Counted from the first letter of the stretch, positions 1 through 54,743 are shown. The stretch is DNA of 54,743 bases from a virus (IMGVR_UViG_3300032401_000014:1-54743), one strand, 5' to 3'. Numbers and translations: made by a program. Notes: generated by a model not told the origin, from the letters alone.

Positions 1-92
1 TTGTATAACTGACGAACGAATCATCATAGAACAAATTTCAATTTTTTCCTCTGGTGTCATTTCCCCTCCATTGCTTTTACTGTGGATTGCCA
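1..92. repeat. Terminal direct repeat (circularity); identical to 54591-54682
   Basis: ttgtataactgacgaacgaa...tgtggattgcca occurs at both ends, then the two copies diverge. Confidence 0.95.
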
Positions 93-254
93 CACCTTCC
101 ATAATTCACGCAATTTAGTTCCTTCATCTGGACATTGAAGTTCCCATATATATTCTTCTGCCGCCTTGCATCGCCGTTCATAATTATATAGTCTTTGCAA
201 CACATCTAAAATTGACATGTGGCCGTATATTTTATTTAATTCTGCTAATGTCAT
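57..254 (-). CDS. Small hypothetical cassette protein (RCKAAE / WQSTVKAME motifs)
   Basis: Start refined to MTLAEL (ATG 254) after GGAGGCGGGGAA RBS. Confidence 0.7.
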   Translation of the reverse strand: MTLAELNKIYGHMSILDVLQRLYNYERRCKAAEEYIWELQCPDEGTKLRELWKVWQSTVKAMEGK

Positions 255-405
255 TTCCCCGCCTCCACAATATTTTGCAACCGCAATGTGGGCAATAATC
301 ATATCCCTGATTTATGGGATAACCACATCCACCGCAATTATAGGGATTGCCCAATTCATGCTTATCATATTTTGGTAAAATTGTTTTGTCTCTCTTATCT
401 AACAT
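232..405 (-). CDS. Small zinc-ribbon protein (57 aa)
   Basis: Manual translation MLDKRDK...CGGCG...CPHCG; GGAGG RBS; below ORF-track cutoff. Confidence 0.7.
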   Translation of the reverse strand: MLDKRDKTILPKYDKHELGNPYNCGGCGYPINQGYDYCPHCGCKILWRRGNDISRIK

Positions 406-647
406 TTTTCCTCCATTGCTTTTACTGTGGATTGCCAGTTTATAAAATCTGCTCCCTCAAATCCTAAATCACTACCTTTGAAAACATTCTCTGCCGCCTT
501 GCATCTATTCTCCCATTGCAGACGGAGGGTGTGCTCGGCTTCGTAATCCATAATATCTTCAAAATTACCACAATCGCCCGGACACATGGCATCATCATAT
601 TTACACACGCAAGCGTGGATACAATCTGATCGTTCTGGTAATTTCAT
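399..647 (-). CDS. Cys-rich hypothetical cassette protein (RCKAAE / WQSTVKAME motifs)
   Basis: ORF track; GGGGGG RBS; shares two motifs with 57..254. Confidence 0.75.
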   Translation of the reverse strand: MKLPERSDCIHACVCKYDDAMCPGDCGNFEDIMDYEAEHTLRLQWENRCKAAENVFKGSDLGFEGADFINWQSTVKAMEEKC

Positions 648-673
648 ATTCCCCCCATGATTTTATTTATAGG
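645..673. repeat. 29-bp junction repeat R3; second copy at 2121-2149 (28/29 identical)
   Basis: catattcccc(c/t)catgattttatttatagg. Confidence 0.9.
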
Positions 674-1667
674 TTTCGTTCGGATTATCTATTGACATGG
701 TAAATTGGCAACATTCAGGCCAGCCCATTTGTAAACATTCGGCAACATCGACCAACTTTTGTTTGCCGCATATTCTACAAAAAACAATCCCAAGTTTTAA
801 CGATTCATGGCTATTTGCTATTTGATTATACATATTCCCCCCTTGATTCTTCTGCTCCAATGATAGTTTTGATCCAACAATAATACGATTGGCATATTCA
901 CGTTGAAATTTTCTCCATTCTCGTTTATCTTCTCGATCTTCGCCTCGATTATATAACATGGCCATTGGCATTAAACCCAACCTCAAAACTTGATGTAATC
1001 GTTTCTCAGCCTTTTCAAAAATGTCGCCCTTGTATCCGATCAAAACATAACATGAATAAATTCTATTGGTGTCTGTTAATGCCCCCGCCTCTCGTAACAT
1101 TTTACACGCCTCGATAAGTGGTTCATAATCGTCAAAAGTATCATAAGCGAAATAAACAGTTAATGGATTCAATTCCCTTAATCGTTCGGCGATCCATGGT
1201 TTCATTCTTTTTGCTTCCAGACCCCCGGTAAAACGTGGTCGAATCAGTTGTCGTTCCAACATTGTAAAAACTCGTTTAATATGATCCTCCGAACAAGCCA
1301 ATAAGTTAGAATCAAGTATATTATAACCGTTTTTAATTTCCAATTCTCGAATATTCCCCTCTCTTTTCGGCACTAAACAAAACCAACAATTATTGGGGCA
1401 TCCTCTCGATGTTATGATATAACCATACTTTAAGTATAAACCAGGTTCAAATTCATCACCCGGATCGTCATAAGCGGGGCCACCGATTGAAACCCTACTT
1501 GTCACTGATCGCCACGCCTCGGCAAGTTCCTCGCCTCGTTGCTTGTCCCATGTCCATGTCACTGATACCTTCACTTCGTCGGCCTCATCAAATAAATTTG
1601 GTTCAGTAAACCTTACATTTTCATCATCTGGTGTCGCCTTTGTTCGTCTGGGAAATACTCTAATCAA
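663..1667 (-). CDS. Radical SAM protein, fused in frame to a small Cys-rich ORF (663..833)
   Basis: TSRGCPNNCWFC (CxxxCxxC), DSNLL, YVLIGY; internal RBS plus ATG at 833. Confidence 0.85.
   Translation of the reverse strand: MIRVFPRRTKATPDDENVRFTEPNLFDEADEVKVSVTWTWDKQRGEELAEAWRSVTSRVSIGGPAYDDPGDEFEPGLYLKYGYIITSRGCPNNCWFCLVPKREGNIRELEIKNGYNILDSNLLACSEDHIKRVFTMLERQLIRPRFTGGLEAKRMKPWIAERLRELNPLTVYFAYDTFDDYEPLIEACKMLREAGALTDTNRIYSCYVLIGYKGDIFEKAEKRLHQVLRLGLMPMAMLYNRGEDREDKREWRKFQREYANRIIVGSKLSLEQKNQGGNMYNQIANSHESLKLGIVFCRICGKQKLVDVAECLQMGWPECCQFTMSIDNPNETYK
846..864. repeat. 19-bp cassette repeat R1 (ATTCTTCTGCTCCAATGAT); copies at 846, 1667, 2323, 3321
   Basis: Four identical copies read directly, all at gene boundaries. 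Confidence 0.95.
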
Positions 1668-1691
1668 TTCTTCTGCTCCAATGATTCTAAT

Positions 1692-1877
1692 TTATCCTTT
1701 TACAAATTTAGATGCCTCTTTCAAATATTTTGCCACCTTTTTTATCTGTTTACCCCCATCATGTAGATTCCATTTTATTCTTTCATGGTTAATCATTTGT
1801 GCCCAATCCACATGACAAACTTTTCCGTTTTTAATTCCTATGCGTATATAATAATCTGGTATAACTTGTTGTATCAT
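1692..1877 (-). CDS. Hypothetical protein
   Basis: ORF track; AAGGA RBS. Confidence 0.65.
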   Translation of the reverse strand: MIQQVIPDYYIRIGIKNGKVCHVDWAQMINHERIKWNLHDGGKQIKKVAKYLKEASKFVKG

Positions 1878-1889
1878 TCCAATTCCTTT

Positions 1890-2123
1890 TTATATTATTC
1901 CTCTAAACTTTCCATTTATTTTACCTCTTGTATTTTCTTTTGACTTATTAGCAGAGTTTCTACATCCACATTGAGGACATTCGAGACTTAAATCATCCGT
2001 GCCACGTGGATATACCGCCGTCCATTGATAAAAACAACGCATACACATAACCAAATCATTAACAACCCACTGCATTGGTTTTCTATTGGCAGGTAATATA
2101 ATTTTACGAAGTTCCCGCATCAT
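1890..2123 (-). CDS. Zinc-ribbon hypothetical protein
   Basis: CMRC...CPQC; start lies in repeat R3. Confidence 0.7.
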   Translation of the reverse strand: MMRELRKIILPANRKPMQWVVNDLVMCMRCFYQWTAVYPRGTDDLSLECPQCGCRNSANKSKENTRGKINGKFRGII

Positions 2124-2151
2124 ATTCCCCTCATGATTTTATTTATAGGAT

Positions 2152-2307
2152 TCAATTATCTCTGAAAAATCTAAAACCACTTGCGCCATGCAATAATCCG
2201 ATAGTAATAACAAAAAAAGGAAAGCCGATTGTTATCATATAATTTTCTAATTTAATATAAAATCCTATCTGAATTTCAAAATAAAATGCCAATCTATATT
2301 GTCCCAT
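2152..2307 (-). CDS. Small hydrophobic hypothetical protein (51 aa)
   Basis: Manual translation MGQYRLAFYFEIQIG...; GGGGGG RBS. Confidence 0.55.
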   Translation of the reverse strand: MGQYRLAFYFEIQIGFYIKLENYMITIGFPFFVITIGLLHGASGFRFFRDN

Positions 2308-2316
2308 ATTCCCCCC

Positions 2317-3321
2317 TTAAGTATTCTTCTGCTCCAATGATTCAAATAATTTCCCCTGTTCTTTCAGATACGCAATTCGTTTATTTGCTATATTTATATA
2401 TTTCTGATTTAATTCTATACCGATATATTTACGGTCAAGTTTCAATGCCACGAGTGCCGTAGTCCCTGCACCCATGAACGGGTCAAGAACTATCCCACCT
2501 TCGGGACATCCGGCTTTAATCATGGGTATTATTAGTTTTTCGGGGAAGGTAGCAAAGTGAGCACCCTTAAATGGATGGTTCGGCACTTCCCATACAGATC
2601 GCTTATTCCGAATCATGTTCCCTTCTTCGTCTTGTTGCCATCGTGCATGACCCCTTGCGTGAATAGTTTGAGCATTTGAAACAGGCGTAAACCCATCAGT
2701 ATATTTCATAGAACCTTTCATCCTTGTTGCTTTTCGCCCATCATAGCTTGCTGTTTCTTTTATCGCTTCATTATCAAAATAATATCTCGGTGATTTACTC
2801 AACAAGAAAACATACTCATGCGATTTCGTGCATCGGTCAGTCACGCTCTCCGGCATCGAGTTTAGTTTCGACCAAATAATGTCTTGCCGTAAATGCCAAC
2901 CATCAGCCTGTAATGCAAAGGCGACATGCCAGGGGATACCCACAAGGTCTTTCGATTTTATTACAGGATGAAACGGGTCTTTCTGCATGTTTTTCCCTGC
3001 CAGTGTTCCTTTGTTTGTTCCTTGCTTCGTTCCTTCGAGATCAGTCTTGCTTCCCTTCCATCCACCGCCATAATAACTATCACCAAGATTCAGCCACAGT
3101 GTCCCGTCATTTTTCAGCACCCGCTGGACTTCTCTGAATATCTCGACCAATTTCCCGACATATTCTTCCGGCGTTTTTTCAAGTCCAATCTGTCCTTCAA
3201 TTCCATAATCACGCAATCCCCAGTATGGCGGGGAAGTTACGCAACAATTAACCAACTCATTCGGTAGTGTTTTCAAAACGGTTAAACTATCGCTATGAAT
3301 GATTTGATTGAGTTCTATCAA
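2317..3321 (-). CDS. Site-specific DNA methyltransferase (N4C/N6A, beta class)
   Basis: TSPPYW (motif IV) precedes LDPFMGAGTT (motif I); HFATFP. Confidence 0.95.
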   Translation of the reverse strand: MIELNQIIHSDSLTVLKTLPNELVNCCVTSPPYWGLRDYGIEGQIGLEKTPEEYVGKLVEIFREVQRVLKNDGTLWLNLGDSYYGGGWKGSKTDLEGTKQGTNKGTLAGKNMQKDPFHPVIKSKDLVGIPWHVAFALQADGWHLRQDIIWSKLNSMPESVTDRCTKSHEYVFLLSKSPRYYFDNEAIKETASYDGRKATRMKGSMKYTDGFTPVSNAQTIHARGHARWQQDEEGNMIRNKRSVWEVPNHPFKGAHFATFPEKLIIPMIKAGCPEGGIVLDPFMGAGTTALVALKLDRKYIGIELNQKYINIANKRIAYLKEQGKLFESLEQKNT

Positions 3322-3338
3322 TTCTTCTGCTCCAATGA

Positions 3339-3938
3339 TTAAAATTTTCCACCTGCGGGCAATACTTTCCCGGCAGGGAACAATTCTCCAGCGTCCACGA
3401 CCATGCCCTCGTCACCGCCTTCTTCCTCAATCCCGAATCCCTTGTTGCGGTGATACTTTGCCTCCGGGCTCGTGATCGCCACCTGTAAATCAGTGAAAGC
3501 AAAATTCTCGACCTTCTTCACAAAGTCGATCGCTTCTCTGTCGGTAAGATTCGCCATCGACGGAATCCATCCGCAGGGCTCTCGCCTGGGCTTGCCGTCC
3601 TCCTGCCATGTGTTATACTCGATAATACACCTGTCTCTGTGCTTCTGCGGTATCTCTTCGAGAGCTGTTACAAAATTATAGAGAAACATCCGCTTGAGTT
3701 CTATGTGAGCCTTGAGCATATTTCCGTCGAACGCTTCAGCGGAAATCGGCGGCAGGAGATAGCCACGGTAATATTTATGCCGATGATACCTGATACCCTT
3801 GTCGTGGGTCTCAATACTGATCTCGCCATACATCCCGTCGTTCTCAGGAAGATTTTTAAACTTCGTAAGATTCTCAATGAACGCATCAAGATGTTTTATC
3901 TTTCCGCCTTTTATTCTTATGTTACCGATGATCTTCAT
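3339..3938 (-). CDS. NinB/Orf-like recombination-associated protein
   Basis: KYYRGY...AHIELKRMFL...SMANLTDREAIDFVKKVENFA pattern; position after the replication genes. Confidence 0.5.
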   Translation of the reverse strand: MKIIGNIRIKGGKIKHLDAFIENLTKFKNLPENDGMYGEISIETHDKGIRYHRHKYYRGYLLPPISAEAFDGNMLKAHIELKRMFLYNFVTALEEIPQKHRDRCIIEYNTWQEDGKPRREPCGWIPSMANLTDREAIDFVKKVENFAFTDLQVAITSPEAKYHRNKGFGIEEEGGDEGMVVDAGELFPAGKVLPAGGKF

Positions 3939-4542
3939 TCTTTGCCCATTCAGTCAGCTCTTTCTCCAGTAAGGGATATTTTATCCCTATTGTATCCATG
4001 AGCTTGCGAACTTCTTCCTTGTCCCCTATGATCTTTGTCTCGACCCCGATAAAATCAGGGCCGTACTCATCTCTGTAATACCCCTTGAGAAGTCTCGGCC
4101 TCACGTCCACGCCGAACTTCGTCGCATGGACATACCGATCTATAAAATCCTTGTGCACGACTTCCTGGTATTGGCCGTCACGCTCTTCGCAAAACTTCCG
4201 CCAGGTCACGAATCCGGCAACGACAAAGTGAGCCACTGGGTCAGCGATCAGCACATCAGGAGATACGCTCACGGTCATGAGGCTCTGCCACGCTTTCTCT
4301 GCTCGTATCTTCATCCATGAGCCGTGATGCTTCTCATGGACATTTACCATGATAGCCTTGTCGGGAAGCGTTTTCCACTTCTTCGAGTGGGCGTCTGTCA
4401 CCTTATGAAAAAATACTTCAAGCTGATCTGCTTTTATAACTCTGTTTAAAAATTCAATAATAACTTTTACTTCAAGCTGTGTGCTGTATTCCAGCTCATA
4501 ATACTCTTCGATCGCTGTTATAAATTCCTGTGCTGTATCCAT
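3922..4542 (-). CDS. Putative helicase loader/inhibitor (DUF6475-like)
   Basis: Directly after the initiator; LPDKA, AEKAW, DPVAHFVV..W..FC..KDFIDRY pattern. Confidence 0.55.
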   Translation of the reverse strand: MDTAQEFITAIEEYYELEYSTQLEVKVIIEFLNRVIKADQLEVFFHKVTDAHSKKWKTLPDKAIMVNVHEKHHGSWMKIRAEKAWQSLMTVSVSPDVLIADPVAHFVVAGFVTWRKFCEERDGQYQEVVHKDFIDRYVHATKFGVDVRPRLLKGYYRDEYGPDFIGVETKIIGDKEEVRKLMDTIGIKYPLLEKELTEWAKNEDHR

Positions 4543-4543
4543 A

Positions 4544-5293
4544 TTATCCTTCGGCTATTTTTCTGATCTCTTCGGCACGGGCCGCCCGGCTCTCAGGCGT
4601 GGGCTTCTTCTTGTTGTTGCCAGACGCCAGTATCGAGTCCACTCTTGATAAAATGCTTGATGCTGTTATGGGAGCATCGGCCCAAAATTCCTTTGTTGCT
4701 TTTTTCTTTATGTCTAAAAATTTATTCATCATTGCGAACAGCTCATCCCCGGTCTTGAATCTGTCGAGTAGCTTCCCGATGTTTTTTGCTTCCTTGCCGT
4801 CGTAATAATACGAGTCGTTATGGAGAGAAAAGAATTTCCGCATTTCAAGCCGGAAGAACGCCTTATCACTGTTAATATCATTGTCATTATAATCCGTTAA
4901 TATAAAGTCCTTATTGTGAGAGGTTTCCTCTCTCTCGGAGAGAGGTTTCTGCTCACCTGCGTGAGAGGTTTCCTCTCTCGACGTGAGAGGTTTCCTCTCA
5001 CCCGTGAGAACTTTCTGCTCACCTTTGCTGTGCATCCTTTCGACCTCGGCGTTCCATTTGTCGGTGGTTTCTATGCCTGTTTTGTGCCTGAGTATCAATC
5101 CTTTCCTCTCAAGATCGTTCAAAATATCCTGCACGCTCCGACGACTAACCCCGATGAAATCTCCCAGATATTGTTTTGCCGCCGTGCAATATTTCCCTCT
5201 CGATAAAAAATAAATGCTGTCGCAGATCGCATACTGATTTAAACTCAATTCGAGCTTTTTTCTGACATCGTGGTCGATCGTTGTATATGGCAT
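4544..5293 (-). CDS. Replication initiator (lambda O-like, N-terminal winged HTH)
   Basis: wHTH QYLGDFIGVSRRSVQDILNDLERKGLI; internal iterons; start refined to ATG 5293 after GGAGG. Confidence 0.8.
   Translation of the reverse strand: MPYTTIDHDVRKKLELSLNQYAICDSIYFLSRGKYCTAAKQYLGDFIGVSRRSVQDILNDLERKGLILRHKTGIETTDKWNAEVERMHSKGEQKVLTGERKPLTSREETSHAGEQKPLSEREETSHNKDFILTDYNDNDINSDKAFFRLEMRKFFSLHNDSYYYDGKEAKNIGKLLDRFKTGDELFAMMNKFLDIKKKATKEFWADAPITASSILSRVDSILASGNNKKKPTPESRAARAEEIRKIAEG
4916..5022. repeat. Replication origin iterons (5 x 19-bp imperfect palindromes)
   Basis: gtgagaggtttcctctcac-like units at 4916, 4938, 4961, 4983, 5004; adjacent AT-rich tract 4860-4915. Confidence 0.85.
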
Positions 5294-5310
5294 GAGACCT
5301 CCTTTTTTAC

Positions 5311-5475
5311 CCAAAAAAAACTCTGATCTTATAGCAACCAAACATCGAGTCCTCTCTGCGATCTTATCCTCGTTGACTTCTCTTCGTTCGGCCTCGGCCA
5401 GATGTGCTATAAAACCAGAGTCTTGCTTTTAAGGCAAGGGAGCTGGCCGAGAGAATCCTTTGACTTAAACTATAA
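5311..5475 (-). ncRNA. Structured leader RNA / putative attenuator upstream of the initiator
   Basis: Crossing complementary pairs 5443-5451/5393-5401 and 5405-5420/5321-5336; hairpin 5422-5438; U8 tract. Confidence 0.55.
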
Positions 5476-5480
5476 GACAT

Positions 5481-5509
5481 AAGATACTCTCGACCGTCCT
5501 TTTTGTCAA
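5481..5509 (-). promoter_or_regulatory. Sigma70-type promoter for the replication operon
   Basis: TTGACA-17 nt-TATCTT. Confidence 0.75.
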
Positions 5510-5511
5510 TA

Positions 5512-5706
5512 CTAAAACGCTTCTTTTTCCTCTTTTTTATTTTCCTTTTTCTCGTACTCGGCAAATACCATATTGTAGTCAGGATGTTTGTCTTCTTTCT
5601 TCATCTCATTTTTAAAGACCATGACCTTGACGCCGCCGAGCCTGCCGAGAAGATAGTCCTTGCCTTCCTTCGACGTTACCTTCCAGAGACCACAAGCGTT
5701 TATCAT
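5512..5706 (-). CDS. DUF736-like small protein (possible ssDNA-binding)
   Basis: GLWK.TSKEGKDYL.G...VFKN..K...HPDY pattern. Confidence 0.6.
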   Translation of the reverse strand: MINACGLWKVTSKEGKDYLLGRLGGVKVMVFKNEMKKEDKHPDYNMVFAEYEKKENKKEEKEAF

Positions 5707-5954
5707 TTCTTCTCTCCCTCCTGCCGCTTCAAAAGATCAGCCATGAGCCTGTCCATTGCAGAACCTTTTGAAAGGCTATCATTCATAACCTCCCGCCTCC
5801 GAATCTTATCGAGAGCTTCAGTCAACATCCCGATTATCTCGTGACTGTAAAGACCATTGACGCTGACAATCAAAAAAACCCCGTTTTTCTCAGCCAAGAG
5901 TTCAAGAGTGATAAGCCTTCTCCTTTCATTTTTTTTCTGTGATTTACTCTTCAT
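5703..5954 (-). CDS. Hypothetical protein
   Basis: ORF track; GGAG RBS. Confidence 0.65.
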   Translation of the reverse strand: MKSKSQKKNERRRLITLELLAEKNGVFLIVSVNGLYSHEIIGMLTEALDKIRRREVMNDSLSKGSAMDRLMADLLKRQEGEKK

Positions 5955-6123
5955 CTTTTAACTCCTCCTTTTCTATTCCATCTTTTTTCAAAATTTCATT
6001 GCCCGCTCGTGCTAATATGCCGAGCATTTCAATGTCTGAGAACCCGTTTCCCGCAACCACCAATTTCAAGCTCGATGAATCTCCCTCTTTTATCACTTGT
6101 GCCCGTAGTGAAAACTCTTTCAT
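5944..6123 (-). CDS. Hypothetical protein (59 aa), resembles 5703..5954
   Basis: Manual translation MKEFSLRAQV...NGFSDIEMLGIL; GGAGG RBS. Confidence 0.65.
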   Translation of the reverse strand: MKEFSLRAQVIKEGDSSSLKLVVAGNGFSDIEMLGILARAGNEILKKDGIEKEELKDEE

Positions 6124-6359
6124 TTCAAAACCTCCTTTTGTTCTTTTGTTATTAAATTAAAAGCCAGATAAAGAGCGAATAGCCGCAACTCCAACGGAGC
6201 CCCGGCCTTCAGTCTGTTCTCAAGTTTTTCTGTAAGCTGGCTGGTCGTTCCAGCATCTATCATTATCCCGTGAATCATGTCGTTGAAGTATCTGAGATCA
6301 TGTCGGGATAACCCGCAGGCCCTTGATATAACGTGCTTGCTGTGATTATAGTTCTTCAT
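6120..6359 (-). CDS. Hypothetical protein
   Basis: ORF track; ATGA coupling; GGAGG RBS. Confidence 0.7.
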   Translation of the reverse strand: MKNYNHSKHVISRACGLSRHDLRYFNDMIHGIMIDAGTTSQLTEKLENRLKAGAPLELRLFALYLAFNLITKEQKEVLK

Positions 6360-6586
6360 CTCGCCTCCTTCTCACTTAAAAATTGTATCGCCCTGCCACT
6401 GCCCCGGCCTGCCTGCTTGATATAGCCCTTCTGAGCACATAGCCGCAGAATCGACTCGACAGCTCCCTTCGATATTCCAAAAGCCTCGCCGATCTCTGCC
6501 TGCGACGGCTGATACTTTCTTGTAGCCGTGAAGTTTTTAATATAATCCAGCACGGCCAACTGCTTCTCTGTTAGTTTTTTTCTCAT
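6356..6586 (-). CDS. LexA-type DNA-binding-domain repressor (no peptidase domain)
   Basis: LTEKQLAVLDYIK...PSQAEIGEAFGISKGAV...KGYI; start refined to 6586. Confidence 0.8.
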   Translation of the reverse strand: MRKKLTEKQLAVLDYIKNFTATRKYQPSQAEIGEAFGISKGAVESILRLCAQKGYIKQAGRGSGRAIQFLSEKEAR

Positions 6587-7164
6587 GTTACCTCCTTCTT
6601 TTTCCGTGATATAAAATCCTTGATGGCCTGCTCTGCCTTGTATTTGCTGAGACATGCCAAAAAAGTAACGTCGGCATCCTTGTCGAAAACGTCCACCGAT
6701 TTGAACTTCCTGCCGTCGTACCAGAGCACAAGCCACTGATTTGTTCTTTTGATAATTTTATTCTCTATCGCCAGCCTATGATACCCGGCGAACTGCACCG
6801 GAGTATAGAGATATGCGGGCTTCGATCTTTTAAAGTCAATAATAGCCTTTTCACATATCAAGTCTGGCACTCCAGCATACATGTGTTTCCGTGACCATAA
6901 CGGCCGCTCGCTCTGAATCACATGCCCAGTCTCAGGATGCTCGTCGAACCACCGATCGAGAGCTATCAACATCGGATTCTCTCCAGGGTCATGAACATCG
7001 AAATACATCTGTATCAAATTGTGAGAATCCTTACCCTCTTGCCTCAAACGCTCCAGATGCTCCGGTGAGACAAAGAACTGCTTCGCCGGGAGTACATGGG
7101 TGACAGATGGAACCCGAACATCGTCAATAAAAAATTCATGCTTCTCTCTGTCAAAAATCAACAT
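6583..7164 (-). CDS. PD-(D/E)XK exonuclease (recombination partner of ERF)
   Basis: PSVTHVL, E, YAGVPDL, IIDFK, QFAGY; start refined to MLIFDREKHEF. Confidence 0.8.
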   Translation of the reverse strand: MLIFDREKHEFFIDDVRVPSVTHVLPAKQFFVSPEHLERLRQEGKDSHNLIQMYFDVHDPGENPMLIALDRWFDEHPETGHVIQSERPLWSRKHMYAGVPDLICEKAIIDFKRSKPAYLYTPVQFAGYHRLAIENKIIKRTNQWLVLWYDGRKFKSVDVFDKDADVTFLACLSKYKAEQAIKDFISRKKKEVT

Positions 7165-7978
7165 TTTTCCTCCCCTCGACCGCCTTGTCGATTGCCGCCT
7201 TGATCTTCTCATTGTCCCATTTACGATCTTTGCAAAATTGGAACGACGTGCTCTCATTGTAATTGAGAAGTTTAAACCCCTTCTGAATATACTCAGGCAA
7301 TTCTTTAAGCATCTTCTCGGCCTCGGCGAACTGTTTCTTTTTCTCTTCGTCTTCGATCTGGTTAGCGTCATTGTCCTCTCCGCTGACAACAATACCGAGA
7401 GCGTTCCTGATTGCATACCGTGACGCAAACGTCATGGCACTCGCCCATTTCTGCGGCTCGGTCATGAAGGCATCCTCCTGCACTCTGGCGGTAAAGGTAG
7501 ATTCTTCATAATGTCCCAGAATATGAGACACCTTCGCCACTACTTTCACTGCCGATGGCTCGTCAATAATGAGCGTGTCGAATTTATATAACAGGTCATG
7601 CTTCGACAAAAGTGGCTGAACGACCTTCATTATATCCTCGATCGCTGAAAACTTATATCGGGTTTTCGATTTGTCGTTTTTTTCAGGAACCCTTCTCCCT
7701 TTCGGAATGATCGGGCACTCTCCTTGAAACTTAGCCAATGCCGACCGATACGCTTGCTCAGCCTTCTCTTTCTGGAGCCGTTCTCTAAGATTGAATAAAC
7801 GCTCCAGTGTCTCCACGTTCCCGCCCTGCTTGATAGTCTCCATCATCATCTGCTCTGGAGTCACATCAACAGGAACCGAAACACTCCACTGGCCCGGAGC
7901 AACTGGATACTCAGGCTTGTGTACGATTCTTTTAACTGATTTTTTTTTATCTTTCACGTCTTGCCTCCTCTCTTTCAA
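7151..7978 (-). CDS. erf: ERF-family single-strand annealing protein
   Basis: YKFSAIEDI; PQKWASAMTFASRYAIRNALGIVVSGEDNDA. Confidence 0.85.
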   Translation of the reverse strand: MKERRQDVKDKKKSVKRIVHKPEYPVAPGQWSVSVPVDVTPEQMMMETIKQGGNVETLERLFNLRERLQKEKAEQAYRSALAKFQGECPIIPKGRRVPEKNDKSKTRYKFSAIEDIMKVVQPLLSKHDLLYKFDTLIIDEPSAVKVVAKVSHILGHYEESTFTARVQEDAFMTEPQKWASAMTFASRYAIRNALGIVVSGEDNDANQIEDEEKKKQFAEAEKMLKELPEYIQKGFKLLNYNESTSFQFCKDRKWDNEKIKAAIDKAVEGRKNVDF

Positions 7979-8306
7979 TATAAGAATCTGCTATGTCGCT
8001 CTGTCGCTGTGCTCTCATCTCTGAATAAACCCTGTCAGTCAGATCGGCATAGATTTTTTTAACTTTTTCTTCCGAGTATAGTTTCTCAATCGGGCTCCTT
8101 CCGTTTGCTATATTCACGAACAAACGGAACTCGCAATACTCGTCGTCACCAGGGTCATAATAAGCCGCATGGTCAGGGTTTCTGCACCACGGGGCCTGCC
8201 TCGCCGGAACGTAATTGTCCACGTCCGCCTCCAGCTCGATCTCGACTCCTGGCCTGATCTCATAATTCAACTCGATTGTGTTTCTTTTTTTTCTCATGGC
8301 GTACAT
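7947..8306 (-). CDS. Hypothetical protein
   Basis: ORF track. Confidence 0.65.
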   Translation of the reverse strand: MYAMRKKRNTIELNYEIRPGVEIELEADVDNYVPARQAPWCRNPDHAAYYDPGDDEYCEFRLFVNIANGRSPIEKLYSEEKVKKIYADLTDRVYSEMRAQRQSDIADSYIEREEARRER

Positions 8307-8412
8307 CCTCGCATTGAGAACATTTTTTTACTAAGGCCACGGGGCTATCGGTCTCGATCATAACATCGAACCCGCACCCCGGACACTGATACGATACCCT
8401 CGTCGTTTTCAT
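8260..8412 (-). CDS. Small zinc-ribbon protein (50 aa)
   Basis: Manual translation with CPGC...CSQC; GGAGG RBS. Confidence 0.6.
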   Translation of the reverse strand: MKTTRVSYQCPGCGFDVMIETDSPVALVKKCSQCEDVRHEKKKKHNRVEL

Positions 8413-8420
8413 ATCGCCTC

Positions 8421-8603
8421 CTATTCATCGTTACTTGATCTGAAATTAGTGTCCAAACAGATCGCACATCTTTTTTTATATCCCAGCACGACGGCAATAA
8501 TGCCCCAGCCGAGAGTACACGCCAACATGATAAGCGTTCCCACTCCGATGTGTCTTTTCGCCGCCACCTGCTGACCACAATTTAAACAAAATACAGTCGT
8601 CAT
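8421..8603 (-). CDS. Zinc-ribbon membrane protein (LITAF-like layout)
   Basis: CLNC-hydrophobic stretch-CAIC. Confidence 0.7.
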   Translation of the reverse strand: MTTVFCLNCGQQVAAKRHIGVGTLIMLACTLGWGIIAVVLGYKKRCAICLDTNFRSSNDE

Positions 8604-8673
8604 ATTCTACCTCCTGCCTTTCGGCTTGCCGCCCCCTGAGTACCAGATTGATCTCGCCGGGGCGACTCTCGCT

Positions 8674-9726
8674 CTATGCGGCCTTCGGAACTTCCTGAAG
8701 GACGCTCCACTCACTCGGAGACATCTCAATGATCTTGCCTCCGATCTTCTCGATCTCGAATCCCTGGTCTAAATCCATGTCCTTCGCCAGTGCTGTTATC
8801 CCGTTCAACAGACCATAGCGGCTGATATTTCCCTCGGCGACCATGTTCCCCAGTATCGCTTCGTTCTTGTCTTGAGCAATTCCGAACCGCCGTGTTACGT
8901 TTTCGATAACCTGATTGATTTTTGCGGGCTCAATCAGATCGCCGCTCGCCCTCTGAAGTTTCTCAAGCTGGACATTGAAGGCTTGCTCGGTGACTGCATC
9001 GGCAAGCAGGTCACGAATCCTGAGCCTGTACGACTCCAGTTCGGCCTTTATCGTGTCAGACCTGAATATATTATAATCATCTTCGAGGTCTCCGATCTTC
9101 CGGCCAGCGTGACGCTTCCTGAATATGCTCTCAGAAATAGCCCCGTTTTTGCAGATACACCGCCAGATCATTGACAGTATCTCGACAAAGGAGAGACCGA
9201 CTTCGCTGTTGGCAATCGTGATCGCCAGTTGAACAACGTCACCTTTCTTCACTTCGCCCTCGAACTTCTTAAAAATAATCTGAAGAAAAAGGCGACTCTG
9301 ACTCAGGCCCAGAGTCTTAAATTCGATCTTGTCGCCGTACTCTTGAAGCACTGGCAACAGAGCACTCAGTAAAAGATAATGGTCAACGGGCTTGAACGAA
9401 TCAGAAAGATACGCTCTCGCATTACCGTCGAGCGTCCTGACAAGGTGCTTCTCGTCTGACTGCCCCAACAGTGCGTTGACGTTGTACTCTCTCAGCCCCG
9501 GAACTGCCGCTATCCTATCGTAATAGGGTTTCGGTATCTGAAGTTTGCTTGCGAGCTGACTGTGGAAATGGTCGGTTGCGATATATGCTCCCTGCCAATC
9601 CTCAACGACGATCTTGTTCTCGACCAACTGCAATTTCTTATCGGGAACTATAAGGTCGTTTTTCTCGCCTTCTTGTCTCTCGATCTCTCCGGCTAACGCC
9701 GACAGGTTTGTATAGTTACTCTTCAT
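8674..9726 (-). CDS. DUF932/DUF945-like protein
   Basis: LVRTLDGNARAYLSD, ITIANSEVG, WRCICKNG, RKRHAG, YGLLNGIT. Confidence 0.8.
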   Translation of the reverse strand: MKSNYTNLSALAGEIERQEGEKNDLIVPDKKLQLVENKIVVEDWQGAYIATDHFHSQLASKLQIPKPYYDRIAAVPGLREYNVNALLGQSDEKHLVRTLDGNARAYLSDSFKPVDHYLLLSALLPVLQEYGDKIEFKTLGLSQSRLFLQIIFKKFEGEVKKGDVVQLAITIANSEVGLSFVEILSMIWRCICKNGAISESIFRKRHAGRKIGDLEDDYNIFRSDTIKAELESYRLRIRDLLADAVTEQAFNVQLEKLQRASGDLIEPAKINQVIENVTRRFGIAQDKNEAILGNMVAEGNISRYGLLNGITALAKDMDLDQGFEIEKIGGKIIEMSPSEWSVLQEVPKAA

Positions 9727-9830
9727 ATTGTACCTCCAGTCCTTTCGGACATTCGGCAGTGAGGGAGTCGGGCCCTCGACGAGCTATCATTCGCCGTAAC
9801 CGTACCCTGCCATGTGCCGGGTCAGCCCGG

Positions 9831-9977
9831 CTACTTGTAGAAATAAAATCCGTAGGTTTTGCGAAAGAAAAATACATACACTGCGAATAAACAAGGAACT
9901 CTCACGAATGGATTTCTTTCAAAATCTATTCCGAACTGGTTACTTCCCCACTTTGATGCTGAACATGATATTTTCAT
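9831..9977 (-). CDS. Small hypothetical early protein (48 aa)
   Basis: Manual translation; GGAGGTA RBS. Confidence 0.6.
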   Translation of the reverse strand: MKISCSASKWGSNQFGIDFERNPFVRVPCLFAVYVFFFRKTYGFYFYK

Positions 9978-10012
9978 TGCGTTACCTCCATAAATAGATT
10001 CAAGGTCGGGGC

Positions 10013-10228
10013 CTAAGCCCCCGCCTTCAAGCTATTTCGGTGTATCCTGTTCCAACGCTCGTTGACAAGCGTGTTGACTTCAGCGTCCCAGTCTCCTTTC
10101 AATATTTCATTGAAGGCGATACTGGATGCCTCAGTCGGAGTGAGCTTATAATCCGCAATCAGCTCGCTCATTCTCTTGCCGTGGATAAGCAGTCTGGCCT
10201 CAATAGCGATGTCATGTTTGCGTTGCAT
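10013..10228 (-). CDS. Hypothetical early protein
   Basis: ORF track; GGAGGTA RBS. Confidence 0.7.
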   Translation of the reverse strand: MQRKHDIAIEARLLIHGKRMSELIADYKLTPTEASSIAFNEILKGDWDAEVNTLVNERWNRIHRNSLKAGA

Positions 10229-10245
10229 ATCGTACCTCCGTCTGG

Positions 10246-10401
10246 CTAATCGTCCCAGCCTTCTCGCTCTGCCATTTCTTGCAGGTCTGCCGGGTCTATA
10301 CCGCCAGTAATTTTTAAAATCAATTCTCTCTGCTTTTTCTCTCTCTGATATTTTTCCACTTCGATGTCGTTAAGACGTTTTAGAGTTTCTAATCCGTACA
10401 T
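10246..10401 (-). CDS. Small hypothetical early protein (51 aa)
   Basis: Manual translation MYGLETLKRLND...; GGAGGTA RBS. Confidence 0.7.
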   Translation of the reverse strand: MYGLETLKRLNDIEVEKYQREKKQRELILKITGGIDPADLQEMAEREGWDD

Positions 10402-10598
10402 AATCTACCTCCAATAAAATAGATTCAGGGTAGAGGCCGGAGCCCCTGCCCTCAGTCTATTTATCCTCTGGCGACTTCATTCCCGTAGTAGTCACGCACG
10501 ACCCTTCCGGCCTTCGCTCACATCAGGTTTCAGTGGGGGGGCAGTGTCGCTCAATCTCTGGTATCGGTCTCTTGCTCTCCTGCTCTTACTGTACTACT

Positions 10599-10627
10599 AA
10601 TATACTGACATAGCAGGAGAGTGTCAA
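10599..10627 (-). promoter_or_regulatory. Early sigma70-type promoter
   Basis: TTGACA-17 nt-TATATT just downstream of the late terminator. Confidence 0.85.
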
Positions 10628-10648
10628 CTATTTATTCGCATATCATAG

Positions 10649-10688
10649 AAAAAAAGAGCCCCTGGCGAGGTATTTCACCAGAGGCTCT
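10649..10688 (-). terminator. Rho-independent terminator ending the late/lysis operon
   Basis: AGAGCCTCTGGTGA...TCGCCAGGGGCTCT followed by a T-tract. Confidence 0.85.
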
Positions 10689-10725
10689 ACAACAAAATTG
10701 GAGGTAGTAACGAGATGAATGTATA

Positions 10726-11229
10726 TCAAAAACTGATCTTGCCGCCTCCCAGTGCAATGATCTCAAGTCTCGACGGCCACTTTATAAAGCCAGGGCCGAG
10801 CTGTAATGCCGCAGGGCCGAATGAATATCCATACAAGCCCGCCGCCCCGTATCCAGGCTCGATCTTCTTCGTCAAGTTATCATACGCCACGCCGCCGATA
10901 CCGAGAAGCGACAGCTCGTGATGTCGCACCGGACACGTCACATCAACCTGCATCGTCCTGATCGCATACTTGTACGCATCAAAACAATGAACATCATATT
11001 GGAAACCATGCTGAGTTCCCATGATCGTCAGCGGTGCTTGTGCTCTGGCTTTCCAGTCAACAGTTTCGCCGGGCTTCGTCGGCTGATACGTTGTCGGAGA
11101 TGTCGGCTTGAGCCAGTGTACTTCAACGATCGGCTTTGCCTTGAAGTACCGATACGTCCCGTAGATGCCAGCACCGACCCCCACGACCAGGGCCACGGCG
11201 ATAGCGATGAGTAAAGTTTTCCACGTCAT
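10726..11229 (-). CDS. N-terminally membrane-anchored protein (spanin-like position)
   Basis: N-terminal TM segment, beta-rich C-terminus, last gene of the lysis region. Confidence 0.55.
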   Translation of the reverse strand: MTWKTLLIAIAVALVVGVGAGIYGTYRYFKAKPIVEVHWLKPTSPTTYQPTKPGETVDWKARAQAPLTIMGTQHGFQYDVHCFDAYKYAIRTMQVDVTCPVRHHELSLLGIGGVAYDNLTKKIEPGYGAAGLYGYSFGPAALQLGPGFIKWPSRLEIIALGGGKISF

Positions 11230-11444
11230 AATGTTGCCTCCCTTCCGAGATAGTCGCTCATCTTCCCGTCCTCGGTCAGCTTCTTTCTTTTACATACGCA
11301 AAGCACGGTATAGTCTGGAACATTTTTATTTTTCGGATTGTACCAGACGAAACAGTGCTTTCCGTTACGGCAATGGAACGCCTTTCGGAGTCTCCGCTGT
11401 TTTATCCACGTTAGAATGTCCAACGCCGTTACCGTTCTTATCAT
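11226..11444 (-). CDS. Hypothetical protein
   Basis: ORF track; overlaps upstream gene. Confidence 0.45.
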   Translation of the reverse strand: MIRTVTALDILTWIKQRRLRKAFHCRNGKHCFVWYNPKNKNVPDYTVLCVCKRKKLTEDGKMSDYLGREATL

Positions 11445-11727
11445 TGAAATAATTGTACGTTTTGAACACGCCTTCCCATACCGCTATAAAACTGAGCATC
11501 CCCAGGAACAATGTATCGCTGACAATTACATCTCCTTTCGGCGAGAGCTTCTCCATCCATGTCGCAACCGCCAGCAAAAGAAAGATATTTGACCAGAAGT
11601 GCGGAGCGTAAAATTTTCCGTTACGATAGGTGAGTGCTTTCCAAATCCTCAGCATCCTATGAGAAAAGCGGTCTTTTATCCGCAAAGGAACGGTAATAAA
11701 AACACTGTGGTCGTTATGTTTTCCCAT
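11365..11727 (-). CDS. Holin-like two-TM membrane protein
   Basis: Two hydrophobic segments, charged tail; start uncertain (11727 or 11655). Confidence 0.55.
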   Translation of the reverse strand: MGKHNDHSVFITVPLRIKDRFSHRMLRIWKALTYRNGKFYAPHFWSNIFLLLAVATWMEKLSPKGDVIVSDTLFLGMLSFIAVWEGVFKTYNYFNDKNGNGVGHSNVDKTAETPKGVPLP

Positions 11728-11975
11728 TAAACTGGAGGAACCACTGGCAACACTGCCTTTTTCAATTTGTCTGTGATGCTTCGCCACTTGATGACGATAC
11801 CCACTGCCGCACCGAGAACGAGACAATTAAACACTGTCGCCGCTATGAACATGCCGAGCTTCTGAACGACGACCTCGAACACGTAAATCGTGCAGGCAAT
11901 GTCCAGGCCGAGAGCCACGCAAAACACGGCCACGAATCCGGCGAGAAGTCCGACATCCAATTTGTTAATTCCCAT
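11727..11975 (-). CDS. Two-TM membrane protein (holin candidate)
   Basis: Hydrophobic; GGAGG RBS. Confidence 0.6.
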   Translation of the reverse strand: MGINKLDVGLLAGFVAVFCVALGLDIACTIYVFEVVVQKLGMFIAATVFNCLVLGAAVGIVIKWRSITDKLKKAVLPVVPPV

Positions 11976-11987
11976 AATAAACCTCCT

Positions 11988-12221
11988 TTATTTTTGTACT
12001 GAGCAGTTCATTGAGATTGTCCCTGCCGTATTGCTCCAGATGCGAGGCTGATACGGCCACCACCACGGCCTGTCATACGTCGGATACGCCACGGGAATGA
12101 TCTCTCTCTCCTTCCCGAAAATCTCTTTCAATTCGTAGAACAGTTCTCTCGCATCTTCAGACTTCAGGGTCACTTCCTTTCCGTTATCCATCTTAATTTT
12201 TACTTCTACATTGAGCTTCAT
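11988..12221 (-). CDS. Hypothetical protein
   Basis: Start refined to MKLNVEV after GGAGG. Confidence 0.65.
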   Translation of the reverse strand: MKLNVEVKIKMDNGKEVTLKSEDARELFYELKEIFGKEREIIPVAYPTYDRPWWWPYQPRIWSNTAGTISMNCSVQK

Positions 12222-12231
12222 GCGAACCTCC

Positions 12232-12369
12232 TTAGATGTCTTTACCATTGATAAAATATCGAACGATGTCAATAACTATTTTGGCCACACACCCGACAAA
12301 AATCAGAGCCGCCAGCACCAGTGTAATCACCGAAATGCCGAACAGCTCCAGCTTGTTAAACGAGTTCAT
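12232..12369 (-). CDS. Small single-TM protein (45 aa)
   Basis: Manual translation MNSFNKLELFGISVITLVLAALIFVG... Confidence 0.55.
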   Translation of the reverse strand: MNSFNKLELFGISVITLVLAALIFVGCVAKIVIDIVRYFINGKDI

Positions 12370-12958
12370 AATAGAGAGCACGGCAACACTCCGGATTCAT
12401 CGTAATAAATGGAATCAGCCACGGCAAAAAATACGGCACGTCCGCCCCGTCGTCGCTCACGTAACGAGTCCGAGCATTGCCAAAAGGGTCATTCATTATC
12501 AGGCTGTTCGATTCTGAATCAAAGTCCACGGCCAGCACGATGTGTCCGCCGGGAAGCCCGCCCATTTTATTCGTCTGAAGTATCACCGGGGCGTTCTTCA
12601 GAATCTCCGGCAGAGAACTGATCGGCAGTCCCCCGTCATTAAATACACACTGACCCCCGACTCCCTGTCGCCAGAGCCACTCTTCGATGCCAGCTTTCTG
12701 AACCAGCCACCAGTAGCTCGTGTCCCCTGTAATCCATTTGTATTTCTGCTTTATTTTTTCAGCGATGCCAGCAGTCCCGATAGAAGCCTCGACATCATCG
12801 AGGTATCGTGACAGCATTTCGTCATCAGAGCCTTCGATCTGATCGGTATAGTAACTCATGAGCATGAACGAGCAGGTCGAAAAACATTGATGAAAAGCCG
12901 GGAACTTCCCGGCAAAATCAATATTGTTTCGTTGACTGTTGTATGTTATCTGTCTCAT
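12356..12958 (-). CDS. C39-like (papain-fold) peptidase, probable endolysin
   Basis: YNSQRNN, QCFSTC, GHIVL, MNDPFG; start refined to MRQITY. Confidence 0.75.
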   Translation of the reverse strand: MRQITYNSQRNNIDFAGKFPAFHQCFSTCSFMLMSYYTDQIEGSDDEMLSRYLDDVEASIGTAGIAEKIKQKYKWITGDTSYWWLVQKAGIEEWLWRQGVGGQCVFNDGGLPISSLPEILKNAPVILQTNKMGGLPGGHIVLAVDFDSESNSLIMNDPFGNARTRYVSDDGADVPYFLPWLIPFITMNPECCRALYYELV

Positions 12959-13265
12959 CCAACCTCCCTGACATCTCCCATTTGAGCTTGTGAAGTTTGT
13001 ATAAAACATCCATTTGATGCCGTATAATTAAATTCTGTTGCCGTAGCTCATTCAAAAATTTCAGTTGCTCCTCATTTTTTTTTGCGTTTGCCTTTGCGAT
13101 CTCTTTCGTTTCATCGAGAGCGGCAGAAACAGACTTTCGCCACTCCTGAGTTGCGATCTGATCGTCTGACATTTTCATGAATCGAGCACCGAAAAACGTG
13201 ACTGCGGCCAGGGTCAGACTCATTAAAAAATACATAAAAATCGTGTGCTTACTCCCGTTGAGCAT
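12918..13265 (-). CDS. TM plus coiled-coil protein (holin/lysis accessory candidate)
   Basis: N-terminal TM then coiled coil, upstream of the endolysin. Confidence 0.55.
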   Translation of the reverse strand: MLNGSKHTIFMYFLMSLTLAAVTFFGARFMKMSDDQIATQEWRKSVSAALDETKEIAKANAKKNEEQLKFLNELRQQNLIIRHQMDVLYKLHKLKWEMSGRLDETDNIQQSTKQY

Positions 13266-13281
13266 CGTGTCACCCTTAGAT

Positions 13282-13316
13282 AAAAGATGAAGGGGAGCTT
13301 GTGCCCCCCTATCATC
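13282..13316 (-). terminator. Putative intrinsic terminator
   Basis: GATGATAGGGG...CCCCTTCATC-TTTT. Confidence 0.55.
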
Positions 13317-13325
13317 ATTTTGAGT

Positions 13326-13673
13326 TTAGATAACGCCTTGAACGCCTTCACCGTAGATCGTCAGTGAAGTCGCCGCTGAAGCACCCCCAACGAGATAGTC
13401 GGTCGAGATCATTCTGAGTGAGCAATAATAATCGAACGTACTGTATGATGCCACTGAATAAGCGTTGAACAATTCAGTACCAGCCGCATTACCGCCTGTC
13501 GCACCGAGCCAGAGCGAGAACGTCACCGCACCTGCGGTCTTGTTGACGACGTGAATGTGCTTAACAACGTCATAAATCGTTGCTGTACCGCCGTTGCCGC
13601 CCTGATAAATGTTCGTGGTCATAGTCGCTGACATAGCCACTGGCCCGAAACTTCTTACAACTTTGTCTGCCAT
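13326..13673 (-). CDS. Small beta-rich virion protein
   Basis: Gly/Thr/Ala-rich, in the fibre region. Confidence 0.6.
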   Translation of the reverse strand: MADKVVRSFGPVAMSATMTTNIYQGGNGGTATIYDVVKHIHVVNKTAGAVTFSLWLGATGGNAAGTELFNAYSVASYSTFDYYCSLRMISTDYLVGGASAATSLTIYGEGVQGVI

Positions 13674-13754
13674 AATCCTTCTCCTTAAAATAGTATAATA
13701 TTATTTGATTTCAATGTATCTCATTGAACTTAAATAATCAATAGAAAAATTCTC

Positions 13755-14267
13755 TTATCCATTTGCGAAAAACAGCCCTCCTCCTGCCGGAGTGTAATCA
13801 ACTACAACGTATAGCTGATAGCAATAAATCACCGACCACCACGGAGATTTGTTGGTATAATACACTGGGTGCATATATATTCCCGCCGTCAAGGAATCAA
13901 TGTCGCTCCACGTCCATGCGACACCTGAACTCGGATTTATATTCCATGTCGAATAGTACAAGGTATCAGTTACTGAGGTGCCTTGTTCTCCTGCCTGATT
14001 TGTGTTGCACCGCAATTTTATATATTCCCCAGAAACCCCAGCAACATGATTAGCCCGCGCATATACCTTTACGTTATTTATTGTTCCGACTTCCGTACCG
14101 TGGTCTTGCATCGTATAGTCATCATAGTAATAACCGCTTGGAGAGTAAACTCCATTCGTTTCATCGAGCGTGACTTCGTTGACATGCCCATAGTTATCTG
14201 TTCCAGCCCCGAACCCGACAAGACTTATAGAAGAATTACCGTTTGGTCTTAAAGTTAAAGTCGCCAT
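13755..14267 (-). CDS. Putative fibre-tip / receptor-binding protein
   Basis: Beta-rich, Tyr/Trp-rich, ends YVVVDYTPAGGGLFFANG. Confidence 0.5.
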   Translation of the reverse strand: MATLTLRPNGNSSISLVGFGAGTDNYGHVNEVTLDETNGVYSPSGYYYDDYTMQDHGTEVGTINNVKVYARANHVAGVSGEYIKLRCNTNQAGEQGTSVTDTLYYSTWNINPSSGVAWTWSDIDSLTAGIYMHPVYYTNKSPWWSVIYCYQLYVVVDYTPAGGGLFFANG

Positions 14268-14761
14268 TATTTTGTATGCCAGTCTATATCAAAATCAAAA
14301 ACACGTTTGTCAAAGTCGATAAAGTGCCAACCGTGCCCTTCGGGACAGCCACGATAAACTCCGCTGTTGGTTACGAAAGATGCCTTGTCCCCACTATATA
14401 TTTCCTTGTCCTTGTATCGCCACTTGTAAACCATACGATATATGCTTTCAGTCGTCATTTTATTATAAAAACAAGCGTGGTCTGCGTGTCTCAAGACGCA
14501 AGGAGGAGTCCCTTCGTATCCTTCGCAGAAATCGCAATCGCCTTCTATTTTTGATTTTGATTTCCATTCGTCATAGTTCGCAAGCTCGTTATTCGTTTCA
14601 AATTCCTCGAATGACTTAAAACCGAGAGCCGCCAGTCCGTCATACATCTCCTGCGTTGACTTGTCGTGGTCGTCATCTTTCTCGTTGTAAAGTTGTCGGT
14701 TGCGGTGCTTATCGACTATTACTCGACCCGCAAGCACTTTATCAACATCTTCTTTATCCAT
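14267..14761 (-). CDS. Cys-containing hypothetical protein
   Basis: CDFC...PPC...C...CP. Confidence 0.65.
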   Translation of the reverse strand: MDKEDVDKVLAGRVIVDKHRNRQLYNEKDDDHDKSTQEMYDGLAALGFKSFEEFETNNELANYDEWKSKSKIEGDCDFCEGYEGTPPCVLRHADHACFYNKMTTESIYRMVYKWRYKDKEIYSGDKASFVTNSGVYRGCPEGHGWHFIDFDKRVFDFDIDWHTK

Positions 14762-14769
14762 CGTCCCTC

Positions 14770-16614
14770 TTAGAAATTCTTATTGATGTCTGCGTAATAA
14801 ACGCCATTCGCATACACAAGCGTTACGATGTCGGCTTTATACGGCGTCGTCGTCAACGTCGGAGCTGAACCGCCAGCCCACGAAATAGTCGGCCACGTCG
14901 TTATCGTCTTTGAACCGCCTGAATCTTGAATGATAATAAAACGGTAAACTCCACCGACGACCGGATTGGCCATCGTTACGGTACGCCCTGTTGAACCGAG
15001 TGTTACATACTGCGTGTTTCCGTTGTTCCAGTCGATTGCAATAGTAGTGCTGTCGGTGAGCTGGTATTGACCGTAAACTCCTTTACCTTGCGGGCCGGGT
15101 ATCGGCCAGCCGTCGTCGCCTTTGTCTCCTTCGTCGCCGGGAATCGTAATGCCCACGCCTTGCGGCCCCTGCGGGCCAGTCAATCCACGAGGGCCGGGCA
15201 GTGGGTAGCCATCTTCACCCGTATCACCCGTATCACCCGGAATCGTTATTCCATACGGCCCCTGAATCCCCTGCGGGCCAGTCTGTCCCCTGTTCCCCGG
15301 TATCGGCATCCCGTCCTCGCCTGTGTCGCCTTGCTCTCCCGGAGTTCCCGGCGTTCCAGTTGTTCCCTGCGGCCCCTGCCGACCTTGTACGCCGGGCAGT
15401 GGATAGCCGTCCTCTCCGTCATCTCCTGCATCTCCAGTCATTCCTTGAAAACCACGCAAACCACGCTCGCCTTGTATTCCCTGTGGGCCGGGTAAAGGAT
15501 AGCCGTCCTCGCCAGTATCGCCAGTATCGCCAGTCGTCCCCGGAGTTCCCTGAGCCCCTTGAGCCCCAGTTCTTCCTTGAACACCGGGAAGTGACCACGC
15601 ATCATCTCCAGATTCTCCCTGATCTCCCGGAACGAAAGATACTCCCGGAGCTCCCTGTGGGCCTTGCCGTCCCTGTGGGCCGGGGATAGGCCAACCATCT
15701 TCGCCCGTGTCTCCCGTGTCTCCTGTTGTTCCCGGAGTTCCCTGAACGCCCTGTGTCCCTGTCACTCCACGAGCACCGGGTATCGGCATCCCATCTTCAC
15801 CCTGATCGCCCTGTTCGCCCTGTATCCCAAGTCCAGCCGCTCCTCGGTCGCCAGTATATCCACGAGGCCCTTGTATCGTCCAGCCGTCATCGCCTTGATC
15901 TCCAGCTTCTCCCGGAGTCCCCGGAGTCCCTGAACTTCCTTGAACACCCTGCCGCCCCTGAACACCCGGAATCGGATAGCCGTCATCGCCCGAATCTCCC
16001 TGATCTCCCTGTATCCCTATCCCCGGAGTCCCTTGTAATCCTCTCTGCCCCTGTGAGCCTTGAATAGTCCATCCGTCCTCACCAGCTTCACCAGAATCTC
16101 CGGGAGTTCCGGGGACTCCGGAACTTCCCTGAGCACCTTGTTGACCTCTCGGCCCCGGTATCGGGTATCCATCTTCACCTTGATCGCCCTGATCTCCTTG
16201 TATGCCTAAACCAGCAGGCCCTTGCAATCCCTGAGCACCTCTCAGCCCTGGTATCGGTATCCCATCATCACCAGTATCTCCGATCTCTCCGGGTATTCCT
16301 ATGCCGGGAACTCCCTGTATTCCACGAGCACCCGGAGGGCCAACGATATGACCATCCTCGCCAGTCTCTCCTTGTTCTCCGGGAACGAAAGAAACTCCGG
16401 GAGCACCCTGCGAACCCGTGAGTCCCGTCAAACCACGTGGGCCGGGAACATTGCTGTCGTCGCCCTGATCTCCCTGTTCACCGGGAACACCACGGCCTTG
16501 AGCACCCTGAGCACCTGGAGGGCCTTGCACTGCCGATACAGAGAGACTGATCGGATTGACAGGATTCAGCTCGATCGAGATGCTGTTGATCGTTACTATA
16601 ATTGGCATATTCAT
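14770..16614 (-). CDS. Collagen-like (Gly-X-Y) tail fibre with C-terminal beta domain
   Basis: About 500 aa of interrupted GXY; C-terminal IAIDWNNGNTQYVTL...IIQDSGGSKTITTWPT; start refined to 16614. Confidence 0.9.
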   Translation of the reverse strand: MNMPIIVTINSISIELNPVNPISLSVSAVQGPPGAQGAQGRGVPGEQGDQGDDSNVPGPRGLTGLTGSQGAPGVSFVPGEQGETGEDGHIVGPPGARGIQGVPGIGIPGEIGDTGDDGIPIPGLRGAQGLQGPAGLGIQGDQGDQGEDGYPIPGPRGQQGAQGSSGVPGTPGDSGEAGEDGWTIQGSQGQRGLQGTPGIGIQGDQGDSGDDGYPIPGVQGRQGVQGSSGTPGTPGEAGDQGDDGWTIQGPRGYTGDRGAAGLGIQGEQGDQGEDGMPIPGARGVTGTQGVQGTPGTTGDTGDTGEDGWPIPGPQGRQGPQGAPGVSFVPGDQGESGDDAWSLPGVQGRTGAQGAQGTPGTTGDTGDTGEDGYPLPGPQGIQGERGLRGFQGMTGDAGDDGEDGYPLPGVQGRQGPQGTTGTPGTPGEQGDTGEDGMPIPGNRGQTGPQGIQGPYGITIPGDTGDTGEDGYPLPGPRGLTGPQGPQGVGITIPGDEGDKGDDGWPIPGPQGKGVYGQYQLTDSTTIAIDWNNGNTQYVTLGSTGRTVTMANPVVGGVYRFIIIQDSGGSKTITTWPTISWAGGSAPTLTTTPYKADIVTLVYANGVYYADINKNF

Positions 16615-16931
16615 CGCTGTATCACCTTGAAAGTCCCAGCTATCAACGTGCGATATGATTGAACTCCGGCCCAGGCCAGATACCATTTATAATTTATCTT
16701 GAGCAACTCGGCAGTATCGAGAGCTGAAAGGCTGAGATTGATTTTTCCGAGAGGAAGGCTCACTGTATCCACGGTGAACGATTGAACATCTTCGCCCTCG
16801 TATGTTATCGCCCCCGTAAAATCAATTCCAGTAATATCGAACCCGAACGTGACCAGCATAGAAACAACGTCACCTGCAATCATTGAGATGTCCAAGACGG
16901 CAGGCAAAACATTGTACTGTTGATTGCTCAT
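16611..16931 (-). CDS. Fibre attachment/adaptor protein (BppU N-like)
   Basis: LDI.M.AGD...GKINLSLS...TLIAGTFKV. Confidence 0.6.
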   Translation of the reverse strand: MSNQQYNVLPAVLDISMIAGDVVSMLVTFGFDITGIDFTGAITYEGEDVQSFTVDTVSLPLGKINLSLSALDTAELLKINYKWYLAWAGVQSYRTLIAGTFKVIQR

Positions 16932-16941
16932 AGTGTTGTCC

Positions 16942-18006
16942 TCACGATAATACGATGACTTTGCTCAAATCAGAAAAGCTGTCGATTCCAAAACACGACG
17001 TAATATATATTGTATGCCTAAAGCTCCAAATATTTGATAATGTTTGCGTAAAAGAAAGTCCTGGCATTAGTCTCCAATCTCCATTTTGGTATATTTGCAA
17101 CGAATAGCCACTAAGGTCGGCATAGAACCTGTAATGTCCTGGGTTCAGGGTTATCCCATAAACAGTAGTATCCCACGTTGAATTATATACATACCAGAAA
17201 AGAACAACAGGGCGATAAACATATCCGACCACCGTCGCTGGAGACCATGAAGTGCCCCAATCCTTTTGAAGAATGAGAGTTCCTGAATCATATATTTTAT
17301 TAACAGAGAACAGGTTGTTAAGTTTTATTTTCTTTTTTGTACTGCTTGGAGTTTCAAGAATCGTCAAATCGGTTCCAGCGGGAGCCGTATTTTCGGTCAA
17401 TGCCGTAATCTCTCCCGCTCTGGTCGCTCGCAGAACATTGTCAATCGGGAAGGAGCTGAACGTAAAAGCCCCGCCGATGTTTCCAACCATCTGAGCGATT
17501 GCGAGTTCATACGTTGTCGGTGCGTTTGTGTCCACTGTTATAACAAAAGAAGGAACTCTTTCATACGCATACGAGCCTGACGACCGTGCTCTCGTTCTTG
17601 TGTTTCCATCGGTTTCGGTGTATGCGATTTTTATATAATTTATGGTACTGCCGTCCAGAGTAGCAGAAGGAAGGGTCATGTTTGTCTGTTGCGTCGTACC
17701 AACGAATTTTATAATATCGGCAGTCATGTACGACGGCGGGAAAGACGCAAACGTGTCCGGTATCGTGACTTGATAATTAACCAGAGCGTACACCGGAGTT
17801 ATATTTATCGTGTCTCCTGTTCCTTTCGATACCGTCCCGCCAGCGAGAAGGCAGGGAACAGCCCCAGCCAACGATGCGGTAATAGCTCCCGCCTGATCGA
17901 GTACATACTGCAAGTCACGAATCTTGTCAGGGCTGTAATAGCGGTCTCCGACATTTATCGGAGTTGTTCCTGAGTACGTCCAGTTTCCATGTTTATTTAT
18001 TGGCAT
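16942..18006 (-). CDS. Tail fibre / baseplate-proximal fibre protein
   Basis: Follows the wedge genes; Thr-rich; AT-richer C-terminal part. Confidence 0.7.
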   Translation of the reverse strand: MPINKHGNWTYSGTTPINVGDRYYSPDKIRDLQYVLDQAGAITASLAGAVPCLLAGGTVSKGTGDTINITPVYALVNYQVTIPDTFASFPPSYMTADIIKFVGTTQQTNMTLPSATLDGSTINYIKIAYTETDGNTRTRARSSGSYAYERVPSFVITVDTNAPTTYELAIAQMVGNIGGAFTFSSFPIDNVLRATRAGEITALTENTAPAGTDLTILETPSSTKKKIKLNNLFSVNKIYDSGTLILQKDWGTSWSPATVVGYVYRPVVLFWYVYNSTWDTTVYGITLNPGHYRFYADLSGYSLQIYQNGDWRLMPGLSFTQTLSNIWSFRHTIYITSCFGIDSFSDLSKVIVLS

Positions 18007-18016
18007 TTCGATTCTC

Positions 18017-18682
18017 CTAATCTATTGTTCCGTTCGCATATACGATCGTCTGACCGCTCGAATTTATGTATGATAGATATACCGCAAAATAAGCCGGGCA
18101 GTCGTCCTCCGCTATCGCATCGACGATCTGTGCGATCTGCGACGATGTAAGAACTGGCGTATTTATTCCAACGTGACAGTTAATATAAATATTTCCTCTC
18201 ATCTCAGGGTCGGTGTAGCCGCCGATCTCATTTATGCCGAGATACGCAGAATCGAACCCGACTCCCTCGCTGTTCCAGTACGTCCCCGCAGAAACGATAC
18301 CATCATCTTCAATCCAGTCCTCGGTCGTCGATGGCACATAGATAATCGCCGAGCTATATCCGGTGATCGTATCTATTTTTATTTTAACATTCTGCGTCCA
18401 GAGTCCTCTTTTTTTGTGAGTGGCGATCGCATTTTTTATCTTCAGCCGCTTTGTGACTTCCGAATCATACGGCAAGAATCCTGCCCCCAAAAAGTACCCA
18501 AGCTCATTGAGCAAATCGGATGAGACTCGTTCCGGCATCTTTGCGAAATACAGCTCCATGAGTTCATTGTACCACGACAGCATGATCGAGTTCATCTTCG
18601 CCACGAGAGCAAGATACGCCGCATCGGGATTGTCCCGATGAAGTTTTGAAGCATAATTCTCAAAAGGATACGGCAACAGCAT
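18017..18682 (-). CDS. Baseplate wedge / tail protein I-like
   Basis: LLNELGYFLG...KRLKIKNAIATHKKRG. Confidence 0.75.
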   Translation of the reverse strand: MLLPYPFENYASKLHRDNPDAAYLALVAKMNSIMLSWYNELMELYFAKMPERVSSDLLNELGYFLGAGFLPYDSEVTKRLKIKNAIATHKKRGLWTQNVKIKIDTITGYSSAIIYVPSTTEDWIEDDGIVSAGTYWNSEGVGFDSAYLGINEIGGYTDPEMRGNIYINCHVGINTPVLTSSQIAQIVDAIAEDDCPAYFAVYLSYINSSGQTIVYANGTID

Positions 18683-18683
18683 A

Positions 18684-20450
18684 TTAAATCACCTGTGTGA
18701 TATTCGCCGGATTCACGTTCGCCTGCGTTATCTGATTCTGAGCACATACGATCGGAAACGTCGGGCTTGTAATCGTGAGATAGTTAACCCCAGTTACATA
18801 TTCCTGAATAAATCCGAGCACTTCAGACTCCTGGAAAACCTGTCCGAACACGGCAGGCTCAAGCACGAGTAACATTCTTTTGATCGCATTGTAATCGGCA
18901 GAAGTAAAACTCGTGCCCCACTTCACATTGATATACGCAACGGCGGCAGAAATACCTCCTGACGAATACGCTGTCTGAATCTCTTTCCCTGCTTCAAAAA
19001 ACAAGAGCCTGAACGCCAGCACGACGTATGCCTGCACCGTCGCCCAGACCGACCCCGTTGTGATATTCACCTGTGCGTAGGGATTCTGCGGCAGGTATAA
19101 AGCTGATGAAGTTCTTACATCCACCGATTCAAACAGCGTCAATCCGATAAGATACGCCTGGAGATTCGCCAGTAGCGGAGCTGAAGGAGTCCCGCCGCCG
19201 GAGGGAACGACGCTCACGCCACAACTCATGAGTCCATATTGATTTTTATATATCCCGGCAGTGCAGACTCCAGGATACGCCGACGCAAAAGCCAGTCCAT
19301 CTGCCGATGACATGAAATGACTCCGTGCCTTGAGTAACATGGGAGCTATGATCTTCGCATCTATAATTGATTGCTCGTCAGCTCCTCCGGTAAAATACTG
19401 AGAGTTCGTCACGCCGTTGATATTCGAGTTCCCCCCTGAGTATGCGGTTATCCGATTATAAGACGATATATTCGACGATGAACCACCGCCAACTGCGTAC
19501 ATAGAAGAGATCGGAAATGCTCCTGGTATCGCACCGTATATCCCGTTACCGAACATTATCCCCGACGCTCCATTCTGCAAGTGAATGATTTTATAAACCG
19601 TGTCAGTTGAAATTGAATTTACAAACGACGTTACCTGAGTCCACGTCACCGAATTTATGACGATCGCCAGCGTCAAGTCGAGAATCTTGAGATCGGGAAG
19701 CTGATAAAATTGCCACTGTGTCACGCCGTCGCTTGTCCCGATGACGGTACTATTTACAAGGCTTTGTTGCTGATAGACAGTCATGTGGAATGAGAACATG
19801 CTGATCGTGTGAACACCAGTTCCGTTCGTCGTCAGCGTAATCGCCGTCCCTGCGAACGCATCTGACACGCTGGCGGCGAGCTTTATCTGCGTGGCACTTA
19901 CATAAATCACGTAATAGCTCACGGCAAGCTGAAGCGGGGAAGGAAGTGTCCCTGTCGTTGTGAGCCGTACTCTATCGCCTGTCGCATAGACCCCGGCGAC
20001 TGTTAATTTCCCAGTCGTGAAGTCTGTCGTGAAATTCTCGCTGGAAGCATTAACCACCATCCCTGTCAAGGTCTCGAAATTTAAAGACGGAAACGTCATC
20101 GAACCTTGTGACTGTGCTTTCAAATCTGTAACACTGAAGGTTACAGGGAACGCAACATAGTTCGGGTCAAGATAAAATGTCAAATCTCCGATTGATGTTG
20201 AATGAGCTGTGAGCTGATAGTCGATCAGAGCACATAGATCGGCCACGGCCTGACGTGTAAAGGCTGTCCTTAATAGCGACTGATTTGCTATGGCGTTCTC
20301 CATGACTGCCGAGCCGTCCCGTGCTCCGGCGATAAGTCGCTTGAACCATACAGGCTTGTCTTTCAGATCAGGGTCGTTGTTGATGTCGTTCATAACCGAG
20401 TCAAAATCGGTGCTCGTGTATTGAATCGGATTCGTTAAAAGCTGTGTCAT
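18684..20450 (-). CDS. Baseplate J / gp6-like wedge protein with inserted domain
   Basis: YTSTDFDS, IMFGNGIYGAIP, YAVGGG, TGGADEQS. Confidence 0.85.
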   Translation of the reverse strand: MTQLLTNPIQYTSTDFDSVMNDINNDPDLKDKPVWFKRLIAGARDGSAVMENAIANQSLLRTAFTRQAVADLCALIDYQLTAHSTSIGDLTFYLDPNYVAFPVTFSVTDLKAQSQGSMTFPSLNFETLTGMVVNASSENFTTDFTTGKLTVAGVYATGDRVRLTTTGTLPSPLQLAVSYYVIYVSATQIKLAASVSDAFAGTAITLTTNGTGVHTISMFSFHMTVYQQQSLVNSTVIGTSDGVTQWQFYQLPDLKILDLTLAIVINSVTWTQVTSFVNSISTDTVYKIIHLQNGASGIMFGNGIYGAIPGAFPISSMYAVGGGSSSNISSYNRITAYSGGNSNINGVTNSQYFTGGADEQSIIDAKIIAPMLLKARSHFMSSADGLAFASAYPGVCTAGIYKNQYGLMSCGVSVVPSGGGTPSAPLLANLQAYLIGLTLFESVDVRTSSALYLPQNPYAQVNITTGSVWATVQAYVVLAFRLLFFEAGKEIQTAYSSGGISAAVAYINVKWGTSFTSADYNAIKRMLLVLEPAVFGQVFQESEVLGFIQEYVTGVNYLTITSPTFPIVCAQNQITQANVNPANITQVI

Positions 20451-20866
20451 TGTATCACTCCAGTCGATAGCATTATTTGACTCGGATTTTTAACATCGGC
20501 GTATAAAAAATAAAAAATTGATAAATCCAGATTTCCAGCATCGTCTTGTTTATATTCAATCGAATCCTGGCTTACTGCCAACCGCCGATCGGGATAGTCT
20601 TCTGAGCCGTCCGTGACCACCGTATTTCTAAAAGCAACGGCGTTCGCTATTCCGTACGTCACGGCAATTCTCAATCTCAATCCAGACGGAAAATTCTCCA
20701 TGTTTTTAATCCCGGCCCCGAACTCTCTGAAAAAAAACATTGATTTCTGAGGCTGAACAATTACCTCGATAAGATCGTGTTTCGCTTCATCCTTCGAGTC
20801 AAGAAGCCCATAATTAAAAAAATAATCTGAGCTTGCATATTGTTTAAATAAATTGCTGGCCTGCAT
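20447..20866 (-). CDS. gp25/gpW-like baseplate protein
   Basis: QPQKSMFFFREFGAGI; position. Confidence 0.7.
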   Translation of the reverse strand: MQASNLFKQYASSDYFFNYGLLDSKDEAKHDLIEVIVQPQKSMFFFREFGAGIKNMENFPSGLRLRIAVTYGIANAVAFRNTVVTDGSEDYPDRRLAVSQDSIEYKQDDAGNLDLSIFYFLYADVKNPSQIMLSTGVIQ

Positions 20867-20867
20867 G

Positions 20868-21497
20868 TCAACTTCCCTTTATGATCTCGCTCAAGTAATC
20901 AGGCCCGATCTGAGGCGACTGCGTGGGCGGGGCCTGTACTGTGCCCGTCCCTATGAAATTATGCGTATGCGTATCGAGCCAAATTTTTAACTCATCAAGC
21001 CATTCGTCGAGCTTCTGCCCTCTCACCGTCTTGTACGTCCCATCCTCCGGGGACATCATCGTCGTATCAATCACCAACTTGTCGAATACAGAATATTCTT
21101 TCAGCATTGAATTGAACGTGATAGTATCAAGCGAGTTTGCAGGGTCTTGAAAAAGCAGATGATCTGTCGGCTTTCCCCCGAACCCTGACGGCGTGTTTCC
21201 CTGAATCTCGACCGCCGGGAAAAGATACACGGCCCTGTTCTGATCTCCTCCCATGAAATAAATCTCGACGTATGTTCCGATTGCAGGGACACTCATCCCG
21301 TTTCCCTGGCGGGGCCGTGCCCAAATCTGAATATCGTTCCAGCCCAGCTCGTCGATCTCGACCTGTACGCACCCGTTCTGCGTTGTGTCATTGTTATCGA
21401 CGACCTTCGCTATCCAGTGCTTCAGAAACATTGTCTCTTCATAAATGAAGCATCGAATCAATCCAGCTAAACCCTGTTTTTGATTTACAAAACTCAT
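20868..21497 (-). CDS. Baseplate spike (gpV/gp5 OB-fold)
   Basis: VVDNND...G.VQV, WARP, VPAIG..VEIYFMGGD, HTH tip motif. Confidence 0.85.
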   Translation of the reverse strand: MSFVNQKQGLAGLIRCFIYEETMFLKHWIAKVVDNNDTTQNGCVQVEIDELGWNDIQIWARPRQGNGMSVPAIGTYVEIYFMGGDQNRAVYLFPAVEIQGNTPSGFGGKPTDHLLFQDPANSLDTITFNSMLKEYSVFDKLVIDTTMMSPEDGTYKTVRGQKLDEWLDELKIWLDTHTHNFIGTGTVQAPPTQSPQIGPDYLSEIIKGS

Positions 21498-22789
21498 CCG
21501 ACGAATGAACCTCCCGTAATCGTGAGAATATCCGCAATGTCCAAGTCCATGTGATACCCGCTGGAGTCAATCGTGTGCGTCACCTTGCGAGTCCAGAAGC
21601 TCGTTTTCGGTTGGCGGCTATATACTGACGACTCGCTTATTACATCCGGTGCGATGGCCCGCATCTGTGCGATCGCAGGGAACCCTTCTCCGAACATTAT
21701 CCGCATCGGAGCGACATAGAGAGGATTTCCGAGAGCACGAACATTGAACGTCCAGCCGTACCCCTGCGGGGCGGTCGTATATTTCTTTGAGATAAAAAAG
21801 CCTTTATCTACCAACGTCTGAAATTTATTGATTTGCAAAAGTTCTTTTATCGCTGACGCTCTGTTCTTTGTGCCAGGATGGTCTTTTATGTATTTCTTTA
21901 TGGCATCGGGAGCGATCTCATAGTCCTGTATCTCAAGCGTTTTTGCCTTGAATCTTCTGAATGTTGGCTTTCCGCCGAGATAAATAATCTGCACGTTGTC
22001 GCCTGCGGATTCTCCGGCCATCTGCTGAAATGAATAACTCATTACGTTTCTGACTCCATGCTTATAGTCGAGAATCCCTGAGAAGCCGATCGAGTTCCCG
22101 ACCAAGTTTGCGAACTGTTCCATCTCTGGAGAATTATAATCAGCGAACAGAGCGATCGAACCTTTCTTTCCCTGCCCGATCGAAAATACAACACCGTATC
22201 GAAAAGACATGTCGGCAACGAATCTGAAATATGACTCCCATTGGATGAGAGCCGTGTCTTGATTAAGCACTTCACTTTGTCTGCTGAAATTCACGAGCTG
22301 GTTTTCGTATGGAATACCCATATTGAAAAGAGCATCTCTTACGGCATCGCCTCGTGTCCCTCGACCATAAACCATTGTCGTGCTTCCGCCGAAATATTCA
22401 GAGCCGAGAAAATTACAGTTATACACTATGTTCCCATTGCTGTCGGCACTACCACTGGGGCTGGTCACGAAAACATTAAGCCCTCCTCTTGATAATGGCC
22501 CGTTGATTTCTTTCGAGTTTGCTTTCATTGCCAGAGCCAGCTCTATCGGATTATCAGGCTTCTTGTAGCCCCACTTTATTTTCAACTTCTGCCCCAGGCA
22601 CAAAATTCGATCAAGAGAAACATTGAACGGGTCATACATCTGAATTGACCCTGTAATAATCCTGCCGACTTCTTCGGTTATCGTCAATGAAATGACATAC
22701 TTGTTTATCGACTCGGCCTCTGCCACGTCCTCATCGTACTGCGTGAGCACTTCAAAAAATGAAGAGTCTTGATTTAATAATCCTATCAT
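21494..22789 (-). CDS. Baseplate hub (gpD/gp27-like)
   Basis: GQKLKIKWGY, ALGNP, RKVTHTIDSSGY. Confidence 0.8.
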   Translation of the reverse strand: MIGLLNQDSSFFEVLTQYDEDVAEAESINKYVISLTITEEVGRIITGSIQMYDPFNVSLDRILCLGQKLKIKWGYKKPDNPIELALAMKANSKEINGPLSRGGLNVFVTSPSGSADSNGNIVYNCNFLGSEYFGGSTTMVYGRGTRGDAVRDALFNMGIPYENQLVNFSRQSEVLNQDTALIQWESYFRFVADMSFRYGVVFSIGQGKKGSIALFADYNSPEMEQFANLVGNSIGFSGILDYKHGVRNVMSYSFQQMAGESAGDNVQIIYLGGKPTFRRFKAKTLEIQDYEIAPDAIKKYIKDHPGTKNRASAIKELLQINKFQTLVDKGFFISKKYTTAPQGYGWTFNVRALGNPLYVAPMRIMFGEGFPAIAQMRAIAPDVISESSVYSRQPKTSFWTRKVTHTIDSSGYHMDLDIADILTITGGSFVG

Positions 22790-23061
22790 GGCAGTGGTAT
22801 ATTCAAAGTTTCTATTTTATTCAAATCAAATTTCACATCAAACAACAATGCGATATTATGCTCGACTATCTGATAATAATTCGCTTCGCTTCCTGACCCA
22901 TACACGTTCGATTTGCTTGCTATCTCATCAAGATCATCTCCCGTCTGAACCGGGTATTGAAACCACGTCGAATATTTCGGATACGGTTGAAAATCATTTA
23001 TCGCAAACGTCCGTCCGTTCGCATCGGTGAAGGAGAGAGTCGGCGTTGTTAAATTTCTCAT
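22786..23061 (-). CDS. LysM/gpX-like tail protein
   Basis: YPVQTGDDLDEIA...VYG...LNIP. Confidence 0.7.
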   Translation of the reverse strand: MRNLTTPTLSFTDANGRTFAINDFQPYPKYSTWFQYPVQTGDDLDEIASKSNVYGSGSEANYYQIVEHNIALLFDVKFDLNKIETLNIPLP

Positions 23062-23627
23062 ATCGGCTTTCCTCCGGTCAGCACGTTCATCGGCGGCATG
23101 ACCTGACCTGTTCTCGCCATTGCGAACCTGAAAACTTCCTCCATCATATACATCGGATTTGATTCATCGAGCCAGAGTTCAAAGTCGATCTCCGAATACA
23201 TCGGATAGCCTGCACGATTGACCCAACCCTGCTTGTTTGCCGGATCGCATTTTTTCACCCAGTAAATTTGTGGAGTCGAACCTGTCCCCCAGTTGTAGAG
23301 TACCTGCGGAGTCGGGATAAACTGTCCTGAAAAAATCTGAGTGATGCCCTGTGCTTGATTTCTCAACATGTCGAATTGCTTGAGTATCGCCAGGTTGCCG
23401 ATGAACGGGTCACGTTTTATCAGGGGAAGCGTGAAGGCGAGCTTGCGATTACCGCCGCCTCCGTATGCGATCGGCCTGTAATTCAATCCGGGGATTGGAT
23501 TCTCAACGAGTACGATCTCTTTGACATCATGAATGTCTCCTGGAATACACCACGGCGACGTGATGAGCTGGGCGTTCGCTATGTCGAACATGAACCACGA
23601 AATATGAAAATCAACTTTGCCGCTCAT
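23058..23627 (-). CDS. Tail tube initiator (gpU/CIS tube-like)
   Basis: IPGLNY.PI.YGGGGNRKLAF, PQVLYNWG. Confidence 0.7.
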   Translation of the reverse strand: MSGKVDFHISWFMFDIANAQLITSPWCIPGDIHDVKEIVLVENPIPGLNYRPIAYGGGGNRKLAFTLPLIKRDPFIGNLAILKQFDMLRNQAQGITQIFSGQFIPTPQVLYNWGTGSTPQIYWVKKCDPANKQGWVNRAGYPMYSEIDFELWLDESNPMYMMEEVFRFAMARTGQVMPPMNVLTGGKPI

Positions 23628-24874
23628 GATGTCCCTCGTACATCGAGACTCATCGTGAGAAATTCTTGCTGAAGTGCCGCCGCCAGTCCTCTCGATATGG
23701 TTTCGTTTATTTTATTTACGTCGCTGTACGGGCCGACATGGACATTGACCTCTATGTTCGCACCATACCAATTTTTCGGGTCAATTTTTTTAATATCCAT
23801 TTTCTCAATTTTCTTCTTCGTCTTGTCCTGTTGAGTATTCTGAGCGTTCGGAGCCGTAAGGTCTCTTGCCGCTTCACCAGCATCTTCCGCCATCGGCAAC
23901 AAACTTCTGTGTACGTTCACACCTGACTTTTGCCATGCACGAGCGTAATCTTCCAAAACTTTGTCAATTCGATCTTCATAATATTTCTTTCTCTCATCTG
24001 TCTTTGAAAAAGCCAGCCCAGATACTTCGGGCAGTAATCGTAATGATGTGACTATCGTTTGAAGAGCAAGGGCGATGGCTTCCAAACCTATTACTAATGA
24101 AACAGAAATTGATTGTCCGAGAAGCTTGAATACCCCACTTACTACTCCCCCAAATTTCAAAAGTTCACTGCCAATACCGAGTAAATTTTTTAAAGAATCC
24201 CAAACACTTTCAAAAGCCTCGGCAAGAGTTCCAATGTCAAACCCGGAGAAAAATGCCTTGCTGTATTTTATGAGCAACAAAAACGCATCGGTTAAAAAAT
24301 TAAGAATAGGCTCAATCGCCATTTGAACTGCCGTGGTCACGACCACGAATTTGAATAACAATACATTGAGAAGCTCAGATACCGTTTTAAAAGTCCCTCC
24401 AAATATTTTTGAGATACCTGAAGCAACCCGCTCCCAAACACGAGAGAGCATCCTGAACCATGATGTCACCACCGACCAAATAACCCGGAATACGTTTGCG
24501 ATCGTCACGCCCCAGCGAACGAACATCGCCCGATGATCTCGTATCCAGTTCAGCATACCCTGTAAAAGCGGTATGAGCTGTTGTCGCAGTGGCCAAAGTA
24601 GATTTCTTCCGATGATGTCTCCTGCAATTTTAAATGAGTATCCGATCTCAGGGATAAATCCCATTATTTTATGAGCCAGCGATATTAAATAATTCAGCCC
24701 GGTCGTCATGAGAGCCGTCCAGAGTCCGATTGACTTAGCTCCTGACGTTTCCATGCGTGTCGTGCTCTTTGTCACGTCTGTCAGTTTTTCTTCGATACGA
24801 CCCATTACTCCCAGTATCTCGGTGAATCCACGTTTAAACATCTCAGGGTCGAAAGTTAGATCAATGTCGTTCAT
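23624..24874 (-). CDS. Tape measure protein (short, 416 aa)
   Basis: Amphipathic helical, periodic W/F, follows the chaperones. Confidence 0.75.
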   Translation of the reverse strand: MNDIDLTFDPEMFKRGFTEILGVMGRIEEKLTDVTKSTTRMETSGAKSIGLWTALMTTGLNYLISLAHKIMGFIPEIGYSFKIAGDIIGRNLLWPLRQQLIPLLQGMLNWIRDHRAMFVRWGVTIANVFRVIWSVVTSWFRMLSRVWERVASGISKIFGGTFKTVSELLNVLLFKFVVVTTAVQMAIEPILNFLTDAFLLLIKYSKAFFSGFDIGTLAEAFESVWDSLKNLLGIGSELLKFGGVVSGVFKLLGQSISVSLVIGLEAIALALQTIVTSLRLLPEVSGLAFSKTDERKKYYEDRIDKVLEDYARAWQKSGVNVHRSLLPMAEDAGEAARDLTAPNAQNTQQDKTKKKIEKMDIKKIDPKNWYGANIEVNVHVGPYSDVNKINETISRGLAAALQQEFLTMSLDVRGTS

Positions 24875-25137
24875 ATCATTTCTTCTATTTCGCCAGCAGT
24901 GTCCCTAATCCTCTGGCTTGCTATCTCAGTCTGCTTGCGAATTATTTCATATTCCTTAAACTTCATTTTTTTTATTTCCTCAAAAGAAAAACCGCCTCTC
25001 GAACAGTACGCTATGTCGAAATACTCCTGAACAAAAACCTCCATCGTAAAATCAATATACTTCAGGCTCTCAGCCAACCACAAATAATCACGGCTCCCCT
25101 CGCCTCTCAGAATGACAGGGGAGCGGAGGCGAAAAAA
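24871..25137 (-). CDS. Tail assembly chaperone, frameshifted C-terminal part (GT-like)
   Basis: -1 frame relative to 25107..25940; slippery T TTT TTC at 25131-25137. Confidence 0.65.
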   Translation of the reverse strand, partial: FFRLRSPVILRGEGSRDYLWLAESLKYIDFTMEVFVQEYFDIAYCSRGGFSFEEIKKMKFKEYEIIRKQTEIASQRIRDTAGEIEEMI

Positions 25138-25940
25138 TTTGACGTATTGACCTGAGCACGCCAGACCTTCCCGCACTTCGGGCACTCTTTCTCAACTGAA
25201 GTATCCAGTCCAAATTGATTGATCGAATCGGAGAGAACCTTCAGGTCTTTTTTTATAGATCGAATGTTTCCGAAAATATACATGCCATAAGCATCTCGAT
25301 ACCGAGAATCAATCGGCTGACCATTCACTGCGATGAGACACTCGACATAAATGGCAAGCTGAAGCCGTATCCGATCTGATGACGTTTTGCCCTCGGCCGC
25401 TATACACTTCTCAAGCGTAGGAGCTTCGATCGTCAGGCTCTTCACTTCTTCGATGACTTCATTCGTCACCTTGTCCTGAATGAGAACAGGAGTCGCAAGA
25501 TCGACTGTGATCGGGCCTTGTTCATCATCGCTGTATTTCACTGTCAGCTTCGAGATGTGATCTCTCGTGTCGATGATAACCCCGTCCCTATCGCTATACT
25601 CGGCAATAACATCATGGCCGCACCGGGGACAGGGATACATTCCTTCAATGCCGTCATCACCATCATTATGCTTTAATACAGCCTGGAGAGCCAAATATTC
25701 GACCGTCTTGAAAGGCAATTTCGGGATGATTGATTTTATCGAGATCGGGTCAGTGATCGACTGTCCGTCCGATGTTTTGAACTCATCGACACAACTATTG
25801 CAGAACGCCCTGAGCGACTGGAAAAAACTTCCGCTCTTCGCCATCTTCTGTGTCTCTATGGCGGCATTAACTGTCGGCTCAGAAACTTCAGCCTCGGTGT
25901 ATAGAACATCCTTAATTCTTTTCGGAAGTGGCAATCTCAT
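25107..25940 (-). CDS. Tail/baseplate assembly chaperone with Zn motifs
   Basis: CPRC, CPKC...NFF; between tube and tape measure. Confidence 0.75.
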   Translation of the reverse strand: MRLPLPKRIKDVLYTEAEVSEPTVNAAIETQKMAKSGSFFQSLRAFCNSCVDEFKTSDGQSITDPISIKSIIPKLPFKTVEYLALQAVLKHNDGDDGIEGMYPCPRCGHDVIAEYSDRDGVIIDTRDHISKLTVKYSDDEQGPITVDLATPVLIQDKVTNEVIEEVKSLTIEAPTLEKCIAAEGKTSSDRIRLQLAIYVECLIAVNGQPIDSRYRDAYGMYIFGNIRSIKKDLKVLSDSINQFGLDTSVEKECPKCGKVWRAQVNTSNFFASAPLSF

Positions 25941-25949
25941 GGCTCCTCC

Positions 25950-26360
25950 TTACAGCGAAATAATGTCCCAGGGTGCGACCTGAATCGTCACGACCATAAG
26001 CTCAGGATTCTCAGCTCGATATGGTGAATCAACCTTGTCGATACACTCGCACTGCGGCCAGAGCCGACGCTGTATCTCGTTGTCGTACTGATCGACCCTG
26101 ACCTCTGTGCAATCCTTACATTGCTCGGTGAAGAAGAATGTCTCGAAAAACTTCATGGTCGATGTTCCCTTTTCAACCTTGTACTTGAGTTCCAGAACCG
26201 GAATCTCGATGATGTTAGACGAGATCGTCCGCAGACGCTTAAATCCGGGAACCTTGATCGTCGCCTTTGTGAGCTTCATTTCCTGAACGTCTATCAGACC
26301 GGGCACTTCTTCACCGTCCCAGAATATACGTTTCTTTTCAGCAGAACTTGACTTTTGCAT
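25950..26360 (-). CDS. Tail tube protein
   Basis: 136 aa immediately after the sheath. Confidence 0.75.
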   Translation of the reverse strand: MQKSSSAEKKRIFWDGEEVPGLIDVQEMKLTKATIKVPGFKRLRTISSNIIEIPVLELKYKVEKGTSTMKFFETFFFTEQCKDCTEVRVDQYDNEIQRRLWPQCECIDKVDSPYRAENPELMVVTIQVAPWDIISL

Positions 26361-26372
26361 TTGTTATCCCCC

Positions 26373-28196
26373 TTATGATCTCAGCATCAGGCCAACGCCG
26401 ATTTTAATACTGCCCGCCGGAGCAGGAAACGTAAACCAGCAATCCTCGTTCCGGTTGCCGGAATCGACCGATGCTTGCGGATTGTTTATAAGATCAGCCC
26501 TGACAAAAAAGTGATCTGTCGGCTGTGTGTATGTCCCGTCGTCGTTGATAGACTGCCCGAAAGTTTCCCCTGCGGCCACGCTTCCCGTCGAGCCAGCTTC
26601 CCAGAGGCGATAAAAGAAATTCCAGATCGCCGATGCAGAGTTCTTTATCCTCGCCCAGTTATTCGGCTCGTTGTGCGTTCCAAGCAACGAATTGACGATC
26701 GAGATTTTGATATAATCTCGCATCAGGATACCGTTCCCGAACATGAACTCTTTCGTGACCGACGGTGTGAACCATGACTTCACTATGTACCCGTCCCCGG
26801 TCTGGAAGATCGTCGTGTTGATGCCAGCTTCGGCGAGATCAGTGCGATCTTCAGCGGATGAGAACTGAGTCCCGACGACCCCCTGTATTCCAAAAATCGG
26901 AGTGTTCACCGTGGCTGGAACCCAGTGGATTCCGTATGTCCCGATACAGCGAATCCATGCTCCCATCGTGTGACCAACGCTCGGTATCGTCCGCAACGGA
27001 GCCAGCGGGGAAGTAGTGAACGGGTCTGGAACCTGATACCATTTTTCCTGTATCACGCCCAGCACGTCATCTGCTCTCTGGTAGTTGTTCCCGATCGTGA
27101 TGAGTTGTGTCTTGCTCTGATTTGACGGCACATTGTAGATGATCTTCGGCTCGTCCCATCTGCCCCTTGAATAAACTTCGAGAGCCAACTGCGTCGCAGT
27201 GTCGGTCGTTTCGCAGTTCGTTAGAAACCTGATCGGCAAAGAGTCGAACGTGGCATTGTTGATGCCCCAGTGGGCTGAAGTCGTCGGGGCCGTCCCGTCC
27301 GCTCCGCTGGTGAGGTACACTGCCGTTGAAACTGCGACAGGCTGATCGAGACCAACACCCGACCCTGAATTTAGATTCGTGACCTGTGCCCATTTTGAGT
27401 TCATGAACACGTTCACGACATAGAAGTCTGTGACTTCAGGGGCCATCGTGCAATATATTTTTCCGAGATCGGTGTCCACTTCGGCGAGAACTCCGAGAAG
27501 AGATTTCCTCCAGAGATGAAGCTGGAATCCCATAATCCCGGCAAAGTCTCCGACCTTCGCATAGCTGGAAGCATGAATCGCTCCTGAGAAATAGAGCCTC
27601 CCGGTCGATGCGTCTATTGACGTTATCTTTTTATATACGGTGACGGCAGAGCCTCCGGTGATGTTCATTTTTAGCTCATCCCCGATCTTCGCTCCGGCGA
27701 CGCTGTAAACCGCAATCCAGTTGTCCGTAGCCGAACCCTGAAAAGAGCATGTCGTCGAGAATCTGAAGCCAGGAACGATCGTGTATGCCGTATTATTCCC
27801 CCACGCTGAAAACTCAGGGATGTTCATGTATGCAGAGTCGAGTCTGATCGTCGGATTTGACGCATCCAGAATCAACGTCCCTGATGTTGCCTGCACTCCA
27901 TCGTACGCCGAGCCTGTATAGCCGACATGCGACTTGACATAGAGCTTCGCATCAACGCCTCTCGTGTTGTCGAAAAATCCTTTTGCACAATCCCAGCCGT
28001 AAAAGGTAGGCGTGACCTGCACATCGAAAATATCTGCCATCTCCTCCGTGTTTCTGCATTGAAAGGGAACTTTATATCTTCTCTGAAACAGCCCGATGAG
28101 TCCTCCGATCAGCATGTCAGAAGGATTTACTGAAACCGTTTTTTTTGTCGGCAGAGAAGTCCCATATACGTCTTGAGTCCTTAGTCGATTTCCCAT
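26373..28196 (-). CDS. Tail sheath protein
   Basis: GFFDN, LTSGADG, IPSVGH..G, AGINT, EPN, F.VRAD..NNP. Confidence 0.9.
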   Translation of the reverse strand: MGNRLRTQDVYGTSLPTKKTVSVNPSDMLIGGLIGLFQRRYKVPFQCRNTEEMADIFDVQVTPTFYGWDCAKGFFDNTRGVDAKLYVKSHVGYTGSAYDGVQATSGTLILDASNPTIRLDSAYMNIPEFSAWGNNTAYTIVPGFRFSTTCSFQGSATDNWIAVYSVAGAKIGDELKMNITGGSAVTVYKKITSIDASTGRLYFSGAIHASSYAKVGDFAGIMGFQLHLWRKSLLGVLAEVDTDLGKIYCTMAPEVTDFYVVNVFMNSKWAQVTNLNSGSGVGLDQPVAVSTAVYLTSGADGTAPTTSAHWGINNATFDSLPIRFLTNCETTDTATQLALEVYSRGRWDEPKIIYNVPSNQSKTQLITIGNNYQRADDVLGVIQEKWYQVPDPFTTSPLAPLRTIPSVGHTMGAWIRCIGTYGIHWVPATVNTPIFGIQGVVGTQFSSAEDRTDLAEAGINTTIFQTGDGYIVKSWFTPSVTKEFMFGNGILMRDYIKISIVNSLLGTHNEPNNWARIKNSASAIWNFFYRLWEAGSTGSVAAGETFGQSINDDGTYTQPTDHFFVRADLINNPQASVDSGNRNEDCWFTFPAPAGSIKIGVGLMLRS

Positions 28197-28200
28197 AGCT

Positions 28201-28455
28201 TTACTCCTTTATGTAGAACAATGATTTTATTTCATCGGTAAAGTCAGGATGGCTCAAGTCCTCTGCCGGGAAGGGAACCGGAGTATTGCCCACACACCGA
28301 TAAATTTTACGATTGACATGAAGCTCGAATGTTCTATTTTCTTTGAAATAGAGCATTACCAGTGCCCCATCCTCGTAGGGCTTCTCTTGTTTCCCCACTA
28401 AGTTCTCGGCACTTTCCTCAGATGGATATTTTTCTTTTGGCATAATGACCCTCAC
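28201..28455 (-). CDS. Hypothetical (sheath-terminator position)
   Basis: ORF track; position. Confidence 0.6.
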   Translation of the reverse strand: MRVIMPKEKYPSEESAENLVGKQEKPYEDGALVMLYFKENRTFELHVNRKIYRCVGNTPVPFPAEDLSHPDFTDEIKSLFYIKE

Positions 28456-29642
28456 TGTATTGTTATATTCATTGTCGTGGTTTCAGTCACGAGTTTTGGA
28501 ACCCTCTGCTTCGCCCACACGTTCTCTTTTATTTCAACCGTGATCGGATATTGAATCTTCGGTAAATTGTTTGATATATCAGCCGGCTCGATAAATGTCG
28601 GCAATCCTCCGAAATACATACAACATCGTTTTCCATTTATCCAGAGCGTTTTTTGTGCTATCATCATTCTGGCTATTTCAGACATTACCGCCACCAGCTC
28701 CATCGAGTCATTCTCGCAGTCGATAAGAAGTGAATACTTGAACCACTGCCCGGTGCGAGACACTGCCACCGAGCCGTCAGGCTTCCATGAGTCAAAATCA
28801 TCCTGAACATCACTTTCGATCGGTGTCTGTTCCGGCGTGAATCCCCAGATCGTGATTGACGGCAGTATGATTTCAGTCTGAAGTTTTCCATACCCCACGT
28901 CGATTGCCAGATACACCCACGTTCCAGTATCGAAAGAATTTTTCAACGTCACGCTGTCAAAGTATGTGCTGAAATAAACTGTCTTGCCCGATTTCTTGTT
29001 GATATGATGATACTCGCTATTGTTCCCGTCAGTTATGAGAATCTTCGAGTATCGTTGAATCCACGCAGGGTCTTGAATGAAAGTTATGCAATCTTCGCTC
29101 GAAACGCCCGGCTGAATCTGTCCTGCTGGATATGCCAGACGATACGTAGCCGCAATATAGTTTTCCAGTTTCGTCTTGATCGCATTGTAAATATCAAGCG
29201 GCATCTCGTCGTGTGAAGCCACCAGGAACGAGACAACCAGATAGTCCTCGCTGGAAGTCAGGGCCTCGATGTGAATACTGTCGATCGTTCCAAAATCTGC
29301 GATGTCGAACGATACGTCGGTGAACTCTGAAAAAACAGGGAGCAGATATTCTTTTCCCGTGGCCCCGAACTTTATCTTATATGCAAAATCAGTATAATTT
29401 CGATAATCGTCGTTGCCTTTCATTCGTGACCAGACATGCAGTGTCAGCATATCGTACGCAGACACGTCAATAGCCGTGAATATTTTCTCGACATAGCTCC
29501 CAGTCCCCTCAAATTTAAACATGAGAGAGCCTGCGAGGTCTCCGGCAATACACTCAGAGATGGCATTGACTCCATAGATAGAAGCCCCGCCAGCCGCCGT
29601 CCAGCCTGTCACTGCGTCCAGATTGTCGATGACAATGTTCAT
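28452..29642 (-). CDS. Tail terminator-like protein with extra N-terminal domains
   Basis: Upstream of the sheath; LPSITIW...Y..LIDC. Confidence 0.55.
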   Translation of the reverse strand: MNIVIDNLDAVTGWTAAGGASIYGVNAISECIAGDLAGSLMFKFEGTGSYVEKIFTAIDVSAYDMLTLHVWSRMKGNDDYRNYTDFAYKIKFGATGKEYLLPVFSEFTDVSFDIADFGTIDSIHIEALTSSEDYLVVSFLVASHDEMPLDIYNAIKTKLENYIAATYRLAYPAGQIQPGVSSEDCITFIQDPAWIQRYSKILITDGNNSEYHHINKKSGKTVYFSTYFDSVTLKNSFDTGTWVYLAIDVGYGKLQTEIILPSITIWGFTPEQTPIESDVQDDFDSWKPDGSVAVSRTGQWFKYSLLIDCENDSMELVAVMSEIARMMIAQKTLWINGKRCCMYFGGLPTFIEPADISNNLPKIQYPITVEIKENVWAKQRVPKLVTETTTMNITIQ

Positions 29643-30289
29643 TCGATCAGGTCTCCATATTCAGATTGGTACGTTCTCATCAGCGACTCGAACCACTCGC
29701 TCCGGCCATACTTGATATAGGTTGCGATTTCTTTCTTGATCTTCGCCGCATCGTTTCTGTTTTTTATCGTTCTCTCGATCTTGTCGCAGGCCATTTTGAA
29801 CGCTGGCCTGGGCGGTATGCGTATGACAGTCGTGTCGGCTTTCAGGTGAAGTCCCGCTCGGTGTAAAAATTTCCTCATCTTCGCTGTCACCTTGATCGTA
29901 ATTCCGGCCTCATGAATATTGAGAAGATGTCTCAGCGTAAGATTCGATTTATGATGACGGCCCAGAGAACCGAAAACCTTCCAGCCATTGTGTATCTTTC
30001 GCATCCTTAGCATGTTGACGTATGCCTTGAGCTTCGCATCGTCGCCTTTGCCGTATAGCGGTGTCTCCGGGAGCTTGTACCCAAATCCTTCTTTCCGTTC
30101 CACGGTGAACGGATGCAGTCTCAGGAGACTGAACTTCTCATTTTTTATCCCTGAATGAAAATACGAAATGAGCAGTGCGGCATCCTTCTTTCTGAGCCCG
30201 TACATGATATTATTCATCATCGTGGGAAGCTCTTGAATCCTTCGCTTCTTCGCACGATATGAATTGTTAAATCGCACTTGTGCACTCAT
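29639..30289 (-). CDS. Neck / tail completion (virion morphogenesis) protein
   Basis: IHEAG...IRIPPRP; basic. Confidence 0.75.
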   Translation of the reverse strand: MSAQVRFNNSYRAKKRRIQELPTMMNNIMYGLRKKDAALLISYFHSGIKNEKFSLLRLHPFTVERKEGFGYKLPETPLYGKGDDAKLKAYVNMLRMRKIHNGWKVFGSLGRHHKSNLTLRHLLNIHEAGITIKVTAKMRKFLHRAGLHLKADTTVIRIPPRPAFKMACDKIERTIKNRNDAAKIKKEIATYIKYGRSEWFESLMRTYQSEYGDLIE

Positions 30290-30738
30290 GGTTTTTTGAA
30301 TAATCCCATCGTGAAATATAAATGTTCGTCTGCAAAATCCACGGCCTTATTTTTCTCTCGTATTCCGTAATCGTTCCCATCCAGGACGACCGTTACTTTT
30401 TCATTCTCTATTTTATCAAAATCAAGTTTTCGATCAAGAAGGTCTTTCATAGCGAACCAGACTATCGACTGGCAGTCCTCTCGAATCCCCGCTTTCTCCA
30501 TCTGCTGTCGATTCGGGTTATGGTCAACGGGCTTCGCCTTCAGATTGTACGTGAGATCAACAGAAGTCGATTGCTTCGTGATCGAATTATATTTGTCTCT
30601 GGTCACGTCGCCCTCGCCTCTGATAATAATGGTCACGTCCTCGCCATACTCATTCACGATGTCGCTTACATCCTTCAGTGCGTGCCACTTTTCAAAATTG
30701 ACTCTTGTTGATACTGCCATGTTACGCCCCTGCCACAC
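30286..30738 (-). CDS. Head closure (stopper) protein
   Basis: Position and size; G..V.II...RDKYN. Confidence 0.6.
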   Translation of the reverse strand: MWQGRNMAVSTRVNFEKWHALKDVSDIVNEYGEDVTIIIRGEGDVTRDKYNSITKQSTSVDLTYNLKAKPVDHNPNRQQMEKAGIREDCQSIVWFAMKDLLDRKLDFDKIENEKVTVVLDGNDYGIREKNKAVDFADEHLYFTMGLFKKP

Positions 30739-31654
30739 GAGTCATATATTTTCTCAAAATTCCGTATGCCTGGCGAGCAAGATCGTTCCTGATCTCTGTG
30801 TACTTTCCCCGGTCTCCAAAATTTCTGCTGTATGCCTGACCTGAGATGTCGCCGCCGCCAGTCCTTGAGCCGATGAATCCGAGCACCTGTTCCGCCGAGA
30901 GCATGATGCAGGCTTCCTTGATGTCATCAGGAAACGTCAAGTATCCGTACGTGTACGTGATTTTAAGATTGAAGTTTCCTCTCGCAAAAATAGGCATGTA
31001 GTAGGCTTCTTCATAATTCGATTTCGCCTTCAGTATCCCCAGGGCCGAAATGGTCTCGATGTTTCCCATGTTCACGACGGTAAAATAGTTGCCGCCGAGC
31101 ACGTATTGAATCGACTGCACGGCAACGATCGGCCTGCGATTTAATATCAGGTAGTTTTGTCCTGCCCCTGAATAATATTCCGTTATGGAGCTAATACCTG
31201 AAAATGTTTGTCTGGTGACAGATTCAACATACGGGACAATGAATCTCGCCAGTCGTTTCTCAATCCAATCATTCGAGATTATATCAGTTTCAATGCCGTA
31301 TCCCTCAAGATATTCTCGCACGTCGGAAGGGATGACTTCTGCGATCTCTGGAGCCTGATTATCAAGCACGTAGAATTGAAGCGGCTCCCGCCGTCCGGTG
31401 AACGTCCCGTCATTTATCCACGGCTGAAGGCTATATTCACCGATCTGCGAGAAGTCCCCAGCCTGTGAGAGCCATTTTAGTTTCGTGCCGACGATCGTGA
31501 CGTTTGTTTTCTCGACCTCAGTTCCATCGGGTTTTAATAGATACATCTTGTACGCAATGAGCCCGGCGAGACTGGTATCAAAGTCAGCGAAAAATTCCTG
31601 ACCGACTGAATCCTTCCATATTTTTCTTGTTAAAAGCATCAGTCTGCTCTCCAT
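30722..31654 (-). CDS. Head-tail adaptor with N-terminal Ig/BppU-like domain
   Basis: PSDVREYL...ITYTYGY..P.DIKEAC; N-terminal KPDGT...GDF.Q.GEY. Confidence 0.75.
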   Translation of the reverse strand: MESRLMLLTRKIWKDSVGQEFFADFDTSLAGLIAYKMYLLKPDGTEVEKTNVTIVGTKLKWLSQAGDFSQIGEYSLQPWINDGTFTGRREPLQFYVLDNQAPEIAEVIPSDVREYLEGYGIETDIISNDWIEKRLARFIVPYVESVTRQTFSGISSITEYYSGAGQNYLILNRRPIVAVQSIQYVLGGNYFTVVNMGNIETISALGILKAKSNYEEAYYMPIFARGNFNLKITYTYGYLTFPDDIKEACIMLSAEQVLGFIGSRTGGGDISGQAYSRNFGDRGKYTEIRNDLARQAYGILRKYMTRVAGA

Positions 31655-32109
31655 GTAATGTCTTTAGAAAGGTCGGGCCGCCACTTGAGCTGTGAATCGC
31701 TCTCACTCGCTTCCATCGCTTCTGCTGGAGTCGTGCCCCACCTGAACAGCGACGACATAAAGTCGCTGAATCGAATATCTCCGGCTAAAAATGATCGCCA
31801 GAGAATTGCAGGATATATGGTCGGCTTGAGTGCTGTGAATACGCTTGTCAGTCCGATAGTATTAAGAACCGTCCTTACGAAAGTAGCGGAGCGTGAAACA
31901 ACGTCTGTCATTCCAATAATATTGTTGATCGTTCTATAAAACGTTCCTGTTCTCGTAAGGGCGGTCGTCAATCCTATCGTGGCCGAAACCGACCTCGAAT
32001 AAATTCCGGTACGAATCACAACGTCAGAGAGACCGAGCGTATCTAAAATTAAGATCGACCATGCTGTCGGCCCTGCTGAATCAAAACTGTCGAATAAAAT
32101 CCTGCTCAT
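31639..32109 (-). CDS. Thr-rich repeat virion protein
   Basis: About 4 x 20-aa TIGLT....RTGTF.RT repeats. Confidence 0.65.
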   Translation of the reverse strand: MSRILFDSFDSAGPTAWSILILDTLGLSDVVIRTGIYSRSVSATIGLTTALTRTGTFYRTINNIIGMTDVVSRSATFVRTVLNTIGLTSVFTALKPTIYPAILWRSFLAGDIRFSDFMSSLFRWGTTPAEAMEASESDSQLKWRPDLSKDITWRAD

Positions 32110-32651
32110 CAGAATACCAGTAAAATAAAATTGTCTGCCGCACTCGGTGTCCCGGTAAAAGCCGCCGAGACTGTTATGAACTTCGTGGCCCCGGTGTACG
32201 CTGATACCTTCTTGACCTGATTTATCAAGCCCCCACTCGTGAATAAAAGCAATGCGTCCTTGTGATAATCGTTCGTTGCTTCTGATAGATCGGTCTTAAA
32301 TGTCGTCGCCGTGTTTCCCCCGTCACTGACGACTGACCCTCGCTTTAAAACTATATTCTCAATCACGAATCGACCGACGACTGATTTCGATGCTGTCCCG
32401 CCGACCGTGGCTGAAGCTATCACGTTATAACTCTTGCCGACCTCGAATCCGTTCGCCGCAGTGCACGCCACGGGAACCCTGTAATCCCCTGTCTTTCCTG
32501 TCCTCTTCGTTACCGTCAATGAATAGACGGTCGTGTCTGTATCATCCTCGAACACTTCCGCAGTAGGCAGTGAATCAGCATCGCTCACAACGCCAACAAC
32601 CGTATTCGTGATGAAGTCAAAATAAAGAGTTCTTCCGAGCAGAGCGTTCAT
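32109..32651 (-). CDS. Virion decoration/fibre protein
   Basis: Beta-rich; ADSLPT; TSG.L..Q...V.AY. Confidence 0.6.
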   Translation of the reverse strand: MNALLGRTLYFDFITNTVVGVVSDADSLPTAEVFEDDTDTTVYSLTVTKRTGKTGDYRVPVACTAANGFEVGKSYNVIASATVGGTASKSVVGRFVIENIVLKRGSVVSDGGNTATTFKTDLSEATNDYHKDALLLFTSGGLINQVKKVSAYTGATKFITVSAAFTGTPSAADNFILLVF

Positions 32652-33625
32652 GCCGACCTCACCAGCCCCGAATTTATGACCGGGAGCCCGACCGAACCGC
32701 CTGCCAGCGTGGTCACATCATACAGGTATATATTGACTGACGTATCCGATGCTTGAAGTGAGTTATCGCTTATCCCTCCGACATCGGGAGATGAATTTTG
32801 AAAAGCCACGAGCTGATACCTCTGGAAACTGCCGGATTGATGCACCGATATTGTGAAATTTCCGCTTCCATCAGAAACAGTGCGAGCGATAATTGTATTG
32901 ACCGGAGTACCGGAATCATCGACCTGCATAGCGACAACTGTGCACCCTCCGAGAGCCGCACCGTTCTTGTCTTTCGTTATTCCGCTTATGAGAAACGTCT
33001 GTGTGCTCTCGGTGAAATATTCAAGAACCGTGTGCATCTGAAAGTCAGAAGGTAGAGTCACTGCCGTTGTTCGTTTCGAAAGACCGCTTCTGTAAATAGC
33101 TCCTCTCGGTATCGTTACTGTGATGTCGCCGAGTTCTTCTGTTTCAAAAAGAACAAGCTGATTTGTCGCTTCCGACGCTCCGAGAATCTGAAAATCTGCC
33201 AATAGTGCTCCTGTCGAATCCGTTTCATCTGTTGACTTGAGCCACTTCCGAGTCGGCTCTACATACGGTGCGAGCGGGTCAGGCGGAGTCCCTCCGATGT
33301 CCAGCATTTCTATTCTGCCGCCCGCCTGTCGCATGGGCCCAACCAGTCTCGGTCTTATCCCGTACCAATCAGATTGCCCGATAATCGCTCTGGGAACAGG
33401 AAACCCTTTCATTTTGTAATCTCCTATTACATCTCCCTGAATAAGCGGTATCAAAGCAGGACACTCAAATTTTTCGTCTGCGGCTTTTCCAAGAGCAAAC
33501 CTCCAGTCCATAGCACATGAATCTCCGATAATTTCGCCTTGAAGCACCACGTCAGTCGGGTCTTGCAAGCAAGGTAGTATTACAATCATCCCTTCAACTT
33601 CCTTTGCTGAATTGTTGCCATACAT
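32648..33625 (-). CDS. Protein with C-terminal Ig/prealbumin-like domain
   Basis: ISGITKDKNGAALGGCTV...TVSDGSGNF; start uncertain. Confidence 0.6.
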   Translation of the reverse strand: MYGNNSAKEVEGMIVILPCLQDPTDVVLQGEIIGDSCAMDWRFALGKAADEKFECPALIPLIQGDVIGDYKMKGFPVPRAIIGQSDWYGIRPRLVGPMRQAGGRIEMLDIGGTPPDPLAPYVEPTRKWLKSTDETDSTGALLADFQILGASEATNQLVLFETEELGDITVTIPRGAIYRSGLSKRTTAVTLPSDFQMHTVLEYFTESTQTFLISGITKDKNGAALGGCTVVAMQVDDSGTPVNTIIARTVSDGSGNFTISVHQSGSFQRYQLVAFQNSSPDVGGISDNSLQASDTSVNIYLYDVTTLAGGSVGLPVINSGLVRSA

Positions 33626-33786
33626 AAATCAACGGTATTCTCAAGCTCGTCGCCCACGGGCGGGTCTGGAGGAAATGGAGAATTTCCAGCGTCGAGCCAC
33701 GCTAAAAAATCGGGGTCATCTGTTTCAATGACTTCTCCGTCCTCCGACCTGACTACCACATCAGGAGAAAACATTTTGTAATCCAT
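33586..33786 (-). CDS. Small fibre-chaperone-like protein
   Basis: DFLAWLDAGNSP.PPDP motif. Confidence 0.6.
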   Translation of the reverse strand: MDYKMFSPDVVVRSEDGEVIETDDPDFLAWLDAGNSPFPPDPPVGDELENTVDLCMATIQQRKLKG

Positions 33787-33820
33787 GATTCCCTCCTTAC
33801 CACAACCTATACAAATTAAA

Positions 33821-34372
33821 TTAGGGTGTGAGCTGTTCGATACAGAACATGTGCATCGTCATTGAACCCGTTGCCGCCGTCTGCGTGAAACGGAAATCCA
33901 TAGCGTTAGCCGCCGTTGAATCAAAACCAGTACCCACCACCGGAGCCGTATTGTACGGTAACGTATTACCGCCGGGGCCGGGGCCAGTCGCAGGAAGCGG
34001 AACGAGCAAGGCGGCTTCCGATAGCCAGTAACCTTGTCCGAATAAAGTAGCACTTGTGCTTGAACCGACTGAACGGCATTGCAAAACAATCTCCAGCCAC
34101 CACGGAACGTTTACTTTTGCCACGACGTTTAGAGGTATCGCCAGCGTATCGAATACTGTAATCGCCGCCATTCTCAAGTCCCAGCGAGCTGTTCCGGGTG
34201 TGGTGATAACGCACGAAATACGACCTGACGCAGTTATTCTCCACGTCCGTCCGATCTGCCAGTACCCTGCCGGGAGAGTGGTCGGAACATACGTCGGCAA
34301 ACATGATGCGGTCGCCGCCGCCGTCAAAGTTGGCCCGTCCGAATACGCGCTTGCAACAACTTGTACTGCCAT
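33821..34372 (-). CDS. Beta-rich virion protein
   Basis: ORF track; AAGGAG RBS. Confidence 0.65.
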   Translation of the reverse strand: MAVQVVASAYSDGPTLTAAATASCLPTYVPTTLPAGYWQIGRTWRITASGRISCVITTPGTARWDLRMAAITVFDTLAIPLNVVAKVNVPWWLEIVLQCRSVGSSTSATLFGQGYWLSEAALLVPLPATGPGPGGNTLPYNTAPVVGTGFDSTAANAMDFRFTQTAATGSMTMHMFCIEQLTP

Positions 34373-34394
34373 AAAATTTCTCCTTCAAATAAAA

Positions 34395-34949
34395 TTAAGC
34401 TCCGAGTGCCGTGAGCTCCCAGTCAACTTGCAACGAGTCCGTCGATGCCACGATCACGTTCGGTACTACCTGAGCATACGCAAGACAGTCGCCAGCTCCG
34501 TCAGTCGCCGCACTCGTGAGAGCCGCTTCGTTTATCGTTGCCGACAAGTCTCCTATCGCATAAAGAGCTCGATATTGAACCACGTTATCGTTCGCCGCAC
34601 CCCATGAACCCTTCTGCTTCGGATACGTCGCTGACAGTGCTTTTGGAGTTCCTGTAACTGCATTGACAAACGTGTTCGACTTGATGCTCGTTCCCGTATA
34701 GCCAGTTCCAACAGGAACAAATCCGTGAGTATTATCGAGCTTCTGCCGAGCTGGAGTCTGACTCATCAGGTCGGCAACCATCGCATCACCCTCGTCGGTC
34801 ACGATGTTGTGATTGACCGAAATCATCAGCTTGCCCGGAATCCTGAACAATCTTCTCCAGAATCCCGGAGCATGACGCTTGATGTTTCCGTTGCTGTCGA
34901 AAACAGTAACCGTCAGCTTTCCCGTTAATCCAACCGTACTTTTTATCAT
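34395..34949 (-). CDS. Virion structural protein (fibre-collar-like)
   Basis: HNIVTDEG, VGTG, INEAAL, DSLQVDW. Confidence 0.7.
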   Translation of the reverse strand: MIKSTVGLTGKLTVTVFDSNGNIKRHAPGFWRRLFRIPGKLMISVNHNIVTDEGDAMVADLMSQTPARQKLDNTHGFVPVGTGYTGTSIKSNTFVNAVTGTPKALSATYPKQKGSWGAANDNVVQYRALYAIGDLSATINEAALTSAATDGAGDCLAYAQVVPNVIVASTDSLQVDWELTALGA

Positions 34950-34952
34950 AGC

Positions 34953-35408
34953 TTATGACTTCTTGAACAGTATTGTTAAAAGCCCTCTGTCAGACGCACC
35001 GTTGCAAATGACGTTCAGCGTAGTTCCTGCCGCAAGTATCGAGTACGCATCGTCAATCGTACCCGCCCGAACCATCGTCTTGTCCACCGCCATAATCATA
35101 GCGTTAGTTATCGGGTTCGTTGTTCCGTTTCTGAGCGTCGCCGTTCCTGAGGCGTTAGCCGCACGACATTGGACAAACACGTCCAGAACTTCACACGCAA
35201 ACGGAACGGTGAGAATCGCCGTTGACGTGGTAGTGTCCGCCGCTATTGAGTAGTTGAATAAAATCAGCGGTGAGAAGCTGGTCGGGAGCGTTTCGTCCAT
35301 CCCTGTGCGTTGTTGAACTTCACGCATCAGATCGCCCATCGTAATGATCTGTTCCGCTGGGGATGCTGTATTGAATTTCGCCGCTTGATCTGTTGATAGT
35401 ATAGCCAT
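34953..35408 (-). CDS. Head decoration protein candidate
   Basis: Follows the capsid; Ala/Thr-rich beta protein. Confidence 0.6.
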   Translation of the reverse strand: MAILSTDQAAKFNTASPAEQIITMGDLMREVQQRTGMDETLPTSFSPLILFNYSIAADTTTSTAILTVPFACEVLDVFVQCRAANASGTATLRNGTTNPITNAMIMAVDKTMVRAGTIDDAYSILAAGTTLNVICNGASDRGLLTILFKKS

Positions 35409-35409
35409 A

Positions 35410-35691
35410 TCAAATCTCCTTTTCGTACATAAAAATAAATCCTTTCGACTTCAAAATATCACTCTCTCGCTCATCCGTTACCGTGATGACTCCATCCATG
35501 ATTTCATGGTCGGTTATCTTTCCTTCAAGCTCGATCTTATAAATGCCATTGTATCGTGAACCATTCAACGGAATCTCAGGATATAAGAGTCGATATTCTT
35601 TAGTCGGTTTTTTAATAACGGGGGGCGGCTGACTTACTACGACAACCGCCTCCTGTTTTACTTCTTCGTTGAAACGAATGACGTTTATCAC
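35410..35691 (-). CDS. Hypothetical head-associated protein
   Basis: ORF track. Confidence 0.65.
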   Translation of the reverse strand: MINVIRFNEEVKQEAVVVVSQPPPVIKKPTKEYRLLYPEIPLNGSRYNGIYKIELEGKITDHEIMDGVITVTDERESDILKSKGFIFMYEKEI

Positions 35692-37118
35692 GCCACCCTC
35701 ATTCCTCTGAGAATACTCGAAGTCGCCTCGTATGAAGGAGCGACTGCGGCATAGCTCTTTATCAAGAACGGCAGGAAGTCGTCTGTCCTTGCCAAGTCCT
35801 CGATCGTGACAAGCCCGTTGAACTGCGAACCGCCCTGATTGGTATATGGCAATCTTCCAAGACCTTGAAACTCATCAAAGTCGATGAAGAAAATATACTC
35901 AGGTGCGTACGTCGCTGTAATCACCAACGGCAAGTCTGCCTGCATCGCTGTCGGAATCGTGGTCGGTGTCCATGATGTGAATGTGCAGGTATTGACCACG
36001 CTTGAAGCGTTCGACGTACAGGTCAACGTGGTATTGATCGTATTGGTCGTCGAGGCCGCTATCGTTCCGTTTGCATCATACGCATAACCAGGAACGACGG
36101 CGATAAGAACTTCAGAGCCGCTTGTGACACTGAAATAAACCTTGTATCTGAACGCATCGGCGATCGGAGTCCACGTCAGCGTGAAGGTCGATGTACTGGA
36201 GCCTGTGGTTGCTAAGTTTGAAGTCTCTGCACTCGCCAGTGACTCGCCGTCCTTTGTTACAGCCGACACTCTGAAGTAGTTCGTCGCACTGTTCGCTATC
36301 GTCCCGCCAGTAGTTGCGGTGGACGGTGTTACCGTTCCCATTGTAATCTTCGGGCGACAAAACGATGACATGATGATCGGTATATCCCGATACGCATTGA
36401 GCCGCCAGCCGCCGTTGATGTCCACTTGCGACATGCTCCCGGTGAGACCTTGATTCAATCTCACGTTGGAGAGCAGGGCTGAATACTTCGAGAGCATCTG
36501 CGGAGACATAATGAACGCCTTGTTGTGAGCCGCACCTTGCTTTTCAAAGTTAGCATCTATCATCGTGTCCAGATCGGTAAAATTCGTCGGTGCGACACCG
36601 CCAAGAGCTTTATTCGTTCGATAGGTCGTGACGTAGGTATCGAACCCCGTGAACTCATACTGATTGCTCGATGCGTTCCCGAAGGCGATATAATTTTCCA
36701 TGTCATAGACGTGGGCCAAAAGCTCGGATTCCATATTGGCGGCCGCCGCATCTATGTTCTTTTTACTTGCGTCTTGCAGAAAGTTCGTGGTTGCTCCTTT
36801 CCTTCTGATGACTTTCAGAGAAACGTTCGCCCGTGTGTAAACAGGCTGAGTAGTCGGAGTCACCGCACCTTCACCCATCGCCCCGCCGGATGCCGGGAGC
36901 GAAGTTAATTGATCGAACTCGTGCAACTTCTGATTGTCGAACTTCGGTGTCATCATTGCCACCAGAGGCGATAATCTCGGCACGGCGTTCGTAATGACCT
37001 GCTCCAAGTGTTGTGGTATGAGTGCTTCACCACTTCCTGTTGCGGCGGTCAATGCTTTCTGTATGAGGCTCTTGTTCTCGCCCCAGTACCAGTTAAATTG
37101 TTTGATAATGTCTGCCAT
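35688..37118 (-). CDS. Major capsid protein with FN3/Ig-like insertion
   Basis: KALT..GSGEALIPQHLE, EGA, FGN, FTGFD; inserted YFRVSAV...GES...LTW...YKVY. Confidence 0.9.
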   Translation of the reverse strand: MADIIKQFNWYWGENKSLIQKALTAATGSGEALIPQHLEQVITNAVPRLSPLVAMMTPKFDNQKLHEFDQLTSLPASGGAMGEGAVTPTTQPVYTRANVSLKVIRRKGATTNFLQDASKKNIDAAAANMESELLAHVYDMENYIAFGNASSNQYEFTGFDTYVTTYRTNKALGGVAPTNFTDLDTMIDANFEKQGAAHNKAFIMSPQMLSKYSALLSNVRLNQGLTGSMSQVDINGGWRLNAYRDIPIIMSSFCRPKITMGTVTPSTATTGGTIANSATNYFRVSAVTKDGESLASAETSNLATTGSSTSTFTLTWTPIADAFRYKVYFSVTSGSEVLIAVVPGYAYDANGTIAASTTNTINTTLTCTSNASSVVNTCTFTSWTPTTIPTAMQADLPLVITATYAPEYIFFIDFDEFQGLGRLPYTNQGGSQFNGLVTIEDLARTDDFLPFLIKSYAAVAPSYEATSSILRGMRVA

Positions 37119-37143
37119 TGAATTGCTCCTTATTCCTTTTTTC

Positions 37144-37872
37144 TTATCTGACTGCTTTCGAGTTTAGAGGGAACATTCCAGTCAACAGCCTCCCGCTATC
37201 TGCCGCCAGCGACTTGCTGAGAAAGTGCGGGTCTCGTTGCTCTTGAGTGGGCTCTGCTTTCGGCAGAACGCCAGCCATCTGCTGAATAAAATCGAGTGTC
37301 TTTTTGACATCGGGGCCGTACCCTGCTGGAACATCTCTCGGCTCATCTTTTTTCGGATGAGCTTCGTCCCAGGCTTTCTCGACGGTTGAGACTATTCCCG
37401 TACCTTCGAGAATCCCCTGGATTGCTTTATTCTGCTCCATCACTTGCTTGCCGATAAGTTGAACTGCGTCCGCAATTTTGGCAATCGGGTCTTGTGATTT
37501 TTGTACGCCTTTACTCTTTCTGAGAAGGCTGATAATTGCCTTTGCGACTTCCGGTATATTCTCAAGGTTGAGATCAGGCTGATCTTGTATTTGAGTTTCT
37601 GCCGGGTCTTGAGCGGCCGGGCTGTTAGCGGATTTCTTCGCAAACTTTCCAGAGTCCTCTCCGTCGCCTTTCTCTTTTTTGTTCTTGTCCTCTTCCATCT
37701 GTTTCATGATTGCAATAGCCTTCATGATAATATCCTCGTCCGCTTGAGGCGGCTGATTTTGAGGCACTGGAGGAGTCTGATCTTCCTGAGCCACTCCGCC
37801 TGCTCCTGCCTGCTTGATCTGTTCGATTATGGATTCGAGGTTATTTAAAGCGGTTAAAAGTTCAGTATCCAT
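37144..37872 (-). CDS. Capsid scaffold protein
   Basis: Helical/low complexity, multiple K-S/A motifs, between protease and capsid. Confidence 0.75.
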   Translation of the reverse strand: MDTELLTALNNLESIIEQIKQAGAGGVAQEDQTPPVPQNQPPQADEDIIMKAIAIMKQMEEDKNKKEKGDGEDSGKFAKKSANSPAAQDPAETQIQDQPDLNLENIPEVAKAIISLLRKSKGVQKSQDPIAKIADAVQLIGKQVMEQNKAIQGILEGTGIVSTVEKAWDEAHPKKDEPRDVPAGYGPDVKKTLDFIQQMAGVLPKAEPTQEQRDPHFLSKSLAADSGRLLTGMFPLNSKAVR

Positions 37873-38829
37873 TTAATGTGCTCCTTGTTTTTCTAAAATT
37901 TTTTGCACCGTATCCAGATTGGATAGGAGCGATTTAAACAGGACAATCTTCGGATTCATGTCCTTGTTCACTTTTATATTTTCCACGACTGCTTGAGTCG
38001 GGTCTATATCCGGCATGAAAAAATTCTGAGAGCCGAGAATGACTTCGAGCATCATGTCTCGGTACTCGTCAAACAGCATGATGAGCCGATCTTCCTTGTC
38101 CTCGACTTCTTCATCCTGCATGATCTCTTCGATGTTGTCCTCCAGAGCTTCTTGAATCTGATACCGCTTGCGAAAATAATTCGTGTCTGATTCGCCCGCT
38201 TGTATCTTTGCTCTGAGCGACTCTTTGATTGATTTTTGTACTACCCACGGGGCCGTTTCGCCCAGGGCCTTGTAGATGGCGTGAACGACAGAACTCTGAT
38301 ATGCGGGCCGTGGCACGACCACAACCCCGTCGAGTATCATGTCATTGATGACTCGCTTACCGTCAAAAGACATCTGCAATATGCCACCGTCGGGGATATA
38401 TCCCTCGACTGAGAAGCCTTTCTGTTTCGGTTTCTTGTACGGCGGCAGGCCGAGCATCTGTCGCCAGAGTTTGTCTGCGGTCTCCAGGGTGTTCGCTCCC
38501 AGGCCGTCGGATTTGTCGTACAGCCTGAACTCTGGTTTCCAGTCACCATTATTATCGACATGAAAGTCGCTCAATATCCCGATGTCCTCAGTATAGGCAA
38601 CCCCGTGGCGATCGGCATAGAGCAACACGTCGCCAGACTGAGCTTGTTTCGTTATTGATTGAATAGCGTTCTCAGTCATGCGTTCACCGTGGCCGTCTTT
38701 CTTGACCCCGGTGCTTATGCCATAGAGATAACGATGTTTGTTTCCTGAAGCGTCCGCCTTTTCGACGGCGTGATGACCTTCACGGTCGTTTGGATGGAAA
38801 TTGAATTTGATGCGAGTTTGACCTGTCAT
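37873..38829 (-). CDS. Prohead (maturation) protease
   Basis: G..T..KDGHGERM, H, KGFSVEG, VVVPRPAY. Confidence 0.85.
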   Translation of the reverse strand: MTGQTRIKFNFHPNDREGHHAVEKADASGNKHRYLYGISTGVKKDGHGERMTENAIQSITKQAQSGDVLLYADRHGVAYTEDIGILSDFHVDNNGDWKPEFRLYDKSDGLGANTLETADKLWRQMLGLPPYKKPKQKGFSVEGYIPDGGILQMSFDGKRVINDMILDGVVVVPRPAYQSSVVHAIYKALGETAPWVVQKSIKESLRAKIQAGESDTNYFRKRYQIQEALEDNIEEIMQDEEVEDKEDRLIMLFDEYRDMMLEVILGSQNFFMPDIDPTQAVVENIKVNKDMNPKIVLFKSLLSNLDTVQKILEKQGAH

Positions 38830-38877
38830 ACGTTTCCATGTGGCAGGTCGGGGCGTTCCGGTGGACTGCGGGTTTTA

Positions 38878-39045
38878 TTATACGTCGTACTGGGTGATGT
38901 TCATTTTGATCTTGTCACCCGTGCAATTTATCTCCACTCTGATACTATTATAATGTTTCAGTATCATAATGTCAAGAATATTCTTTTTGATCTGATCTAT
39001 CTTTTTTTCTTCTTCGCTTTTTAATATATCTGCCGGAATTAACAT
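38878..39045 (-). CDS. Small hypothetical protein (55 aa) containing a promoter
   Basis: Manual translation MLIPADILKSEEEKK...; TGATG coupling to MuF. Confidence 0.55.
   Translation of the reverse strand: MLIPADILKSEEEKKIDQIKKNILDIMILKHYNSIRVEINCTGDKIKMNITQYDV
38947..38975 (-). promoter_or_regulatory. Perfect sigma70 promoter upstream of protease/capsid
   Basis: TTGACA-17 nt-TATAAT. Confidence 0.85.
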
Positions 39046-39824
39046 CAATCTTTACCTATGATATAAACTAACTCGCACTGACATGAGATCACTTCCTCTG
39101 CTGGCAGGCTCTCGTGATGCGGGTGCGGGGCCAGGTATGTTGTCCCTGTATTTTTGTCATGAATTACAAAATCCCTGTTGAATCCGATCGTCACGCCGTT
39201 TAATGCGACATGGTGCTGGCGTGCGTTCTTTCTGTCCTTGAGCAACGACATGTTATGAATCCATCTTTTCTTGACGTAGATCGCAGAGTTTCTTCGTCTG
39301 ATCTCCTGCACATAGCCATGCTTCACCTGATCTACAACGCTCCGGGTCTCAGTCGTGGCGATCGCATACAAATTCGTCGGCATACCCACGGCCGGGTCAC
39401 GCCGGACATACCCTCGGAACGTCTTTTTGATGGCCTTCTCAAAGTCAGCCAGTACCGCTTGTTTCATGCGGCCCGCATACGTCCCCCTGGCGACCACGTA
39501 TTCAGGCTTCTCAAGCACTGCACGGAGATTCTGAGCGAGGCTATCCCGCAGATCATCCGAGAGCAAATCGCCTCGTGTAGCCCCCTTCCTGATAAATACA
39601 GCCTGTTTTGGCAGGGCCTCACGGATGTCAGGTAAAACAAACAGCTTCTCTCTGCCTGGCCGATAGGTTGTCATCTTTCGCTTGAAATTGTCGTCGGTTA
39701 TTCTGCCGATCGCCCCGGCGATCTCCTCAGTGTTTGCGGCTATGATCTTACGCATCAGGGCCCGATACGGCTCCCCCACGTACCCGTGCCGTTTGCGTAG
39801 CCTGTCAAGGTGTATTTTTGCCAA
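39045..39824 (-). CDS. MuF / minor head morphogenesis protein
   Basis: IATTET, KRWIH, RQHH..LNG, F, P...EVISCQC; start refined to TTG 39824 after GAGGTGG. Confidence 0.85.
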   Translation of the reverse strand: MAKIHLDRLRKRHGYVGEPYRALMRKIIAANTEEIAGAIGRITDDNFKRKMTTYRPGREKLFVLPDIREALPKQAVFIRKGATRGDLLSDDLRDSLAQNLRAVLEKPEYVVARGTYAGRMKQAVLADFEKAIKKTFRGYVRRDPAVGMPTNLYAIATTETRSVVDQVKHGYVQEIRRRNSAIYVKKRWIHNMSLLKDRKNARQHHVALNGVTIGFNRDFVIHDKNTGTTYLAPHPHHESLPAEEVISCQCELVYIIGKD

Positions 39825-40083
39825 TACCCACCTCGTATGATACAATCTCGTCAGTATCCGGGTCTCTCCTCCATAGAGTTCCATCCTGACGTTTCCATGT
39901 GTCGCCCGGTTTATGAATAGACCGCTCAAGTATTTCAATGGCTTTTTTTACAATTTTTTCTTGTTCAATTTCTTTTTTAAATTCCGCAAGAGCCTCGTCG
40001 AGTGCTTCCTCCTCCCAGTCTGCCAATTCACCATTGACAAACCCACAAGTCCCGCCTCCGTCTGGATGCCAACTATTTTTCAT
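39805..40083 (-). CDS. Small acidic protein with KA site and Trp-hairpin motif
   Basis: ATGA-coupled to the large gene; GGAGGG RBS. Confidence 0.7.
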   Translation of the reverse strand: MKNSWHPDGGGTCGFVNGELADWEEEALDEALAEFKKEIEQEKIVKKAIEILERSIHKPGDTWKRQDGTLWRRDPDTDEIVSYEVGIGKNTP

Positions 40084-43000
40084 TCTGTCTGTGCCCTCCT
40101 TGCTCTAAATTGCATATATTTTTCATACTGTCTTAAAGATCGAGAACCGGGTGTCAAATCAAAAACAGCGTTGCTCAATGAAAATCCGTAACGCTCCCAA
40201 ATCTCCGGCCCTTTCGGTAAATCAATTATATCCTGTACGGAAGTACACCGCTTCACCTGCGTAATTTCTTCTTCAGTCCATGTCGGGCCTGTTCTGCCCG
40301 TCATCCTGCTGGCAACTGAACTCCCCTGTATGTCCTGATTAAATCCAAACTTCGCCCATGTGATATACCCGCAATACGACCCAGTTCTACGCATATTTTG
40401 TTTCAATCTTTTCGCCGCATCCTCGTGCGTCATTCCTTCGGCGGTCATAATCAATTTTATTTTTTCCTCTTTCGTATATCCATCCCCATCCCCTGCGGCT
40501 TGACATTTTACACTGCGGGCTCCAAGCTGAGCTGATGTTGTGAAAAGCTGGAGGGCGGCCTGACTCACCGCACCTTCGGAATATTCAGGGTGATCGGGAT
40601 TCGTGCGTATGTAATGAAAATCAACATTGACTCCGTTACTGCCCTTGCGGATTGTCGTTCTCGTAACATACGGAACGCCATTTGAATTGTTGCCTCCTTC
40701 GGGATTTATAGATACCTCTATTTCATAAGCATCAATGCTCTGCACGACAATATGGTCATTCAATCTAAAAGCACCTGATATTTGTGCCAAGTCTCGGTCG
40801 TTTATGTCCCAGCCGTTATCCCAGAGTTTTTCTTTTATCTTGTCACGAGAAAGACCTAAACCCTCAAAATTTGTATAACTCTTATAATTCTCACGGGGCC
40901 GTGCTTCGCTAATCCTCTCAAATTTTTTCCTCGCTTCGGCTATCTGACGAGCCTGCTCCTCGGCCTCTTTCCGTTTCGCTTCGTCATACACGGCGACGTG
41001 CTTATCAACAGCCTCGATAAATTTCTTCGGCTTGAACCCGGTATAATGATTGAGCATGGCTTCGCTGACTTCATTTTTTAATTTCGTCTGCTGAACAGGA
41101 GTCAATTTTCTGCTGTTTGAATCTATGTAATGATTCATCGCCCACGCCTGCTCGAACTCTCGCCTCTGCCGAAGTCCCTGCGTAGCGGCTTCGGGCAGTC
41201 CCGACAGCCAGTCAAAATATTCGGCATGAGCATCTCTGACGCCGTTGCTAATTCTGCCCGTTATATCCTCTGCGGTTGAAGCTCTTTTCTGAAAGTCTTT
41301 ATAATTAAATTCAGTCCCCAGTGCGAGTGCTTCTGCGACAAAAATATCCAACTGATACGGCCGCAGAGTCCTGTTTTGAACATTGCGAATCAATTCTTTG
41401 CTTGCGTTATCCTTATCTCCAGCATCGAGGTAATGTTTAAATCTATCCTCGACTGACATATCCTCCTGAGCTTTCGCACTGGCCTGGTCTCGCCTTCGTA
41501 TCAGACCTTTTTTCGTTTTCGTCAATACGTCAATAGTCAAAGTTCCACGGGAAAATTTCTCATTTACTCCCTGCACGATAACCGTTTTTTCTGTCTCTTC
41601 GAAAAAATCCTGTTTCTTTATATACGCAATAAGCAGGTCTCGTGCCTCTTCAATTTTCCCCTCCCGTATTAGCTTTCTATATTTTAAATTCGTGCTTCTG
41701 AACTCTTTCAAAAATGCTTCATCTGTCTGTGTGAGACCGATACGAGTTCCGGGTACGGCTGGCTCCTCTGCGGCCCCCACGGGCTCCCCGGTATCAGGGT
41801 CGATCGCTGGCTCTGCCGGAGTCGCTGGAGCTGTCCGGGTGCGTCTTTGCCGTGTACTCTCGTGCCCTGCGGCCGCCTCCTCCATCCCTCTGCGGAACAA
41901 GTGCCCGGCGAGCGATCTTGTAAGGATGTCATTCTTCATGGCATCGAGATCGGCCTGCGTGAGAGTTCCTCTTTGTAGCTTCTGGTACATCTTTTTCATG
42001 ATCGAATCCCGTGCCGTTCCGGGAGCATATTGATCGGCGAGATATTCCCTGAGAAGTCGTTTTACTTTGTTAGTGTCACTGCCTGCATCTAAAACCTGAT
42101 CTCGCATATTCTTGAACTGGGCATCATCGAACTCTGCCGATGATGCGATAGTACCAGAAACAGGAGCATTGCCCTGACCCTGCCCTTCTGCCATCTTTAG
42201 CCATGCTGTTAGATTAAAACTTCTAAAGTCATTGTGATTGTCACGAGCCGCCGAAAGAGCTTGTTCTAAAGCCTCTCTCTGCACTCTCGTTATACGTCCT
42301 GCTTCTTCTAGTTGTATTAAATATCCATTCAATATACTGCTGGCTGTTGCAAAATTATTAGTTGACAATGAACGAACAACTGCATCCAGAACTCTCGTAG
42401 TCTCTGATTCACGAAATCCGTGTGCCTCTGGTGCTGTAGTATCCGCCGCCGCCTCTCGTGGGCCCGGAGCCCGTGTCTGCTCGATTGCCCCGGTGTTAGG
42501 ATTGTGCCACCACCACGAGCCGTCAGTATGTTGCCACTTCTGCGATTTATAGACCATCGACTTTTTGATGTTCGGGTCTTGAGGATTGAACGTCCCGGCG
42601 TTGTCAGTAGCCTTTATCTGCGTAGGCTCAAAGGCTATCCAAACTCGATGAGGCTTTCCACCTGATATTTTCCCGCCAATGTGAGTCAGTCCGTCATACC
42701 CGAAAGACTTTATCATCTCGCTGACTCCATCATTTGAAATTAACGATGCGAGACCTCCCCACTGATCTGTCCCGTATTGGTTCGAGTTAATTAAAAATAT
42801 ATCGCTGTCTTTATCTTTAATTCCGATCATCGTTCCGGGCCCATACTCAGGCCCGGTTCTTGATCCAATTTCGTATTTGTACCCGTTGCCCTGTAAATGC
42901 TTCGCAATCAATTCATACATTTTTTTCTCTTGACCAAAACCATTATCAACATCGAACGGTTGTCTGATATTCAAATAACATTCATATATTTTATTTGATG

Positions 43001-45008
43001 TATCAACTCGTTCTGTTTTCAATTTGATTTCTTGTCGTTTTTTATCCCAATCATCACGGATACTTGTGTCCATGAGACTGTCATCCCTCGGATTTACAGC
43101 AGGCAACTGAAACATATACGCCACAATTGGGTCAACTCCTGAAACGTCAATGTTGTCCCCACTCTCGGCTATTTTCTCGTATGATTCTCCGTGTCCGTTT
43201 ACCATTTCGAGCTTTTTAATTCCACCTTCATCAAGTATCTCTGCCGTTACTTCATCATCAGCATTATATAAACCTGTCTTGAATACATCAATATGCTCAT
43301 TCAGAAAATCTTTTATTTTCTCAAGCTGTTCTTCGCTTATCGTAGTTTTGTATTTCGTTGATCTGCTTGTCGCATAACCCTCTGCAACATTTTTATCTTC
43401 TGTAAAATAAAAACCATGTCCATATAATCCCGGAGCTGTCCTCGATTTATCAAAGGCTTCAAATCCGCCCGTCGGTGTCCCGTGATATACAACCTTGACT
43501 CCCTGCGGCGTCTCGGCGTGCGTCATGTGTGCTGTCTCCTGCGGCTCTCCACTGCTTTTCTTGACAACCTTGCTGGCGTGAGCTGGGTCGCCCTCCCAGT
43601 CACCGAACCAGCTCTTGAAAGGCTGGCTCTTCACAAGCTGGGCCTTGTTGACGGCTGGTGCTTTCTGCTGTGCCGCTTCTCTCGGAGCTGACGGCTCGTC
43701 AGTGTGTGCCTGCCGAGACTTCGGTGCTGGAACCTCGACGATATTCCCTGTCTTGTCGTAATCGTGCCAGCCTGTCGAGCTTCTCTTCGCAGGCCACGCC
43801 TTCTCGACTGACTGATCGTCAGGCGGCAGATCGCCTTCTCCTTTCAAAAAGGCAATGTACTGGTCAAGTTCCCGTCTCGTTTGCTCAGGTACGAGAGTCT
43901 CGTCCATTTTTCTAAGAGTCTCTCGACTGATCTCATGAATATCTTCTGACATCTGCACCATCGTTTGCAGTTCTTTTTTGAGCTTCATAAAATAAATTCT
44001 CGGCCTGCCATCTCTCACATAGTCCCATCCGGGCGGAGCATACTGATCGTTCCACGGCTCTGTCTTGTAAATCTCGAACCCGTGCTCTTCGTATAGACTG
44101 GCCAACTTGTCTCCGATGCAATCAAGATGATTTCCTCCGTTGATGATCGCCGTGTTAATCAACTTTTTAATACGTCCCTTTCCTCCAGAAAAAACAGAGA
44201 TGATGTCTCCATCGGGAGCGACCGCACATCCAGACTTTCCGTCGTCAGAAAGAAACGTCTTGACCTTCATGGCATCATACTCTTTCTCCGAGTAGGTAGT
44301 GAGCCACGGCTTCCATCGAACCGGAATATTTGTGTCACGACTATTTACAAACTTATTGAAATCCGAAAGATCATAATTGACAACCTCTTTGTCCAGAGGC
44401 TCGTTCTCTTTTTGCCTGGGCATGTACTCTGGTTTTTTGTTTTCTGCCGGAGGTCTGTTTTTCCCTGGGGCCTCCCCGGTATCCTTTCTGTCGTCTGTCG
44501 TTACCAGCTCCCAGTCCCCGCCGGGAGTCTTTCTGTGCTTCGTCCCATCCGACCATGTGTGAACCGTTCCCTGCGGAACTTCTTTCGCCTTCTCAACCAT
44601 GATAGACTTCGCAACACCGATACACCTGAACATGAACTCACGAGTCGATATGCCGAGTATCTGAGCGGCGGCATAGTGATTAAAATTACTTTTGTTTATC
44701 AGTAGATTCTCGATCTGAGAATTGATGTGGTTGTCCCGTTCGATCTCTTTCAAGAGTAAGCGTTCGGTCTGAGACTTCAGGACACGAATACGATTTGCGA
44801 GCTGTGATTGATAGAGACTCTTGTACGAGAGCCCGGCTTCGGAAAGTGCAATCGCAAGTGCCTGGTCATAGTCGGTAACGACCTTGCCATTCGACTTCAA
44901 TGTGCCAGCCTTGAACTCGCCCATGACACGGGCCATCTTATCGTCCTTCGCATCCTTGTTCACGACCTTCTTTTTTGTTATGACGGTGACGTGCTTTTTA
45001 GAGGCCAT
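40080..45008 (-). CDS. Polyvalent virion protein: DUF6496-like + GNAT-like + ART-PolyVal + helical + GNAT-like
   Basis: VMGEFKAGTLKS...QALAIALSEAG; DGDIISVF...LDC...LYEEHGF...APPGW; FKSWFGDW, VYHGT, GFYFT, GYDG, FEPTQIK; GYITWAKFGF. Confidence 0.8.
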   Translation of the reverse strand: MASKKHVTVITKKKVVNKDAKDDKMARVMGEFKAGTLKSNGKVVTDYDQALAIALSEAGLSYKSLYQSQLANRIRVLKSQTERLLLKEIERDNHINSQIENLLINKSNFNHYAAAQILGISTREFMFRCIGVAKSIMVEKAKEVPQGTVHTWSDGTKHRKTPGGDWELVTTDDRKDTGEAPGKNRPPAENKKPEYMPRQKENEPLDKEVVNYDLSDFNKFVNSRDTNIPVRWKPWLTTYSEKEYDAMKVKTFLSDDGKSGCAVAPDGDIISVFSGGKGRIKKLINTAIINGGNHLDCIGDKLASLYEEHGFEIYKTEPWNDQYAPPGWDYVRDGRPRIYFMKLKKELQTMVQMSEDIHEISRETLRKMDETLVPEQTRRELDQYIAFLKGEGDLPPDDQSVEKAWPAKRSSTGWHDYDKTGNIVEVPAPKSRQAHTDEPSAPREAAQQKAPAVNKAQLVKSQPFKSWFGDWEGDPAHASKVVKKSSGEPQETAHMTHAETPQGVKVVYHGTPTGGFEAFDKSRTAPGLYGHGFYFTEDKNVAEGYATSRSTKYKTTISEEQLEKIKDFLNEHIDVFKTGLYNADDEVTAEILDEGGIKKLEMVNGHGESYEKIAESGDNIDVSGVDPIVAYMFQLPAVNPRDDSLMDTSIRDDWDKKRQEIKLKTERVDTSNKIYECYLNIRQPFDVDNGFGQEKKMYELIAKHLQGNGYKYEIGSRTGPEYGPGTMIGIKDKDSDIFLINSNQYGTDQWGGLASLISNDGVSEMIKSFGYDGLTHIGGKISGGKPHRVWIAFEPTQIKATDNAGTFNPQDPNIKKSMVYKSQKWQHTDGSWWWHNPNTGAIEQTRAPGPREAAADTTAPEAHGFRESETTRVLDAVVRSLSTNNFATASSILNGYLIQLEEAGRITRVQREALEQALSAARDNHNDFRSFNLTAWLKMAEGQGQGNAPVSGTIASSAEFDDAQFKNMRDQVLDAGSDTNKVKRLLREYLADQYAPGTARDSIMKKMYQKLQRGTLTQADLDAMKNDILTRSLAGHLFRRGMEEAAAGHESTRQRRTRTAPATPAEPAIDPDTGEPVGAAEEPAVPGTRIGLTQTDEAFLKEFRSTNLKYRKLIREGKIEEARDLLIAYIKKQDFFEETEKTVIVQGVNEKFSRGTLTIDVLTKTKKGLIRRRDQASAKAQEDMSVEDRFKHYLDAGDKDNASKELIRNVQNRTLRPYQLDIFVAEALALGTEFNYKDFQKRASTAEDITGRISNGVRDAHAEYFDWLSGLPEAATQGLRQRREFEQAWAMNHYIDSNSRKLTPVQQTKLKNEVSEAMLNHYTGFKPKKFIEAVDKHVAVYDEAKRKEAEEQARQIAEARKKFERISEARPRENYKSYTNFEGLGLSRDKIKEKLWDNGWDINDRDLAQISGAFRLNDHIVVQSIDAYEIEVSINPEGGNNSNGVPYVTRTTIRKGSNGVNVDFHYIRTNPDHPEYSEGAVSQAALQLFTTSAQLGARSVKCQAAGDGDGYTKEEKIKLIMTAEGMTHEDAAKRLKQNMRRTGSYCGYITWAKFGFNQDIQGSSVASRMTGRTGPTWTEEEITQVKRCTSVQDIIDLPKGPEIWERYGFSLSNAVFDLTPGSRSLRQYEKYMQFRARRAQTE

Positions 45009-45029
45009 AGCCGATGTCCAGATATGTTT

Positions 45030-45215
45030 TCATGATAGCACCCTCTCTATTCTGTCTATCATCTGTTCAGGTGTGAGGCTATCGTCGCCCAACACATTCG
45101 TCATGATGTCGTCCTGCACTGTGTTATAAAACGACGAGAGATCAAGAACCAGCGGGCTTATGATCTCATCGAACTCTGACATTTTCAATTTGCGATCTTT
45201 TACGATAACTGGCAT
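45030..45215 (-). CDS. Small hypothetical head-region protein
   Basis: Start refined to MPVIVK after GAGGAG. Confidence 0.6.
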   Translation of the reverse strand: MPVIVKDRKLKMSEFDEIISPLVLDLSSFYNTVQDDIMTNVLGDDSLTPEQMIDRIERVLS

Positions 45216-45216
45216 T

Positions 45217-45384
45217 TCAGCTCCTCGTGCAATCGTTCTGTTTGCAGTGCAGGCAGTCCTCGTCGCAAGGATACCCTGCAAGCACCGGGCTTAAAAAAAT
45301 AATATCACGGGTGAATTGTTCATAGTTCAGATTTATTTTCTGATTCGTACCATCTCTCAAAAAGTGCGAATCGAGAACTCTCAT
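45217..45384 (-). CDS. Small Cys-rich protein (55 aa)
   Basis: Manual translation ...YPCDEDCLHCKQNDC; ATGA coupling. Confidence 0.5.
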   Translation of the reverse strand: MRVLDSHFLRDGTNQKINLNYEQFTRDIIFLSPVLAGYPCDEDCLHCKQNDCTRS

Positions 45385-45629
45385 GCTTCTGGGTCTTTCG
45401 GCCCTTCTGCTTCGAGTTTTTTCTTCTCGATCTCTGCGTCTATCTTGATGTTATATAGTTGATCTTCAGAGAACGAAACATACGCCCCAGGAATCCCTTC
45501 CAGCTCGACGAGATATACGATCGTCCCGCCTTTCTTGAATAGTATCTGCTCGACAATTCCTCGTCTGAGTGGTTGGGCCACTTCTGACACCGTATCGCCC
45601 AGTCCGTACTTCGTGGTAAAATCTGCCAT
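45381..45629 (-). CDS. Small SH3-like beta-barrel hypothetical protein
   Basis: TKYGLGDTV...GIV.QI...YLV...SEDQL; start refined to 45629. Confidence 0.6.
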   Translation of the reverse strand: MADFTTKYGLGDTVSEVAQPLRRGIVEQILFKKGGTIVYLVELEGIPGAYVSFSEDQLYNIKIDAEIEKKKLEAEGPKDPEA

Positions 45630-45630
45630 G

Positions 45631-47202
45631 TTAAACCTCTCTTGTATATTGTGGATTAAGTTGATCTTGCCCTGGCTGTCCTTGTTGCTGTCCCTTCGCT
45701 CCTGCTGGCTTATCAAACTCTTCGCCGTCAAACGGGTCTTTGTTCAAGTCCTCAGCTCTGATCTCGTTTACCGATACAACGCCTGAGCTGATCTTACGTT
45801 GAATTAAGTTCCATTCTTTCTCCTCGTTTTTCTGTGCCTCAAACTCCAGCTTATAACCATAACCGAACCGATAGGGCACGATGTCGTATGTCCAAAGTGA
45901 TTCGAGTTGCTGAAGTATCGGCAGAATCGCCCGGCTGTGCATGATCTCCTCTTGAGACTCCGCTGTCGATCGACCGCTCGTCGTGTCTGAACCTGATAGA
46001 TTCATTTCCATGTTTGTCGCTCCGAACACGAGAGCGACTTCTTCCCTGATTTTGTCCTGCCGGGTCATCTGCATCTCCATCGTATTCTCACGAGATAGGT
46101 CAACGACCTCGATCGTGTTCCCTGAGTACGTGGCGATCGCATTTTTTCTCGGCGTGCTCATCTTCTGCTCGATTCTCTGCATCTCATCTGAATTGATCGG
46201 CACTCTCATATCGTCAGCGTCCATTCTGCCGAACGGAAAGTTATCAGCTATGACAACCATCTTTTCGGGTGGCTTCGTGCCATCTGCCTGCTCCGCCATG
46301 AGTTTATCGAACATGAGACTCTCTGCGGTTTTGTTAATGAGGGCTTCGAGCGGAATCAGACCGTAGGCTCTGGCTGAGGTAGGGATATAACAAGAGTAGG
46401 ACAGCTCGTCGCCGTAATATATCTTAGGCTCGTATCCGGCCATGACCTGCACGTATGCGTTGAGTCCCCCAACGAATCGCTCCTTGAGGGGCATAATTGT
46501 TCCTCCGGGCAATATAAATACATTTTCTATTTTACCTCCGACTTTCTGTTTGTAGTGTGAGCATTGCCCATGAACCAGAAGATCGAATACGAATTGCTTC
46601 GTGTGATTCTCCCATGTCTCTTTGCTGTTGGGCCGCAAGCACCAGTCCTGAACCCTTTCAGCAACGTCCATCTTCGCAGACTTGATTCTCTTTCCCCAAC
46701 GCCAGATACAGCCTTTGAAGTTCGAGCCGTCAGGGAGCAGATCGGGAAGCTCGACCGAGAGCTTCTGATACAGGCGGTTGCGGGCGACCATGAATTTTAA
46801 GTCCTCAGAACCCTCGAACTCTCTGAACATCGAGTAAAACATCTTCATCTTATCTGCGGTCTTGTCTTCGTCGTTTTTCATCGGTATGATTTTGAATGGT
46901 ATGCCTGAAATGCGGTTCATGCGATTGACGACGACGGCGTGCACTGGTGCACACAACCTTGTAATGCCAAGCCGCTCGTCAATGGAGAGATAGAATAACG
47001 CCTGCTCATACGTTCCGGTCATCAACTCCCCGGTGCGTGTACGTCCTGTGATTGCTTGTACTTGTGATAGAGTATAGACTGAGTAGCCACGCTTGAGAGC
47101 ATCGCCCTGGCCCAGCGTGAAGCGTCCTGGGAGGTCTGGATAGAGTGTCTCGTAAGTGTTTGCGATCGCCTTCTGAATCTCACGTCCGTAAGCATCTAAC
47201 AT
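45631..47202 (-). CDS. Portal protein
   Basis: P....T...F..DLLVHG, YGLIPLE, VALVFG, SVNEIR...PFDG..FD. Confidence 0.9.
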   Translation of the reverse strand: MLDAYGREIQKAIANTYETLYPDLPGRFTLGQGDALKRGYSVYTLSQVQAITGRTRTGELMTGTYEQALFYLSIDERLGITRLCAPVHAVVVNRMNRISGIPFKIIPMKNDEDKTADKMKMFYSMFREFEGSEDLKFMVARNRLYQKLSVELPDLLPDGSNFKGCIWRWGKRIKSAKMDVAERVQDWCLRPNSKETWENHTKQFVFDLLVHGQCSHYKQKVGGKIENVFILPGGTIMPLKERFVGGLNAYVQVMAGYEPKIYYGDELSYSCYIPTSARAYGLIPLEALINKTAESLMFDKLMAEQADGTKPPEKMVVIADNFPFGRMDADDMRVPINSDEMQRIEQKMSTPRKNAIATYSGNTIEVVDLSRENTMEMQMTRQDKIREEVALVFGATNMEMNLSGSDTTSGRSTAESQEEIMHSRAILPILQQLESLWTYDIVPYRFGYGYKLEFEAQKNEEKEWNLIQRKISSGVVSVNEIRAEDLNKDPFDGEEFDKPAGAKGQQQGQPGQDQLNPQYTREV

Positions 47203-47227
47203 GGCAAGCCTCTCAATATATAGTTAA

Positions 47228-47256
47228 ATTATAGCACTCTAACATCTATTTGTCAA
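47228..47256 (-). promoter_or_regulatory. Perfect sigma70 promoter upstream of the portal
   Basis: TTGACA-17 nt-TATAAT. Confidence 0.85.
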
Positions 47257-47265
47257 TGATTTTCT

Positions 47266-48585
47266 TTATGCCGCACGCTTCATGGCCTGAATGAATCCGC
47301 CCAGAGAATCCGGTGCGTCGTTACGCTTCGCATACTCGCTGTATTTCACGATCTGCGTCACGTACTCACGGGTATCAGGGTCAACAAGCAGACCGTTGTT
47401 GAAATAAATACTGTTCCAGTTCTTCTTCGCATAGTGCACAATTCTGAAGTGCTTATTCTTATACTGCTGAACGCCTCTCACGACCAGTCCTCGCTTTTCC
47501 ATCTCGTAGCCGACGGCAACCTGGGCGGCGTTGTACTCGATATTGAGCACTCTGACGTTGTAGCCCTTGCAGTAGAACTCGACTCTATCATACGTCTTGT
47601 CGATCTGTCCGTACCAAGCGTAGCCTGCCGCAACGTAATACTTCCCGCCACTGAACCCACCGATCGTCAGTGCGTTTGAATCCTCTCCTCCGAACGCTGG
47701 GTCGAGATATGCCACGAGCACCAGGTCGTCCGGAACGTCAATGTATTTGATGTCAGGGAATATCCGCTCGGTAACGTCGATCGGGTTTTGTTGATAGAGA
47801 GCCTCCCAAATCTTGAGAGTCGTCCCGCTTTTTATCGACATGAGTTCTTCGAGTGAGTATCGTTCAGGCCAGAGCGGTTGATTATTCTCATCTACTGCCG
47901 GAAGCGTAAGCACGTCCCAGATACCAGGCTCGTGCATGAGAAGTTTGCCCGTCAGGTCGTCCTCACCCCACCGAGTCTGAATTATTACTATGGCGGCGTT
48001 CGGGTGCAACCGTGTCCTGAGTGTCGAGCAATACCAGTCCCAAATCTTCTCTTGAATCGTGGTTGACATCGCCTCTTCCCAGTTCTTCACCGGGTCATCA
48101 ATGATCGCAAGGTCAGCTCCCCTGCCAGTGATCGCACCGCCAACGCCAGCACCCACGCCCACGCCTCCTTGCACTGTCTCCCAGCGGTTAGCGGCTTTAA
48201 TGTCGTCCTTGAGCTGAACGTCAAAAACCCGCTGGTATAGCGGGTCTTGAACTATATTACGAATCCACCGGGTAAAGTCGATGGCAAGCGTATCTGCGTA
48301 GGATGTTATTATAATCTGCGAGCTGGGCCTGTTGCCGAGGAACCATGAAGGAAATAGTTTCGAGGCAAGCCAACTCTTGCCGTGTCGTGGCGGCTCGTTG
48401 ATTATCAGCCGCTTTATCTTTCCATCATACACCTGCTGGAGCTTCTCTGCAATCTGCTTGATGTGTTTCGGTGTCTGGAACTCTGGATTGATAACTTTTG
48501 CGTAAGTGAGAAGATCGAGCCTGCTCGCCTGAACCAGAAATAGACGACGTGCGGCTTCCATCTGTTCGTTACTCAACGCCTGCAA
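47266..48585 (-). CDS. terL: Terminase large subunit
   Basis: PPRHGKS (Walker A), IIDDP (Walker B), QTRW, YQQNP, DPA, NDAPD. Confidence 0.95.
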   Translation of the reverse strand: MQALSNEQMEAARRLFLVQASRLDLLTYAKVINPEFQTPKHIKQIAEKLQQVYDGKIKRLIINEPPRHGKSWLASKLFPSWFLGNRPSSQIIITSYADTLAIDFTRWIRNIVQDPLYQRVFDVQLKDDIKAANRWETVQGGVGVGAGVGGAITGRGADLAIIDDPVKNWEEAMSTTIQEKIWDWYCSTLRTRLHPNAAIVIIQTRWGEDDLTGKLLMHEPGIWDVLTLPAVDENNQPLWPERYSLEELMSIKSGTTLKIWEALYQQNPIDVTERIFPDIKYIDVPDDLVLVAYLDPAFGGEDSNALTIGGFSGGKYYVAAGYAWYGQIDKTYDRVEFYCKGYNVRVLNIEYNAAQVAVGYEMEKRGLVVRGVQQYKNKHFRIVHYAKKNWNSIYFNNGLLVDPDTREYVTQIVKYSEYAKRNDAPDSLGGFIQAMKRAA

Positions 48586-48973
48586 GCATCCTCCCGATCT
48601 TGATAATCTCTTCTGCCGACTGCCCGCCCAGTAGCGTCATGATGTCCCGATCTTCGCCTTCCTTCCCGACGAATCGGTGAGACTCGATCGGCTTACCATA
48701 CGCCCTGTCCTCGTAATTCTTAATGAGTCGCTCATCACAGGTAAGGTACGAGTTCAATATAACTCGCTCGCCCAGTGTAATGTCGGGGGCCTTGAACCGC
48801 CTTTCTGCTTCGGCGAGAGTATAACCCCGGATTCTCACAACGTCGCCCACCAGTTTATCGTAGCTGTCATGGAGAGCCGATCTGATCTCAGCCGGGAGCT
48901 TCTTGCGACCACCAGTGCTCACATGCCCCGGCTTGAACTGTCCTGAATGTCGTTGTCCCTTTTTAAGTGGCAT
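48569..48973 (-). CDS. terS: Terminase small subunit candidate
   Basis: GQFKPG..GGRKK; DRAYGKP; directly upstream of TerL. Confidence 0.75.
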   Translation of the reverse strand: MPLKKGQRHSGQFKPGHVSTGGRKKLPAEIRSALHDSYDKLVGDVVRIRGYTLAEAERRFKAPDITLGERVILNSYLTCDERLIKNYEDRAYGKPIESHRFVGKEGEDRDIMTLLGGQSAEEIIKIGRMLAGVE

Positions 48974-49021
48974 CTCAATTCTCTCTCAATTCTATGTAAC
49001 CAAGTTATACACTTTATTTGT

Positions 49022-50005
49022 TTATGTCAAGAACATTTTCTGTTGCTCTCCGTCCTTTCTGCATTTGAAAGTATCTCTGTCCACGGGTTTCTCTTTCACC
49101 CATCGGTTAAAATCGGCTAAAGTTTTCTGTGCCTTATACTCTTTTTTGCACCACGCAGGCAGGGTACATTTTTGCCACAATCGTATAATCGTCTCGTCGT
49201 GCTTTATGACTTTCTCAAAGTCCCTGTACTTCATCACGAACGGGTCAAACCCCAGTTGCTTGACAATGAACACCTTCTCGATGTCCTGATCTATCGTATT
49301 TTTAAATCCGACAAGCACATATACGGATACGTTCGCATCGGGTATCTTCGCCTGCTTTAATAGCTGGGCCTTCTCGATAAACAGGTCTTTGTCCTTGATG
49401 TCGTCCAGACTGAATCGCCACTGCTTGACAGGCCGCATCCGCTTGAGCAGGGCGGCTCTCTCCGGGGTCAGCAGGCGTATGTCCATCCCCTGATTGAAGT
49501 CGGCCCGCACCTTCTCTCGTATCAGTTGCTCGGCAATCGTCTCGAAGTGTCCCCGTGCGGCGAAGATGTTGTTGTCGATAAAAATAATGCCATCACTCCC
49601 CTTCATCCAGAACTCGTAAATGTCGGCATTTTTCTGTATGAGCCCTTCTTTTCTTGGAACAACACACCACGGACATTTACGAATACATCCACGGGTGGCA
49701 AATCCCACGGAATACGGGAAGTGAGGGTACAGCGAATAGTCCGGCATGATGTGTTCGATCTCCGGCGGAAGGCAGGTTCCGTAGTCCCGGTATCCAGTCC
49801 CCCCGGTAACGATCTTATCAGCCTGATAGCAATAGAGCGGGTCTTCAGTCCATGTAAATACCTTGCTCTTATAGATAACATCATAGTGCTCGAACATCGT
49901 CGCAAACTCAACACTGTCGCCCTGTCCCTTGTGCCACGCTGAGAGCTTCATCAGTGCAAGGTTCGGGAAATTTTTGCTGTCTACATCGAGTAATCCTATT
50001 TTCAT
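49022..50005 (-). CDS. Radical SAM protein (phage type)
   Basis: FPNLALMKLS, GGTG, TRGCIRKCPWC, DNN, FNQGMD.R. Confidence 0.9.
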   Translation of the reverse strand: MKIGLLDVDSKNFPNLALMKLSAWHKGQGDSVEFATMFEHYDVIYKSKVFTWTEDPLYCYQADKIVTGGTGYRDYGTCLPPEIEHIMPDYSLYPHFPYSVGFATRGCIRKCPWCVVPRKEGLIQKNADIYEFWMKGSDGIIFIDNNIFAARGHFETIAEQLIREKVRADFNQGMDIRLLTPERAALLKRMRPVKQWRFSLDDIKDKDLFIEKAQLLKQAKIPDANVSVYVLVGFKNTIDQDIEKVFIVKQLGFDPFVMKYRDFEKVIKHDETIIRLWQKCTLPAWCKKEYKAQKTLADFNRWVKEKPVDRDTFKCRKDGEQQKMFLT

Positions 50006-50286
50006 TGCGTCTCCTTTTTGTAGCTCTTCATCGGCGGCGGCAGAACATGGCCAGCGAGATACGCCTGCTCCCTGAACGTCCGCTCGTCCCAGATATTCTC
50101 AGGCTTCATGTGTGCGTGAGACACGTTGCAACGAGAACATACCATCATCGAATTGAATCGAGCGTATATCAAATCCTTTCCGTAGTGCTGGATGTTCTTA
50201 GCTTTCTGAGCGAACTTCTCATGCCATTGAGTCGCCGGGCGTTGATGACAGTTCTCACATAAAGTCATAATGATCTGCGGCCTCAA
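50002..50286 (-). CDS. HNH-like Zn-binding protein
   Basis: CENC...HE...N...CSRC..H. Confidence 0.55.
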   Translation of the reverse strand: MRPQIIMTLCENCHQRPATQWHEKFAQKAKNIQHYGKDLIYARFNSMMVCSRCNVSHAHMKPENIWDERTFREQAYLAGHVLPPPMKSYKKETQ

Positions 50287-50483
50287 TCTGCGTTATCCTT
50301 GAACCGCTCGGCTCTGTTCTTTCTGACGACCTGATCGTCGAGCTTCTTTTTCCTCGACTCAAACATGCTTCTCAGCACGATCAACAACAACAGGGCGGCC
50401 GCACCGATCGCCACGATGTTGAGAAACCAGTCTGCGAATGTTCTCATGGGCTCTCCTATGCAAATGATAGTAGACCACTGCAA
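50283..50483 (-). CDS. Small membrane protein
   Basis: Single TM segment; likely start at MRTF. Confidence 0.55.
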   Translation of the reverse strand: MQWSTIICIGEPMRTFADWFLNIVAIGAAALLLLIVLRSMFESRKKKLDDQVVRKNRAERFKDNAD

Positions 50484-50809
50484 AGGGGATACACGTCGTC
50501 GAGGTTCCGCACGATCATGTATTCCCCCCCGTGAGTTTCGATCTCCTTCTGAAATTTTACTTGATTGTCGCTCTGCTTCGATGTTCTCACTGGCTTCTTG
50601 AACTCCATAAAGATAACTCGCCCATCTTTCAGCACGGTCACGTCTGAATATCCAGGATGAGAGCCGAGCGTCTGGAAGTTATTCATAACGTACCAGCCGT
50701 CGAGCTTCAGGAAGTCGAGCACCTGTCTCTTGATGTCCCGCTCTTTTATTTGCAGTGTCCCAGTAATCATGTCACAAATATACTTCCGTCCTCTCCAGAG
50801 ATCAAGCAT
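50456..50809 (-). CDS. VRR-NUC domain nuclease (Holliday junction resolvase-like)
   Basis: E.DI, GYSDV, FMEFK, QSDNQ..FQ. Confidence 0.85.
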   Translation of the reverse strand: MLDLWRGRKYICDMITGTLQIKERDIKRQVLDFLKLDGWYVMNNFQTLGSHPGYSDVTVLKDGRVIFMEFKKPVRTSKQSDNQVKFQKEIETHGGEYMIVRNLDDVYPLCSGLLSFA

Positions 50810-50813
50810 TTTA

Positions 50814-51071
50814 TTATAGCTTGAACCCTCTCCCCTGTATCTCCTGTTCGAGAACACTCCAGCCTTCTGATTGAAAATTCTCTGCTATTTCGTCGCTATG
50901 TTTGTACCAGTAAGCATCATAATCGTAACCATGTTTAATACTGGTCTTGAGTCTGTTCATGTTAAAAACATGAAACAAAAGTCGAGCCTCCTCAATATCG
51001 TCAATCGTCAGCATGAGTATTATCGGGTCAGTGCTAAGACCACATTTTTTACCTTTGAGTTCCACCTTCAT
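50814..51071 (-). CDS. Hypothetical protein
   Basis: ORF track. Confidence 0.65.
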   Translation of the reverse strand: MKVELKGKKCGLSTDPIILMLTIDDIEEARLLFHVFNMNRLKTSIKHGYDYDAYWYKHSDEIAENFQSEGWSVLEQEIQGRGFKL

Positions 51072-51073
51072 GT

Positions 51074-51583
51074 TCAGTCCCCTCCGACCCCTCCGCCACT
51101 GTCCCCGGAACTTGCTGAGCCGGAATCACTGCCTGAACTTGAGTCGCCTCCGCCAGAGTCGCCGCCTCCAAAATCTCCAGAGGCCCCCCCACCTGAGAAC
51201 TCTCCGCCGCCGCCTTCAGCGTCAGGAGTGCTGATTGTCTCGGTCTCGCTCGACATCTCGCTCTCTGGTATCTGCGATGGGCTCACGGCCGGGCTCTCGT
51301 CCTCTTCTTCGTGCATTGCTTTCTTCGTGGGCTCTATTCTTTTGAACTGTCCGTTGATATAATGGCCCAGGGCAGGGATGCTCATTCCGAATTTATCTTT
51401 GAAAAGCACCCAGATTTTCTCACCTGTGTATCCATTATCCTTGAGTTTATAAAGCAGTTCCAGCCCTGTGCTCTCTCCGTGAAATGCAATCAGATCGGCC
51501 ATTACTCTGACCGCACCGGGATTGCCCTCGCTCATCTCCACAATTAAATCTTGAATCTCGCCTGATTCTCTTTGCTCTTCCAT
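51074..51583 (-). CDS. Hypothetical protein with Gly/Ser/Asp-rich tail
   Basis: MSEGNPGA domain, then a GGGGEFSGGGASG low-complexity tail. Confidence 0.7.
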   Translation of the reverse strand: MEEQRESGEIQDLIVEMSEGNPGAVRVMADLIAFHGESTGLELLYKLKDNGYTGEKIWVLFKDKFGMSIPALGHYINGQFKRIEPTKKAMHEEEDESPAVSPSQIPESEMSSETETISTPDAEGGGGEFSGGGASGDFGGGDSGGGDSSSGSDSGSASSGDSGGGVGGD

Positions 51584-51609
51584 TTTCCCTGTCCTCCTTT
51601 TTTATTTTA

Positions 51610-51825
51610 TTAAGTAGTCGGTTGAACTTCGATCGGCTTCGGGAAAAATCCGTCGCACGATTCCAGCCACACCGGGTCAAAGTTATATGGCCAGTTGAAC
51701 CAGCCTTTTTTTATCCCGGACTCAGCTCCAGTGACATGTGCCTTCCCATTCCCGCAAACAGAATGAGCACTGCCTTGAACCTTCAGAAAATAATGGCACT
51801 CGTAACAATTCGGTTTTCCATCCAT
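51610..51825 (-). CDS. Small Cys-containing hypothetical protein
   Basis: CYEC...H..C...GWFNWPYNFDPVW. Confidence 0.7.
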   Translation of the reverse strand: MDGKPNCYECHYFLKVQGSAHSVCGNGKAHVTGAESGIKKGWFNWPYNFDPVWLESCDGFFPKPIEVQPTT

Positions 51826-51843
51826 CTCTCTCCTCCTTTTTTT

Positions 51844-52050
51844 TTATTCAAGTTTGTCTTTTATTTTGATATACTCTTCAATTCGTATCCCCAGCTCATG
51901 TGCCCAGCGAAGCAGAACTAAATCCTGCATATCTTCCGACACTCGCTCATGTATCGCTCTCGTGAGATCGAGGATACGATTCCTCTCAAAAAAGAATTTC
52001 GGCATAACGCCGAGAGGCGGCTTTTTATAATCCTCCGGTTTTCGTCCCAT
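51844..52050 (-). CDS. Hypothetical protein
   Basis: KPPLGVMP motif; start refined to 52050. Confidence 0.65.
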   Translation of the reverse strand: MGRKPEDYKKPPLGVMPKFFFERNRILDLTRAIHERVSEDMQDLVLLRWAHELGIRIEEYIKIKDKLE

Positions 52051-52357
52051 CTCCTTCCTCCAGTATCTCAAACTCGACCGACATCCCTGATATATCATTC
52101 AGGTTTATGCCGACAAGTGGCTCGGTCAAGTTCAAAATCAAAAGTGCATTGTAGTGCCCCACATCCGACATCACACCCTCTGGAACTTTTTGCACCATCA
52201 TTGAATGAACTGTCGCTTTATACTTCATCTTTATTTCCTCCTCGTGTGATTCTGTTATGATACCCTCAATGTAAACATAACCGTCTTTTTTGACAACATT
52301 CGCAATACTAAAATCATCAACGACTGTCGTGACTCTTACTTTCATATTTTTCCTCAT
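52025..52357 (-). CDS. Hypothetical protein
   Basis: ORF track. Confidence 0.6.
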   Translation of the reverse strand: MRKNMKVRVTTVVDDFSIANVVKKDGYVYIEGIITESHEEEIKMKYKATVHSMMVQKVPEGVMSDVGHYNALLILNLTEPLVGINLNDISGMSVEFEILEEGDGTKTGGL

Positions 52358-52363
52358 GGCCTC

Positions 52364-52630
52364 TTATTTCATCATCTTCGGGAACATGTGCCACGCCAGC
52401 CGCTTCATATCACGCACCCAACGATTGACGGTGTAAACGTCTGCGATCGTGTACTCAGCATTGAGCGAATAGTCCTTGCCTTCAAGTAGAATCGTATGCT
52501 TGACCACGATATCTCTCGAACTGTCCGCCCGTATATGCAAAACTGCCACCCATGCCGTCAAGCAGAGTATCCATACAAGGGACAAACCCATCGCCGCCAG
52601 AATTATTTTTGATATAGTGTCTCGTGTCAT
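52364..52630 (-). CDS. Membrane-anchored hypothetical protein
   Basis: N-terminal TM segment. Confidence 0.65.
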   Translation of the reverse strand: MTRDTISKIILAAMGLSLVWILCLTAWVAVLHIRADSSRDIVVKHTILLEGKDYSLNAEYTIADVYTVNRWVRDMKRLAWHMFPKMMK

Positions 52631-53193
52631 GCGTTATTCAGCCTTGCGAACTCGCCGTGCATCCTGACAGCCGCCCGATCATACGCTCTCGCCGCATCAA
52701 CGGCATTATCGAAATGACCTAAAAAATAACGCCGCCCATTTCTACTTATTCTTGCTTTGAATTTTCCTGCTGATTTAAAAAAAGATACTCCTTTATATCC
52801 TGATGTGTTGTTTTTACTTTTCCCTCTGTTCCATAAATTTTCAGATAAAAAACTCTCCCTGAGATTACTCCTGCGATTATTCAAAGGGTCTCCGTCAATA
52901 TGATCTCCATACGCTTTACTTTTTTCCCCAAGAATTTCTAAATGTAAATATACCGTTTTGTGTTTTTTACGGCCTTCTTCTATAAGATAATATCCTCGTC
53001 CGACGTAGTTTATATTAGCCGCTGTTTTTGTCCCAACAAAATACCATCTCCACTCCTGCACAATATTGAAATAAACTGTGGAATCAACCTTCACAACAAA
53101 CTTCTCGCCATTTTTCTTTTTAATTAAAAAATGAATCTCATCATCATCCTGAAAAACTATTTCATTTGTTGGCCCCTTCTCACCTTTTTTCAT
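52627..53193 (-). CDS. HNH endonuclease with AP2 domain (homing-endonuclease type)
   Basis: DHIDGDPLNNRRSNLR; NTSGYKGV...LGHF....AARAYD..A...HGEFA. Confidence 0.9.
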   Translation of the reverse strand: MKKGEKGPTNEIVFQDDDEIHFLIKKKNGEKFVVKVDSTVYFNIVQEWRWYFVGTKTAANINYVGRGYYLIEEGRKKHKTVYLHLEILGEKSKAYGDHIDGDPLNNRRSNLRESFLSENLWNRGKSKNNTSGYKGVSFFKSAGKFKARISRNGRRYFLGHFDNAVDAARAYDRAAVRMHGEFARLNNA

Positions 53194-53753
53194 TCAATCT
53201 CCTCCAGCTTCAGCCCGATCAACTTGTCAATACGATCTTTCTGTTTATCAAGCCGTGTATTTATTCGTTCGGCGTTCTCAAGACACGCACTGATCTCCTG
53301 CACGTTGATGGCGTTCCTGCTCATGGCAAAGGTGAGCTTCTCTTTTTCATTCTGCATGATCGCTTCAGTTCTCTCCTTGAGCACCAAACAAATATTCTGT
53401 ATTGCCAGCTTCTCTGGGAACACGCTTTCGCATAGGCTCTGGGCATACTCGACGTTCTGACGCATAACCTTGATTCGCTCTTTATATTCCTTCACTCGTG
53501 ACTCGTACTTATCGACGATCTCCTGTACTTCTTTTTTATGCCGAGATTCCTGATCGTTGAGAAGCTGTTTGTTCTCTCGTTCCAATTTCGATTGGAACTC
53601 AATCTTAGAGCGATAGTGTTCAATCCTTGTCTTGTTCTGGGCCCGCTGGTGCTGTATCTCTTTCAGCTCCAGGGCAGTTTTCACTTCCGTTTTGATTGCC
53701 TCGCCCACGTTGGAGTCCACCCATCTCATCAGTCTCCTTTTGAACCAATTCAT
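53190..53753 (-). CDS. Coiled-coil hypothetical protein
   Basis: E/K/Q-rich heptads; GGAGG RBS. Confidence 0.7.
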   Translation of the reverse strand: MNWFKRRLMRWVDSNVGEAIKTEVKTALELKEIQHQRAQNKTRIEHYRSKIEFQSKLERENKQLLNDQESRHKKEVQEIVDKYESRVKEYKERIKVMRQNVEYAQSLCESVFPEKLAIQNICLVLKERTEAIMQNEKEKLTFAMSRNAINVQEISACLENAERINTRLDKQKDRIDKLIGLKLEEIE

Positions 53754-53958
53754 TTTTTACCTCCACTCGACTTCCATAGAGTATCTTTAAATTTTTAGAT
53801 AACGCTATATTCGCATCTGTCTCGATCATCGCCCTTGTCGATTGCGTTATAAAATTATCAATGGAAACTCTGCCAAGACCCTCGACTTCAAGCTCTACCG
53901 ACGATGTTTCTGTCCCTGAAAAAGAGTTCCAAAAAACATGAGCACTTCTTATTTTCAT
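53620..53958 (-). CDS. Hypothetical protein
   Basis: GGAGG RBS; long overlap with the next gene. Confidence 0.5.
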   Translation of the reverse strand: MKIRSAHVFWNSFSGTETSSVELEVEGLGRVSIDNFITQSTRAMIETDANIALSKNLKILYGSRVEVKNELVQKETDEMGGLQRGRGNQNGSENCPGAERDTAPAGPEQDKD

Positions 53959-54230
53959 TTCGCCTCCTTCATCTCTTTGAAATATTTCTTAGCCGCCTGT
54001 TCCAGCCGTTTCTTTTTCCCCTTTCTGTAATAATAACCCAGGGCAATTTCGTTATGCCGTTCACGATTATCTGCTATCCATTTTTTATGACGCTTCGTAA
54101 TTTTATCCTTATGTTTTATGTATGATCTGCGAGAAGTGTCCCTTGAGCAAATCTTACATTGATTAGCCCTGACGTAAAATTCAGAAACAGGTTTAAATTC
54201 CTTACAATGTGAACAGCGTCGCTCGCTCAT
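53955..54230 (-). CDS. Zn-finger basic protein (endonuclease N-terminal-like)
   Basis: CSHC...KPVSEFY...CKIC. Confidence 0.65.
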   Translation of the reverse strand: MSERRCSHCKEFKPVSEFYVRANQCKICSRDTSRRSYIKHKDKITKRHKKWIADNRERHNEIALGYYYRKGKKKRLEQAAKKYFKEMKEAK

Positions 54231-54232
54231 TA

Positions 54233-54358
54233 TTATTCTTTCATCTCACTTTCTATGTCTAAATTCGTGCTCCCGCACTTCGGGCAGTGTGTCGTCTTGA
54301 GTCTCGACTTCCAAATCCACCAGCACCATTTACAGCAGTATGAATATATCCGGTACAT
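54233..54358 (-). CDS. Small zinc-ribbon protein (41 aa)
   Basis: Manual translation CKWC...CPKCGS. Confidence 0.55.
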   Translation of the reverse strand: MYRIYSYCCKWCWWIWKSRLKTTHCPKCGSTNLDIESEMKE

Positions 54359-54507
54359 CACTTCACCTGTTCTAAAATATATTTAGCTTGAGACACTGCC
54401 TGAGAGTACCCCAGTGGCATCGCCCAGCCGTCGGGAACGCTATTGACGAGAAGATGCACGGCCTCGATCAATTTTTTTATCTTCTGCTTGTCGTTCAGTA
54501 TTTTCAT
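54358..54507 (-). CDS. Small hypothetical protein
   Basis: Start refined to MKILND after GGAGGCGGGGAA. Confidence 0.6.
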   Translation of the reverse strand: MKILNDKQKIKKLIEAVHLLVNSVPDGWAMPLGYSQAVSQAKYILEQVK

Positions 54508-54650
54508 TTCCCCGCCTCCATTGCTTTTACTGATATAACGTCCTGTATGCCAAAAAACTTCTTTACTTCTTCTGCATTGTAGTTGGCTCCTTGTATAACT
54601 GACGAACGAATCATCATAGAACAAATTTCAATTTTTTCCTCTGGTGTCAT
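54504..54650 (-). CDS. Small cassette protein ending SVKAMEAGK (48 aa)
   Basis: Manual translation MTPEEKIEICS...; its start is also seen at position 60. Confidence 0.65.
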   Translation of the reverse strand: MTPEEKIEICSMMIRSSVIQGANYNAEEVKKFFGIQDVISVKAMEAGK

Positions 54651-54654
54651 TTCC

Positions 54655-54743
54655 CCTCCATTGCTTTTACTGTGGATTGCCAGTTTATAAAATCTGCTCC
54701 CTCAAATCCTAAATCACTACCTTTGAAAACATTCTCTGCCGCC
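54655..54743. repeat. 89-bp copy of 410-498
   Basis: Direct reading. Confidence 0.95.

Follow-up and report, generated by a model that had tools for sequence, protein, structure and literature searches.

In the genome of an uncultured sediment phage, a 19-nt sequence is repeated at the boundaries of two unrelated enzyme genes, and we think it somewhat probable that this sequence (R19) is a gene-junction linker which carries translation signals and acts as a short-homology recombination junction. The window, which is the whole stretch of DNA that we analysed, is the complete 54.7-kb record of this phage (54,743 nt). Within it, repeats stand at the boundaries of the cargo genes, other families of junction repeats accompany them, natural variants break at these junctions, and neither a dedicated recombinase nor an att-like structure was detected. 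An earlier note on this DNA had described the enzyme genes as integron-like cassettes; shuffling at short shared linkers, a known phage route, fits the data better than a new integron-like machine.

R19 (ATTCTTCTGCTCCAATGAT) occurs as four exact copies on the plus strand, at 846-864, 1667-1685, 2323-2341 and 3321-3339, as the earlier note had reported. The number of copies expected by chance was 0.03, and none of 100 shuffles gave four. No further match with up to 3 mismatches was present in the record, nor were there degenerate copies: matches with 4-6 mismatches stayed at noise level (12 on the plus strand, including the four exact copies, versus a shuffle mean of 9.2). The genes of the region all lie on the minus strand, on which R19 reads ATCATTGGAGCAGAAGAAT, with a TTG 8 nt after GGAG and with the final T of R19 serving as the first base of that TTG. 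Copy a (3321-3339) follows the stop codon of a 199-aa gene and provides GGAG, the 8-nt spacer, and the T of the TTG of the methyltransferase gene, while copy c (1667-1685) provides the ribosome-binding site and the T of the TTG for the radical SAM gene. These two upstream copies have 24 nt in common, extending into TTGAT. Copy b (2323-2341) encodes SLEQKN at the C-terminus of the methyltransferase, with the ATG of a 51-aa ORF 15 nt further on. Copy d (846-864) also encodes SLEQKN, followed by CAA in place of a stop codon, and the frame continues into a 56-aa ORF. A start codon is found within 35 nt downstream of each of the four copies. Two further observations of the earlier note, that the upstream copy supplies GGAG and runs into TTG in both enzyme genes and that the downstream copy gives two unrelated proteins the same SLEQKN peptide, were borne out.

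The first enzyme gene (2317-3321, minus strand) encodes an N6/N4 DNA methyltransferase of 334 aa that begins at TTG and ends in LFE-SLEQKNT. The protein matches PF01555 (1e-52; 179.7 bits versus a cut-off of 26.7; profile positions 1-221 of 221) as well as phrog_67, and its SPPY motif (T29 S30 P31 P32 Y33) is invariant in the alignment. Its closest homologues are 63-65% identical and start at the same residue, with variable tails. The second gene has a radical SAM enzyme body at 865-1667 (minus strand), with the sequence CPNNCWFC and a TTG start at 1667. It matches phrog_9298 (3.5e-20), and C90, C94 and C97 of the CxxxCxxC motif are invariant in the alignment; the match to PF04055 reached 25.4 bits, under the cut-off of 29.5, and close homologues have a precomputed PF04055 match. 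Homologues are 272-290 aa long and up to 77% identical, and the similarity stops at IIVGSKL, directly before copy d. The methyltransferase does lie between the copies at 3321 and 2323 and the radical SAM gene between those at 1667 and 846, as proposed earlier, but the radical SAM ORF has no stop after SLEQKN. With CAA at the expected stop position it runs in frame into the small ORF to give 334 aa (663-1667), and the public gene call is likewise 334 aa.

For each enzyme, the TTG is the earliest start available, and it lines up with the N-terminus of the homologues (MxELNKIY for the methyltransferase, M(KL)IRVFPRKT for the radical SAM enzyme). For both enzymes, family similarity extends from the codon after TTG to within a few bases of the downstream R19 copy, beyond which the tails of the homologues are unrelated and variable. 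Because R19 bounds the family similarity of both enzymes, we conclude that it belongs to the site and not to the cargo.

R19 is one of at least three repeated gene-junction sequences between unrelated ORFs in this region: R19 itself occurs four times, the B1 and B2 sequences four times, and sequence C two to three times. The features named in the rest of this paragraph lie on the minus strand. Downstream of the methyltransferase, the first copy of B1 (2305-2322; family D2) contains a stop codon, the ribosome-binding site AAGGGGGG, and the ATG of the 51-aa ORF (2152-2307), which is hydrophobic, has a GC content of 0.27, and is unrelated to the 56-aa ORF at the equivalent place in the second module. 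The first copy of B2 (2120-2153; D7, 94% over 34 nt), which reads CCTATAAATAAAATCATGAGGGGAATATG, precedes a 77-aa zinc-ribbon-like ORF (1890-2123) for which no relative was found in the protein collection. A 61-aa ORF (1692-1877) then ends 6 nt before R19 copy c. Beyond the radical SAM body, the second copy of B1 (831-845) again provides the AAGGGGGG ribosome-binding site and the ATG, here for the Cys-rich 56-aa ORF (663-833), which in this record forms one reading frame with the radical SAM ORF. The second copy of B2 (644-677) precedes an 82-aa ORF (399-647), whose end is WQSTVKAMEEKC. The end of this ORF falls in a copy of C (403-437; D6, 94% over 35 nt) with the tail WQSTVKAME, a GGAGG ribosome-binding site and an overlapping start, and this copy together with another at 58-92 brackets a 57-aa and an 81-aa ORF.

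The segments 3339-2120 and 1685-645 are alike in layout, each running through R19, an enzyme gene, R19 plus GGGGGGAATATG, a small ORF, B2, and the 77- or 82-aa ORF. Their interiors are unrelated: BLASTP gave no alignment between the 51- and 56-aa proteins and an E value of 1.5 between the 77- and 82-aa proteins. When the start regions of 85 minus-strand ORFs were compared in 3570 pairs, words of at least 18 nt were shared only within the block 647-3321. Unrelated neighbouring genes of this phage therefore share their junctions, as is seen with phage boundary or linker sequences. The block is also AT-richer, as had been claimed, with a GC content of 0.38-0.39 in 1-3000 versus about 0.43-0.52 in most of the remainder. 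The fall begins at the first repeat copy (0.48 in the 199-aa gene, 0.42 in the methyltransferase gene, and 0.27-0.36 in the small ORFs), and this AT-rich accessory block is located between the replication-recombination genes and the packaging genes.

We searched for a dedicated recombination system and for structure or signals at R19. In six frames of the 54,743 nt, no match to the tyrosine recombinase profile PF00589 was obtained at E <= 0.01, although all control genomes matched, and there was also none to the serine recombinase profile PF00239; with no integrase or resolvase present, the earlier statement that the phage lacks an integrase stands. No inverted repeat was seen at or beside any R19 copy, and R19 forms no hairpin. 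Single-stranded DNA folds of 71-81 nt at the four copies gave -1.2 to -2.7 kcal/mol (z from -0.02 to +1.72 versus shuffles), so that these regions are less structured than shuffled controls, as tends to hold for start regions. The 23 promoter-like sites in 1-5600 all lie clear of the copies, none of the 7 terminator-like sites is located at one, and R19 had no match in Rfam. The pair of an ERF protein and an exonuclease named by the earlier note is present according to profile matches. The gene for an Erf-like single-strand annealing protein (7151-7978, minus strand; phrog_155, 3.2e-31), a candidate recombination engine, adjoins an exonuclease ORF listed at 6583-7428 (minus strand; phrog_298, 2.9e-12). 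Since the match to the exonuclease family covers residues 85-279, the true start of this ORF is probably near the Erf stop codon. The Erf/Exo pair of phage D3 has been shown to equal lambda Red in the recombination of diverged substrates (PMC3945230).

Natural variants of the block were observed in four sediment runs (X1-X4), which were compared as assembled contigs rather than reads, the comparison taking in about 68-72% of three of the four runs. In X1, probably the source sample, a contig from a second assembler spans 1898-6000 with no difference and so has the methyltransferase gene with both of its R19 copies. In contigs of X2, X3 and X4, agreement with the window ends exactly at 864, where copy d has its outer edge, and the sequence beyond is unlike it, although these contigs could hold a diverged radical SAM allele and not other cargo. 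An X3 contig that agrees with 2109-2343 without difference diverges 2 nt past copy b. In both X1 and X3, position 838 is joined to 1910 via 24 letters containing a one-letter variant of R19, which is followed by TAA in the SLEQKN frame. Simple excision would not produce this junction, since its linker is not identical to R19 and its upstream neighbour is a different one with only 18 nt in common with the window. Loose contig ends at 1927 and 1923 lead into unlike sequence. The record end itself (54,591-54,743) repeats 1-92 and continues as 438-498 (D6 100%, D5 98%); it represents a variant without 93-437, in which 92 is joined to 438 inside the 35-nt junction C, and hence a 345-nt presence/absence variant of two small ORFs. 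Homology therefore breaks at shared sequence at 864, 2343, 838/1910 and 92/438. The counter-example is an X2 contig in which 802 is joined to 1894 by a 3-nt microhomology and the repeat is lost, indicating that illegitimate events also shape the block. Neither a precise R19-by-R19 deletion junction nor a circle was seen in these assembled contigs. The cassette logic of the earlier note consequently holds in part: the repeats stand exactly at the cargo boundaries and a repeat-by-repeat deletion would spare the translation signals, but the microhomology junction deletes the repeat.

Outside this phage, we found no relative in IMG/VR carrying the 19-mer and no full relative genome. Single matches occurred in metagenome contigs (8) and in prokaryote genomes (3), all consistent with chance. 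The one-letter variant stands beside a different upstream neighbour at a junction in two runs, and the relatives of both enzymes in other phages lack the 19-mer. A flanking repeat of at least 15 nt was present at none of 60 evaluable methyltransferase loci, so that flanking repeats do not come with the cargo families as such. In another phage (L016), whose radical SAM gene is 70% identical, an exact 24-nt repeat stands on both sides of a unit made up of a 28-aa ORF and this gene. This repeat encodes the tail KQEILI and a stop, a ribosome-binding site, and an overlapping ATG; its upstream copy is the 3' end of a VRR-NUC gene, and an HNH endonuclease gene follows directly after the bracketed cassette. 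In a further phage (L014), a repeat of at least 99 nt surrounds a degraded C5-methyltransferase-like ORF plus the radical SAM gene, a structure that is less certain because the second copy lies at a contig end of a record rated 66% complete. That the radical SAM cargo in L016 is bracketed by a different, locally derived repeat argues against a cargo-borne attachment site, and the description of R19 as att-like has to be given up, R19 being one of several junction repeats and having no hairpin. Bracketing by at least 15 nt was found for 8 of 767 ORFs in 89 other phage loci, compared to 14 of 4374 non-self pairs (odds ratio 3.3, p = 0.011). These figures suggest that duplicated start regions enclose roughly 1% of ORFs, some three times the frequency in the non-self background.

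Several other explanations would account for parts of these results. The R19 copies might be by-products of insertion, in which a local target was duplicated by template switching during recombination-dependent replication or by repair of a staggered break, leaving the junction sequence of the recipient on both sides of the cargo. We regard this as a minority possibility, but the strongest of the alternatives. It agrees with the different local repeats that flank the radical SAM family (19 nt here, 24 nt in L016, and at least 99 nt in L014, the last with its second copy at the contig end of an incomplete record), since a variable length suits template switching better than the fixed stagger of an enzyme, and recent duplication predicts four identical copies without decayed ones. 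However, two cargoes at two places, with three other ORFs between them, share one 19-mer; the one-letter variant at an uninterrupted junction of a co-occurring genotype implies that the 19-mer pre-exists as a junction sequence; and the small ORFs are framed by shared junctions and not by duplicated targets of one insertion. More doubtful is an operator in the mRNA (a site for a translational repressor, a nuclease, or coupling) that co-regulates both enzymes and two small ORFs and whose position at the breakpoints is incidental. The closeness of every copy to a start codon, the 24-nt start region with the rare TTG that is common to both enzyme genes, and the low structure of the region are all compatible with such a site. 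Yet the small ORFs have a GGGGGG site of their own 12-15 nt beyond the downstream R19 copies, which are not their start regions; regulation explains neither why enzyme-family similarity ends at R19 nor why the contigs of relatives diverge at its edge; and we found no RNA family match and no candidate RNA-binding regulator.

A dedicated site-specific system, in which a phage enzyme recognises the 19-mer for integron-like capture or homing, appears very unlikely. Several nucleases are encoded within the AT-rich block, the R19 copies are exact, and an HNH endonuclease gene directly follows the radical SAM cassette in L016; candidate enzymes here would be an HNH-AP2 endonuclease (52,627-53,193) and the endonuclease VII-like and VRR-NUC proteins. 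Nevertheless, tyrosine and serine recombinases are absent, R19 has no palindrome or hairpin, and about 2.2 kb, counted across the record ends, separate the HNH gene from the R19 copy closest to it, so that the two are not adjacent. In addition, junction repeats of other sequence behave alike, and the flanking repeat varies between phages with the same cargo. We give hardly any credence to an assembly chimera, made where the assembler jumped from one genotype to a co-occurring one at a short repeat. Such a jump would have material to work on, in that at least two genotypes in the sample share 410-838 (depth 24.5 versus 16 and 9.5 on the flanking paths), the record end shows an alternative path, and 865-1897 was not covered by any of the Logan contigs examined. 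Nonetheless, the second assembler's single 52,785-nt contig includes the methyltransferase gene and both of its R19 copies without any difference, the fused 334-aa radical SAM protein is on a record from a 54,731-nt contig, which is another assembly length, and run X1 contains all sampled words of 1-6000. A 19-nt repeat is also below the word sizes normal in final assembly, which counts against an artefact.

Returning to the linker reading, the hyperplastic AT-rich accessory block would use R19, a short translation-initiation sequence without structure, at several of its gene boundaries, and unrelated ORFs, here the methyltransferase and the radical SAM enzyme, would be grafted between linkers. 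The upstream R19 copy would give a grafted ORF its ribosome-binding site and TTG, and the downstream copy would add six residues to its C-terminus. The linkers may serve as patches of identity at which co-infecting relatives, or two places in one genome, recombine, and the agent could be general short-homology recombination, most likely by the phage Erf and exonuclease, with host recombination also possible. Recombination at linkers would allow genes to be gained, lost or swapped singly, leaving the translation of neighbours unbroken. We infer that the arrangement arose by recombination at the 19-mer itself and can be undone in the same way, with Erf as the agent. However, 19 identical bases are short even for annealases, and the four identical copies could equally be a recent by-product of insertion and not its substrate.

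The arrangement can be compared to several known systems. Integron cassettes are single promoterless ORFs arrayed between repeated sites, which move by attC x attI recombination through IntI, with the platform supplying expression signals. Here IntI or another tyrosine recombinase is absent, R19 is not a folded imperfect palindrome, attI and Pc were not found in the record, and R19 lies inside coding sequence and gives translation signals rather than the structure of a recombination site. The likeness lies in the array of single promoterless ORFs between repeated sites and in expression signals that come from the platform, and the comparison with integrons has been made before, for the PeSL (promoter-early stem-loop) cassettes of T4-type phages, whose design was also likened to Botstein's linker idea (PMC2839356, Arbiol et al. 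2010). As described there, short conserved elements stand on either side of individual non-essential ORFs in hyperplastic regions, close relatives differ from one another at these elements, and recombination between flanking copies was proposed to delete or insert an ORF without an integrase; the elements, of about 100 bp, consist of a sigma-70-like promoter and a terminator stem-loop, and mini-circles were demonstrated experimentally (PMC2839356). R19 likewise brings expression signals and is in this respect a translational analogue. Unlike PeSLs, it is 19-24 nt long, unstructured, and without promoter or terminator; and its translation signals overlap coding sequence, so that grafted cargo is joined in frame both at the start codon and at the C-terminus.

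Short conserved sequences at mosaic junctions have also been described as Susskind-Botstein linkers and lambdoid boundary sequences (cited in PMC3029335 and PMC2839356). In mycobacteriophage Island3, the inserted ORF, gene 68, ends in 18 residues that are a second copy of the C-terminus encoded by the upstream gene 67, the repeat extending over ~50 bp at the DNA level, and this presence/absence difference between two phages was read as recombination at a short boundary repeat (PMC3029335). The geometry is that of SLEQKN here and KQEILI in L016. R19 differs in being shorter and exact, in occurring four times around two enzymes, in including a ribosome-binding site and start, and in being accompanied by other junction families, and the evidence comes from metagenome contigs and not from isolated phage pairs. 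The morons of Hendrix and colleagues have their own promoter and terminator, and according to the account in PMC2839356 they are not taken to be moved by conserved flanks. The block resembles morons as extra AT-rich accessory genes between phage genes, but has no promoter or terminator at R19, the same orientation as its neighbours, and identical flanks.

These results bear on the long-standing question of whether the mosaicism of phage genomes comes mostly from illegitimate recombination that strikes blindly and is then filtered by selection, or whether short conserved linkers direct the exchange of modules. Few linkers have been documented; examples are the PeSLs of T4-type phages, the lambdoid boundary sequences, and one case in a mycobacteriophage. 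The present phage contributes a compact example in which the units are single ORFs, and several sediment samples contain natural variants whose breakpoints lie on the linkers. Because the linker is itself a translation-initiation region, an exchange would leave the cargo in frame and the neighbours with their ribosome-binding sites. It is a speculative and rather improbable extension that a phage factor, Erf or a nuclease of the block, acts preferentially at the linkers, making them a purpose-built means of plug-and-play in which entire ORFs are captured and released with precision from start codon to C-terminus. If true, such linkers would be an integrase-free translational counterpart of integrons, perhaps operating via single-linker circles, and perhaps widespread in uncultured phages.

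The four copies of R19, the 19-mer direct repeat of the AT-rich block, are exact and lie on one strand (ATTCTTCTGCTCCAATGAT at 846, 1667, 2323, and 3321). No further copy with up to three mismatches was found in the window (chance expectation, 0.03), and four copies were present in 0 of 100 shuffles. The coding-strand sequence is ATCATTGGAGCAGAAGAAT. In copies a (3339-3321) and c (1685-1667), the last T is the first base of a TTG start with GGAG positioned 8 nt upstream, and the two sites have 24 nt in common in all. Both TTGs are the earliest available starts of the methyltransferase and radical SAM open reading frames, and their alignment with the N-termini of homologues shows that they are the real starts. 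Each enzyme also carries SLEQKN at its C-terminus, encoded by copy b (2341-2323) in the methyltransferase and by copy d (864-846) in the radical SAM protein. Thus, the description in the earlier note, in which upstream copies supply GGAG and run into the TTG start and downstream copies encode the same peptide in both enzymes, is borne out. A search for decayed copies at other junctions gave none above noise. At 152-161, inside an 81-aa ORF, the initial 10 nt of the 19-mer appear again, and contigs from three sediment sequencing runs (X2, X3, and X4) all start matching the window at 153, which may represent another breakpoint or a coincidence.

The record is the whole IMG/VR virus entry (54,743 bases), which is rated 100% complete and classed as linear. 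Despite this class, its last 153 bases (54591-54743) are an exact copy of 1-92 followed by 438-498, indicating that the genome is circular or circularly permuted with a length of ~54,590 bases. At the end join, the assembly contains a second path, in which 92 is joined to 438 inside a 35-nt repeated gene-junction sequence, junction C. This path represents a haplotype without 93-437, and consequently without the 57-aa and 81-aa ORFs. Every recognisable gene lies on the minus strand, including those for the terminase large subunit (47266-48585), portal (45631-47202), major head protein (35688-37118), tail sheath (26373-28196), a collagen-like tail fibre (14770-16686), a replication initiator with internal iterons (4544-5341), and an Erf annealase (7151-7978), whose gene adjoins that of an exonuclease, the pair that the earlier note had named. 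Within the initiator gene, five copies of a roughly 19-nt unit at a spacing of 21-23 nt (4916-5024) resemble origin iterons of the kind found in lambda O-type initiators. In the tail fibre gene, a 45-nt unit occurs eleven times with a period of about 96 nt, and GC reaches the genome maximum (0.61). Between the portal and head genes, the PHROG matches of a 1642-aa ORF (40080-45008) are limited to two weak ones of unknown function.

Downstream of the genes listed above, a lower-GC block made up of small ORFs and nuclease genes extends from 3339 down to base 1 and across the record ends to about 52,000. As the earlier note had it, this block is AT-richer: GC is 0.38-0.39 in 1-3000 and 0.42-0.43 in 52001-54000 versus mostly 0.43-0.52 elsewhere, and gene by gene the fall begins exactly at the first repeat copy. 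The stretches from copy b to the start of a 77-aa ORF and from copy d to the start of an 82-aa ORF align at their ends only. One shared end is R19 followed by AAGGGGGGAATATG, the other is CCTATAAATAAAATCATG(A/G)GGGGAATATG, and the ORFs inside are unrelated (51 vs 56 aa; 77 vs 82 aa). A third junction family, ...CAATCCACAGTAAAAGCAATGGAGG..AAATG, encodes WQSTVKAME together with a ribosome-binding site and an overlapping start; it terminates the 82-aa and 81-aa ORFs and is found again near 54,500. Start-region words of at least 18 nt were shared only between 647 and 3321 (3570 pairs from 85 minus-strand ORFs). Given the shared ends and unrelated interiors, the block is an array of unrelated ORFs with a few reused translation-start junctions between them. 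The two enzyme modules are alike in layout and different in contents; tandem duplication followed by divergence was discarded because the interiors are unrelated.

The methyltransferase is of the N6/N4 DNA type (PF01555, 1e-52), and the radical SAM protein matches phrog_9298 (3.5e-20) with an invariant CxxxCxxC and a Pfam score just below the cut-off. For the radical SAM gene, which had been placed between 1667 and 846, the bracketing stands but the end does not: copy d is followed by CAA (843-845, minus strand) rather than by the stop seen at the sister junction, so the frame continues into a 56-aa Cys-rich ORF to give a predicted protein of 334 aa (663-1667). Conservation in this family ends at ...REYANRIIVGSKL, after which come unrelated tails of about 6-20 residues, and in the window copy d starts at the last base of the Leu codon ending REYANRIIVGSKL. 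Methyltransferase family members differ in their ends, which fall no more than a few residues from an LF motif; in the window enzyme, LFE leads directly into SLEQKNT. On the 5' side of both enzymes, the codon following TTG is where family similarity starts. Identity to the best homologues is only 77% for the radical SAM protein and 63-65% for the methyltransferase. Judging from where these similarities begin and end, the repeat is a property of the site and not of the cargo. In other phages (loci L014 and L016), the radical SAM gene follows a VRR-NUC gene and a 94-aa-like gene. Here this usual place, after VRR-NUC and the 94-aa gene, is taken by a second radical SAM gene (49022-50005), which matches phrog_9298 over its full length (4.5e-88) and shares 28% identity with the bracketed gene, indicating that the bracketed copy is extra and ectopic.

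Natural variants were sought in assembled Logan contigs from four sediment runs, X1-X4, of which X1 may be the source sample and is thus not independent. For three runs, 68-72% was read, with some records removed by a filter; no contig covered about 1001-1600 in any run, and X1 depth was near zero over 201-400, neither of which was counted as evidence. Runs X5-X9, with small shares of the window's words, were left out. An X1 contig of 52,785 nt covers the remainder of the genome from 1898 on, as far as base 92, with zero differences, and therefore holds the methyltransferase between copies a and b. Another X1 contig (429 nt, 410-838) has a depth of 24.5, roughly what the depths of the main contig (16) and a variant path (9.5) add up to. 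In this variant path, present in X1 and X3, 838 is joined to 1910 through 24 letters, which contain the 19-mer with one C-to-T change and then TAA in the SLEQKN frame, where the window has CAA (843-845). Loose ends occur at 1927 (X1) and 1923 (X3), followed by sequence unlike the window, and we infer that they are on the same contigs as the 838-1910 joint. Viewed on the coding strand, the variant path has a single repeat at the junction of another gene with the 56-aa ORF.

In contigs from X2, X3, and X4, agreement with the window stops at exactly 864, where copy d has its outer edge, and 80, 30, and 115 unlike letters follow, respectively; rather than other cargo, these could be diverged alleles. 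Window positions 2109-2343 are reproduced without mismatch in an X3 contig that then continues with 117 unlike letters. In X2, 802 is joined to 1894 with 3 nt of microhomology, with loss of the repeat, the radical SAM gene, and a 61-aa ORF, a joint that counts against a picture based on the repeat only. Together with the record-end variant, these contigs show a hyperplastic region with breakpoints often, but not always, on junction repeats. Neither precise repeat-by-repeat excision nor circles were found among the assembled contigs of the four runs. The proposal of single-gene cassettes finds partial support, in breakpoints that often fall on repeats but not in precise excision junctions.

The earlier note had also suggested looking in related phage contigs for the 19-mer beside other cargo. 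The 19-mer had no match in IMG/VR. Eight metagenome contigs contained single matches with surrounding alignments of only 20-52 nt and no tblastx match to the window, and three prokaryote genomes contained single matches of the same kind; all were treated as chance rather than as relatives. The junction B2 pattern (another repeated junction of the block), the junction C pattern, and the 24-letter variant junction likewise had no match in IMG/VR. A close-relative scan of IMG/VR yielded no relative of the 199-aa upstream gene; its relatives in a representative library are at most 47% identical, and the four compared have other C-terminal tails and so do not account for the 19-mer. The 77-aa ORF matched only itself, and matches to GenBank phages were limited to the conserved methyltransferase core.

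We compared radical SAM genes in nine IMG/VR loci, seven of them distinct. In L016, a 24-nt exact direct repeat, AAACAGGAGATACTTATATGAGCA (5896-5919 and 6805-6828), surrounds a 28-aa ORF and the radical SAM gene. This 24-mer, found in the L016 contig alone, encodes KQEILI*, the tail with which the upstream VRR-NUC gene and the radical SAM protein both end, and also holds a ribosome-binding site with an overlapping ATG. Next to the bracketed cassette, on its downstream side, is an HNH endonuclease gene. In L014, a record rated 66% complete, an exact direct repeat of at least 99 nt (5201-5299 and 6841-6939, the second copy at the contig end) surrounds the radical SAM gene and an AT-rich, apparently degraded ORF resembling a C5-methyltransferase. 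That a methyltransferase and a radical SAM gene are paired again may hint at a functional link. Flanks in L015 and L017 had only 12-18 nt ribosome-binding-site-like words in common, and those of the remaining loci nothing. Because the flank is not constant among phages, it is of local origin rather than an attachment site carried with the cargo; this, with the lack of a hairpin or inverted-repeat partner at R19, speaks against the att-like site that had been proposed.

Bracketing is not a general property of the methyltransferase family, since it was seen in 0 of 60 evaluable loci (longest common word, 13 nt); 80 loci were fetched, and 20 were dropped as duplicates, as too close to the locus end, or as lacking a start or stop. 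Across 89 other loci, an exact word of at least 15 nt brackets 8 of 767 distinct ORFs, compared with none in the reversed control and 14 of 4374 non-self pairs (odds ratio 3.3, one-sided p = 0.011). For five of these eight ORFs (in L015, L037, L082, which has two, and L099), the words are start-region words. Small ORFs lie between duplicated start regions in L015 (1966-1983 and 2293-2310), L037 (6281-6457), and L082 (2993-3374), and these duplications are exact, 16-24 nt long, and composed of a ribosome-binding site, a spacer, and ATG. The phenomenon thus recurs at a low rate, about 1% of the 767 ORFs.

The best-supported reading for R19 is a linker model of modular exchange, in which short identical junctions would serve as patches for recombination between relatives or between two places in one genome. 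Since the junctions are the start regions themselves, every recombination product would keep working translation signals; collapse of a/b, c/d, a/c, or b/d leaves an intact start region before the next ORF in each case. The obvious candidate for the engine of exchange would be the Erf-exonuclease pair of the phage, and the Erf/Exo pair of phage D3 has been reported to equal lambda Red on diverged substrates (PMC3945230). In the main rival explanation, the insertion event itself would create the duplications, via template switching or staggered-break repair. In its favour, the flanks in L016 and L014 derive from local sequence and the R19 copies are perfectly identical; against it stand a single 19-mer around two cargoes at separate places and the R19 variant at an uninterrupted junction.

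Two other explanations are less likely. One is a regulatory element: R19 gave no promoter, terminator, or Rfam match, and an RNA family, a promoter, a terminator, and a hairpin were all set aside as identities for it. The other is a dedicated nuclease acting at R19. The AT-rich block encodes, on the minus strand, an HNH endonuclease with an AP2-like C-terminus (52627-53193), an endonuclease VII-like protein (53955-54230), and a VRR-NUC protein (50456-50857), and breaks feeding recombination could come from any of the three. In agreement with the earlier note, neither a tyrosine nor a serine recombinase is encoded in the record; a tRNA-linked integration site was dropped because the genome has no tRNA genes.

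Returning to the linker model, the closest known system is that of the PeSL cassettes of T4-type phages. In that system, conserved elements flank ORFans in hyperplastic regions to which differences between phi1 and RB49 map, mini-circles are detected, no integrase is involved, and the authors themselves liken the system to integrons and Botstein linkers (PMC2839356). PeSLs are defined by a promoter and a stem-loop terminator; R19 has neither and is therefore PeSL-like in its working, yet not a PeSL. Mycobacteriophage Island3 gene 68 has the same geometry as here, with a shared C-terminal tail and a downstream start, and is reported as the first boundary-sequence event among mycobacteriophages (PMC3029335). 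A non-exhaustive full-text search found no description in print of start-region linkers used as recombination junctions. Overall, the observation in the earlier note is confirmed and its interpretation is partly supported. The R19 start-region linkers are best read as a variation on the already known linker-type modular exchange in phages.
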